A stretch of DNA of 64,000 nt from Candidatus Zhuqueibacterota bacterium. GTDB taxonomy: Bacteria; Zhuqueibacterota; Zhuqueibacteria; Zhuqueibacterales; Geothermadaptataceae. The notes beneath the pieces are model-generated. The model saw only the letters and a program-made list of their open reading frames with translations. It ran no database searches and was not told the origin of the DNA. The position numbers were made by a program, and so were the translations under genes. Location: the NCBI GenBank assembly GCA_030950365.1, contig JAUZRQ010000091.1, forward strand, positions 20,820 through 84,819, in the 5' to 3' direction. Shown here in pieces: positions 1-64,000 of this stretch; position 1 is the stretch's first letter, and each line of letters starts with the position of its first letter.

Positions 1-308
1 AACGAGCCGAACAAAGCTAAGGTCTCGCTGGGCGTCAGTTCCGGTGAGATGGCCGTGGTTTGCAACTGTGCACCGATGCGCTCTTTGAGCTGCCCCGGCG
101 ATTTCTGCGGATCCACACCAAGGACGGTTAAGCGGCCATGCGTCGGCTGCCGCAGGCCCTCGATGATCTCCACCAGCGTGGTTTTTCCCGCGCCATTGGG
201 CCCGAGAATACCGACGATGCCCCCGGCTTCGATTTCGAGATCGATGCCTTTCAGAGCCTCCACGTTATCGTATTTTTTCATCAAATTGGATATGGACACA
301 ATTGCCAT
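1..308 (-). CDS. ABC transporter ATP-binding protein, N-terminal part (gene runs off the window start)
   Basis: Absent from the ORF track because there is no stop codon in the window. Reverse-strand ATG at 308-306 opens MAIVSISNLMKKYDNVEALKGIDLEIEAGGIVGILGPNGAGKTTLVEIIEGL..., which contains a Walker A GPNGAGKTT. The + strand ORFs 49..495 and 138..488 are its antisense. Confidence 0.85.
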   Translation of the reverse strand, partial: MAIVSISNLMKKYDNVEALKGIDLEIEAGGIVGILGPNGAGKTTLVEIIEGLRQPTHGRLTVLGVDPQKSPGQLKERIGAQLQTTAISPELTPSETLALFGS

Positions 309-798
309 GGTGCGATCTCCCAATGGCCAGGAAGTTTTGCTCGGCTTTCATCAAAGTTTTCGAAATTCAGGGCAACAATCTACAAAGATTTTGACGAGAT
401 TGCAAAGCCCAACCCGTCAACAGCGGTTAACGGGGCATGGATGGCGGCACAGCAGGATGAACCGCGGCAAACTCCCCTTCAGCATTAAGGATTAGACTTT
501 TATGGCAGGGTTTACCTTTCTCGTAACCATGCAGTACAAAGAGCAGAATTCATATCCGCCTTTACCAACGCGTGTCTATAGCCAGCACAGAGGTTAGCTC
601 CGCGGCGGCGCAATCTCCTTGTGCAATACACGGAGATCGTCCCTTATCTGCCCGCCCAGCAGAAACTCACCATGACGGGTCTGATCACAGTTTTTAGTTG
701 ACATTAAACCGTTTGCGATATGGCCAACGCTATAGATTTTTGTTTCCTCTCCGATTTATTCAAACAAAATCAAACTATTAATATCGTTCACTGACCAC

Positions 799-1689
799 AT
801 GGCCATGCGGAAATCCATTTTGGTTTTGACAGGTATCGTTCTCATTCTTTCTGGCTGTAGCCCCTGGCTGGCGGATCACCGGCCGGACACGCGCAAGGCA
901 CTGCCCGGACTGGAACACGTGCAATCCTTTGCCGTGGTTTACCAGCACATCGAACCGGACCAGCTCATGCCATTTGACATGGTGATCCTCGAAGCCGAAC
1001 ACTACCGCGCGGAGGAAATCGAACAATTGCGCCGGGCTGGCAAAACCGTGATCGGCTATGTCAATGTGGGCGAAATCGAAGCCTATCGCGTCTTCGCAAA
1101 TCAGGTACCAGAACGCTGGAAACTGGCTGACAATCAGCACTGGCCCGGGCACACATTCATCAATCCCGGCTGGAAGGGCTGGCGGATTCTATTACGAGAC
1201 TATGTTCTGGATCGCATGCGTGAAAAAGGCTTCCACGGTCTTTTTTTGGACAGTGTCGATCTGGCAGCTCCTTGGCGTTTTCCGAAAACACGCGCGGACA
1301 TGGTGAAATTGATTCGCTGGCTCCACCGGGAGTATCCGGAAATGATGTTAATTTTAAACAACGGGCTATTTATTCTCAATGATCTGGTCGATTCTATTCA
1401 TGGTTTACTTATCGAGGAATTGTTTTTCACCATAGATCAGGAAGGTCGCTACACGGTGCGCCCTACGAGCAATCGCATCACGCTGTTGAAAGACATTTTG
1501 CGGGCCAAAACGCGCTGGAATCTGCCCGTGTTTCTGGTGGATTATTGCCCGGCACCGCCACCACAAATCTGTCACGACATCAAACGCGTATCGGGCCTTC
1601 TGGGGCTTCCGCATTTCGTGACCGATTATTACCTGACCCAATTGTATCCGGAGATCAACGTAGCGCCCGTGGAGGTACAACAGGAATAA
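799..1689 (+). CDS. Lipoprotein with TM1410/GH114-like glycoside hydrolase fold (PelA hydrolase-domain-like, stand-alone)
   Basis: Signal peptide plus lipobox (VLILSGC). Motifs GYVNVGEIE and GLFLDSVD are typical of the PF03537-type endo-alpha-1,4-polygalactosaminidase/PelA hydrolase fold. First gene of the Pel-like operon. Confidence 0.7.
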   Translation: MAMRKSILVLTGIVLILSGCSPWLADHRPDTRKALPGLEHVQSFAVVYQHIEPDQLMPFDMVILEAEHYRAEEIEQLRRAGKTVIGYVNVGEIEAYRVFANQVPERWKLADNQHWPGHTFINPGWKGWRILLRDYVLDRMREKGFHGLFLDSVDLAAPWRFPKTRADMVKLIRWLHREYPEMMLILNNGLFILNDLVDSIHGLLIEELFFTIDQEGRYTVRPTSNRITLLKDILRAKTRWNLPVFLVDYCPAPPPQICHDIKRVSGLLGLPHFVTDYYLTQLYPEINVAPVEVQQE

Positions 1690-1765
1690 TTAGTACGAAT
1701 CAAAATCGCAATAGGATCACAGAATGAGCCCATTTGGCCTCGCTAATTGAAATCTGGATTCAGGC

Positions 1766-2614
1766 ATGCAACTTCAATTTGAACACGGCGATAACTACAT
1801 CATCATCCGCTGCGAAGAACCGACGCGCCTGGATGCACTCACCAAAGATGCGTTTTTTCAATCGGTTATGGGGGTGTACCATCCGGGCAAGGCGGTGATT
1901 CTGGATTGCCACAATCTCGATTACATTGACAGCGCGGGCATTAGCGCGCTGATTTCGCTGCGAAAACGGATTGTGCAAAATGCAGACCGGCTGATCCTGG
2001 TGGGCCTGCATCCCGACTTGATCGACCTGTTTCACATCTCGAGATTGCACCGGGTTTTCGATATTATAGATACATTGGAAATGGCTCTGAAAAGCCTCAA
2101 CCAAACACAACGGCGAGAGTCTACTGCCAGCGTTACCGAGGTAAATCTCGTGGCCCAATCACGAGAGGGCATCCTGGTTTTGCAACTGGTGTCTCCGGAC
2201 TCCCTTATCGAAGCGAATAGTGTGGAGTTTATCGAAAAATTCAAACACCTTACAAAAGCATACAAACGCATCCTGCTTAATATCGATCATTTGAAAAACC
2301 TTGACGGTATGGGCATTGCCGCGCTGGTCCACCTGCAGTCACATGCAAATAAGCAGGGTAAGGAATTGGTATTTATTTATTCATCCCAAACCCTGAAACG
2401 GCTTTTTAAGATGTACCACGTTGATGACTTGTTTCGCAGTATGAACAGCATCGATGAAGCCCTGGCCGAAATGCGAAAACCAACATCGATTGAAAAAATT
2501 CATGCTGAACGGCAAAACAAGCCGCCTGTAAATCGCGGGAACCGAAACCATGCAGAGTATGTTGACTTACAATTCCTCCACTCAGCAAAAAAGAAAATGG
2601 TTGAATCCTTATAA
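1766..2614 (+). CDS. Tandem STAS-domain protein (anti-sigma-factor-antagonist-like, two STAS repeats)
   Basis: Two SpoIIAA/RsbV-like units. Unit 1 has LDYIDSAGISALISL (DSxG with Ser). Unit 2 has LKNLDGMGIAALVHL (Ser replaced by Gly). The 3' end overlaps the pelD-like ORF by up to 65 nt. Confidence 0.8.
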   Translation: MQLQFEHGDNYIIIRCEEPTRLDALTKDAFFQSVMGVYHPGKAVILDCHNLDYIDSAGISALISLRKRIVQNADRLILVGLHPDLIDLFHISRLHRVFDIIDTLEMALKSLNQTQRRESTASVTEVNLVAQSREGILVLQLVSPDSLIEANSVEFIEKFKHLTKAYKRILLNIDHLKNLDGMGIAALVHLQSHANKQGKELVFIYSSQTLKRLFKMYHVDDLFRSMNSIDEALAEMRKPTSIEKIHAERQNKPPVNRGNRNHAEYVDLQFLHSAKKKMVESL

Positions 2615-4037
2615 TAACGATATCCTTTTCAGCCTGGTCCTCTTTTTCCTGTTACTGGTTAGCATCAATGTCATGCTATATCCAGACGTACCGGGCTATC
2701 TCGGTATTCATCCGCATCCGTATCTCATCGCCATTCTACTGATGGCGGGACGCTACGGCCGCCGCGCGGGTTACCTCGCTGCGTTCACGGCCACAGGCCT
2801 CCTAATAGTTTATTTATATTTTGAGACTGCGCCCTTTTTCAACTGGACAAAGCTCAACTCTAATGAGTTCGTAGCGCCATTTTTGTCCTTTTTTCTCGCC
2901 GCCCTTTTCGTCGGCGAGATGCGGCATGCGGCCCTGCGCCGGGAAAAGAACCTGCAAGCTCGTAACGCCGAATTGACAGGAGAAAATCGACGTTTGAAAG
3001 AGCAACTGGAAGTGGTGATCCAGATAAAAGAAGAACTGGAGAATCGGTTAGTGGGCCAGCAAGATACAATCAATTCGCTGTATCAGGCGGCCAAAGCGCT
3101 GGAAACTCTGGAAGAGGCCGAGTTTTATCAGGCGCTGACCAAATTAACGGCCCGTTTCACCGGTGCTACCAAAGTCAGTTTTTATCTCATCGATTATCCA
3201 AATGACCAGATTCGATGTGTGGCTCGGTTTGGCTGGGATGATGAAGCCAAGAAACCGTTCACTCAAAAACTTGGCGAAGGTATTTTCGCGCTCGTGCTCC
3301 AGGAAAACCGCATCCTGACCATCAAAGAAATCTCCGAAAATTCGGAGCAGCTCGAGAAATGGGAACACTCGCAGGAAAAAGCATACGTGTACACACCGAT
3401 CTCCATGGGCTCGGTGATTATTGGCATCCTGACAGTGGACGAGGTGCCATTTTTAAAACTGAATATTACGATGGTACGCACGTTGTCACTAATCGCCGAG
3501 CTGGCCGTGCCGGCTTTGAAAAACATCATCCATTTTCAAGATTTGCAAAACATGGTGCAAATCGATCCGGTGACCGGGCTGGCCAAATACGAGGCATTCC
3601 TGGAAGATGCCGAAATCGAGTTCAAAAAAGCGGCGCGCTACCATCTGGATTTTTCGATTCTTTACTTCCAGATCGATGGCCTAGATGCCATCGAAAAAGA
3701 GCATGGCCATACGGCCGTGGTGGAAACGCTGAAATGGTTCGCGCAGCATTTGCGCCCCATGCTGCGTAGCATGGATATTCTGGCTACCGGCGAACGTCCC
3801 GGCGAGTTCTTTCTGGCCCTGCCAATGACCGATTCCGAAGGCATGCTGGAAGTAATCGAACGGATTACCGCCTGGTTTGAAGACACCCGGCGGCAATTTA
3901 CTTGGGGACCGGTTCTGCAATTGCACTATGGCGCCGTAGCCTACCATCCAACCATCAAATCGCTGGATCACCTGCTACGTCTGGTCAAACATTCGCTGCG
4001 CATCAACAAGATTTCCAAAGTCAGGCAGCTTAGCTAA
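2550..4037 (+). CDS. pelD: PelD-like c-di-GMP receptor (about 4 TM helices, coiled coil, GAF, degenerate GGDEF)
   Basis: N-terminal hydrophobic helices, a coiled-coil segment (NAELTGENRRLKEQLEVVIQIKEELENRL), a GAF-like middle and a GGDEF-fold C-terminus (IDPVTGLAKYEAF...DGLDAIEKEHGH). PGEFF stands in place of GGDEF, and an RSMD (RxxD-like) motif lies just upstream. The start is uncertain: ATG 2550, ATG 2559 or TTG 2601. Confidence 0.7.
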   Translation: MQSMLTYNSSTQQKRKWLNPYNNDILFSLVLFFLLLVSINVMLYPDVPGYLGIHPHPYLIAILLMAGRYGRRAGYLAAFTATGLLIVYLYFETAPFFNWTKLNSNEFVAPFLSFFLAALFVGEMRHAALRREKNLQARNAELTGENRRLKEQLEVVIQIKEELENRLVGQQDTINSLYQAAKALETLEEAEFYQALTKLTARFTGATKVSFYLIDYPNDQIRCVARFGWDDEAKKPFTQKLGEGIFALVLQENRILTIKEISENSEQLEKWEHSQEKAYVYTPISMGSVIIGILTVDEVPFLKLNITMVRTLSLIAELAVPALKNIIHFQDLQNMVQIDPVTGLAKYEAFLEDAEIEFKKAARYHLDFSILYFQIDGLDAIEKEHGHTAVVETLKWFAQHLRPMLRSMDILATGERPGEFFLALPMTDSEGMLEVIERITAWFEDTRRQFTWGPVLQLHYGAVAYHPTIKSLDHLLRLVKHSLRINKISKVRQLS

Positions 4038-4798
4038 TGATGAAGTGGGAAAGCTACATTCTTCGCAAAAAACGTGGACGCTTGCGCAAAAGCCAATTTC
4101 AGCCGCGAACGCAGCAGGAAGCCAAAGATGCACTTGCGCTTGGCATCATCGATATCGGCGATTATGTAGAGTTTTCGCTCTCGCTGGAGCCAGTGCTCGA
4201 CAGCGTGCACGACCCCGATCCGGACACGCGGAAGCAGGCGATCCAGACCCTCGCACAACGCCGCGATCCGCTGAGCATTCAGTTGCTGCACCACTTGTTG
4301 CTGGATCGGGAAGAGGAAGTGCGACTGGCAGCAGCGACCACTCTGGAAGTGATGGAAAAGGAAATGCACACGCGCATTCATCAACTACGACAGGCGCTGG
4401 AGGCCGATCCAAATGATCGCGATAAGCAGTTCCGCCTGGCCCAATCCTACATCGACTATGCGTCTGTGCTGTTGATGAATCGCAATCTACAACGATTCTT
4501 TTTGCAAAAAGCCCTAGCGTATCTGGACGAGTTGGTCGAGGCCGAGCCGGAAGAGGTGCGCTTCCATCTGGCGCGCGGTCAGACCTATCAATTGCTCGAC
4601 GAGCCTGGCAAAGCCTTAGAGGACTTCCGACGATGCATCAACCTGGATGCCAACTGCCTGCAGGCATTCATGGGCCAGGCAGAATGCCTGTTTAAGCTGA
4701 AGCAGTTCCCGAAGATCAAAGAAATTATGCAATCCCTGCCGGAAACGGAGCAGGAACATGAGGTGGCCGATGCACGGATATTTTGGATCGAAGGTTAA
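4037..4798 (+). CDS. HEAT/TPR repeat protein in the PelE position (no TM helix seen)
   Basis: HEAT-like repeats (DPDPDTRKQAIQTLAQRRDPLSIQLL, DREEEVRLAAATTLEVM) followed by TPR-like helices. Its ATG overlaps the pelD stop (TAATG at 4035-4039). Confidence 0.5.
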   Translation: MMKWESYILRKKRGRLRKSQFQPRTQQEAKDALALGIIDIGDYVEFSLSLEPVLDSVHDPDPDTRKQAIQTLAQRRDPLSIQLLHHLLLDREEEVRLAAATTLEVMEKEMHTRIHQLRQALEADPNDRDKQFRLAQSYIDYASVLLMNRNLQRFFLQKALAYLDELVEAEPEEVRFHLARGQTYQLLDEPGKALEDFRRCINLDANCLQAFMGQAECLFKLKQFPKIKEIMQSLPETEQEHEVADARIFWIEG

Positions 4799-7004
4799 AC
4801 CACAACGGGTTTGCGCCGTGTTAGCAGGGCTGTTTGTTGCGCTGTCCTACAGCTCTATCATTGCGCAACAAACAGTACCGCGTAAGGTGCTCGCTTTGTA
4901 TAAATCCAGCGAAGGCCGTACTGAAGAAGAAAATGAAATCGCCAATGTGATGCAATTAGCACTCAATAACCTGGGGCTGGTGGTAGTTTATCGTGACGCA
5001 GAAAAGCCATTGCCCCCCATTGATTCCTTAGCAGATTACCGCGGCATCATTACCTACTTTATAAACGAAGATATGCTGCATGCCAGACGCTATCGACAAT
5101 GGTTCAAAATGGCCCTGAAACATCCTTTAAAATTCGTAATCTTCAACAATTTTGGTGCTTATCGTGAAAAAGGCAGAAAAACGAACGCAAAAACCATTCG
5201 GGAGATTCGATCCCTATTTTCAAAATTGGGAGTCCGCATTCCATTTCGCTACATTCCAGCCATGAATGTTACTATTGCATTCAAAGACTCTACCTATTTT
5301 GACTTTGAACGACCATTGGATCACGTGGCTACCCTCTCAGAGATGCGGTCTATCGATCAGCGTAACCGGGTTTTGCTGAACCTACGGGATGAGGAAAATG
5401 GGATAGAAAATGATGCGGTCATTGTTGGAAAATGGGGAGCCATTGTCCAATCGGGTACGGCTTTCTGGCTAGATGAGAACACTGGTCATATGCAGTGGTA
5501 TTTAAATCCCTTTACTTTCTTTACCGATGTGTTTCATCTTGACTCCCTGCCCATACCGGAAATCAATGTATTGGGTGGTAAACGCCTAGCCTTTATCCAC
5601 ATCGACGGTGATGGTTTCCGGACTATTTCAAAAATCAATCGCTGGGATATGTGTGCGAAACTGATGCAAGAACGTGTTTTTGAGCGCTATCAACTGCCTT
5701 TTTCGGTCTCGGTCATCACCGCCGATGTGTCGCCTGAACTGTTTGGCGATGCCCATACCATGAAGACGGCCCGTGACATTTTCAGCCTGCCCAACGTGGA
5801 AGCGGCCTCACATGCCTACGCGCATCCATTCAATTGGCGGACAGGTTGGGTCGCATTTGATTCCATCCCGGGATACCACTTCGATGAAAAACTGGAAATC
5901 GAGGCCTCCATGCAATTCATTCAAGAGGAATTGCTGCCCCCGGGAAAGATCAACCGCCTGTTTTTCTGGACCGGTATGTGCAATCCCACCGAAGCTCAGA
6001 TCGAACAGGTTGAAAGCCGGCAATGGCTTCAAATCAATGGAGTAGCCGGATTTTTACATGAGGATGCTCCTTCAATTACCTCTTTTGCGCCACCGTATTC
6101 TCAAGTTGGCTCTCGCGTGCGAATCAATGCACGCATTAGCAATGAATATGAATTAACAAACCATTGGCACAATCCTTATAACTATAGACATATCATTTCG
6201 ACCCTTAAATTCACGGAAAATAATGGTCCCCTCACACCGGCCAATATCTACTTACACTATTACATCATGGAATTCGAGGAAAGTTGGCAGGCCCTAAAAG
6301 ATGTGCTCAAATGGAGCCTGCATCAGGGCTGGGCCTTTGTTTATACGTCCGATTATATCCGTATGGTACATGATTTTCTGAACCTGCGTCTGGTGCGCGA
6401 ATCTGGAAATGTCTGGTTGGTGGTCAATTCGGGCGCTCTGCGCACACTGCGCTTCCGCAATGAGCCCCGCAGCGTCAATCTGGCAGCTTCGCACAATGTG
6501 CTCGGCTATCAGCACCTTGGCAATGACCTCCTGGTGCACCTGAATGCCGCCCCCCGACACCGCATTGTATTGTCCGATACATCTGAAAATAAGATAAATT
6601 TATTTACATTCAACATGCTGGTGGATTCGCTAGCCACGACCAACACCGGGGTGAATTTGTGGGTAAAGGGGTACGGCGAATTTGAGGCCCGTCTGCGACA
6701 TGTGAAACCGGGCCGCTATTACCGCGCCGTGGCCGAGCCCCTATCTTCGACGGATAGAGCCGACTGGCCCATTCAGCGGGCGGCCTATTACCGAAGCGAT
6801 GATTTTGGACAATTGACTGTGCGCGTTCCCGTGCACAACGCATCCCGAGTACGAATCTCCGAAGTGCCGATATGGGTTTACTGGAAACATAAGCTACGCA
6901 TCGTTGTGCTGATTGCTCTGACCATGCTGGCCTTTATCTGGTATCAAAAACGAGAAAGCAAGCCGGTGCCATTGTCCGGGTTGGACAACCGCAACGGCAG
7001 ATAG
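4758..7004 (+). CDS. Secreted, C-terminally anchored polysaccharide deacetylase-like protein (PelA deacetylase-domain-like, CE4-type motifs)
   Basis: Signal peptide (CAVLAGLFVALSYSSIIAQQ). CE4-like motifs FIHIDGDGF (Asp pair) and ASHAYAHP (H-x3-H). C-terminal TM helix (LRIVVLIALTMLAFIWY). Overlaps the preceding gene by 41 nt. Confidence 0.6.
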   Translation: MRWPMHGYFGSKVKPQRVCAVLAGLFVALSYSSIIAQQTVPRKVLALYKSSEGRTEEENEIANVMQLALNNLGLVVVYRDAEKPLPPIDSLADYRGIITYFINEDMLHARRYRQWFKMALKHPLKFVIFNNFGAYREKGRKTNAKTIREIRSLFSKLGVRIPFRYIPAMNVTIAFKDSTYFDFERPLDHVATLSEMRSIDQRNRVLLNLRDEENGIENDAVIVGKWGAIVQSGTAFWLDENTGHMQWYLNPFTFFTDVFHLDSLPIPEINVLGGKRLAFIHIDGDGFRTISKINRWDMCAKLMQERVFERYQLPFSVSVITADVSPELFGDAHTMKTARDIFSLPNVEAASHAYAHPFNWRTGWVAFDSIPGYHFDEKLEIEASMQFIQEELLPPGKINRLFFWTGMCNPTEAQIEQVESRQWLQINGVAGFLHEDAPSITSFAPPYSQVGSRVRINARISNEYELTNHWHNPYNYRHIISTLKFTENNGPLTPANIYLHYYIMEFEESWQALKDVLKWSLHQGWAFVYTSDYIRMVHDFLNLRLVRESGNVWLVVNSGALRTLRFRNEPRSVNLAASHNVLGYQHLGNDLLVHLNAAPRHRIVLSDTSENKINLFTFNMLVDSLATTNTGVNLWVKGYGEFEARLRHVKPGRYYRAVAEPLSSTDRADWPIQRAAYYRSDDFGQLTVRVPVHNASRVRISEVPIWVYWKHKLRIVVLIALTMLAFIWYQKRESKPVPLSGLDNRNGR

Positions 7005-7030
7005 CCAACCACCAAACCCTAGAAAATGCC

Positions 7031-8440
7031 ATGCGCGTTTGTTTGATCATCGAAGGAGCATATCCGTACATCGTCGGCGGTGTATCCGTCTGGGTGCATT
7101 TGCTGATCCAGAATTTGCCGCACATCGAGTTCGTGATCTGGACGATCACGCCAGAGCGCGGCCAGCCGCTGAAATATGAACTGCCGCCCAATGTGGTGGA
7201 ACACATCGAGGTCGCACTGGACACGAAGCTACCGCTGCATGCTCGCAAAAAACGTACGCGCAGCCAGTGGCAAATCATCCAGCATTTTCATCAGGACATG
7301 GATGAAGGCCGGATTCAATTTTTTCATGATTTCCTGCACCAGTTTTTGCCCCACGATCCGGCCGGGCTTTCGGTAGAAAACGTGTTCCATGATTTCGAAT
7401 CGTGGCAGTTGCTAAAAGACATGTACGAAAAACATCATCCCATCACCCCGTTCATCAAGTATTACTGGACCTGGCGCGCCACACACATGCCGCTACTCAA
7501 AATGCTGCATGCACGCATTCCGCGCGCGGATGTGTACCATGCCGTGTCCACCGGCTATGCCGGCTTGCTCGGCGCCATGGCGAAAATCCGCACCGGCCGG
7601 CCGTTCATCCTGACCGAGCATGGCATTTATGCTAAAGAGCGAGAGATGGAGATCAACCAATCGGATGTGCACACCGGCTACGAACGCGAAATGTGGAAAA
7701 ACATGTTCCGGTCGCTGGCAAAAATCGCCTACACGCACGCCGACCGTATCATCGCGCTGTTTCAGAAAAACCAGAACCTGCAGCTCAGTCTCGGCGCGCC
7801 TCCCGAACGCTGTTTTGTCATCCCGAACGGCATCCGCGTGCGTGATTTTTTGAACCTGGAGCCGCGTCCACACGAGCATTTCAATGTGGGATTCATTGGT
7901 CGGTTGGTGCCGATCAAAGATGTGAAAAATTTTGTGTTGGCGGCGCGCATCATCCGCGATGCCCTGCCGCAGGCGCGCTTTTACATCATCGGGCCACAGG
8001 ACGAACGCGATGACTACTTCCAGGAAGTGCAAATTCTGGTGGACAACCTCGATCTCAACGATGTCATCGAATTCACCGGCAAGGTAGATGTGAAAGATTA
8101 CTTTCCCATTCTGGATGTGCTGTGCCTCACCAGCGTGAAAGAAGCGCAACCGCTGTCGATCATCGAGGCGATGGTGGCGGGTGTGCCAGTGGTGGCCACG
8201 CGCGTCGGCGATGTCGAAGATATTCTGCAGCAAGATGGCATTGTGGTGCCGCCCAAACGGCCGGACAAACTCGCCGACGGCGTGATCAAATTTGCCAGCG
8301 ATCCCGAATTCCGGAGCCGCTGTATCAAAAACGCCCGAGAGCGCGCCGCGCGGACGTACGACTTAGACTCACTCATCCAGCGCTACGATGATCTCTATAA
8401 GGAATTTGCACAATCGGAGGCAGAACGATGGCGGGCATAG
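7031..8440 (+). CDS. pelF: Pel polysaccharide glycosyltransferase PelF (GT4)
   Basis: N-terminus MRVCLIIEGAYPYIVGGVSVWVHLLIQNLP (DUF3492-type PelF signature). C-terminal GT4 E-x7-E region EAQPLSIIEAMVAGVPVVAT. Confidence 0.9.
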   Translation: MRVCLIIEGAYPYIVGGVSVWVHLLIQNLPHIEFVIWTITPERGQPLKYELPPNVVEHIEVALDTKLPLHARKKRTRSQWQIIQHFHQDMDEGRIQFFHDFLHQFLPHDPAGLSVENVFHDFESWQLLKDMYEKHHPITPFIKYYWTWRATHMPLLKMLHARIPRADVYHAVSTGYAGLLGAMAKIRTGRPFILTEHGIYAKEREMEINQSDVHTGYEREMWKNMFRSLAKIAYTHADRIIALFQKNQNLQLSLGAPPERCFVIPNGIRVRDFLNLEPRPHEHFNVGFIGRLVPIKDVKNFVLAARIIRDALPQARFYIIGPQDERDDYFQEVQILVDNLDLNDVIEFTGKVDVKDYFPILDVLCLTSVKEAQPLSIIEAMVAGVPVVATRVGDVEDILQQDGIVVPPKRPDKLADGVIKFASDPEFRSRCIKNARERAARTYDLDSLIQRYDDLYKEFAQSEAERWRA

Positions 8441-24759: not shown

Positions 24760-25812
24760 TCAGAACCGTTCTTGCATTTTCCCCTGAATATCCTGCATAA
24801 ACTCCTGCAAACGTTCCAGGGAGAGGTGCACACCAATTTCCAGAACCAGAACCGGTACCTTGTCGGTTTTCGCCATGGGCTCCAGCTTGATCCAGTCCTT
24901 GCCGGTGGTCACCACAAAATCCGCCCCAGTCACGCGCCACGCCTGCCGGAGCTGTCGCCAATCGTTTTCCTTATATACATAATGATCCCGAAAGGCGAAT
25001 TTCTGCACCATGTCTGCGCCCAGAGTTGTCAGCATGTCAAAAAACCTGGCTGGCCGGGCAATGCCGGCCACGGCCACGACCCGGGCCTTCTTTAAAATGT
25101 CGGTTGCATGATGCCGCTGTTTGAGCGGCTCCCAAACGCCCGTCGGCGCAAACTCGATGAACGCCGTGGGACCGGCGAAATAGGGTTGCCACGGCTGCCG
25201 TTGAGCGTCCACGGTTTGGCCGGAAATCCAGAGCCAGTGGGCGCGCCGGAGTGAACGCAGCGGCTCCCGGAAAAATCCGGCCGGCAAAAGATGCGGCGCC
25301 GCCCGATACTGCGCCGGGTCGAACAGCACCAGGTCGAGATCCCGGCGCAACCGGCGATGCTGAAAACCGTCATCGAGCAGGATCACCCGCACGCCGAAAT
25401 CGCGCACCAGGATCCGGCCGCCCCGCACCCGGTCTTCATCGACCACCACAGGCACCTGCTGGGTGCGCAACGCCAGCCAGTACGGCTCGTCGCCGACTTC
25501 CTGTGGGGTGCACAGCGGCCCCTCGCCGCGGGAAACCAGCACCGTGCCGCGTGTACGCCGGCCGTAGCCGCGAGACAAAATGCCCACGCGAACCCCGGCG
25601 CGCGTGAGTTCCTGGCTTAAAAACAGCGTCACCGGAGTTTTGCCCGTGCCGCCGACCGAAATATTGCCGACGCTGATCACCAGCGCCTCCACCGCATGGT
25701 TTTCCAACCATCCGCGGTCATACGCGGCATTTCGCAGGGCAATGCCCAGGCCGTACAACAGCGAAAGCGGCCACAGCACTGCTTGCACGAGCTTATTTTC
25801 AAAAATAGGCAT
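24760..25812 (-). CDS. lpxK: Tetraacyldisaccharide 4'-kinase
   Basis: The N-terminal membrane helix, then VISVGNISVGGTGKTP (P-loop), is the typical LpxK signature. Lies in a lipid A gene cluster. Confidence 0.9.
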   Translation of the reverse strand: MPIFENKLVQAVLWPLSLLYGLGIALRNAAYDRGWLENHAVEALVISVGNISVGGTGKTPVTLFLSQELTRAGVRVGILSRGYGRRTRGTVLVSRGEGPLCTPQEVGDEPYWLALRTQQVPVVVDEDRVRGGRILVRDFGVRVILLDDGFQHRRLRRDLDLVLFDPAQYRAAPHLLPAGFFREPLRSLRRAHWLWISGQTVDAQRQPWQPYFAGPTAFIEFAPTGVWEPLKQRHHATDILKKARVVAVAGIARPARFFDMLTTLGADMVQKFAFRDHYVYKENDWRQLRQAWRVTGADFVVTTGKDWIKLEPMAKTDKVPVLVLEIGVHLSLERLQEFMQDIQGKMQERF

Positions 25813-26458
25813 CTGCCTGGCGTTCCTGCTCGATCATTTTCTGTTCCATTTGCCGGCGGAAGGCCTCGAAGGCTTCGCCTTCCAGATCGGCAGGCACGGC
25901 GATGGGCTCGGAATAGATCGCCACACTGCGGCTGAAAGGCTTCCATAAATAAAACCGATCCCAGGAGCGGAATTGCACATAGCGGCTGGAGGCATAGGTG
26001 AGCAACAACAGGTAGGCGCCGGATTTGCTGGCTAGCGAGATGGCGCCGGGCTTGAACACATGGCGCGGGCCGGTGGGGCCGTCCGGCATAATGGCGGCGG
26101 CCGCGCCGTGGCGCAGCGCTTCCAGCATTTGCCGGCTGGCGCGCTTGCCACCGCGGGTGCTGGAGCCGCGGATGGTGCCAAATCCGAGCTTGCGGATCGT
26201 TTGCGCAATCATCTCGCCGTCGCGGTGCTCGCTGACCATAACCTGAATGTTCTGCCGCCGGTGGATGAACACCGGCAGCAAGATACGGCCGTGCCACACG
26301 CAAATGATGAATGGTTTTCCGCTTTCGCGCAATTGGAGAAAATGTTCCCGGCCGATGTATGTGATGCGCGTCAGGTGCCCGTAGAACAGGATGAACAGCC
26401 AGCCCAGTTTGGTGGCCATAAAAAAGATCAATCGGTCCTTTAATTTGCTTATTGGCAT
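25799..26458 (-). CDS. DUF374-type lysophospholipid-acyltransferase-like protein
   Basis: The track ORF 25799..26860 is trimmed to ATG 26458 (MPISKLKDRLIFFMATKLGW...). The discarded upstream 134 aa are Arg/Gly/Ala-rich and overlap lpxB. Motifs VWHGRILL and IMPDGPTGP are typical of DUF374 proteins found next to lpxK/waaA. Confidence 0.75.
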   Translation of the reverse strand: MPISKLKDRLIFFMATKLGWLFILFYGHLTRITYIGREHFLQLRESGKPFIICVWHGRILLPVFIHRRQNIQVMVSEHRDGEMIAQTIRKLGFGTIRGSSTRGGKRASRQMLEALRHGAAAAIMPDGPTGPRHVFKPGAISLASKSGAYLLLLTYASSRYVQFRSWDRFYLWKPFSRSVAIYSEPIAVPADLEGEAFEAFRRQMEQKMIEQERQADAYF

Positions 26459-27594
26459 ACCATCTCCGCAGCAATTTTCGCCACCCGCTCGGAAGCGCCC
26501 GGCGTGCCCAACTTTTCCCGCACGGTTCGCAATTTCTGTCGCATTTCCGCCAGCCGCGACGGATGCTGCAGCAGTGCGAGCATCTCGCTGGCGACCACAT
26601 CCGGCTGAAACGCATCCTGAATGAATTCTGGCACCACGCGTTCGCCGGCCACGATGTTGGCCAGCCCGATGTGATCCAATTTCACCAAACGCCGGCCGAT
26701 GGCGTAGGTCAGCCGCGACACCCGGTACACGATCGCCATGGGAGTGCCAAAGCAGGCCGTTTCCAGCGTAGCCGTGCCGGATGACACCAAGCACAGCGTG
26801 GCATGCTGCATGATGGCGTAGGTTGCGTGGTTCACCAGCGTCGCCCGCACCGACGGCCACTGCTGCAAGAACGGCCGGTAAAACGCCTCGTTCAGGTCCG
26901 GGGAGACCGAAACCACCACCTGCAATCCCGGATGCTGCTTCTGCATGATTTCCGCCGTGGCGAGCATGTCCGGCAGCAACCGGCGGACCTCCTGCTGCCG
27001 GCTGCCGGGCAACAATCCGAGAATCGGCACCTGATCGGCCAGATTGAATTTCTTGAAAAAGGCCGCTTTCGAGAGCTCCGGTTGCAGCCGCTCCAGCAAT
27101 GGATGGCCGACAAAGGTGGTTTTGAGCCCGGCTTGCTGAAAAATGGGCACCTCGAACGGGAACACCACGGCGAGGTGATCGATGATGCGCGCCATTTTAG
27201 GAATGCGTTTCGCACCCCAGGCCCACACCTGCGGCGCGATGTAATACAGCACCGGCACCCCGGCCTGGTGCAGCCGCCCGGCCAGGCGCAGGTTGAAGCC
27301 GGGATAATCGATCAAAATGGCGCAGGCGGGCCGCCGCTGGCGCACTTCCTGTTCGATGTGCCGGAACACGCGCCGCAAAAACGGCAGATGCTTCACCACT
27401 TCGGTAAAACCGATGATCGCCATTTCGCGGGTGGTGTACAACTGCTCCTGTCCGGCTGCCAGCATTTGCTCCCCGCCGATACCGAACACGGCGTAATCCG
27501 GCAAAATCTGCTTGAGGGCGCGTACCACGCCGGCGCCATGCGCATCCCCGGACGGCTCACCGGCAATCATCAAAATATGCTTCGCGTCGCTCAT
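26449..27594 (-). CDS. lpxB: Lipid-A-disaccharide synthase
   Basis: MSDAKHILMIAGEPSGDAHGA... is the canonical LpxB N-terminus. ATG 27594 forms an ATGA overlap with the upstream stop. The track start 27609 is a GTG. Confidence 0.9.
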   Translation of the reverse strand: MSDAKHILMIAGEPSGDAHGAGVVRALKQILPDYAVFGIGGEQMLAAGQEQLYTTREMAIIGFTEVVKHLPFLRRVFRHIEQEVRQRRPACAILIDYPGFNLRLAGRLHQAGVPVLYYIAPQVWAWGAKRIPKMARIIDHLAVVFPFEVPIFQQAGLKTTFVGHPLLERLQPELSKAAFFKKFNLADQVPILGLLPGSRQQEVRRLLPDMLATAEIMQKQHPGLQVVVSVSPDLNEAFYRPFLQQWPSVRATLVNHATYAIMQHATLCLVSSGTATLETACFGTPMAIVYRVSRLTYAIGRRLVKLDHIGLANIVAGERVVPEFIQDAFQPDVVASEMLALLQHPSRLAEMRQKLRTVREKLGTPGASERVAKIAAEMVCQ

Positions 27595-28166
27595 CCCAGC
27601 CATTTCCACCGCGCATAAATGGCCAGACTCACGATCACATAGGTCATCAACGTATCACGCTCGGTGCGCAGCGCACGCGCCCAGCTCATCACCTGCACAT
27701 CGTGTTTTTTGAACGGGGTCAATCGCGGAATGGCGCGTGGCACCTGTTTGCAATATTCAGCATAGATTTCGCCAAACGTCTTGCGCAGATACTCCTCTTC
27801 CAGCGAAACGATCATGCCGTATTGCAGAAAAAACAATCCCCAGAACACCAGCAGCATCCAAGGCATCCAGGCCCAGGCCATAATTACCAGACCGGTTCCC
27901 AGAAAAAAATTGCCCAGGTACAGCGGATTGCGCACGTAAGCAAACGGGCCGTGGGTGATCAGATCATCGCCGCCCACGCCGCTGGTGGTGCGCGTGGCGC
28001 CGCCGGCGTGGCGCACCGCCCAGGTGCGGAGCACCTCGCCCAGGATCACCAGCAGCAGGCCGGCCGTATAGGTGGTGGCCGTGGGTTCGGCAAAAATCAG
28101 CAGCGCAATCAGCAGCGGAATCGGCGTGTAACTGCGGTAATTGAAGAAAACCTCTCGAATGTCCAT
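27591..28166 (-). CDS. ICMT/PEMT-family membrane methyltransferase (LmtA-like candidate)
   Basis: Start trimmed to ATG 28166, which has a GAGGTGA RBS. Polytopic, with the motif HGPFAYVRNPLYLGNFF characteristic of the isoprenylcysteine carboxyl methyltransferase family. Confidence 0.75.
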   Translation of the reverse strand: MDIREVFFNYRSYTPIPLLIALLIFAEPTATTYTAGLLLVILGEVLRTWAVRHAGGATRTTSGVGGDDLITHGPFAYVRNPLYLGNFFLGTGLVIMAWAWMPWMLLVFWGLFFLQYGMIVSLEEEYLRKTFGEIYAEYCKQVPRAIPRLTPFKKHDVQVMSWARALRTERDTLMTYVIVSLAIYARWKWLG

Positions 28167-28173
28167 TCTCACC

Positions 28174-29160
28174 TCAATCGGTCGATTGGCGTTTGATAAT
28201 CTCGGAAATTTGCGTGGCCACAGCCAGGGCGTTGCGGCCATCCTCGGCGGTCACCCGCGGCCGGCGGCCGTTCAGGATGGCCTGCACAAATTCCTCGAGC
28301 TCGATTTGCAAGGCGTTGCCTTCCGGCGCCTGCAGCCGTTCGTAATATACGTAGCGCGTGCGTTTGCCTTCCAGCTTGCCCATAATCACTCCGGTCGGCT
28401 CGCTCTCGGGCAAATTGGCCACCAACCGAAAGCGCTCGGTGATACCCTGCAAAAAATCAATAGAAATGTAACTATCCTTTTCGAACAGCCGCATTTTGCG
28501 CATCTTCTTTTGCGAGATGCGGCTGGCCGTGACATTGGCCACGCAGCCGTTGGCAAACGTGATGCGCGCATTGGCGATGTCAGGCTCGTCCGAGATTACC
28601 GCCACCCCGTTGGCCTCGATGCGCACCACCGGACTCTTGACCAGGGTCAAAATGATATCGATATCGTGAATCATCAGATCCAGCACCACGGCCACATCGG
28701 TGCCGCGCGGATTGAACGTGGCCAGCCGGTGCGATTCGATGAAGCGCGGACCCAGCGGCACCGTGGACAGGGCGCGCATGGCCTGATTGAACCGCTCGAT
28801 ATGCCCCACCTGAATCAAGCAGCCATGCTCACCGGCCAGCCGGATCAGTTCATCGGCTTCGGCGAGCGATGAGGTGATCGGCTTTTCAATAAACACGTGC
28901 TTGCCCTGCCGCAGCGCTTCGGCGGCGACTTCAAAATGGCGCGTCGTCGGTACGACCACATTCACGGCATCCGCTTCGGCAAGCAAGTCGGCATAACTAT
29001 CAAATGCCCGGCAGCCGGCTTCCAGCGCCACGGCGCGGGCGGTCTCCTGCGAGATGTCGAACACTCCGGCGAGCTGAGCGTGCGGCACCTTGTTGTACAG
29101 CAGGGCATGCAATCGCCCGAGATGCCCCACCCCCACCACACCCACACGAACCGATTTCAT
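28174..29160 (-). CDS. Gfo/Idh/MocA-family NAD-dependent oxidoreductase (GnnA-like candidate)
   Basis: N-terminal Rossmann VRVGVVGVGHLGRLH and the EKP motif (FIEKPI). AGGAGG RBS. First gene of the lipid A cluster. Confidence 0.8.
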   Translation of the reverse strand: MKSVRVGVVGVGHLGRLHALLYNKVPHAQLAGVFDISQETARAVALEAGCRAFDSYADLLAEADAVNVVVPTTRHFEVAAEALRQGKHVFIEKPITSSLAEADELIRLAGEHGCLIQVGHIERFNQAMRALSTVPLGPRFIESHRLATFNPRGTDVAVVLDLMIHDIDIILTLVKSPVVRIEANGVAVISDEPDIANARITFANGCVANVTASRISQKKMRKMRLFEKDSYISIDFLQGITERFRLVANLPESEPTGVIMGKLEGKRTRYVYYERLQAPEGNALQIELEEFVQAILNGRRPRVTAEDGRNALAVATQISEIIKRQSTD

Positions 29161-29238
29161 TCCTCACCTCCTGATTGAATTCGCCGCTAAATTTACACGC
29201 ACGTCACCCTCATTGCAACTTCTTTTTTCTTTTGCTGC

Positions 29239-29267
29239 TTGACTGCCCCCGCCGTGGCAGTTATATT
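29239..29267 (+). promoter_or_regulatory. Sigma-70-type promoter candidate (TTGACT-17-TATATT)
   Basis: TTGACT at 29239-29244, a 17-nt spacer, then TATATT at 29262-29267. It lies about 250 nt upstream of ATG 29518. Confidence 0.45.
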
Positions 29268-29517
29268 AGTCCTGTTTTGCGAGTATATACACAGACAATA
29301 ACCGGGCAAACGTGGAGTGGAATTTCCTTTCAATCCCGGGAGCCATTGTCTGGCAGTCTTGCGAGCTTTGGAGGGATGTAAACCGCTTCCATCTTTTCTG
29401 CATGCTCCGTGGCTCTGCAAGCGATAATTGTTGTTTGCCACGGTCGAGAAAAATCAGCCCCTTGCTGCCACACACGGCGCGGGCGGTAGGATGACACCGA
29501 GCAGGAGACCCAATGCC

Positions 29518-31491
29518 ATGAACCGATTCCTTGCCGGAATATTATTTTCGCTGCTGTTGATTTCCGCCTGTTCCACCTCCAGGTACGATCACGAGCTCGA
29601 AACGATTTTGCGGCTGGCCGATCGCCGCATGCCGGTGGACAGCTTGCGAGCGTTTCTGCAGCATCCGGCCAAAGCGGTGCGCAAGCAGGCCATCGTGTCC
29701 CTGGGACAAATGCTGGATACGGCGGCGGTGCCACTGATTCTTCCTTTCGTGCAGAATCCCGACGCGGCGCTGCGCGTGGAAGCCGTGTTTGCGCTGGGAC
29801 AGCTCGGCACCTCTGCGGCCATCCGCGCCCTGCACGAACGCTGGCCGATGGAAAAAGATGCCGAAGTCCGGCAAACCCTGATTCAGGCGCTGGGCAAGAT
29901 CGGCAGCACTGAATCGCTCGACCTGCTGCACGATGCCCTGCGCGATCCACTGCCCATCATCCGCGGCGAGGCCGCGGTGGCGCTGGGCATTATGGGCTAC
30001 CGCAAGGTGCCATTGCCATCGCAGGCGGCGGTTCTGGCTCTCCTGCTCGAAGAGACCCTGCCCGAAGTGCGCTGGCGGGCCATGTTCGCACTCATGCGGC
30101 TGGCAGACACCAGTGCAGCGGCGCTCATGATTAAGGGGCTCGAAGATGTGGACGCACGCGTGCGCATGAACGCCGCCCGCGGACTGGGCAACATTCGGGC
30201 AACCCTTGCCGTGGAGCCGCTGACTCGCGTGGCGCAAAACGACCCCGATTGGCGCGTGCGCGTGAATGCCACACGGACTCTGGGCGCCATCGCCCCGGCG
30301 GATGTGGCCGGGCGCCTGCCGTTCGATGACGGCAATGAACATGTTCGGCTCAGCACCTTGCTGGCGCTGGAAACGGCCATTTCGCAACGCGGTGAGGCCC
30401 TTCTCGACCGCGAGCGGATCAACGCGCTTTTATCGGCCCGGCTGGCCCGCGCGGACTCGAGCTGGCGGGAAGCTGCAGCCGCCGCCAACGCTTACGCAGT
30501 CCTGAACGGCGCGTCGGCGTTCGAGCGGCTGGCCGCGCTGAGCGGCCATCCGAATCCGTATTTTCGCGCCCAACTGGCCGAAGCGCTGTCTAAAACCAAG
30601 CATCCCGGAACGTTGTCCGCGCTGCATTCGATGTACGAGGCCGGGCCGGGGGTGGTGAAAGTGCATGTGCTGTATGCGCTGGCGCGGCTTCCGTTCAAAC
30701 AGCGGTTGCCGCTGTTCCGGACGGCGCTGGCCGAAAACGACGCCGTGCTCACGGCCATTGTTGCCGGACAGATGGCCGAGGCGCCCAAAGCGGCGCGCCC
30801 GCTGGCCGGGGATCTGCTGGCCGCGTTTCAAAAACTGCCAGCGCCGGTGGATGTGGAAGCCGCCGCCATGATTTTTGATGCGTTTGCGAAATTGCAGTTG
30901 CGGCAGGCCGTGCCGGTGTTGGAACAGCAACTGACCGTGCAGGACAGGCCCTACGCCCGCGCCGCGGCACGGGCGTTGCAAGCGCTCACGGGCCGGTCTT
31001 ACGCCGACCGGCTGCCGCGCGAAACCCGGCCGCACCTCGAGTTCAGCTACGACGACATCAAAGCGCTGCGCGGCAAAGTGGCCGTGCTGCAAACCGAAAA
31101 AGGTGCCATCGAAATCGAGCTGTTTCCACAGGATGCGCCGCTGACCACGCTGAACTTCGTCCGGCTGGCGCAAAAGGGCTTTTTCAACGGCCTGAATTTT
31201 CACCGCGTGGTGCCCAACTTCGTCATCCAGGGCGGTGATCCGCGCGGCGACTCGTGGGGCTCGCCCGGTTACAGCATTCGCTCGGAGTTCAACCGGCACC
31301 GCTATTTCCGCGGTATGGTGGGCATGGCCTCGGCCGGTCCAGATACCGAAGGCTGCCAGTTTTTCATCACTCACAGCGAACAACCGCATCTCGACGGACG
31401 CTACACCGTTTTCGGCCGCGTCAAATCCGGCCGCGACGTGCTGGATGCCATTCAGGTCGGCGATCGCATCCTGTCCGTGGAGATTCGCTGA
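29518..31491 (+). CDS. Lipoprotein with HEAT-repeat array fused to a cyclophilin-type peptidyl-prolyl isomerase
   Basis: Start set at ATG 29518, giving MNRFLAGILFSLLLISAC (lipobox). Many HEAT-like repeats follow (DPDAALRVEAVFALGQLG, and similar). The C-terminus FHRVVPNFVIQGGDP...GCQFFIT is the cyclophilin signature. Confidence 0.85.
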   Translation: MNRFLAGILFSLLLISACSTSRYDHELETILRLADRRMPVDSLRAFLQHPAKAVRKQAIVSLGQMLDTAAVPLILPFVQNPDAALRVEAVFALGQLGTSAAIRALHERWPMEKDAEVRQTLIQALGKIGSTESLDLLHDALRDPLPIIRGEAAVALGIMGYRKVPLPSQAAVLALLLEETLPEVRWRAMFALMRLADTSAAALMIKGLEDVDARVRMNAARGLGNIRATLAVEPLTRVAQNDPDWRVRVNATRTLGAIAPADVAGRLPFDDGNEHVRLSTLLALETAISQRGEALLDRERINALLSARLARADSSWREAAAAANAYAVLNGASAFERLAALSGHPNPYFRAQLAEALSKTKHPGTLSALHSMYEAGPGVVKVHVLYALARLPFKQRLPLFRTALAENDAVLTAIVAGQMAEAPKAARPLAGDLLAAFQKLPAPVDVEAAAMIFDAFAKLQLRQAVPVLEQQLTVQDRPYARAAARALQALTGRSYADRLPRETRPHLEFSYDDIKALRGKVAVLQTEKGAIEIELFPQDAPLTTLNFVRLAQKGFFNGLNFHRVVPNFVIQGGDPRGDSWGSPGYSIRSEFNRHRYFRGMVGMASAGPDTEGCQFFITHSEQPHLDGRYTVFGRVKSGRDVLDAIQVGDRILSVEIR

Positions 31492-31687
31492 CGGGGAGAC
31501 GCTTTCCGGGATTGGCAGAATACAAACCCGGCGCTGCGACTTTGTTGCCCCCCATTTCCGTGGGAAGTACGGCAAAAAAGCCAATCTCGGTCCCAATCGG
31601 CCGGCCTGGCGGTGATGGCAACGCATTGCAATTGAAGCCCTTAAAAATTTTCAATCAACGCAACCTTACAACAGGAGACGCATCAGG

Positions 31688-32515
31688 ATGAACAGCATCA
31701 TGAAAAATATGGCTTTGGCATTTTTGACCGTTTTGCTCATACAGGCCTGCGGATCCCCGGAGCCGGCTCAACTGCCCCAGAAGCGGCAGTTTGATCCGGC
31801 TCGGTCCGATGGTCGCGCCATCGCCTGGGCGGACAACGTGATGCAGGCGGTGGGCGCCGGCGACGCTTTCGGGAAAATCCGCTATATCCGCTTTCATTTC
31901 GTGCTTCGCGAAAAGGATACCGTGCGCGTCGATCGCGCGCACTGGTGGAACCGCCAGACCGACGACTACAAAATCGAGTGGTTTGATCCCATGGGCAATC
32001 AATACACCGTGCTGCTCAACTTACGCACGGGGCAGGGGGAGGCGTGGTTCAACCGGAAGCCAGTGGCGGATTCCCTGCAGTCGCGAACGCTGCTACAGCG
32101 CGCCTATGCCAGCGTGATCAACGACACGTATTGGCTGCTGATGCCATTCAAGCTGAATGATCCGGGCGTCATTTTGAGCTATGAGGGCGAAACGGAGGTT
32201 GATGGTCAGAAACGGATTGTGATCCGGCTGGCGTTTGACAATGTGGGTCTCACGCCACAAAACCAGTATCGCATCTACATCGACCCGGAAACGCATCTGG
32301 TGCGGCGGTGGGATTTTCTCAAAACGCCGGATGCGGAGCCACGCCCGGCCCTGTGGCTGGACTGGCAGGAATGGCAAGGAGTGAAAATCGCGCGTAAGCG
32401 ACAGTTTTTGCAAAAACCGATCACTATCACCTTCGAACAGGTGCGGCTCGATACCGTTGTGGATGCGAGCGCCTTTTTGCCGCCGGACAGCCCGCCGGAG
32501 GTGACGAAAAAATAA
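31688..32515 (+). CDS. Hypothetical lipoprotein
   Basis: Signal peptide with lipobox (LLIQAC). No recognisable motif otherwise. Confidence 0.6.
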   Translation: MNSIMKNMALAFLTVLLIQACGSPEPAQLPQKRQFDPARSDGRAIAWADNVMQAVGAGDAFGKIRYIRFHFVLREKDTVRVDRAHWWNRQTDDYKIEWFDPMGNQYTVLLNLRTGQGEAWFNRKPVADSLQSRTLLQRAYASVINDTYWLLMPFKLNDPGVILSYEGETEVDGQKRIVIRLAFDNVGLTPQNQYRIYIDPETHLVRRWDFLKTPDAEPRPALWLDWQEWQGVKIARKRQFLQKPITITFEQVRLDTVVDASAFLPPDSPPEVTKK

Positions 32516-32584
32516 ACAGCGCCGTCCGACGCTGAAAGCCAGATGGACAAATTGCCTCTTTTCCTCTGGAAGGCCCCTCACTTT

Positions 32585-32634
32585 CGCGCAGGCGGGGCCC
32601 CAAGTGTTGTTCCTATTGGATGCCCGCCTGCGCG
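32585..32634. repeat. Perfect 12-bp inverted repeat between convergent genes
   Basis: cgcgcaggcggg (32585-32596) and cccgcctgcgcg (32623-32634) are exact reverse complements separated by 26 nt. Confidence 0.6.
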
Positions 32635-32723
32635 GAACTGCCCTACCTCAGGACTGCTTCGGCATTCTTCGGTCCCTTCGTCAAGCGCATTGAGATGGAT
32701 TTCTGCTAAACGGCTCTCCGCAG

Positions 32724-33371
32724 TCATTCAGCCGCCAGCTCCCGCACCGTGTCATCAATCGTGCCGATCATGTCTTCCAGCCAGTCGATGTCGCGGTACA
32801 CATCGCGGTGATCCGTATCGATCACCAACACACGATGTCGACCGGACATGCGCTCGGCCCATTTATCATACAGCATGTTGAGCTGCATCAAATACTCTTT
32901 GTCGATGATCTGCTCGTAATCGCGGCCGCGCTTGCGGATGCGGCTGATCAGCGTCCAGATCGATGCTCGCAGATAAATGATCAAATCCGGCGCGCGCAAA
33001 AACTGCTGAATCGTCTCATAAAAATCCCAGTACACCGAAAAATCGCGCTCGGCCATCACGCCGCGCTCATACAGATTGCGTGCAAAAATCTCGGCATCCT
33101 CAAAAATGGTACGGTCCTGGATGCAGGTTTTTTCGAGATGCTGGATATTAAGATGATCCTTTAAGCGCTCTTTCAAAAAAAAGATTTGCGATTGAAACGC
33201 CCACTGCCGCATGTCCAGATAAAAATCGGCCAGATAGGGATTTTCCACCACCTTTTCGTAAAACGGCTGCCAGCCGAAGCGGTCGCACAGCATTTCGGTG
33301 AGGGTGGTCTTCCCCACGCCGATATTGCCGGCAATGGCGATGTATAGCGGTTTCGGTTCTCTTTCAGCCAT
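32724..33371 (-). CDS. Deoxynucleoside kinase
   Basis: IAIAGNIGVGKTT P-loop followed by FYEKVVENPYLADFY, typical of the dAK/dGK family. ATG 33371 is preferred over the TTG at 33377. Confidence 0.85.
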   Translation of the reverse strand: MAEREPKPLYIAIAGNIGVGKTTLTEMLCDRFGWQPFYEKVVENPYLADFYLDMRQWAFQSQIFFLKERLKDHLNIQHLEKTCIQDRTIFEDAEIFARNLYERGVMAERDFSVYWDFYETIQQFLRAPDLIIYLRASIWTLISRIRKRGRDYEQIIDKEYLMQLNMLYDKWAERMSGRHRVLVIDTDHRDVYRDIDWLEDMIGTIDDTVRELAAE

Positions 33372-33546
33372 GTTCAAAGTTTAAAAGTTTTGCATCTATC
33401 TGCAAGCAAAAATATGATACGGCCCGATAAATTTTTGTCCGTTGGTCATTTTTTGAAAACTTTTATCCCGGCCATACGTCCATTGAAAGAGCTTTACCGA
33501 GAAACCCCGAATTCCCGTATGGAATGATTTTCAGTGGAGGTTATTC

Positions 33547-36195
33547 ATGAGCAGGACCATGGCTATCCTCATGTGCTTTTTGCTGCCCTTATATGCTCAG
33601 GCACAGGCGTCGGATCAGAACAACGACAAACGGGTCTATTACGCCAAACGCATCGAAGGCCAGCGTCCGGTCATCGATGGCAAACTGAACGATCCCGTCT
33701 GGCGGCAAATTCCCGAGGCCGGCGATTTTACCCAAATCGAGCCGCATGAGAGCAAGCCTCCTACGGAGCCGACCGGCTTCCGGATCGGCTACGACAACAA
33801 AAACCTGTACGTCGCCATTCGGGCTTACGATTCGCGGCCCGCAACCATCACCCGCCGGGTGGCCCGCCGGGATGACGGCGCCGACTCGGACCTGGTCGGC
33901 GTGATCATCGACAGCTATTTTGACCACCGCACCGCGTTTCTGTTCGGCGTGAACGCCGCCGGCGTGCGCCAGGACGAAGTGTGGAGCCGAAACGGCGAGG
34001 TACAGGACGATAGCTGGGATCCCGTCTGGGTGGCCGAAGTCAACGTGGATAGTCTGGGCTGGACGGCGGAAATTCGCATTCCGCTGAGCCAGTTGCGGTT
34101 CGCGCGCAAGAAAGAACATGTGTGGGGTCTGCAGGTGTTCCGGCGGCTGTATCGCAACCAGGAGCTGTCCACCTGGCAATTCATTCCGCAGGATGCCCCC
34201 GGAATCATCCACCTGTTCGGAGAACTGCGCGGGCTGAGCAACCTCATGCCGCCGCGGCGCCTCGAGCTCCTGCCCTATTCCGTGAGCAAGTTGCAGCGCT
34301 TCAAAAAAGAACCCGGCAATCCGTTTGCGCCGGGGCAGCTTGCTCGCCTCAATGGCGGCCTGGACGCCAAAATCGGCGTCACCAGCGACCTCACCCTCGA
34401 CGTTACCATCAATCCGGATTTCGGGCAGGTGGAAGCCGATCCGTCTGTGGTCAACCTCTCCGAATTCGAAACTTTTTTTGAAGAGAAACGGCCATTTTTT
34501 ATCGAAGGGCGGGACATCCTCGACTTTGCCCTGATGGTGGGCGATGGAGATTTCGGCCGCGAATCGCTGTTTTATTCGCGGCGCATCGGGCGTCAGCCGC
34601 AGTACTATCCGTCTTTGCAGGCCGGCGAGTACAGCAAAATTCCGGAGAATACGGCCATCCTCGGCGCGCTGAAACTATCCGGCAAAACCGAAGGCGGCCT
34701 GTCGATTAGCATTCTCGACGCCATCACCGCCAGAGAAAGCGCAGAGATCGATTTCAATGGCCAGCGGCGGTTTCAAACCGTGGAACCGTTCACCAACTAT
34801 TTTGTCGGTCGGATTCAGCAGGATTACCAAAAAGGCGCGACGCGTATCGGCGGCATTGTCACCGCCACCAACCGCAATCTCGATGAGGCGCATCTGCGCT
34901 TTCTCAACCGGGAGGCCTATTCCGGCGGCGTGGATTTTCACCATGAATGGAAAGATCGCAGTTACTTCATCGACCTGCGGACGGCCTTCAGCCATATCCG
35001 CGGCGACCGGCAGGCGCTGCTGCGGATGCAAATCTCTTCCGCGCGCTATTTTCAGCGCCCCGACGTGTCACACGTTCGCCTGGATTCTTCTCGTACCTCC
35101 CTATCCGGCCATGGCGGCTATATCATGATCGGTCGTACTGGTAAAGGACACTGGCGTTATGCAATGGGCGGAGCCTGGCGTTCGCCCGGCCTCGAGGTCA
35201 ACGACCTGGGCTATTTGCGCTCCGCCGATCGCATCATGCAATTCGTGTGGCTGCAGTACCGGGAATGGACACCGCGCTGGATTTTCCGGCAATTTCAAAT
35301 CAGTTTCAACCAGTGGAGCGGTTTTGATTTTGCCGGCCGCCGGCTGTTTTTTGGCGGCAACGCCAGTTTCAGCGGACAGTTCAAAAACTACTGGAATTTT
35401 GCCATGGGCGTCAATCGCGAGTTCGATGAGCTGGATGCAACGGCGCTGCGGGGCGGCCCAGCATTGCGCACACCCGGTGGCTTCAGCCTGTGGTACAATA
35501 TTTTTTCCGATCCGCGACGAACCTTTCGCGTAGGGATGGGCGGTTTCTTTTTCAATTCCACCCAACCCGGCCATCGCCAAATTCGCAACGTCCGGCTGAA
35601 TCTGACTTACCGTCCGGGCAATGCGGTCAACATCAGCATGAATCCGTTTTACAGCCAAGCCGATCGCAACCTGCAGTACATTGGCGCATTTACCGTGAAT
35701 GGGGCCAAATCTTATCTATTCGGCGCCATCGACCAGACCACGCTCGGCATTGTGCTGCGGCTCAACATCAGCCTCACGCCCGATCTCTCCATTCAGTATT
35801 ATGGCCAGCCGTTCATTTCCGCCGGCAAATATTCGCGATTCAAAAAAATCACCGATCCGAAAGCCGAACGCTATGAGGAACGGTTTCACGAATTCTCGGC
35901 CCAGGAAATCCGCTATGCGAATGGCGGCGATGTCCTGGAAGTGGATGAGAATGGCGACGGGCAGGTGGACTATCGGTTTGGCAAACCGGATTTCAATTTC
36001 AAGCAGTTCCGCAGCAATCTGGTGATTCGGTGGGAGTACATCCCCGGGTCCACACTCTATCTGGTGTGGTCGCAGGAACGCACCGGCTACGATCCGACCG
36101 GCGAATTTGTCTTCGGCCGCAACTTCGACGACCTGTTCGGAATCTATCCCAACAACGTGTTTCTGGTCAAGATCAGCCGGTGGTTTTCGCTGTGA
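33547..36195 (+). CDS. Outer-membrane protein with CBM9/DOMON-like N-terminal domain and large beta-barrel-like C-terminus (DUF5916-like)
   Basis: Signal peptide. DGKLNDPVWRQIPEAGDFTQIEP...NLYVAIRAYD is typical of CBM9-like modules. The rest is long and rich in alternating aromatic/Gly residues, ending in ...VKISRWFSL. GGAGG RBS. Confidence 0.7.
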   Translation: MSRTMAILMCFLLPLYAQAQASDQNNDKRVYYAKRIEGQRPVIDGKLNDPVWRQIPEAGDFTQIEPHESKPPTEPTGFRIGYDNKNLYVAIRAYDSRPATITRRVARRDDGADSDLVGVIIDSYFDHRTAFLFGVNAAGVRQDEVWSRNGEVQDDSWDPVWVAEVNVDSLGWTAEIRIPLSQLRFARKKEHVWGLQVFRRLYRNQELSTWQFIPQDAPGIIHLFGELRGLSNLMPPRRLELLPYSVSKLQRFKKEPGNPFAPGQLARLNGGLDAKIGVTSDLTLDVTINPDFGQVEADPSVVNLSEFETFFEEKRPFFIEGRDILDFALMVGDGDFGRESLFYSRRIGRQPQYYPSLQAGEYSKIPENTAILGALKLSGKTEGGLSISILDAITARESAEIDFNGQRRFQTVEPFTNYFVGRIQQDYQKGATRIGGIVTATNRNLDEAHLRFLNREAYSGGVDFHHEWKDRSYFIDLRTAFSHIRGDRQALLRMQISSARYFQRPDVSHVRLDSSRTSLSGHGGYIMIGRTGKGHWRYAMGGAWRSPGLEVNDLGYLRSADRIMQFVWLQYREWTPRWIFRQFQISFNQWSGFDFAGRRLFFGGNASFSGQFKNYWNFAMGVNREFDELDATALRGGPALRTPGGFSLWYNIFSDPRRTFRVGMGGFFFNSTQPGHRQIRNVRLNLTYRPGNAVNISMNPFYSQADRNLQYIGAFTVNGAKSYLFGAIDQTTLGIVLRLNISLTPDLSIQYYGQPFISAGKYSRFKKITDPKAERYEERFHEFSAQEIRYANGGDVLEVDENGDGQVDYRFGKPDFNFKQFRSNLVIRWEYIPGSTLYLVWSQERTGYDPTGEFVFGRNFDDLFGIYPNNVFLVKISRWFSL

Positions 36196-36294
36196 AATGA
36201 TTGGTAAAAATAACAATGCTGAAGCGATTCAGCCATACCAGCATTTCGATACATCCTTTGTCCTTCCATGGAACGAGCATTCTATGAAATTCCG

Positions 36295-36343
36295 GACTTT
36301 CAGCGGCTGCCTCCTGGTTGCCGCTGAAAGTCTATTGTTTTTT
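36295..36343 (+). terminator. Rho-independent terminator (stem shares sequence with repeat module 1)
   Basis: A 13-bp perfect stem, gactttcagcggc (36295-36307) / gccgctgaaagtc (36320-36332), followed by tattgtttttt. Confidence 0.75.
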
Positions 36344-36642
36344 AAATGAAACTGCTTTAACATATCGTAAAAGTTGTGGGTCAACTTCATCTTCACCTCG
36401 CATGCCCCGCAGATCAATCGCCATTTGCCACATCGCGGCAAACCGCTCCTGTGGCGATACATTTTGCCAGAATTAATATTAGTAGTCAAAAGTAAGAGTC
36501 TTGAAACGGTGCCCGTTGCTTTTTGAACACCATTCGCTTTCCTCTGGGAACGATCACACCGCATCTTCTTCTTGCCATTCAATCAAAATTTCTGTAAGAT
36601 GTAAAGCTCCATATCACTATACCGTAGGGAGGAATTGCTGCG

Positions 36643-37626
36643 ATGAAAGCCGTTCTGGTGAAATCGCCTGGAGATGCCGATCAGCTCTATATCGGCGAAG
36701 CACCCATGCCCGAAACCGGCGATGGAGACCTGCTTGTGCGCGTCAAAGCCACGGCGCTGAACCGCGCGGACCTTTTGCAGCGACGGGGACTGTATCCACC
36801 GCCGCCCGGCGCTTCGGACATCATTGGGCTGGAGATGGCAGGGACGGTGGTCAGTCGGGGCAAGCGGTGCCAGCGCTTTCAGCCCGGCGACCGGGTGTTT
36901 GGCCTGCTGCCCGGCGGCGGATATGCCGAATATGTCGCCATTCCGGAAGGCATGACCATGCCCATCCCGGACAACCTGTCTTTCGAAGAAGCCGCGGCCA
37001 TTCCCGAAGCCTTTCTCACCGCGTTTCAGGCGTTGCACTGGCTTGGCGGATTTCGCGAGGGCCATATCGTGCTGATTCATGCCGGAGCGAGCGGCGTGGG
37101 CACGGCGGCGATTCAACTGGTCCGCGAGGGCGGCGGCCGTGCCATTGTGACCGCCGGCTCCGAGCCCAAATTGCAGGTCTGCCGCGCTCTCGGCGCCACC
37201 GATGCCTTCAATTACAAACAAGGCCCATTCGCGGAGAAAGTGCTAGAGGTCACCCACGGTCACGGCGCGGATATCATCATCGATTTCGTCGGCGCTTCTT
37301 ACCTCGATCAGAATTTGACCGCCATCGCCGTTGACGGACGCATGGTCGTGCTTTCGCTTCTCGGCGGCAGCGTGGCGGAGCGGTTCGACATGCGCAAGCT
37401 CATGCGAAAACGCGCGCGCATCGAGGGCTCCACCCTCCGCGGACGTTCGCTGGAATACAAAATCAAACTCACGACCGACTTCAGTCAGTACGCCCTGCCG
37501 CGGTTTCATAGCGGTGCTTTGAAGCCGGTCATCGATCGCGTGTTTTCCTGGAAGGAGGTTTCGGAGGCACATCGATACATGGAGGCCAACAAAAACATCG
37601 GCAAAATCATACTGCGGATCGATTGA
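36643..37626 (+). CDS. NAD(P)H:quinone oxidoreductase (medium-chain dehydrogenase, PIG3/Qor type)
   Basis: Full-length MDR pattern (LVRVKATALNRADLLQRRGLYPPPPG..., AGASGVGTAAIQL nucleotide-binding motif). GGGAGG RBS. Confidence 0.85.
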   Translation: MKAVLVKSPGDADQLYIGEAPMPETGDGDLLVRVKATALNRADLLQRRGLYPPPPGASDIIGLEMAGTVVSRGKRCQRFQPGDRVFGLLPGGGYAEYVAIPEGMTMPIPDNLSFEEAAAIPEAFLTAFQALHWLGGFREGHIVLIHAGASGVGTAAIQLVREGGGRAIVTAGSEPKLQVCRALGATDAFNYKQGPFAEKVLEVTHGHGADIIIDFVGASYLDQNLTAIAVDGRMVVLSLLGGSVAERFDMRKLMRKRARIEGSTLRGRSLEYKIKLTTDFSQYALPRFHSGALKPVIDRVFSWKEVSEAHRYMEANKNIGKIILRID

Positions 37627-37628
37627 TT

Positions 37629-40238
37629 ATGCCGCCCACGGAGACATCGTTTTCACTGCCCGGACGGCTGCACACCTTCGTTCGTGCGCTGCAGAACCTT
37701 CACCCGCTGCCGAAATCGTTGAGGGGCAACCTGCTGGGATGGAGCGGCACCCTGGTGGCCCTGGCGCTGACCACGGCCATGCACATTCCGGCGCAGGATC
37801 TGCTTCTGCTGATCTACTTCATTTTCCTTTACCGTCTCAGCCGACAACTCTGGGAGCGGTTCCGTCCACCCTATGAAGTCCTGATGTTCCTGTTCTATCT
37901 GTTTCTGATGCTGGATGGATTCATCATCCGCTTCACCAGCGGCGGCACTCCGGGGGCGTTCCTCACCTTCTGGCATGTTATTTTCCTCGGCCTGCTCGGT
38001 TTCGTGCTGACGCTGCAAATCACCACCAACGGTGCGGGCAAGCGCGGGCAACTCTTCTGGTTTGCCTTCTTGCTGATCATTGCAGAAAATTTCATTCCGG
38101 ATCAGCGGGAACTGCTGCAATTTTTCTTCGCGGCCCTGCTGTTCATCTCGGTACTGCAGCAAACCCGCTGGCTGCAAAGCCTGACGCGGCGAGAATGTTT
38201 TTTATATCTGCCCCTCTTGCTTCTGTTTTACAACTATCTTACCGGATGGCCGCTGCCATCTCTGATTAACATGCGGCATTTCGCCGACGCCGAGCTGTGG
38301 GCTACGGCACCGACCTACATGTTCATGGTACTGCAATTCCAGGCGCTGGCGGCAGCCGTAAAAATTCCTGTGGTGCTGGTGTACAATCATGCCCGGCTGT
38401 CTCGCAAGCTGTGGATCTCCGGCCTGTTTCAATCCACCTTTCCGCAGTTTATGCAATTTTTTGTACTATCGCTGCTATTTTATTTTCTGATCGCTGGCTG
38501 GCAGGCCAATCAACTCAAATGGGCGCTGATCGAGCTGCCCTCGGCGCCACCCGCAGCGGCATCCGATGATGGAGACTCGCTGGTCTTGCACCATCTCCGC
38601 GGCGATACAACCATTACCCTGCCCGGCTATGAACCGCTGTTGTTGTTACGTCCCATCCCGTCCGAAGGCATTCTGCGCCTGGATCCAGTGCTGGAATCGG
38701 ATGGAAACCGTACCGGCGCGCCGGCGTATTTCTTGTTCCGCAGCGTTCCGGATACCGCCGGACGGTCTTTTCAGTTGCTCCGGTTGAACCGCCGTTTCAT
38801 GAAAATGCTCGTTGCCCAGCGTCCTCCGCTCATCGGCAGCCATCTTGTGTCGCACTCCTATGATTTGCCGGCATGGGCAGCATGGCTATACCGGTTCAAT
38901 ATCCTAACGCCTCAGAGCGGTATCCACATCTTCCCGTTTTCATTGATAACACCTGCTCCTGCATCTCCTATTGCCGCCCCCTTTCCAACAATCAGAGAGG
39001 AAAAGGATGCTCCTTCCGTCTGGCCTTCTACGATGGGGGGAGCGCTGATCATTTTTGGGCGTGTGCTCGCACCTATGTACAATTTCGAGCTCAAATCCAC
39101 TGGCTTTTATGCCTTCGACATTGCCTTTATCCCGGATGCCAGCTTTTTCCGGTCTTCGATCTTTCGCTTTGCGTTATACCTGCTGGGTTTTTACCTGCTT
39201 CTCAACTTTTTCATCATTCGCCGGGTGGCAAAGCTGGGCGCCGAGATCAACAGCATGATCGTCCAGAAATTCAATCAATTGCGCCAGGGCGTGGCGCAGA
39301 TCGCCAGAGGCAACCTGGATTACCGCATCCATCTCGAGGGGCAGGACGAGTTCGTGGAGCTGGCGGATCATTTCAACCGGCTGGGCGGAGAGCTGAAAAA
39401 GAACATCGAAGAAGCGCGGGAAAAGGAACGCTTGCAACAGGAGCTGAAAATTGCGCGCGACGTACAACTCAGCCTGTTGCCCAAATCGCTGCCCGAGATT
39501 CCCGGCTTCGACATCGCCGCCACGCTGCAGACGGCCAATGAAGTCGGCGGCGATTTTTACGATGTTCTGCCCATCGGCCGCGACCGGTTTCTGATCACCC
39601 TCGGCGACGTATCCGGCAAAAGCACCTCGGCCGCCTTTTACATGGCGCAGTGTATCAGCTTGCTGCGGTTTGCGCCGGAATTCTCCACCGACCTGTTGGA
39701 AATCGTCAAGCGGCTGAATCGCTACTTCACCGATGCGCGCGTGGACCGGCAGATTTTCGTCACCGCCATTGTCGGGCTGCTGCAGACGCAACGCGGCGAA
39801 TTGCGGCTGATCCGCGCCGGGCACACGCCGCCGCTGCGGCTCCAGGCCAATGGCACCGGTGAGGTGCAGGAAATCACTTCGCAGGGCACGGGGATTGGCA
39901 TCATCCGGCAGGAACGCGTGTTCGAGCAATCGCTGCAAACAGTGTCGATCGATTTGCAGCCCGGCGAAACCCTGGTACTGTATTCCGACGGATTGATTGA
40001 AGCGTCGCGGCCGGCGCTGAAGGCGCATGCCGGGGGCAGCCAGGAGAACGTCGAATTCTACACCGAGGAGCGGCTGAAAGCCCTGCTCGCCACCCTCGCC
40101 CATCAGCCAGCACAGACGATCCTGGAAGAAGTGCTTCGGGATTTGCATGACTTTTACGCCGGCCATCCACTGACCGACGATGTTTCCCTGATGGTGATCC
40201 AGCGAGTCGAACAGGATAAAACATCAGGCACCTTGTAG
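37629..40238 (+). CDS. Polytopic membrane sensor with HAMP domain and PP2C (SpoIIE/RsbU-type) phosphatase domain
   Basis: ATG 37629 is preferred over TTG 37623. Many N-terminal TM helices. HAMP (NQLRQGVAQIARGNLDYRIHLEGQDEFVELADHFNRL). PP2C motifs ARDVQLSLLP, GGDFYDV, GDVSGKS and TDDVSLMV. Confidence 0.85.
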   Translation: MPPTETSFSLPGRLHTFVRALQNLHPLPKSLRGNLLGWSGTLVALALTTAMHIPAQDLLLLIYFIFLYRLSRQLWERFRPPYEVLMFLFYLFLMLDGFIIRFTSGGTPGAFLTFWHVIFLGLLGFVLTLQITTNGAGKRGQLFWFAFLLIIAENFIPDQRELLQFFFAALLFISVLQQTRWLQSLTRRECFLYLPLLLLFYNYLTGWPLPSLINMRHFADAELWATAPTYMFMVLQFQALAAAVKIPVVLVYNHARLSRKLWISGLFQSTFPQFMQFFVLSLLFYFLIAGWQANQLKWALIELPSAPPAAASDDGDSLVLHHLRGDTTITLPGYEPLLLLRPIPSEGILRLDPVLESDGNRTGAPAYFLFRSVPDTAGRSFQLLRLNRRFMKMLVAQRPPLIGSHLVSHSYDLPAWAAWLYRFNILTPQSGIHIFPFSLITPAPASPIAAPFPTIREEKDAPSVWPSTMGGALIIFGRVLAPMYNFELKSTGFYAFDIAFIPDASFFRSSIFRFALYLLGFYLLLNFFIIRRVAKLGAEINSMIVQKFNQLRQGVAQIARGNLDYRIHLEGQDEFVELADHFNRLGGELKKNIEEAREKERLQQELKIARDVQLSLLPKSLPEIPGFDIAATLQTANEVGGDFYDVLPIGRDRFLITLGDVSGKSTSAAFYMAQCISLLRFAPEFSTDLLEIVKRLNRYFTDARVDRQIFVTAIVGLLQTQRGELRLIRAGHTPPLRLQANGTGEVQEITSQGTGIGIIRQERVFEQSLQTVSIDLQPGETLVLYSDGLIEASRPALKAHAGGSQENVEFYTEERLKALLATLAHQPAQTILEEVLRDLHDFYAGHPLTDDVSLMVIQRVEQDKTSGTL

Positions 40239-40254
40239 GTGCCTGATGTTTCTT
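40223..40254 (+). terminator. Hairpin terminator overlapping the stop codon
   Basis: Stem ATCAGGCACC (40223-40232) / GGTGCCTGAT (40238-40247), loop ttgta, followed by gtttctt. Confidence 0.6.
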
Positions 40255-40416
40255 GATTAACCCACGCCCTGTGCCGCTTTCAGAAACCTGTTATCGCCTT
40301 TAAGCGTTATTCTATTGAGCCATTTACGCATTTCATAACCGGTCTTTCTTCCGTTTCCAAACGTCGTACAATTTCGCCGATCAATCCGAACCGACTGGCA
40401 GGAGGAGGTGAGAAGC

Positions 40417-42075
40417 ATGTTTGCCTTTTCCCGGCTCAGATGGAGCCGACCGGTCATCTTCATTGCCATCCTGGGATTGCTAGCGTTTTCTGAAAGCGAC
40501 GACGTTTTTCGCGAATACAACCTCAAATACCTCGATGACATCTTTACCCAAATTTCCGATCCGCTGCAGGCCACACGCGTGTACTACCAGGCGCTGGAGC
40601 AGCTCAAATTGCCCACCGAAGTCAATTTCGACCGCCTGAAACGGCTGGAAGGTGACGTTGAGGATATCTTCTCGGACCGCGATCGCGAACAATACCGGGC
40701 TTTGCCGACGCACGCGGCGCGGGTCAAATTCATGCTGTATTTTTGGCGGCGCGAAGACATGACCCCGGCCACCGAAGTCAACGAAAGATTAATTGAGCAT
40801 TATCAGCGACTGGCCTACGTAAGACAGGCGTTCCCGGCCTTCAATAAACGTGGCTACGACGATCGCGGCGCGATTTACGTTAGATACGGTCCTCCCGATG
40901 AGCGAGTGATTAGCCCGGAAACCGGCTATTGTAACGCCATGGAAACCTGGGCCTATTACAAATTCGGCAAACCAGTGACGTTTGATTTCATCGACAAAGG
41001 CGACGGTTTCCGCCTGGCGATGCGGTTTGATGAGGGCGTCAAAGTCGGGGATCAGCTTTCGCGCTGGCAGGCCATCGGTGAGCTGCTGGACCGCCGCAAG
41101 CACCTGAGCACCACCTGGTTTGCCATGCGGACGGCCTGGGATCAGTACGAGCATGAGCCCATCGGCATGCAGCGCAAGCTGCTGCTGCTCGATCAGGTCA
41201 TCTCCGAGCAGTCCGAACGTATCCTGGTAGCGCGCAAGCAACTGCCCATCACCACCACCGATGTATTCAAAGACCAGAAACCGCTCCCATTTACAGCACG
41301 CGCGGCCTGGTTCCGTGATTCGGATTTGCAGCATACTTTCTTGCTGTATTTTTCCGTGCGCCGACGGGACATCATCGACGCCGATGAGGCGAACCTGCAC
41401 TGCCGGGCGGCCATCAAATGGTCAGATCAGCGGCTCATCACATCCACAATGGACTCCATAGCTGTGCCTCTGATGAATGGCTCCGGCGCCGAAATCCTTT
41501 CCGGTGGCTGGCAGTTTCATGTCGGACCCGGTTCGTATATTCTGGCGCTGGAATTGCAAAATCCTGCCGGTATTCAGCACAGCAGCAAAACCTTCATTGC
41601 CGAAACCGGCCCCACCGATTCACACACCCTGCAACTCAGCAGCGTGATTTTTGCCAGCCGGATCGACTCGATGGATGCCATGGTGCCCGGCAGCATTGTC
41701 CGAAATGGTCTGCGAATTCTGCCACTGGCCATCGACAAACTACCGGCAGATCAACCGGTGTTCATCTACTTCGAACTCTACAATCTGCAGGTGGATAGCA
41801 ACAACGAAAGCTTTTTCGAACTGGAGTATAGCGTCGAGCGCGGGGCCGGAGGTGGGCTGGCCGGATTGCTGAACCGGATCAATCCGTTCTCCGGCAAAAA
41901 GGATCGCATCAGCTTGAAGGAAGTGCGCCGGGAAAAGGGTTCGCGCCGGCCCATTTTCTTTCAATTCGATTTTCGCAACTTGCTCACCGGGCAGTACACG
42001 CTCACCGTGCGCGTCAAAGACCATTACTCCAACATCGTGCGCGAACGGCAGGTGCAATTTGCGCTCACGGATTGA
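40417..42075 (+). CDS. GWxTD-domain protein
   Basis: ATG 40417 sits 9 nt after a GGAGGAGG RBS; the track start 40408 is a GTG inside the RBS. Signal-like N-terminus. KRGYDDRGAIYVRYGPPDE matches the GWxTD core (variant GYDDRG). Confidence 0.7.
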   Translation: MFAFSRLRWSRPVIFIAILGLLAFSESDDVFREYNLKYLDDIFTQISDPLQATRVYYQALEQLKLPTEVNFDRLKRLEGDVEDIFSDRDREQYRALPTHAARVKFMLYFWRREDMTPATEVNERLIEHYQRLAYVRQAFPAFNKRGYDDRGAIYVRYGPPDERVISPETGYCNAMETWAYYKFGKPVTFDFIDKGDGFRLAMRFDEGVKVGDQLSRWQAIGELLDRRKHLSTTWFAMRTAWDQYEHEPIGMQRKLLLLDQVISEQSERILVARKQLPITTTDVFKDQKPLPFTARAAWFRDSDLQHTFLLYFSVRRRDIIDADEANLHCRAAIKWSDQRLITSTMDSIAVPLMNGSGAEILSGGWQFHVGPGSYILALELQNPAGIQHSSKTFIAETGPTDSHTLQLSSVIFASRIDSMDAMVPGSIVRNGLRILPLAIDKLPADQPVFIYFELYNLQVDSNNESFFELEYSVERGAGGGLAGLLNRINPFSGKKDRISLKEVRREKGSRRPIFFQFDFRNLLTGQYTLTVRVKDHYSNIVRERQVQFALTD

Positions 42076-42247
42076 TTTTGCACATGCGCCGCCGTTTTCT
42101 GCGCCACCCCTGACATTATTCCGTTCTGGTGATGAGTCCCGCATCCAGTGCGCGGCAATTTCAGCGGCCAGGCAATACCTTGCTTCCTTCAAGGAGGTCG
42201 CCGCGCGGCCACAGAACGGCTGCTCGCGAAAACGGCTAAATGGCCCA

Positions 42248-42367
42248 TTAGACCTGCTTTTAGACCTGCGTCCCAAGTTTAACTTGGGACGCAGGCTTTG
42301 GGAGGCAGGTCTAAATAGAACCCATCATCGCGAGTCTCCGCCGGCTGGCGGTTCCTCGCAATGACGG
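42248..42367. repeat. Cluster of palindromic repeat modules, locus B
   Basis: A 31-nt perfect palindrome, cctgcgtcccaagtttaacttgggacgcagg (42265-42295), lies inside a 10-bp outer inverted repeat ttagacctgc (42248-42257, directly repeated at 42260-42269) / gcaggtctaa (42305-42314). The hairpin tcatcgcgag...ctcgcaatga (42324-42364) has a counterpart at 52609-52649. Confidence 0.7.
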
Positions 42368-42501
42368 ATGAATACCGAATTTGGCCCCCTTTCTCAACTG
42401 AAACCTGGGAAGGAAATCCCTAAATAATCCCTGATAATTTCTCACGGCGCGCTCGGCGTCTCTGCGAGCTTTTTCATTCCTGATGGTCATCCCCTCGCTG
42501 C

Positions 42502-43563
42502 TCATCCCGTGTTTCGCTGAATCGACGTCAGCGTATTGACGAAAAACAGCAAAATCGCCACGCCGTTCAGCCAGCCGCCGATGATTCGTCCTCCCGGCAT
42601 CAACTGCCAGTCTGCCAGAATCCGGTATAGCAGCGAAAGGTGCAACAGGATCACATGCGTGTAAAATAGACCGGTGTACTGTATTTTCACGTTAAAAATG
42701 GCCGGGAACACGATGGGCGCATGGGCGAAAATCATAGTGAACACAAAGCCCAGAAAAAATGCATGCATTACGGCATCATAGCGGAAACCAGCGGTCATCA
42801 TGCCCCAGACATAGGCCAGTACTCCGGCAACCACCAGCCACGCAAACCCTGAAATCAGGGTGATGCCCATAAAACGGTACAGGCCGGTCTGACGCAGATT
42901 TTTTCTGGCCAGATCGAAGCGGATCAGCCAGACGCCCAGCGCCGCCATGCCGATCCCCAGCAGTTGCATGCCCCGGCCGTGATCGAACAGGCTGAATGCC
43001 ATGCCGGACAAAAACACGGCCATAGTCACCCAGAACAGCATCACGGCGCGGCGGCCGGGCTGCAAAATACGGCTCAATTCCCAGCGCTCGCCAGCGATGG
43101 TCAGCACCAGAAAGCCGAACCAGAACGGTGCCACCTGCGGCAAAGCGTATCCGGCCAGCCAGAGGACGTTGCCGGCAAGCCAGCTCACCCCGCCGATGGT
43201 CATCAAATGCGCCGGCAGGGCACGGATGCGCCGCGACAGCGCAACCAGCAACGCCAGCAACACTCCGGCGGCCAGCACTTCCAGAATCGGTGCCAGCCAG
43301 GCCAGCCGATCGACCAAAATCAGGAAGCCGCCGGCGCCGGCGAAAATAGGCGCCAGGAAGCCCCACCGACGCTCATAAGTCACCGCCCGTTCCATGGCGA
43401 TGAGCGTGCCCAAAAAGCCGCACACCATCAGCGCGCCGTGGAGATTGAACATGGGATCGTGCGGAAACGGCGTCCGCCAACCTGCGCGCCAGAGGCCGGT
43501 CAGGATGCCAGCCAGCAGCGAAATGATCGCCAGCAGCATGATGGGAAAGCGCTTCTTGGTCAT
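42502..43563 (-). CDS. Polytopic membrane protein (about 10-12 TM; possibly NnrS-like)
   Basis: Hydrophobic throughout. Conserved-looking His in helices (NLHGALMVCGF, AVMHAFFLGFVFTMIFAHAP). ATGA overlap with the upstream gene. The family assignment is tentative. Confidence 0.55.
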   Translation of the reverse strand: MTKKRFPIMLLAIISLLAGILTGLWRAGWRTPFPHDPMFNLHGALMVCGFLGTLIAMERAVTYERRWGFLAPIFAGAGGFLILVDRLAWLAPILEVLAAGVLLALLVALSRRIRALPAHLMTIGGVSWLAGNVLWLAGYALPQVAPFWFGFLVLTIAGERWELSRILQPGRRAVMLFWVTMAVFLSGMAFSLFDHGRGMQLLGIGMAALGVWLIRFDLARKNLRQTGLYRFMGITLISGFAWLVVAGVLAYVWGMMTAGFRYDAVMHAFFLGFVFTMIFAHAPIVFPAIFNVKIQYTGLFYTHVILLHLSLLYRILADWQLMPGGRIIGGWLNGVAILLFFVNTLTSIQRNTG

Positions 43564-44066
43564 GGCATCCCCCGCACCAGGCTGATGGCGATATACACAA
43601 TCACCAGCGCCAGCAGCAAATTAATGCGGCCAATCCAGCTCGCCTGTTTGCGCAACCGTAGCGTGGCCGGATCGTCCGGCGCCTGTTCCATCATGCGTGT
43701 GGCCAGCGGTCCGATTTTGAAATCATGAATGGCGCTCAAAATCACAATCACTGCAAACAGGGCCAGCTTCACGCCCAGGGTTTGCAGCCAGACGCCCTGC
43801 CAGGCTTCTTTGTTGAACAGATAAGAAAATCCGCCCAGCCGGTAGGACGCGTTATACAGTCCAGTCAGAAAAAAGGTGGTCAGGCATATCCAGCCCCAAA
43901 ACCGGAAGCGCTCGCCGGCTTCTTGTAAAATACGGCCGGCTATCTGCTGATAATTCGGATGGCGCAGCATGGGCGCGATGATCAAAACCAGAAACAGCAT
44001 GCCCCCGAGCCAGATCGTCGCCGACAGAATGTGCAGATAAATCGAAATGAAATAGAGCAATCGCAT
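43560..44066 (-). CDS. CopD-like four-helix membrane protein
   Basis: ATG 44066 with a GGAGGA RBS is preferred over GTG 44078. YLHILSATIWLGGMLFL resembles the CopD/DUF-type helix-1 signature. Confidence 0.55.
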   Translation of the reverse strand: MRLLYFISIYLHILSATIWLGGMLFLVLIIAPMLRHPNYQQIAGRILQEAGERFRFWGWICLTTFFLTGLYNASYRLGGFSYLFNKEAWQGVWLQTLGVKLALFAVIVILSAIHDFKIGPLATRMMEQAPDDPATLRLRKQASWIGRINLLLALVIVYIAISLVRGMP

Positions 44067-44102
44067 GGAGTCCTCCACAAACCGTTCGCATGCCGAATCG
44101 GC

Positions 44103-44426
44103 TTAGTTTGAAGCAGGCAAAAGATACAGCACCAGCCGCACATTGGTTTCGGCTCGGATGCTGTGGGGGAGTTTCGGCGGCATGTAAGCCCAGGTTCCGG
44201 CCTTTGCGGTGAACCTGTCCGAACCGAGGGTGACATCGGCCTTGCCGTCAATAAAATGCAAAACAGCCGGCACCGAGGCGGTGTGTTCGGACAGCTCCTC
44301 TCCGGCGGCAAAGCCAAAGATGACCACTTTGGCGCCCCCATCCCGCTGCAGCGTCTGGCTCCAGATACCTTTTTCGGGAACCGTAATTTCGTCCATGATG
44401 TTTTCGATAAACCGGTACGTTTCCAT
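44103..44426 (-). CDS. Cupin-domain protein
   Basis: 107 aa with the two cupin motifs (GEELSEHTASVPAVLHFIDG ... YMPPKLPHSI). GAGGAGG RBS. Confidence 0.8.
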   Translation of the reverse strand: METYRFIENIMDEITVPEKGIWSQTLQRDGGAKVVIFGFAAGEELSEHTASVPAVLHFIDGKADVTLGSDRFTAKAGTWAYMPPKLPHSIRAETNVRLVLYLLPASN

Positions 44427-45004
44427 CGTTGAACCTCCTCATTCGAGTGCAACTTCATTCACATTTGACATTCCGCATACCAATGCATTGAGCGCTATAC
44501 AATGAACCGGATGGAACAATGGATTTCAAGATCGTCCGGCAGACGCACAAGACCAAAAGGCTCTCCTGCCGTTTGAATCACTCCCGGGGGCTGAGAACCG
44601 GGAATTCATGACAATCGTAAGAGTTCAGCAACCAATCATCACGCAGCATATCTCCATCATTGTGATAAGCTCTGCATCTTGTGCGTGATAAACTCCTCGA
44701 CGGCGCAATCTTCTTGCAAAAGGCACGGTGCTTGCCCTCTGCCTAATGGCCGAGCCTCGTGATGACCGCGCCTTTTGCAGCCTGTTGAGAGGGCTGAATG
44801 GTGACGGTTGATTTCCTGTAAAATAACAATTTCGAAGAATTTTAAAACAGAAAAAGCAGGAATTTTCACTGGAATTTGCAAAAATTCACCGCTTGGCGGT
44901 TTTGCTTGCACACCTGGAGGCCGCAAACGGAGGCAAAAAGCGCATGATCCACATGCCAGCAACAAGAACGACATATCTCAATTTTTTTATTTGCAATTCA
45001 ACCC

Positions 45005-45033
45005 TTGACATTTCTATCTTGATCCGCTAATTT
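45005..45033 (+). promoter_or_regulatory. Sigma-70-type promoter candidate (TTGACA-17-TAATTT)
   Basis: TTGACA at 45005-45010, a 17-nt spacer, then TAATTT at 45028-45033. It lies about 90 nt upstream of ATG 45120. Confidence 0.5.
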
Positions 45034-45119
45034 TAGGCCGACTTTTCGCATATTCCATTCCTTGATGATTTGCTACGAACAGGAGTGCTGAATTCTGCAA
45101 CGAAGCTTGGAGATCGATA

Positions 45120-46190
45120 ATGGACTCATCCCCCCTGGAGATGACTCTGGAAGTCCAGCCCAGATCACGCTTTGATATTATTGACATCACCCAAAAAATC
45201 AATGAACGGGTCGGAGACCAATTCTATCAGCATCCCAAAGCCTTTTATTGCTCTTTCCACACCACGGCCGGCTATTTTGAACAGAGCCTGTGCGCGCGGC
45301 TGAAACACAGCAAAGAGCACGTGCATCCGTTCCTGCGCGCGTTCCAGAAGCTGTTTCCGCCAGGCGCCGAATACTACCACGATCAATTGCAATTGCGGCA
45401 GGAGCTGAGCGAGGAACAGCGCAAGTACGAACCCAAAAACGCCGATTCCCACCTGATTTTCATCAGTTCGGGGCTAAAAAACTGCGTGACTTACAACAAC
45501 CAGCGTGGTGTGCCGGTGTATTTCATCGATCTGGACGGGGTGAATGGCGAATCGCGGCGGCAGCGCAAAACCACCATTGTGGCATTCCGCGAGGAAGAGA
45601 TCGTGCACCGGGCCACGCTGCAGGTGCCCGTATCGCGCCACCCCATCGATTCCATCAATCTGCGGGACAACCGTATCGGCATTATCGATGAAATCAACCA
45701 TCTGATCCAGAAATTCGATATTCAAAAAGGTAAGGTGGACATCGCGCTGGAGCCGAGCGAAAGCCACGCCGGGCTCACGGTGAATGAGTACGAAACCCTG
45801 CTTATGAAGCACGATCTCGCCGAGGTGCTGCGCAATCCGTTCAAATTTATGGCGCAAAAGGGCAAGCACATGCTGGAGGATCCGCGCGCCATCCCGAGCA
45901 AAACTCTAAACTATGCCAAGTATGATCTGGTGCACTTCTTCAACGAGCTGATGGATGCGTTTCACATCAGTGAGTCGATGCTCGAGAAGATTCTGTCTAA
46001 ATTCATTGCTGTGCCAGCGGAACGTTTCCTGCGCATGAAGCGCAAAGTCAGCCTGTACGTGTCCGACAACAATCCGAATGGAATGGGCCGGATCGTCCAC
46101 GGCACCTACCAAAGCCCCATTCTGGTGCAGTGGAAACCGGCTTCCGGCCGGACGCGCCACCTGTCCATTACGCTGACGCGCTTTAAATGA
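45120..46190 (+). CDS. Extended YjbQ/UPF0047-like protein (356 aa)
   Basis: The N-terminus LEVQPRSRFDIIDITQKINERV...FHTTAGYFEQS resembles the YjbQ pattern (T..R...DIT..V ... HTTA). NADSHL and the C-terminal GTYQSPILVQW resemble later YjbQ motifs. The protein is about 2.5 times the usual length. Confidence 0.45.
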   Translation: MDSSPLEMTLEVQPRSRFDIIDITQKINERVGDQFYQHPKAFYCSFHTTAGYFEQSLCARLKHSKEHVHPFLRAFQKLFPPGAEYYHDQLQLRQELSEEQRKYEPKNADSHLIFISSGLKNCVTYNNQRGVPVYFIDLDGVNGESRRQRKTTIVAFREEEIVHRATLQVPVSRHPIDSINLRDNRIGIIDEINHLIQKFDIQKGKVDIALEPSESHAGLTVNEYETLLMKHDLAEVLRNPFKFMAQKGKHMLEDPRAIPSKTLNYAKYDLVHFFNELMDAFHISESMLEKILSKFIAVPAERFLRMKRKVSLYVSDNNPNGMGRIVHGTYQSPILVQWKPASGRTRHLSITLTRFK

Positions 46191-46959
46191 GCGAATGCGA
46201 CTGCCCACCATCCACGTTGATGCAGGCGCCGGTGACCAGGCTTGCGCGCTTCGAGGCCAGAAACACCACCACATTGGCGACTTCTTCCACCGTGCCGAAC
46301 CGGCCCAGAGGCAATTCGCGTTTGATGAATTCTTTCATGCCCTCGGGGTCTTCCTTGCAGCGGCGATCCCAGCTACCGCCCGGAAAACGAATGGATCCCG
46401 GCGCCACGCTGTTGACGCGGATGTTGAACGGAGCCAGTTCCAATGCCAGAATTTTGGCCACGCTGATGAGTCCGGACTTGGTGGTGTTGTAAATGGACAG
46501 GCCCGGGCCGCCGGCCTCCCGACCGAATATTGAAGAAATAAACAGAATCACGCCGCTGCCCTGCTCCTTCATGGCCGGGATCACCGCCCGCGTGGCCCGG
46601 ATGTGCGACATGAGGTTGAGCTGCAGAATGTCTTCCCAGTCCTGGTCACTGAGGCTGTCGAACGCTCCCCGGCGGTTGCCTCCCACATTGTTGACCAGCA
46701 CATCGATGCGACCAAATTCATCCAGGGTTTTCTGCGCCAGCGTGTCAGCCGCTCCCGATTCGGTGATATCCAGCGCCAGCTCCAGCACGTCGGCCCCCTC
46801 GGCCCGCATCTCAGCGGCGGCCTGTTGAAGGGGTTCCGTGTTTCGCGCGCAAATCGCCAGTTTGCAGCCCTCCCGCGCCATTCCCAGTGCAATGCCCTTG
46901 CCAATTCCACGGCTGGCGCCGGTCACGATCGCCACTTTGTCTTTCAATCCCAGGTCCAT
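46183..46959 (-). CDS. Short-chain dehydrogenase/reductase (FabG-like)
   Basis: TGASRGIGKG cofactor motif and the catalytic YNTTK (YxxxK). ATG 46959 with an AGGAG RBS is preferred over GTG 46965. Confidence 0.85.
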   Translation of the reverse strand: MDLGLKDKVAIVTGASRGIGKGIALGMAREGCKLAICARNTEPLQQAAAEMRAEGADVLELALDITESGAADTLAQKTLDEFGRIDVLVNNVGGNRRGAFDSLSDQDWEDILQLNLMSHIRATRAVIPAMKEQGSGVILFISSIFGREAGGPGLSIYNTTKSGLISVAKILALELAPFNIRVNSVAPGSIRFPGGSWDRRCKEDPEGMKEFIKRELPLGRFGTVEEVANVVVFLASKRASLVTGACINVDGGQSHSLI

Positions 46960-47114
46960 ATGCACTCCTTTTGGTATGTTTCAGACACGACCACTCCAAA
47001 CGGTTTGTCTGCCATAATTGATCTTCGCAATCCTTACCGGCATGACGGCGAATTCGATTGAAAAATAGCCGTCTTGTTTCATTCAAAAAATGCTGATCTA
47101 CCCTACCCGTATTC

Positions 47115-47152
47115 ACAAACAAAAAGCGGAGCAGAGACATGCCCTGCTCCGC
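47115..47152 (-). terminator. Rho-independent terminator after the DUF4340 gene
   Basis: The minus strand reads GCGGAGCAG-ggcatgtct-CTGCTCCGC followed by TTTTTGTTTGT. Confidence 0.7.
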
Positions 47153-47175
47153 TCAAAGCGTCGGCCTGTCGTTGA

Positions 47176-48540
47176 TCAGCTTTTTTTTCGCTTGATCAGG
47201 TCCTTGCGTTTGACATGCAGCTTGTCGAAGTTGGACGCCGAAATCACGTAGTACCATTTCGCAAAGCGCGCGTTTAACTCATCAGTCAACTTGCGGCCCT
47301 TCTCCACTTTTTGTTTCCACTCTTCGTGCTTGTCATACAGCTCTTTATTTTTGCGATCCGCATCGGTCCACAAACTGTCGGCTTTGTTCAAAAAGTCGGT
47401 ATTTTTCGGCTTTGGCGGCTCGGGGAATAGTTTTTCATCGAAGGCCGCCGTAATGAACAGGTACCGGTTTTCACCCGGGCCTTTTTCGCCGGTTTCGGCA
47501 GTATCGATGCCGGCGGTCACCGCCAGTCCAGTGCCGTACACCACCTCGCCGAAACGCAGCGTGTACACCACTCCATCTTTGGTCTCCGCCTGCAGTTCAC
47601 CTTCGTTGGACAGCAACTGACCATCCTGCGAAAAGAAATAGCCTTTGCTCTGCAGCGACAGCAGGTCCTGCTGCGTGAGCCGCACGCCTCCGCGCATACG
47701 GGTCAGGCTGGCCGACAGCCCGGCCGGTTTCGGCCGCACACCGACAATGGACAACTGATCCAACGCGGTGAGCAGGTTATTCATCCTGGTCTTGTCCACC
47801 TCTTCATCCACGGCCATCTTATCGGCCTTCCACTCATTGTCCTTTTTGCGCAGGGTGACCACATCGCGCATGCGCACGATGCCGGTGCGCTCATCCACCG
47901 AATAATCTTTCAACACCACTTTCTCAATGTCGTTGCGGTTGATGCGCAAGAGATCGGTGTCGATCCAGTCCGAGAAGTTAGTAGAGACTTCGATATCGGT
48001 TTTGGCGGCGTACACGCGTTTCTGTCCGGGCAGGCGGACAAACCGGAAGCCTTCTTTGCCGGGCACTTTCTTGCCGATGATGAGGTCGGCCAGCACGTTG
48101 TCGTTTTCGCCGCGGATGATCACGCGCTCGCCCCGGCCTTTGAGGGTGGTGATGTTTTCGTCGAGCGGATCCAGAACGCCGCACACTTCGTGATCGGCCA
48201 CATTGTCGGTGCGAAATTCATCTTTGCGCATTTCGATGATGGCCGCGGCGGTTCTGGCCAGCCGGTCCTTGCCATCGGCCGGATAATCGTAATGCGACGG
48301 GATCGTCCACCGTCCCTCTTTGAACGTCACCTTAAAGGGAATCGTGGTTCCGGTCTCTTCGTTGTATTTGATGACCTCCAGGGTCACTGCGCTGTTCGGA
48401 TCCTGGAAATCCGGGAAGAACGGCTCACCCTGATCGAAAAAGGCATCGGGTTCGATTTTACCGGGCGCGGTGATAAGCGCAATCAGCGCCAGCGCAATGG
48501 CCACGCCAGCGAATCGGATGGTTTTCTGTTTTTCGCTCAT
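47176..48540 (-). CDS. DUF4340-like protein (N-terminal anchor; accessory to GldG-type ABC systems)
   Basis: Single N-terminal TM helix (FAGVAIALALIALITA), then a soluble domain. Positioned directly after the ABC-2/GldG-like gene, as is typical for DUF4340. Assignment is by context and general resemblance. Confidence 0.6.
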   Translation of the reverse strand: MSEKQKTIRFAGVAIALALIALITAPGKIEPDAFFDQGEPFFPDFQDPNSAVTLEVIKYNEETGTTIPFKVTFKEGRWTIPSHYDYPADGKDRLARTAAAIIEMRKDEFRTDNVADHEVCGVLDPLDENITTLKGRGERVIIRGENDNVLADLIIGKKVPGKEGFRFVRLPGQKRVYAAKTDIEVSTNFSDWIDTDLLRINRNDIEKVVLKDYSVDERTGIVRMRDVVTLRKKDNEWKADKMAVDEEVDKTRMNNLLTALDQLSIVGVRPKPAGLSASLTRMRGGVRLTQQDLLSLQSKGYFFSQDGQLLSNEGELQAETKDGVVYTLRFGEVVYGTGLAVTAGIDTAETGEKGPGENRYLFITAAFDEKLFPEPPKPKNTDFLNKADSLWTDADRKNKELYDKHEEWKQKVEKGRKLTDELNARFAKWYYVISASNFDKLHVKRKDLIKRKKS

Positions 48541-48542
48541 GG

Positions 48543-51209
48543 CTATCCTCTCAACCTCCTTACGGCTGCAGCACCTTCTTTTTCACGACGACGGCGACGG
48601 ATAAAGATGAACACGCCCATAATGAACACTGGAATCGGCGGCAAGAGCACCGCAAACGTTTTGATGGTATTTTGAATCCGACGGATCTGCGCTTCCATGT
48701 GCTCTTTGCTGCGCAGAATTTTTGCTTCTTTCTCCGCTTCGATATTCTTTTTCAGCGCTTCAAACCGCCGGTTTTCCACTTCCTGTAGGTTGCGCGCCAT
48801 GATTTCTTTGGTCTGTGCATCCAGGTCCGGGCGTTGGCGCACTTCGGCGACTTTTTCATTCAGCCGCTTGCGCGCTTCTTCCAGCGCCCGCCGGGCTTCC
48901 GCCTCGGCTTCCTGCTGCTCTTTGGTGCGCTGCTCCACAAACTTCTGCGTTTGCGCTTCCACGCGCGTCAGCGTGCGGTGTTTGACGCGTCGCTTGCGCA
49001 GATTGATGAACGAGTCGTCACCGACCAACACATCCATGCAATTGAGAAAAAACGGAATGTTGTCGAAATTCAAGTTTTCGAAGCCACGCTTGCGGATTTC
49101 AAAAAACTGCTGCGAGATGAAATCGAGATCGGCCACCACAATGATGTTGACGTTTTTCTGCGTTTCGGTCGTGTCCTTGGTCACCGTATCGCCGTTGATG
49201 CGGGCGGCGATCACGTAATCCAGATCGTTGGGCACGTGAGGCACGCCGCGGCTGGCCAACTGAAAGCCGAAGAAACTGCGCCGAATCAGCCGCGAATACG
49301 GCAACGAGCCGGACAGAAATCCCGATTTGACCAGCGGCATAAATTCATAATCCTTCGAGGCCGATTTCTGAATATATCCCGGGTACAGGAATACCAGCTC
49401 CTGCAATCCGGAGGTAACTCGGTCTTCGGGATTGATGGACTCGCGGTTGCCATTGCCCTGGCCGATGAACACGAACTCCGGCGGCAGGGTGGCAAAATCC
49501 GGATGCGGGTTGTACGTATCCCACACGATCTGACGTTTGTTCCAACTAACACCGAGCTTGCGCATGAATTCTTCGATATTGCCTTTGGGCTTGGGAGGCG
49601 GCCCCTGATTGCGCATGAACGGATTGCGGTCCGCACCGGCACGCTCGCTTGGCGAGAGTGCTGGCTTGAACAGAGGCAGCGGATCCACCAGAACCAGCGC
49701 CGGATGTCCCTGCTCGATGTACTCGAGCAAGTTGTCCAATTCCTCCTGCGGCATGGACGAGGGCAGCGCCACCAAGAGCCCGTCAAGTTCCTCTCGGATG
49801 GGTTGATCCGCCGAGATCTGCACGACCTCGTACTGTTTTTTCAGCTCCTGCACCACCGGCCACTCCGGCTGGCTCTGGAATGTTTGAAAATCGAAGCCGC
49901 CGAACAACCGTGCCGCCGTGCGCACCACGCCGATTTTCTTGCGGCCGGTACGCGCCACCACCCGAATGCTGCGGATCAACTCATATTCCACCGGCAGCCC
50001 GCGATCCATGAACGGGATTACCTGCTCCTCGGCGCCGCAGGTGAACGCTACACCAAGGAAAATAGGCGCCACCGAGGCCCGGGCGCTGCCGGGATTGAAC
50101 ACTTCCTGGGGCGTGATGCCGAATTTCTCCCGCGCTTCAATGGCCTCTTTGGAATACGGCTCGGTATCATGAATCGCCACTTCGACCCGGTTGCCGGCCA
50201 CGGCATCGATTTCCCGCAGGAAGCCGATCAAATTCTGCCGCGTTTGCACAAACGGCTCGGGCACGTCTTTGCTGATGTACGCATTGATGAACACTGGCCG
50301 GTCTTCGGGAATCTCGCTCAGCAGCTTTTTCGTCTCGGCCGAAAGCGTATGCAGCTTCTCGGCGGTGATGTCCAGCCGCCAGTGCAAGCGGCCCAGAATG
50401 ACATTCAGGCTGATCACCGCAATGATCAGCGACACCGCGCGGACGGCCTGATGCACGGTCATCGGATAGCCATCGGCTTCTGCCGGCCAGTGCCGGTTGC
50501 CCAGCAACATCACATTCAGATACAGCATCACGCCGATCATGGATAGAAAATACAGCAGGCCGGACAGGCTTACCACGCCCTGAGCGAAATCCTGGAAATG
50601 CCAGAACACCCCTAGCGGCGCCAATAGGTCCCGCACTGACTCTCCTAATACGGCCGCGATCGGCTCAATGAACACAAAAAAGGCACAGAACAGGGCTCCC
50701 AGCACAAAACCAATGGTGACATTATCGGTGAGCAACGACGCCAGCATTCCCACCGAGATGAACGCGGCACCCAGCAGCCAGTAGCCAAAATAATTGGCCA
50801 CCATCAGGCCAAGGTCCGGGCTGCCCAGCCAGAATAGCACCAGCACGTGGCTGAGCGACAGGATGAGCGACGCCGAGTAGACGCCCAATGCGGCGAAGAA
50901 TTTGCCCAGCACCACTTCGAGATCGGTGGCCGGCAGGGTCAGGAGCAGCTCATCCGTGCCCTGACGCTTTTCATCCGCCCAAACCCCCATGGTGAGCGCC
51001 GGGATGAAGATCAGCAGCAGGTATGGGAATACCTCATTCAGTTGATCCAGATTGGCCAGGTTGTTGGCGAAAAAGCGCTCCTGCCAGAAGGCGGCCGCCG
51101 CGCTCAAAAAGATAAACAGAGTAATAAACACATATCCGGTCGGGTTGGCGAAGTACAGTCGCAAATCCCGTTTGAATAGCGAAACGACAACGTTCCAGTT
51201 GATCTTCAT
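48543..51209 (-). CDS. Fusion of an ABC-2 permease (GldF-like) with a GldG-like auxiliary domain and C-terminal coiled coil/TM
   Basis: The N-terminal roughly 260 aa has six TM helices of ABC-2 type. It is followed by a large soluble domain, a charged coiled coil ([26 protein letters not shown]) and a terminal TM helix. Confidence 0.7.
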
Positions 51210-51212
51210 GCC

Positions 51213-51977
51213 CTATACCCCTCCGTTTTCGCTTGCCGTTACGGGACGTCCATAGTTGGTCAAACGGTAGAACTCCTCTTCCATGGAACCGTCTTTGCGA
51301 AGCTCATCGGGCGAGCCATCGAAAACCAGCCTGCCATTGTGGATAAGAAGAATCCGGTCCGCCACAGCTTCCGCTTCCTGAAGGATGTGCGTGGAAATCA
51401 TGATGGTCTTTTTGGCCGCGATCTCGCGAATGTTCTTGCGGAAATCGCGGATCTGGTTCGGATCGAGGCCGGCGGTCGGCTCGTCCATGATCAACACATC
51501 GGGGTCATGTAGCAACGCTTGCGCCAGCCCGACACGCTGCCGGTACCCCTTCGACAGCTTTCCGATGGGCTTTTCCAGCACTTCCTGAATGGCGCATTGC
51601 TCCACCACCACCTCGATGCGATCATGCAGCGCATCGCCTTCGAGTCCCCGGGCCTCGCCGAAGAAGTGCAACAGCTCGATCGGGGTCATATCGAGATACA
51701 ACGGGCCGTTTTCAGGCAGGTAGCCCAGATGTTTGGCGGCTTCAAGCCGCTGTTTTTGCACATCTCTGCCGGCGATCGCCGCCGTGCCTTCGCTGGGCGC
51801 AAGGTAACCGGTTAGAATCTTCATGGTCGTGGACTTCCCCGCCCCGTTCGGTCCGAGAAAGGCCACGATCTGCCCTTTCGGAATCGAAAACGTGATGTCT
51901 TTGATCGCCACAAAAGGACCGTAATATTTGCTCAGTCCTTTCGCCTCAATCATGACCTGGTCGTTCATTTGACGCAT
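51213..51977 (-). CDS. ABC transporter ATP-binding protein
   Basis: Walker A GPNGAGKST, signature LSKGYRQRV and Walker B VLIMDEP. Confidence 0.9.
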   Translation of the reverse strand: MRQMNDQVMIEAKGLSKYYGPFVAIKDITFSIPKGQIVAFLGPNGAGKSTTMKILTGYLAPSEGTAAIAGRDVQKQRLEAAKHLGYLPENGPLYLDMTPIELLHFFGEARGLEGDALHDRIEVVVEQCAIQEVLEKPIGKLSKGYRQRVGLAQALLHDPDVLIMDEPTAGLDPNQIRDFRKNIREIAAKKTIMISTHILQEAEAVADRILLIHNGRLVFDGSPDELRKDGSMEEEFYRLTNYGRPVTASENGGV

Positions 51978-52465
51978 GGGATCACCTCAGAATAATCCTC
52001 ACTCCAATTGCTGAATTTGTTGATACTGGAAAAACAGGATTTGTAGTCATCCGGTCCCTCGACCCGACTTTCAGGATGCCCTATCCGAAGCAACCGGACC
52101 ATGAAGCAAAATGAGGAAAATGACTATTGGAATTTGCATGTCTATCTGAATAGCTGCAAAAATCGATGACACATTAATCAAAAAACGGTTCAGCCAAATA
52201 AGACGTCAAACAAACTTATTGAATGCTTTCAGAGGCTCTTGCTGTGGATTCTTCTTTTTCTTTTCCCTGGCGCAACGCGGCAGACCTGGGCAACGCACCA
52301 GGGACATCGCCTCCCATCCCACCAGCCCTGAAAGAGCGAAATAATATCAACGGATTTCTTTAGCACATTAAAAGGTGTCTTCTGAGACGATGGGCCATTC
52401 ATTGCTACTTGCATAAACTGGCTGAATAGCTACTCAAAAAAGCCATTATTCAGCATGTACGATCA

Positions 52466-52649
52466 TTTGTGATTCCGGCTTTCAGCGGCGACTTTCCGAT
52501 CGTCGCTGAAATACCGGAATCTCATACCCGCTCGTTGCCTCCTTAATATTCTCCTTATCTTCCTTCCCAAGTTGAACTTGGGAAGGAGGAAAGGAGAAAA
52601 TAGGACCTGTCATCCCGAGCCGGCGGCTGGCGGATCCTCGCAATGACGG
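52466..52649. repeat. Cluster of palindromic repeat modules, locus C
   Basis: Module 1 (52466-52529) and module 2 (52556-52600; ctccttcccaagttgaacttgggaaggag is a near-perfect palindrome) match locus A. Module 3 (52609-52649; gtcatcccgag...ctcgcaatgac) matches locus B. GGCTGAATAGYTAC motifs flank it at 52420-52433 and 52657-52670. Confidence 0.7.
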
Positions 52650-52783
52650 GTAGTGGGCTGAATAGTTACAAAAAACAAGTCATAAAATAAGCCTTTACAA
52701 GCTGTTTAGCAAGATTTTCTGTAACGATTCAACCATCTAGCTCTTTTCCCGTTTGCACCGGGCTGAACCCCTCACCGTTCCGA

Positions 52784-53353
52784 TCACGCCGAGATATTGC
52801 CGGCCAGACCGAGTTCGTCGGCCATTTTGCGCATGCCGTCGATCACGGTTTGGATATGCTCGTCCAGCGGCACCCCGAGCAGTTCCGCCCCGCGGATGAT
52901 GTCCTCGCGTTTGACCGCCCGCGCAAAACCGCTTTGCTTCATTTTCTTCTTCACCGAGGAGACTTTCAAGTCGTGGATGCTGCGGCTGGGCCGGACATAC
53001 ACGCACGCGGTGATGAAGCCGCAAAGTTCATCCACCGCCAGCAGGGTCTTTGCCATGAGCGACTCGGCCGGCACCCCGGTGTATTCGGCATGGGACAGAA
53101 TGGCCCGGGTGATTTCTTCCGATACTCCCCGTTTCTTCAAAAACTCCACCGCCACATACGGGTGCTCTTCTTGGGTCGGATGCTTTTCATAATCCATGTC
53201 GTGCAGCAGTCCAACCACCGCCCATTTCTCTTCATCTTCTCCGAATTTGCGGGCGTACTCGCGCATGGCGGCCTCCACCGCCAGCATGTGTTTGCGCAGG
53301 TTTTCGCTCTCGGTCCATTCGGTCATCAGGGCGTAAGCCTCATCACGCGTCAT
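52784..53353 (-). CDS. HD-domain phosphohydrolase
   Basis: Start trimmed to ATG 53353, which has a GAGGAGGA RBS. AVVGLLHDMDY contains the HD dyad, with further His residues downstream. Confidence 0.8.
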   Translation of the reverse strand: MTRDEAYALMTEWTESENLRKHMLAVEAAMREYARKFGEDEEKWAVVGLLHDMDYEKHPTQEEHPYVAVEFLKKRGVSEEITRAILSHAEYTGVPAESLMAKTLLAVDELCGFITACVYVRPSRSIHDLKVSSVKKKMKQSGFARAVKREDIIRGAELLGVPLDEHIQTVIDGMRKMADELGLAGNISA

Positions 53354-53719
53354 GCTGTCCTCCTCAATCCTTTCAAACGTTCGTGTAAATGCTATAGCTG
53401 CCAACGGTCCGCCCGGGGCCGTTGCCACTGTTCGCCCCGGATTCGTCATTGAGATGATCGTATGCAATCATGCCGCCGATCAAATTCCAGCACCTTTCCC
53501 AGCAATACCAGCCCGTTCCGCTGTGGGTCATCGTTGGTTGCCAGATTGGTGATTCCGCATATTACCCAATCCGTGTACTTCCTTGCAGGTATGGCCAAAT
53601 CGTTTTACTTCTTTGCGAACTCTCCCTACACTGGATATTGCTGAATCAAATATAATTTTACTCCCAACCGGCCCAATTGGTTTTCAAAAAATCACAAAAA
53701 TTGGGCTATCCGAAGCCAT

Positions 53720-54646
53720 TTATTCCGCGCTGAACACATTCACGCCTTTGGGCAAAATTTCAAACGTGGCCGGCAATTTTCCGGGCAATTCTCCATCGGC
53801 ATCCAGCAGCACCTCGCGCTCGGACCAGGCTCGCAGCTTTTTGCCACGGCGGTAGATCACCTTCGGGTGCTTGTACAACGTGCCGCGGTACAACCGCACC
53901 AGATTGCCCAGCACCTCCAGCTTGTTGACATCGCCAATGAGCACGAATTCGAGCAGGCCATCGTCGGCGCGGGCCTCCGGCGCAATCCACATGCCGCCGC
54001 CAAAATATTGCCCGTTGGCCGCGATAATGGCGCTGAACACGCCTTCCTCCTCCGGCTCCTCATCGATTTGAAACCGGATATGCTCGTTTTTATAAAACGT
54101 CAGCGTGTACAGCAGGCCAACGAAATAGGACAGAAAGCTGCCCATGAATTTGGTGAAGCCGTTGACGCGATCGATCAGGGCGCCGCCGTAGCCCAGATCG
54201 GCGATGTTCATAAAATAGCGCACCATCGGCTTGCCGTCGCGGCTCAGGCAGGTCAATTTGCCCACATCGAATGGCCGGGTTTTGTCGCCCAGAATGGTCT
54301 CCACGGCGCGGCGCGGATCATTCGGCACCGGCAGCGTGCGGATCAAATCGATGCCAGTGCCGCGCGGGATGATGCCCAGTCGGGAATCCATCCGGATGGG
54401 GCGATCGCCTTCGAAAAAGCCGTTGATCACTTCATTAACAGTGCCGTCGCCCCCCACGGCAATGATGTCCTGAAACTCGGATTTCAGCGCCTCGCGCGTT
54501 AGCTGAGTAGCGTGTCCCGGTCCCTGGGAAAAATCCACACTGTATTTCACTCCTGCCGATTTCAACAGTTTGGCGATGCCGGGCCAGGCCTTCCGTGCTC
54601 CGCCCCGTCCTGCAGCCGGATTGACGATACATTTCACATACCTCAT
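53720..54646 (-). CDS. Diacylglycerol-kinase-family lipid kinase (YegS/BmrU-like)
   Basis: Start trimmed to ATG 54646 (ATGA overlap with the upstream stop). MRYVKCIVNPAAGRG and AVGGDGTVNEV motifs. Confidence 0.85.
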   Translation of the reverse strand: MRYVKCIVNPAAGRGGARKAWPGIAKLLKSAGVKYSVDFSQGPGHATQLTREALKSEFQDIIAVGGDGTVNEVINGFFEGDRPIRMDSRLGIIPRGTGIDLIRTLPVPNDPRRAVETILGDKTRPFDVGKLTCLSRDGKPMVRYFMNIADLGYGGALIDRVNGFTKFMGSFLSYFVGLLYTLTFYKNEHIRFQIDEEPEEEGVFSAIIAANGQYFGGGMWIAPEARADDGLLEFVLIGDVNKLEVLGNLVRLYRGTLYKHPKVIYRRGKKLRAWSEREVLLDADGELPGKLPATFEILPKGVNVFSAE

Positions 54647-55098
54647 TCTCCCTCCACATGCTTCGCTTCCGGTGGGAATCCGCCTGCCTCCTCCTCTCCT
54701 TTTAGGATTCGTTCGATGCGATCCCGGGAAAAATACTCTCCCACATCCAGGCCCGGGCAGGTCCCCTTTTCCAGAATCCAGGTAAATTCGTTGGCCAGGA
54801 TTTCCGGCCAGAACGGGTAGCTCCGGCACTGTTTCGGCCGCGCCGCATGCACCCGGCAGCGATCCTGCTCATCCAGCATCACGCATGCGCCATCCGGCCG
54901 TTCGGCCAATCTCCACGACTTGTCGGATTGCTTCACATAACTGGCAATAAACTCGTTTTCCGGCATGCCGAGCAAACGGGCCATGTTGGCGGCATCCTCC
55001 GGCGAGAGCTGAACATGCCCGGGAATTTTGCAGCACGCCGCGCATCCCGGCTGACATAAAAACTTTAAGCCCTGTTCATAAAACATTTCCTGTCGCAT
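54643..55098 (-). CDS. YkgJ-family Cys-cluster (Fe/Zn-binding) protein
   Basis: CQPGCAACCK Cys cluster near the N-terminus, plus later Cys residues (DGACVMLDEQDRCRVH). Confidence 0.75.
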   Translation of the reverse strand: MRQEMFYEQGLKFLCQPGCAACCKIPGHVQLSPEDAANMARLLGMPENEFIASYVKQSDKSWRLAERPDGACVMLDEQDRCRVHAARPKQCRSYPFWPEILANEFTWILEKGTCPGLDVGEYFSRDRIERILKGEEEAGGFPPEAKHVEGE

Positions 55099-55300
55099 TC
55101 ATTTTGCCTGCGGTTTTATGCAATGGAGACTGGCGGCGCCGGGGAAACTTCGCTTTATATTATCTTGGATTTTCCTGGCTTAAAAATTTTAATATATCAA
55201 TAATTCTAAGCGAAGGCAAGAAATGCTCAACAAATGGATGGAAAGATTGAAGGTCTCCCCCATTCCCAATTGCGCTTAGACGATTCCACTGTCTCCAGCT

Positions 55301-56767
55301 TCAAATCTTCACCAGACCAAGACGCAAAATTTCGAGCAGCTCGCTGGCGTTATTGCCGTCCTCTGGATAGCTGGCCATAGTAAGGTCGCAGGAAACCTCG
55401 AGCGCGATTTTCTTAATGGCTTCGTTGATTTTCTCGGCCAGAATTTTAGCAATGCGATACGGTGTATCGGGCAACAAAATTAACCACTCGGTCGGTTCCC
55501 GCAGAGTGAGCAGGTCCGTGGACCGCAGAATGCGTTCCAGTTGCGTGAGAATCAGCCGGACCTGCAGACCGGCATCCAGAGCATCCTCGGGGTGCACGAA
55601 CACATTGCGATCGAATTTCAGGCTCAGCAGCGACAGTGGCAAATGGGCATGGCTGTTGCGCCGAATTTCATCGTCCAGCCGATGGCAAAAGGCATCGAAC
55701 TCCACGCTATTCAGCGGTGAATTGGCAAAAGCCGCCGGCAGTTCGACGATATTGCCGGGGGTGAAGTCATCCACTGGATCCGGCAGGTCTTCGTCTTGCG
55801 GATTTGAGATCAATTTGTAAGAATAAATCTTGCGCACCAGCGCCGACACCACGTCGAACTGATGATCGCAATTCATGCAACGGCAATTGACCAGCGGATC
55901 GGTGAACTCTTCCCTGCAGCCCTTGCACACATGCGTGGCCGAAGGTGTCACCTCAAAATCCTCGCCGGCCTTGTGCAGGGCATCCTCGCAGTTCGGGCAG
56001 CGGTACTCGTTGCCCTGCCGAAACTCTTCGCCCGGCCCCCGATAGCCGCAGCCAAGATGGGTGATTATTTTCTTTTGCACGATATCGCCATACTCGCAGT
56101 TCGGGCACACTTCGCGGAAATTCAAATCGTGGTGGCCGCATTTGGGGCAGATGTGGATGGTATCATAAAACACGCGCTCCAAAAACTGCGATCTGGCCAT
56201 ACTTTCTAAAATAAAAATTTCACCGCCGACTTCCTCGGGCTGCAGAATTTGTGCGGCTTCAGGATATACATAGCCCAGCTTCGCATCACGGCAAACCTTC
56301 GGCACCAGCGCCCGGATGCCGTGCTTTTTCATATGATCGATCAAGCGCTGATGGCCGGTTTTCTTTTCAGCCTCGGATTTATGAATTTTCAACTTAAAAA
56401 AATCCAACAAGTTGCGCACCTTGGCCTTCAGTTCCTCCCGCTCAAACGGCTTGGTCAGATAGTCCATTACACCCAGCCGAAGGCCGCGCAGTTTATCCTC
56501 TATGCCATCCTTGGAGGAAATAATGATGACCGGGATGAATCGCCACTGCGGATTGGATTTAATCATTTCGAGGAGAGCGTAGCCATCCATGTCCGGTAAA
56601 ATCAAATCGAGCAGGATAAGATCGGGTACGTGCCTTTCCAGCGCGGCGATCGCCTCCACGGCATTCCTGGCCAGGTCCAGATTATAACCTTCTGGACCGA
56701 AAACCTGCTGCAACAATTGCAGGTGATAGATATCATCATCAATCAGCAGCAAGCGTTCTTTAGCCAT
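55301..56767 (-). CDS. Response regulator: REC, multi-CxxC zinc-ribbon region, C-terminal GGDEF-fold-like degenerate domain
   Basis: Intact REC (DDD..., PDLILLDLILPDMDG, KPF). ICPKCGHHDLNFREVCPNCEYGD, YRCPNCEDAL and HVCKGCREEFTDPLVNCRCMNCDHQF. The C-terminus LRSTDLLTLREPTEWLILLPDT resembles the PelD-like LRSMDILATGERPGEFFLALPMT. Confidence 0.7.
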   Translation of the reverse strand: MAKERLLLIDDDIYHLQLLQQVFGPEGYNLDLARNAVEAIAALERHVPDLILLDLILPDMDGYALLEMIKSNPQWRFIPVIIISSKDGIEDKLRGLRLGVMDYLTKPFEREELKAKVRNLLDFFKLKIHKSEAEKKTGHQRLIDHMKKHGIRALVPKVCRDAKLGYVYPEAAQILQPEEVGGEIFILESMARSQFLERVFYDTIHICPKCGHHDLNFREVCPNCEYGDIVQKKIITHLGCGYRGPGEEFRQGNEYRCPNCEDALHKAGEDFEVTPSATHVCKGCREEFTDPLVNCRCMNCDHQFDVVSALVRKIYSYKLISNPQDEDLPDPVDDFTPGNIVELPAAFANSPLNSVEFDAFCHRLDDEIRRNSHAHLPLSLLSLKFDRNVFVHPEDALDAGLQVRLILTQLERILRSTDLLTLREPTEWLILLPDTPYRIAKILAEKINEAIKKIALEVSCDLTMASYPEDGNNASELLEILRLGLVKI

Positions 56768-56809
56768 GGTTCACCTCAGGTTTACTTCTTTGCCCACCCC
56801 GCCAGCGGC

Positions 56810-58003
56810 TCAATGTACGCCTTCGCTTTTTTCCATCTTTTCTTCGGCCATGGATTTCGTCGCCGGCCTGGCAACCTTGCCAGGCGGGATGGAAGGGGTA
56901 ACAGTTTTTTCCATCGTTACGGCGCGTTTCTTGCGTTTGGGTTCTTTCGGCAAGGTCAGGTTCACGCGGAACCATTCGCCGAATTCGGATTCCGCCCAGA
57001 TGTTGCCGCCGTGGGCTTCCACGATACATTTGGTATTAAACAGGCCAAGTCCGGTGCCTCGCGGCACGTCCGGATTGTACTGCGCCGTTTGCGAAAACTT
57101 CTCGAAAATTGTATCGAGTTTCTCTTTCGGCACGCCTTTACCGCAATTTTTGATGCTGAACAAAAAGCGATCGCCATGATCCTCGATACGGTACTGGATT
57201 TCCGTGCGCGCTTTGCCATATTTGATCGCGTTGCCGAACAGGTTCACGAACACGATGCGCAGGAGTGCTGGGTCCGCCTGCAGCAGCACATGCTGCACCC
57301 GGGATTCCGGATCCGGTACGATTTTCATCTCCTTGGCCATCAGATGGCCTTCCAGCTCTTTTATTACCGGAAGCAGGATTTCATGATACACCTCGATCTG
57401 CTGCCAGTGGATGCGCAGTTCGCCGTTCTCGATTTTGGCCAGATCGAGATAATTGCGAATCATGTCAATGAGGTTGCGGGTGACGCGAATGATGATTTGA
57501 ATGCTGTTTCGCTGCTCCGCATTCAAATCGCCCAACAGACCTTCTTCCAGCAATTCCGCAAAACCGAGAACCGAAATCAGCGGACTGCGCAGTTCGTGCG
57601 ACACAAAACTCAACATGTTCAGATAATGTGAGTTGAGGCGCTGCAGCTCTTCGTTAGTTTTTTTGAGCTTCCGAGTCAGGTTGGCCAGCTTGCGATTCTG
57701 CTCCTTGAGCTTGGCCTGATAATCGGCGTTCTCCTTCAGTAGCGCCGCCTGCTGGGCAAACAAAATAAGCGCCTGCGCCTTTTCCCGCCGTTCATCATCC
57801 TGGAATTCGTTGAGATTCTCGCTGAAATTCATGCCAGGAATTTCGGAAAAACGCCGAATGTATTCATCCAATAAGGCATCCAACAATTCATCCGGATCCT
57901 GGCTCTTTTTTAGCAGTTCCAGACTGAGCGAATAGATTTGATCCAGCTCGGCCAACTTGAGTCGAAGTCGTTCTCGTTCTTTCTCAATACTCGTCATATG
58001 CAT
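56810..58003 (-). CDS. Cytoplasmic histidine kinase (coiled coil, HisKA, HATPase_c)
   Basis: H-box VSHELRSPLISV, N-box NLFGNAIKYG, and G-boxes NCGKGVP and GTGLGL. No TM helix. Confidence 0.85.
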   Translation of the reverse strand: MHMTSIEKERERLRLKLAELDQIYSLSLELLKKSQDPDELLDALLDEYIRRFSEIPGMNFSENLNEFQDDERREKAQALILFAQQAALLKENADYQAKLKEQNRKLANLTRKLKKTNEELQRLNSHYLNMLSFVSHELRSPLISVLGFAELLEEGLLGDLNAEQRNSIQIIIRVTRNLIDMIRNYLDLAKIENGELRIHWQQIEVYHEILLPVIKELEGHLMAKEMKIVPDPESRVQHVLLQADPALLRIVFVNLFGNAIKYGKARTEIQYRIEDHGDRFLFSIKNCGKGVPKEKLDTIFEKFSQTAQYNPDVPRGTGLGLFNTKCIVEAHGGNIWAESEFGEWFRVNLTLPKEPKRKKRAVTMEKTVTPSIPPGKVARPATKSMAEEKMEKSEGVH

Positions 58004-58012
58004 CCTACCGAA

Positions 58013-59707
58013 TCATTTATGATATGCAGAAACACGGATGACCTCGTCCAAGGTGGTGATACCGGCAAACACTTTATCCATGCCATCTTCGCGTAAAGTA
58101 CGCATACCATGTTCATGGGCATAATTGCGAATTTCATCAACCGGGGCTTTTTCAATCACCATGCGCCGCAGGGTTTCATCCATAATCAGCAGCTCATGAA
58201 TACCAGTCCGGCCGGAATATCCGGTGCCTTTGCACTCCCGGCAACCACGCCCCCGGTATAGTTTTCTTCCTCTGGGCAACACTACTTCACTGGTTTTGAG
58301 TATCGCCATACCTTTTTGGTCCGGCTCCTTGCAATTAGGACAGATTTTGCGCACCAATCGCTGGGCCATCACCGCAATCAGTGAGGACGAAACCAGAAAA
58401 GGCTCGATACCCATATCAATCAACCGGTGCACTGCGCTGGGAGCGTCGTTGGTGTGCAGGGTTGACAAGACAAGGTGACCGGTCAGAGCGCTGCGGATGG
58501 CAATTTCGGCCGTTTCCACATCGCGCACCTCGCCCACCATAATAATATCCGGGTCCTGCCTCAAAATCGACCGCAATGCTGCGGCAAAAGTCAATCCCAC
58601 CTTTGGATTTATCTGCACCTGATTGACCAGGGGGAATTTATACTCCACTGGATTTTCCACGGTCACAATATTTTTGTCCAGCGAGTTGATTGTATTCAAC
58701 ACTGCATACAGGGTGGTTGTTTTCCCACTACCGGTGGGACCGGTTATCAGAATAATACCTTCCGGTTGTTTGATGACCTTTTCCCACCGTTTTAGCGTGT
58801 CCGGATGAAAGCCGAGTTCTTCCAATTCGATAATGGCGTTTCTCGAATCCAGAATGCGCAACACTGCCTTTTCGCCGTACACGGTTGGCAGAACCGAAAC
58901 GCGCAAGTCGATTTCGCGGCCGTCCACGCGCAGCCGCAGCCGACCATCCTGGGGGATCCGCCGCTCTGACACATCCAGATCGGCCATGATTTTGATGCGC
59001 GAGATGATCATCGGCGCCAGAGCCAGAGAAGGCTTGGAAATCTCATGCAAAATGCCATCAATGCGATAGCGAATGCGAAACACGTCTTCATCCGGCTCCA
59101 GGTGTACATCGCTGGCCTTATCACGGATCGCCTGTAGCAAAATCATGTTGACCAGCTTGATGATCGATGCCTCGTCAGATGCTTCTTCAGCGCTGAAATC
59201 CGCCTCTTCTTCATCGCTTTTCAGTTCGACGACCTGGGTGAGTTCCAGATTGGAAATCATACGATCCATCGAATCAACCATACTGTAATACTTTTTGATG
59301 GCCGCTTCGATGTCCTTTTCCGAGGCGATGACTTCCTGCACCTGATAACCGGTCTGATAGCGCACGGCATCGATAGCGTAGATGTCCAGCGGATCGGCCA
59401 TGGCTATGGTGAGAGTGTTCTGCACCCGGAACAGTGGGATGAGCTTGTATTGCTGCGCCATGGCCATAGGCACCAGTTTCACCACCGCCGGATCGATGGT
59501 GTACGCATCGATCTGGACCTTCGGAATGCCGAAGCGCTCACTCAGCGCATCCAGAAGCGCATCCTCGGTGATCCACTTTTTGTCGATCAAGATTTTGCCC
59601 AGGCGTTCTCCGGTGGCGCGCTGCAGGGCCAGCGCCTGTTCAAGTTGGCCTTGCGTGATCAGGCCCTTTTCGCGGAGAATTTCACCCAGTTTTTTGTACT
59701 GTCGCAT
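58013..59707 (-). CDS. GspE/PilB/MshE-family secretion ATPase with MshEN-type N-terminal domain
   Basis: Walker A GPTGSGKTT, a Walker B/Asp box, and a tetracysteine CPNC...CREC. The N-terminus KLGEILREKGLITQGQLEQALALQ-RATGE-RLGKILIDKKWITEDALLDALSERF matches the tandem MshEN motif. Confidence 0.9.
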   Translation of the reverse strand: MRQYKKLGEILREKGLITQGQLEQALALQRATGERLGKILIDKKWITEDALLDALSERFGIPKVQIDAYTIDPAVVKLVPMAMAQQYKLIPLFRVQNTLTIAMADPLDIYAIDAVRYQTGYQVQEVIASEKDIEAAIKKYYSMVDSMDRMISNLELTQVVELKSDEEEADFSAEEASDEASIIKLVNMILLQAIRDKASDVHLEPDEDVFRIRYRIDGILHEISKPSLALAPMIISRIKIMADLDVSERRIPQDGRLRLRVDGREIDLRVSVLPTVYGEKAVLRILDSRNAIIELEELGFHPDTLKRWEKVIKQPEGIILITGPTGSGKTTTLYAVLNTINSLDKNIVTVENPVEYKFPLVNQVQINPKVGLTFAAALRSILRQDPDIIMVGEVRDVETAEIAIRSALTGHLVLSTLHTNDAPSAVHRLIDMGIEPFLVSSSLIAVMAQRLVRKICPNCKEPDQKGMAILKTSEVVLPRGRKLYRGRGCRECKGTGYSGRTGIHELLIMDETLRRMVIEKAPVDEIRNYAHEHGMRTLREDGMDKVFAGITTLDEVIRVSAYHK

Positions 59708-59714
59708 GATCCTG

Positions 59715-60176
59715 TCACATCACCACGGGTTCGCTGCTCAGAATATGGCCATATGGCCAGACGGTTATCGGAATCTGCAGTAGATCGAGATAATTCTGCA
59801 ACTTTTGCAAATTTTGTGGCGCACTCAATGGTTTATTCACAAAGCCGGCGGCACCGAACTGATAGGCTTGCCGGATTTTCTGTTCATCCATGCTACTGGT
59901 GAGTAGAATTACCGGAATCGTCGTCCGGCCAAGCAGGGTCCGCAACTCTCTAAGGAACGAAAGCCCATCCATACCCGGCAGGTCCAGGTCCAGAAGCACC
60001 AGAGCCGGCATTTCCATATGCGACTCGAGGTGCTCGAGCGCCTCCCGTCCTTCCGGGAATACCTCGATGTCAATCGCTGTGGTGCTGCGCAGGAGACATT
60101 GCTTAGCAATAAAGGCGTGATCGTCATTGTCCTCCACCAGCATCACCCGAATTTTTTTCGTTCGATTCTGATTCAT
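59715..60176 (-). CDS. Single-domain response regulator (CheY-like)
   Basis: KIRVMLVEDNDD, PALVLLDLDLPGMDG and NKPL. ATG 60176 or 60191; either one overlaps the tail of the upstream kinase ORF. Confidence 0.8.
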   Translation of the reverse strand: MNQNRTKKIRVMLVEDNDDHAFIAKQCLLRSTTAIDIEVFPEGREALEHLESHMEMPALVLLDLDLPGMDGLSFLRELRTLLGRTTIPVILLTSSMDEQKIRQAYQFGAAGFVNKPLSAPQNLQKLQNYLDLLQIPITVWPYGHILSSEPVVM

Positions 60177-62064
60177 GCTCCTCTCCCGCATGCACTTCTC
60201 CGTCTTGAAGGTTTTGCCTCTGGATCACCTTCTCATGCTGAACGACTGTGATCTTTTCCTTTTCATAAATCTCATCCACATTGCTTGCATCTTCGGGCAT
60301 CACCGGTAGTTCGAAATAGAAGCTGGCCCCTTTACCCGGTTTGGATTCCACCCAGATCCGACCACCGAGATGCTGAATGATTTCACGCGAAATCGTCAGG
60401 CCCAGCCCCGTACCGGTCGGTTTGTTGCCATCGTCGGTTTCCATCACCTGTCCGAATTTCTCAAAAATCACATCCAGATATTTTTCCGGGATGCCTGGTC
60501 CTTGATCGATTACGCCCACTTTGACGTAAGCCTGCTTTCGCTTTTTGGTTTCAGGCAGCAACTCCGTTGTAATGATAATCTTACCGCCCTCCGGCGAATA
60601 TTTGATGGCATTGTTGACCAGATTCACAATCACCTGGGTAAGCTTATCATGATCAGCAAAGACGGGGGGCAGCTCGCCGGCATATTTTTTCACCAGCTTG
60701 ATTTTTTTGCGCATCAGCAGGCTTTGCAACGTGTCCACCGCGGAATCAATAACCATCTCGATTTGTAACGGCTCGAGCTGCCATTTGGCTGTCCCCGATT
60801 CCAGCTTGGACAGGTCGAGGATATTGTTGATCAGCCGCGTCAGCCGGTCGCTCTCGGAATTAATGATGGTCAAAAATTCCTTTTTCGTTTCCTCGTTCTC
60901 GTCGTAGTTCAACAAAATTTCCGAAAACGACTTGATGGCCGTAAGTGGTGTGCGCAATTCATGCGAGATATTAGAAATGAGCTGATCTTTCAGTCGGTCA
61001 ATCTTTCGCAATTTGATCAGCTCATATGTTTCGCTCATATCTTGAAACACAAAAATGGCTCCCTTAACGTGCCCTTCTTCATCCTTGAGCTGATTGCATT
61101 TGACCGAAACCGGGATTTTCGTCCCATCCTCCTTTTTGATTTCGAACTCGTCGCTAATTTCGCCGCCTTCGGCCACGATTTTCTTGTACAGTTCGTGCAA
61201 CTTCACGCCAAACGAATCCGCAAACACCTCCAACAGGTGATAGCCAGTAGGATCAATTTCGCTCAACGAAAATAGGTCTTCGGTGTTCTTATTAATAAGT
61301 TCGATCTTGCCTTCTTCATTAACCGCCAGAACCCCATTGCTCATACCCTGCAACACATTGGACAAATAATTTTTAATATTGTCTAAAACTTCGGTCTTAA
61401 TGGCCATCGTCTCATAGAGATGCGCATTCTCAATTGCAATGGCGGTATGGTTGGCAAGAATGATCATCAAATCAAAATCCCGCTGCCTGAACTCTTCCGG
61501 TGTTTTTTGAATGATGGCATCCAATAAGCCTTTAATTTTGGTCCCCTGCACCACTGGAATGATGACGGCAGAACACTCTTCCTGGTCGGCAGAGCTAAAT
61601 TTCAGTGTTTCGGGTAATACGATGGGACGACGTTCGTTCAGGGCCCAGCGGTAATAGGCGTAAACTTGGTGCTTGCGGATAAATTCGCGAAATTCTTTTT
61701 CCAGATTATAATCATGTACCATAAAAAAATCATCGGCCAGCGTATCATAGCGGAAATAAGCGGCCGCTCTCAGCGGTAGAATTTGGGCAACGGCCTCAAT
61801 AAAATCGCTGACGATTTGAGATTGTTTGCGAATTTTAACAATGTTCTGCGATAAATTATATACGGTCTGAATATCGTAATAGGCCCGTTTTAGTCCTTCG
61901 GAGGTTTCGGTGATGAGCTGAATGTACGATTCTTTTTCAAGCAGTTCACGCCTGGTTCGATGCATCTCTTCCCGAAGTTGCTCAAGGTAGAGGTCGAGCT
62001 GATCGTTCCTGGCAAAATAAACTGATTGCTGGCTTCCCACGTCCTTTTCTCCGGTCACTCCCAT
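60124..62064 (-). CDS. Sensor histidine kinase (coiled coil, GAF, PAS, HisKA, HATPase_c)
   Basis: H-box ISHELRTPLTAI, N-box LVNNAIKYSPEGG, and G-boxes DQGPGIP and GTGLGL. A PAS-like segment (GMSNGVLAVNEEGKIELINKN) and an upstream GAF-like region. Confidence 0.85.
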   Translation of the reverse strand: MGVTGEKDVGSQQSVYFARNDQLDLYLEQLREEMHRTRRELLEKESYIQLITETSEGLKRAYYDIQTVYNLSQNIVKIRKQSQIVSDFIEAVAQILPLRAAAYFRYDTLADDFFMVHDYNLEKEFREFIRKHQVYAYYRWALNERRPIVLPETLKFSSADQEECSAVIIPVVQGTKIKGLLDAIIQKTPEEFRQRDFDLMIILANHTAIAIENAHLYETMAIKTEVLDNIKNYLSNVLQGMSNGVLAVNEEGKIELINKNTEDLFSLSEIDPTGYHLLEVFADSFGVKLHELYKKIVAEGGEISDEFEIKKEDGTKIPVSVKCNQLKDEEGHVKGAIFVFQDMSETYELIKLRKIDRLKDQLISNISHELRTPLTAIKSFSEILLNYDENEETKKEFLTIINSESDRLTRLINNILDLSKLESGTAKWQLEPLQIEMVIDSAVDTLQSLLMRKKIKLVKKYAGELPPVFADHDKLTQVIVNLVNNAIKYSPEGGKIIITTELLPETKKRKQAYVKVGVIDQGPGIPEKYLDVIFEKFGQVMETDDGNKPTGTGLGLTISREIIQHLGGRIWVESKPGKGASFYFELPVMPEDASNVDEIYEKEKITVVQHEKVIQRQNLQDGEVHAGEEHESESNEKNSGDAGGGQ

Positions 62065-62085
62065 CTTCCTTTCCTGTCCATAAGG

Positions 62086-62955
62086 TTAACCGATTACCAT
62101 TCGCAGGAATTCTTTTGCGTTTTCAAATCCAATTCGAATCTCTTCAAGAAGTTGAGGCACGTTATCTGGATTGATATTGATCAAGTGCCAAATATCTTCA
62201 CTGATAATCGGTTGAGAAGGATCACCACTGTGGCCAAATCCTTCCAGACGCACAAGCACATTGGCCAGATGGACAATGGCCACAATTTCGCCATATTTTT
62301 CTGGATTTTGTAACGAATGGTGGAATTCAATGGTGGCAATTAAATGAGAAGGTAAATTCCATTTTTCGCCAAGCCAGGCACCTATATCGGTGTGTTGTGC
62401 ACCAATTGCGTGTTGTTCGCCTTCAAACAGTGGGACCTTGTGTTTATAGGCAAAATCCAATGCTTGCATGAATTCTTCATGCAAAAACTGGTCGAATACC
62501 ACCTTTCCGATATCATGGATCAAGCCGGCCATAAATGCTTCCTCCGGCATCTCATATCGAATATGCTCGGCAATGGTCTTTGCTGCCACGGCACAAGCCA
62601 CGGAATGTTGCCAAAATTTTTCACGGCTAAACCCGCAATGCTCCTGAGGATTCTCGCAATTCCCCAATTGATCGAATATTGCTGTGGTCAAGGCGAGGTT
62701 TTTGATGGTGTTGAATCCCAGGATCACCGTGGCCTGTGAGAGGGTGGCAATGCGCTTGGACATGCCATAGAATGGAGAATTCACCAGCTTCAAAACTTTG
62801 GTAGCCAGTGACTGATCCTGAGAAATAATTTTGCTCACCTGGTTTACTGAAGAAGCAGGATTATCGATGAGCTTCAATAAATGCATGACAACTTGTGGTA
62901 AAGTAGGAAGCTGCTTAATTTTCAGGAGTACCTGCCGAATCTCTTGAACGTTCAT
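62086..62955 (-). CDS. HDOD-domain protein
   Basis: LPTLPQVVMHLLKLIDNPASSVNQVSKIISQDQSLATKVLKLVNSPFYG is the typical HDOD N-terminus. ATGA overlap with the upstream REC gene. Confidence 0.85.
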   Translation of the reverse strand: MNVQEIRQVLLKIKQLPTLPQVVMHLLKLIDNPASSVNQVSKIISQDQSLATKVLKLVNSPFYGMSKRIATLSQATVILGFNTIKNLALTTAIFDQLGNCENPQEHCGFSREKFWQHSVACAVAAKTIAEHIRYEMPEEAFMAGLIHDIGKVVFDQFLHEEFMQALDFAYKHKVPLFEGEQHAIGAQHTDIGAWLGEKWNLPSHLIATIEFHHSLQNPEKYGEIVAIVHLANVLVRLEGFGHSGDPSQPIISEDIWHLININPDNVPQLLEEIRIGFENAKEFLRMVIG

Positions 62956-63341
62956 ACCCCACCTATACCTGGTGACGAACCCAAAATTTCTTTCACCCGC
63001 TGGATCACTTTAGAAGGGCTAAAAGGCTTGACCATGAATTCGTTCGCGCCCACCGCCAATCCTTTCTTGCGGTCCCGTTCCTGGCCTTTGGCCGTTAGCA
63101 TGATGATATACAGGTCATCTTTGTGCAAATCCTGGCGTATTTTACGACAGACCTCATACCCATTGAGATACGGCATCATAACATCCAAAAAAACCAGATC
63201 GGGATTTTCTTCCTCGATTAATTTCAACGCTTCACGGCCATCCTTTGCGCTCACGGTCTCATAACCGTGTTTTCCCAGCACAAACGTTAAAGATCGAAGA
63301 ACAAACGGCTCGTCATCAACAACCAGAATTTTCTTTGACAT
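62952..63341 (-). CDS. Single-domain response regulator
   Basis: KILVVDDEPF, PDLVFLDVMMPYLNG and VKPF. Confidence 0.9.
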   Translation of the reverse strand: MSKKILVVDDEPFVLRSLTFVLGKHGYETVSAKDGREALKLIEEENPDLVFLDVMMPYLNGYEVCRKIRQDLHKDDLYIIMLTAKGQERDRKKGLAVGANEFMVKPFSPSKVIQRVKEILGSSPGIGGV

Positions 63342-63368
63342 GATAACCGCAACTTAGTTTTAGATTCA

Positions 63369-64000
63369 CTAAATTTTCTTTAAAATCAGGACACTAATAT
63401 CATCGTCAAAATCATTGCGGCCCATAAATCGTCTCACATCGTCGGAAATGCGTTCAATGATATCGCGTGATGATAGATCGGCCAGCGCTTCGACCATGTG
63501 GGCCAAACGTTCGGATTCGTACCGATCTCCTTGAGCATCTGTGGCTTCCACCAGCCCGTCGGTATACAGCAGCAAAATATCATTCTTGCGCAAAAGCAAC
63601 CGGTCATTGTGAATATCCAATTCCGGTTCGAGTCCGATGAAAAAAGTATCGGACATAATCCATTCGACCGCGTTTTGCCTGGCGCGCCAGATCAGCGCCG
63701 GGTTGTGCCCGGCATTGGCCAGCAAAACTTCGCCCGTGGCGGCATCCAGATAACCCACGATGGCGCTAAGGAACAATTCCGATCGATCCAGGTCCGCATA
63801 CAACACCTGATTGGCCAGCCGCAGAATATCGGCTGGCTCCCGTCCTTGAAACATGCTCATGCGAATCACGCTGCGGCTGCTGGACATGATAATCGCCGAA
63901 CCAATGTTGTGCCCGGAGACATCGGCCACAACAAAGTATAAATTGCCTTTCTCATCGGTCAGGTAATCCAGATAGTCGCCACCGACTTTGTTAGCCGCAA
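63369..64000 (-). CDS. PP2C (SpoIIE-type) phosphatase, C-terminal part (5' end beyond window)
   Basis: The reading frame stays open to the window edge: ...ANKVGGDYLDYLTDEKGNLYFVVADVSGHNIGSAIIMS...LYTDGLVEA...DDISVLILKKI. The track's ATG 63929 is internal. Confidence 0.85.
   Translation of the reverse strand, partial: AANKVGGDYLDYLTDEKGNLYFVVADVSGHNIGSAIIMSSSRSVIRMSMFQGREPADILRLANQVLYADLDRSELFLSAIVGYLDAATGEVLLANAGHNPALIWRARQNAVEWIMSDTFFIGLEPELDIHNDRLLLRKNDILLLYTDGLVEATDAQGDRYESERLAHMVEALADLSSRDIIERISDDVRRFMGRNDFDDDISVLILKKI

Follow-up and report, generated by a model that had tools for sequence, protein, structure and literature searches.

STAS2x, a small, predicted cytoplasmic protein with two STAS domains, is encoded directly upstream of a PelD-like receptor gene in a Pel operon. 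As judged from the comparison of genes and loci, it is apparently a regulatory subunit, not described so far, that is dedicated to the Pel machine of KSB1 and Calditrichota bacteria. Pel is a widespread biofilm matrix polysaccharide. STAS2x appears to be a dedicated Pel subunit because its pairing with pelD is kept down to 25% identity. The window, i.e. the whole stretch of DNA that was analyzed, measures 64 kb, and the coordinates given below refer to its + strand unless stated otherwise.

A tandem-STAS gene within a Pel operon

The STAS2x gene (1766-2614) encodes 282 amino acids and belongs to a collinear operon with the order GH114, STAS2x, PelD-like, PelE-like, DUF2194, PelF, PelG and PelB-like. 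PelF and PelG are thus found together with a PelD-type receptor gene. The Pel context that an earlier note on this DNA had assigned to the STAS gene is confirmed by the matches of PelF (7031-8440), a GT4 glycosyltransferase with DUF3492 (NF038011 equivalog, 354 bits for a cut-off of 100), and PelG (8428-9921; PF16933, E 1.4e-106, 357 bits). The first gene (799-1689) encodes a GH114 glycoside hydrolase with a lipoprotein signal (PF03537, E 2.7e-22). This protein resembles the hydrolase half of PelA. A GH114 gene is located upstream of STAS2x in the related loci L001, L003-L006, L008, L040 and L045, and no GH114 match or gene was found upstream in L002, L007, L009, L043, L049 and L053. Judging from gene order, the operon may begin with GH114 but need not do so. 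The PelE-like protein (4037-4798) is an apparently soluble HEAT/TPR protein matching the Pfam HEAT_2 and TPR families, and its gene is syntenic in every complete locus. The adjacent gene (4758-7004) encodes a DUF2194-type protein of 748 amino acids, which may correspond to the deacetylase half of PelA; its orthologues carry PF09960 (DUF2194), and no Pfam match was obtained for the window's own protein. The PelB-like protein (9812-11722) matches TPR families and, in its C-terminal part, presents a weak match with the PgaA TPR export porin over residues 239-558. No PelC-like ORF was recognized in the operon. All operon parts are contained in one stretch of 11 kb. In positions 1-12000, Rfam detected neither riboswitches nor RNAs of any other kind at E <= 0.1. 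Over positions 1-12500, neither sigma-70 promoters (8 versus 11.1 expected from shuffled sequences) nor terminators (16 versus 14.3 expected) were enriched.

That a two-STAS protein is encoded in this operon directly 5' of the PelD-like gene, as previously proposed, is borne out by the ORF, Pfam, AlphaFold2 and Foldseek, and the NCBIfam match agrees. STAS2x matches Pfam PF01740 (STAS) in two stretches with an E-value of 2.1e-29 and 101.8 bits (cut-off 22.6), and TIGR00377 ('anti-sigma factor antagonist') with 84.7 bits (cut-off 53.45). It belongs to the STAS superfamily on both counts, the curated PF01740 threshold being exceeded and the STAS alpha/beta fold being predicted. In the AlphaFold2 model two confident STAS folds (block-mean pLDDT of about 80-94) lie on either side of a disordered linker (residues 115-121); with a pTM of 0.47, the relative placing of the domains in this model is unreliable. 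The top Foldseek matches are TM1442, SpoIIAA and RsbV, with target-normalized TM-scores of 0.84-0.89. STAS-1 (residues 3-113; 1772-2104) is SpoIIAA/RsbV/TM1442-like, with its best Pfam stretch at residues 5-106, a block-mean pLDDT of 85-93, and matches in a PDB profile search to TM1442 (8.8e-19) and SpoIIAA (1.5e-16) over profile positions 2-111. STAS-2 (residues 127-237; 2144-2476), which corresponds to the second Pfam stretch, is more divergent; its block-mean pLDDT is about 80-94, and NCBIfam and PDB profile searches gave weak matches to MlaB, 4xs5 and RsfB over positions 123-239. Sub-matches to SulP/DauA STAS domains were also obtained for STAS2x, these transporter matches being weak. The C-terminal tail (residues 238-282; 2477-2611) is predicted to be disordered from about residue 252, with pLDDT below 50 at residues 252-278 and 280-282. 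No further STAS gene was found in the window with the family HMM at E <= 1.

The disordered tail carries a conserved motif, Y265-V-D-L-Q-F-L271 (2558-2578), for which the family consensus is [FY]xD[LIV]x[FY]L. In alignments A1 and A3, neither D267 nor F270 varies, and in the STAS frame this region shows purifying selection. About 23 of the 28 family sequences carry the motif; it is missing from P0017 and P0018, the latter being also the sole family member found away from pelD.

The PelD-like protein and its junction with STAS2x

The PelD-like gene (2601-4037) encodes an N-terminal transmembrane region, a long stalk helix, a GAF domain and a degenerate GGDEF domain with an RxxD inhibitory site; its Pfam matches are GGDEF, GAF and, for the transmembrane region, MASE1/DUF4118. 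Foldseek analysis of the AlphaFold2 model yielded two-domain matches to Pseudomonas aeruginosa PelD (4etx and 4dn0; about 320-333 columns, E about 1e-8 to 1e-7) and placed the GAF-GGDEF cyclase 4zmu above them. With a PelD profile, a search of PDB sequences retrieved generic GGDEF and GAF proteins and not P. aeruginosa PelD. The GGDEF motif is replaced by RPGEF in the window (3795-3809) and is degenerate in every orthologue compared, where RENQF, QTCQF, KPGQF, HSSEF, TEGEF and RPGTY are found at this position. Because of this degeneration, the domain is expected to be non-catalytic. The RSMD sequence (RxxD; 3765-3776) is a predicted c-di-GMP-binding motif of the inhibitory-site type, whose R389 and D392 are invariant in PelD alignments A4 and A6. 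The most conserved segment of PelD is the stalk helix (residues 125-172 counted from the start at 2601; 2973-3116), in which 21 of 48 positions are invariant versus about 19% of the whole protein (8 orthologues, 34-86% identity). It lies within one long helix of the AlphaFold2 model (H88-167), and we infer that it is a candidate STAS docking site.

The start of pelD is placed at a TTG (2601) by inference, ATG 2550 and ATG 2559 being alternatives. An overlap of the STAS gene with pelD had been described, and the 65-nt figure presupposes that pelD starts at its first ATG, 2550. In three close relatives, an ATG follows the STAS stop by 8 nt; the window has ATC at that place, and its TTG is at 2601. 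Within the 65 nt, substitutions are mostly synonymous in the STAS frame (synonymous/non-synonymous 6/3 and 8/4) and mostly non-synonymous in the frame of the pelD extension (1/7 and 1/10). In view of the relatives' start codons and these frame-specific substitutions, the real overlap is at most about 14 nt, and the 65-nt overlap is probably a start-codon artefact. It was rejected as a regulatory feature on the same grounds.

Conserved linkage of STAS2x with pelD

An exhaustive HMMER search delineates a small discrete STAS2x family, which falls into about 16 clusters when grouped at 50% identity. It has 16 representatives at E <= 1e-30, nearly all of which (14) measure 250-304 amino acids and are matched over most of their length; beyond this family, scores fall to generic STAS proteins. 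All the source MAGs bear the label KSB1, Calditrichota, Bacteroidota or 'Deferribacteres', and public records name the proteins simply 'anti-sigma factor antagonist'. STAS2x, which frequently opens the operon, is located directly 5' of pelD in at least about 17 distinct loci, whether these were found by way of the STAS gene or of pelD. For the STAS side a tight 8-sequence alignment was used; a metagenome scan from the PelD side, made with a low-specificity pattern, confirmed at least 5 loci. In loci L001-L009, STAS2x is followed by PelD, PelE, DUF2194, PelF, PelG and PelB, up to the contig ends, and the same order is found in L040 (37% identity) and in L043 and L044 (25% identity). On the short contigs L039 and L042 the PelD N-terminus comes right after STAS2x. 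The metagenome loci found from the PelD side, one of them at 32% PelD identity, and L053 all have a tandem STAS gene upstream. The earlier note had named loss of the neighbourhood in related genomes as the outcome that would speak against its proposal; the adjacency persists even where identity is as low as 25% for STAS2x and 32% for PelD, while the flanking genes are wholly different from one locus to another. The two genes are separated by gaps of up to about 80 nt or overlap by a few nt (4 nt in L049 and L053). These gene arrangements show STAS2x to be, by prediction, co-transcribed and tightly coupled with pelD.

Phospho-serine positions and possible partners

Both short motifs previously quoted, DSAG and DGMG, are indeed found in the translated protein, within LDYIDSAGISAL at residues 51-62 and LKNLDGMGIAAL at residues 176-187. 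Ser56 in the DSAG of STAS-1 (codon 1931-1933) occupies the canonical phospho-serine position and is aligned with Ser59 of TM1442, which we take to be the phosphorylated residue of that protein. The D55-S56 pair is invariant in the 28 family sequences. In STAS-2 the corresponding D180 is invariant as well and is followed by Ser in 20 of the 28, by Gly in 6, by Asn in 1 and by Ile in 1. In the window it is Gly181 (codon 2306-2308; DGMG), where most relatives carry Ser. The DSxG Ser/Thr of SpoIIAA/RsbV-type antagonists, at the N-terminus of helix alpha-2, is hence retained in STAS-1 of the window and missing from its STAS-2. Gly after D180 is confined to the 6 sequences of the window's own clade, and on the alignment the Gly181 state is derived and peculiar to this clade. 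The idea of one regulatable and one locked half therefore holds within this clade and fails as a general pattern, D-S being also present in STAS-2 of 20 of the 28 sequences.

The window contains two SpoIIE/PP2C genes (37623-40238, and 63369-64000 on the - strand). No RsbW-like (HATPase_c_2) kinase was detected among the window ORFs of at least 90 amino acids that were scanned, i.e. those other than 49-495 and 32724-33377; for this set, the earlier count of two PP2C genes and no such kinase stands. The gene tables of the related syntenic loci list no RsbW-type kinase and no PP2C domain. Searches by tblastn with approximate RsbW/SpoIIAB queries gave nothing in the window or the Pel loci searched; the same searches hit kinases beside generic STAS genes in control loci. 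The linked kinase that characterizes SpoIIAA/RsbV-type antagonists is thus not seen at the STAS2x loci. The two PP2C genes are 35 and 61 kb away from STAS2x, in other gene clusters. The suggested link between them and STAS2x comes down to co-residence in 64 kb, as a PP2C gene is syntenic with the STAS gene in no locus. The two genes were likewise rejected as those of the cognate phosphatases, no synteny supporting them. KSB1 genomes do carry SpoIIE/STAS modules (L011 and the PP2Cs of the window).

Proposed role of STAS2x and alternative explanations

We consider it about an even chance (probability roughly 0.5) that STAS2x is a dedicated cytoplasmic subunit or regulator that binds PelD or the Pel complex in the KSB1/Calditrichota-type Pel synthase, possibly switched by phosphorylation of Ser56. 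STAS2x would bind the cytoplasmic part of the PelD-like receptor, most plausibly at the conserved stalk helix, and its C-terminal [FY]xD[LIV]xFL peptide may dock on PelD or on the HEAT/TPR protein PelE. It would thereby gate or tune the activation of PelF/PelG by PelD. PelE, PelF or PelG could be the partner of STAS2x in place of PelD. With less certainty, since STAS-1 retains the canonical phospho-serine Ser56, binding is probably phospho-switched. An RsbW-type kinase and a SpoIIE/PP2C phosphatase encoded elsewhere would act on this switch, and STAS-1 would be the sole switchable half in the window's clade, where the Ser of STAS-2 has been lost (Gly181). Pel synthesis would then need c-di-GMP plus the correct phospho-state. 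Tentatively, the synthase could be a coincidence gate for c-di-GMP and the phospho-state of Ser56, whichever of the two states is the active one, with STAS2x binding PelD, or PelE by way of its C-terminal peptide.

Several observations count against a phospho-switch. The Ser of STAS-2 is dispensable, being replaced by Gly, Asn or Ile in 8 of the 28 sequences; a kinase or PP2C gene is linked to no STAS2x locus; and MlaB-like subunits share the Ser/Thr. MlaB is a non-phosphorylated STAS subunit, and an invariant Ser/Thr at the same helix N-cap occurs in such subunits. The main rival is a constitutive subunit of the MlaB type. The tandem STAS pseudo-dimer would stabilize or assemble the PelD dimer together with PelD/E/F/G, and the Ser would be an unphosphorylated interface or helix-cap residue. 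This is possible, although we doubt it. It agrees with the absence of a kinase or phosphatase across about 17 loci, the tolerance of STAS-2 to Ser loss, the best NCBIfam and PDB sub-matches of STAS-2 being to MlaB, and the tight translational coupling with pelD, which suggests stoichiometric co-assembly. However, STAS-1 is far closer to the phosphorylatable TM1442, SpoIIAA and RsbV than to MlaB, its D-S is absolutely invariant whereas STAS-2 drifts, and SpoIIE phosphatases are plentiful in the lineage.

The SpoIIAA/RsbV-like character of STAS-1 and the public annotation of family members would also suit a classical anti-sigma-factor antagonist. Such a protein would act on the transcription of pel or other genes by sequestering an anti-sigma kinase encoded elsewhere, and its place in the operon would reflect no more than co-expression or feedback. 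This is improbable, given that no anti-sigma, kinase or sigma gene is found in the scanned window ORFs or the syntenic loci, and that the adjacency is strict, ancient and specifically to pelD, with the C-terminal motif tracking it. Some STAS domains are reported to bind nucleotides or anions, and the SulP/DauA sub-matches could hint at STAS domains that take up a nucleotide, nucleotide-sugar or anion as ligand and so signal the metabolic state to the Pel synthase; with the transporter matches weak and a ligand-binding signature not seen, we regard such a sensor as very improbable. As all evidence is genomic and one branch of the family (P0018) lies outside Pel loci, STAS2x might even be a mere passenger without a function in Pel, brought next to pelD by local chance or shared ancestry. 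Survival of the adjacency through full change of the flanking genes and a drop of identity to 25% makes this hardly credible.

Relation to known systems

The proposed switch of STAS2x would resemble those of the STAS-glycosyltransferase All4160 and of SiaC-SiaD, HsbA-HsbD and BgrV-BgrR. Unless phosphorylated, SiaC attaches to the SiaD stalk (PMC8457831); HsbA/HsbD and BgrV/BgrR are further cases in which a STAS-type protein under phospho-control binds a GGDEF partner (PMC8457831, PMC5085249). Common to these pairs and STAS2x are a small STAS or STAS-like protein, a GGDEF protein with a long coiled-coil stalk, biofilm exopolysaccharide as the output, and a conserved Ser/Thr at the N-terminus of helix alpha-2. 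However, the GGDEF partner is an active cyclase in SiaC-SiaD-type modules, whereas STAS2x adjoins the gene of a degenerate receptor of a synthase. Unlike SiaC-type proteins, STAS2x has tandem domains and a C-terminal docking-type motif, and its operon encodes neither kinase nor phosphatase whereas SiaA/SiaB and HsbR are encoded in their modules. STAS2x-PelD may thus work like the STAS-cyclase partner switches without being a member of them. In the All4160/HenR module of Anabaena, the glycosyltransferase carries a fused STAS domain that is switched by phosphorylation (PMC13555669). A STAS phospho-switch on polysaccharide machinery with kinases encoded elsewhere is what we propose for STAS2x, but All4160/HenR is a STAS-enzyme fusion for cyanobacterial heterocyst polysaccharide in which a c-di-GMP receptor is not involved.

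SpoIIAA, RsbV and TM1442 share the fold and the DSxG phospho-site with STAS-1, but are single domains encoded beside an RsbW/SpoIIAB kinase and a sigma gene, neither of which is present at the STAS2x locus. MlaB, of the MlaFEDB transporter, is like STAS2x in being a dedicated, operon-encoded STAS subunit of an envelope-biogenesis machine, with weak matches to STAS-2. It is a single domain on an ABC ATPase, whereas STAS2x is tandem and its Pel operon has no ABC ATPase. A divergent ABC transporter lies upstream of the Pel operon in some loci and not in others.

Canonical Pel systems (pelABCDEFG of P. aeruginosa and pelDEA(DA)FG of Bacillus cereus) share with the operon described here a PelD-like and a PelE-like protein, PelF and PelG (PMC7112194, PMC7112168, PMC10269871), as well as an outer-membrane TPR protein and GH114 and deacetylase-type functions. 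The STAS2x operon differs in that PelA is split into the GH114 and DUF2194 proteins and that PelE looks soluble (HEAT/TPR, with no transmembrane helix read), and above all in its STAS gene, none being described for canonical Pel (PMC7112194, PMC7112168, PMC10269871). Among the papers searched, those naming PelD, PelF and PelG make no mention of STAS, and two systematic surveys of pel operons contain neither 'STAS' nor 'anti-sigma', in line with the earlier remark that STAS proteins are not known as described Pel components.

A small, cleanly delimited protein family is now defined, whose members combine a pair of STAS domains with a disordered tail and a C-terminal motif. To our knowledge, binding of c-di-GMP to PelD is the sole known post-translational control of Pel. 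With STAS2x beside pelD, Ser phosphorylation or partner switching becomes a candidate for a second input at the synthase itself. STAS control of GGDEF proteins and exopolysaccharide enzymes would then extend from active cyclases to a degenerate receptor. If the coincidence gate were true, STAS2x would be the first partner-switch component whose target is neither a cyclase nor a sigma factor but a c-di-GMP receptor within an exopolysaccharide synthase.

Tandem STAS family and its conserved sites

STAS2x, the 282-residue protein encoded at 1766-2614 (+ strand), matches the Pfam STAS family (PF01740, E 2.1e-29) in two stretches, and scores 84.7 bits against TIGR00377, 'anti-sigma factor antagonist' (cut-off 53.45). 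The identical protein P0001 is publicly named 'MAG: anti-sigma factor antagonist [candidate division KSB1 bacterium]'. A word-indexed search retrieved only 5 relatives. An exhaustive HMMER profile search over 1.84 billion representatives gave 16 at E <= 1e-30, of which 14 are 250-304 residues long and match the profile over most of their length; below these, scores fall to generic single-domain STAS proteins. As judged by such profile scores, the relatives of STAS2x form a discrete family. Its clusters hold 1-5 sequences each under generic public names, and the sources are labelled candidate division KSB1, Calditrichota, 'Bacteroidota bacterium' or 'Deferribacteres' MAGs.

The structure of STAS2x was predicted with AlphaFold2 on a 22-sequence family alignment. 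Two confident STAS folds (residues 3-113 and 127-237, block-mean pLDDT ~80-94) flank a disordered linker (115-121), and the tail is of low confidence from residue 252 to the C-terminal end. With a pTM of 0.47, the model does not fix the placement of the two halves relative to each other. The closest structural matches are TM1442, a Haliangium antagonist, SpoIIAA and RsbV; none of the solved structures among the matches spans both halves.

Both motifs quoted in the earlier note are present, DSAG within LDYIDSAGISAL (residues 51-62) and DGMG within LKNLDGMGIAAL (residues 176-187). D55-S56 of the first domain and D180 of the second are invariant across 28 distinct family sequences. In a profile alignment Ser56 falls on Ser59 of TM1442, the phosphorylated residue of that protein, and it is a plausible phospho-site. 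The residue following D180 is Ser in 20/28 sequences and Gly in 6; one sequence each has Asn and Ile. The proposal that one half is locked thus holds for the clade of the window, to which Gly is confined, but not for the family in general. Behind a variable low-complexity linker, about 23 of the 28 sequences carry a C-terminal motif, [FY]xD[LIV]x[FY]L, which reads YVDLQFL in STAS2x (residues 265-271).

Genomic context of the STAS2x gene

The gene sits within a collinear operon on the + strand, running from a GH114 lipoprotein gene (799-1689) through STAS2x and the PelD-like gene (2550/2601-4037) to those for a PelE-like soluble HEAT/TPR protein (4037-4798), a 748-residue protein (4758-7004), PelF (7031-8440; NF038011, 354 bits, cut-off 100), PelG (8428-9921; PF16933, 357 bits) and a PelB-like protein that carries TPR repeats and weakly matches a porin (9812-11722). 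The window copy of the 748-residue protein has no Pfam match, and its orthologues carry DUF2194. The functions of PelA are apparently divided between this protein and the GH114 lipoprotein. No transmembrane helix was read in the PelE-like sequence, and no PelC-like ORF was recognised in this operon, whose architecture matches neither the Pel type of Pseudomonas nor that of Bacillus. A Peptidase_MA_2 gene (11993-12913, - strand) converges on the operon end; a functional link to the Pel locus is possible, since the same gene holds the same place in the related locus L003. Further along, the lipid-A genes lpxK and lpxB (24760-27609, - strand) indicate a diderm envelope, in agreement with a PelB-like outer-membrane export protein.

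Seen from the STAS side, the gene lies directly 5' of pelD in the GTDB-genome loci L005-L009 and the contigs L001-L004, followed by PelE, DUF2194, PelF, PelG and PelB genes to the end of each contig. The same order is found with the remote members P0013 (37% identity, L040) and P0024 (25%, L043/L044), and on two 1.1-kb contigs the downstream fragment is recognisable as a PelD N-terminus. Seen from the PelD side, a tandem STAS gene directly precedes pelD in 5/5 metagenome loci, among them L049, which lies on a 1.27-Mb contig and has a PelD identity of only 32%; the same is true of L053. The flanks differ wholly between loci (ABC transporter, bshB/bshA-like genes, a GT2 gene or cytochrome genes). 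Neither a match nor a gene for GH114 was found upstream in six loci, and STAS2x therefore frequently opens the operon. Because synteny holds from both sides and across remote members, the association of STAS2x with pelD is ancient and specific in this lineage and is seen in both directions. The adjacency on which the earlier note hung its reading is thus kept down to 25% STAS and 32% PelD identity, and synteny upholds STAS2x as a conserved member of the Pel operon. The sole exception is P0018 (L051/L052; L051 796-1557), which is followed by a thymidylate-kinase-like gene on the opposite strand. It lacks the C-terminal motif, and LFGLIKLF replaces a TRLHRVF motif. P0018, which P0017 resembles, thus marks a tandem-STAS branch that is not located beside pelD, and this branch may offer a natural control when the role of the tail motif is examined.

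The long overlap with pelD that had been reported is most likely an artefact. An overlap of 65 nt requires ATG 2550 as the pelD start. In three close relatives an ATG lies 8 nt past the STAS stop codon, where the window has ATC, and the window is unique in having TTG at 2601, where relatives have CTG. Compared with its two closest relatives, the window shows synonymous/non-synonymous substitutions of 6/3 and 8/4 in the STAS frame of the overlap, versus 1/7 and 1/10 in the putative pelD-extension frame. This pattern of substitutions argues that the stretch is under selection as STAS C-terminus, not as PelD N-terminus. The pelD start codon has apparently moved (2597-2626), in what looks like a compensatory shift. 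The two genes are tightly coupled, with an overlap of at most about 14 nt in the window, 4-nt overlaps in L049 and L053, and gaps of 8-80 nt elsewhere.

Kinases, phosphatases and the PelD-like protein

The window holds two SpoIIE/PP2C genes, a HAMP-SpoIIE gene (37623-40238) and one that runs past the window end (63369-64000, - strand). The latter belongs to a dense signalling cluster on the - strand (55301-64000) encoding REC-TackOD1 (55301-56767), a histidine kinase (56810-58003), a T2SSE ATPase with an MshEN domain (58013-59707), REC (59715-60191), a GAF-PAS histidine kinase (60124-62064), HDOD (62086-62955) and REC (62952-63341). MshEN domains bind c-di-GMP. A neighbouring pair of REC-DUF4388 proteins (427 and 859 residues) is encoded at 16257-20159 (- strand), followed by a sigma-54-dependent response regulator (22705-24081).

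A Pfam scan of nearly all window ORFs of at least 90 residues (all but 49-495 and 32724-33377) detected no HATPase_c_2 protein, in line with the earlier note; the kinases found were classical histidine kinases only. There is no second STAS gene in the window. RsbW and SpoIIAB queries, of limited sensitivity to very divergent kinases, matched kinases in nine control loci, where these adjoin generic STAS genes, and nothing in the window or the Pel loci examined. The gene tables of the syntenic loci list neither PP2C nor kinase, and synteny gives no support to the suggested link of the window phosphatases to STAS2x. A kinase or phosphatase acting on STAS2x, if any, must have its gene at another site in the genome. 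The KSB1/Zhuqueibacterota lineage does use SpoIIE/STAS modules, since locus L011 carries a STAS/REC/GAF-SpoIIE/REC/STAS cluster (9836-14171, with a HisKA fragment after the first STAS). Three ORFs of ~120 residues after it (14208-15272), without Pfam match, could be divergent partner-switch kinases.

The PelD-like protein has a TM region and a single long helix (H88-167), together with GAF and GGDEF domains. Its GGDEF motif is degenerate (RPGEF; RENQF, QTCQF, KPGQF and others in orthologues), and Arg and Asp of RxxD are invariant. The model gave two-domain Foldseek matches to P. aeruginosa PelD (4etx, 4dn0) and to GAF-GGDEF cyclases. When the PDB was searched by sequence alone, only generic GGDEF and GAF proteins came up, and we therefore call the protein PelD-like; the assignment is based on its architecture, the state of its motifs and its place in the operon, not on specific sequence homology. 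Its most conserved segment is the juxtamembrane stalk helix (2973-3116, residues 125-172), with 21/48 positions invariant versus ~19% overall. The pattern …RLKEQLE..IKEELENR..GQ..T..SLY…LETLEE is conserved even at 32-34% overall PelD identity, which suggests that the stalk is a candidate protein-protein interface.

Possible role of STAS2x in Pel regulation

STAS2x is a cytoplasmic protein, co-expressed with pelD and tightly coupled to it; its family is specific to Pel operons of this type, and the presence of its conserved C-terminal peptide goes with the Pel context. We infer that STAS2x would bind the Pel complex on its cytoplasmic side, most plausibly at the stalk of PelD or at the GAF-GGDEF part. 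PelD or the HEAT/TPR protein PelE may provide a docking site for the tail peptide, and the phosphorylation state of Ser56 would probably govern binding. Such a role has precedents: SiaC binds the SiaD stalk and T68 phosphorylation blocks this binding, HsbA/HsbD and BgrV/BgrR are cited alongside this pair (PMC8457831; see also PMC5085249), and the STAS-glycosyltransferase All4160 is switched by HenR and unlinked kinases (PMC13555669). The main alternative, that STAS2x is a constitutive subunit resembling MlaB, is favoured by the lack of a linked kinase at any locus and by the dispensability of the Ser in the second domain; we consider it the less likely of the two.

None of the papers searched joins STAS with PelD, PelF and PelG. 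The sole co-occurrence of 'STAS domain' with 'PelD…' concerned PELDOR spectroscopy on SLC26 transporters, and two systematic pel-operon studies mention neither STAS nor anti-sigma, in keeping with the earlier note, which knew of no STAS protein among described Pel components. The observation made in the earlier note is confirmed, and its interpretation is partly supported. Since canonical Pel systems are pelABCDEFG or pelDEA(DA)FG (PMC10269871, PMC7112168) and STAS was not found in the Pel papers searched, the locus joins two known kinds, a Pel operon and a partner-switch-type STAS regulator of a GGDEF protein, in a combination that is new within a category that is not.
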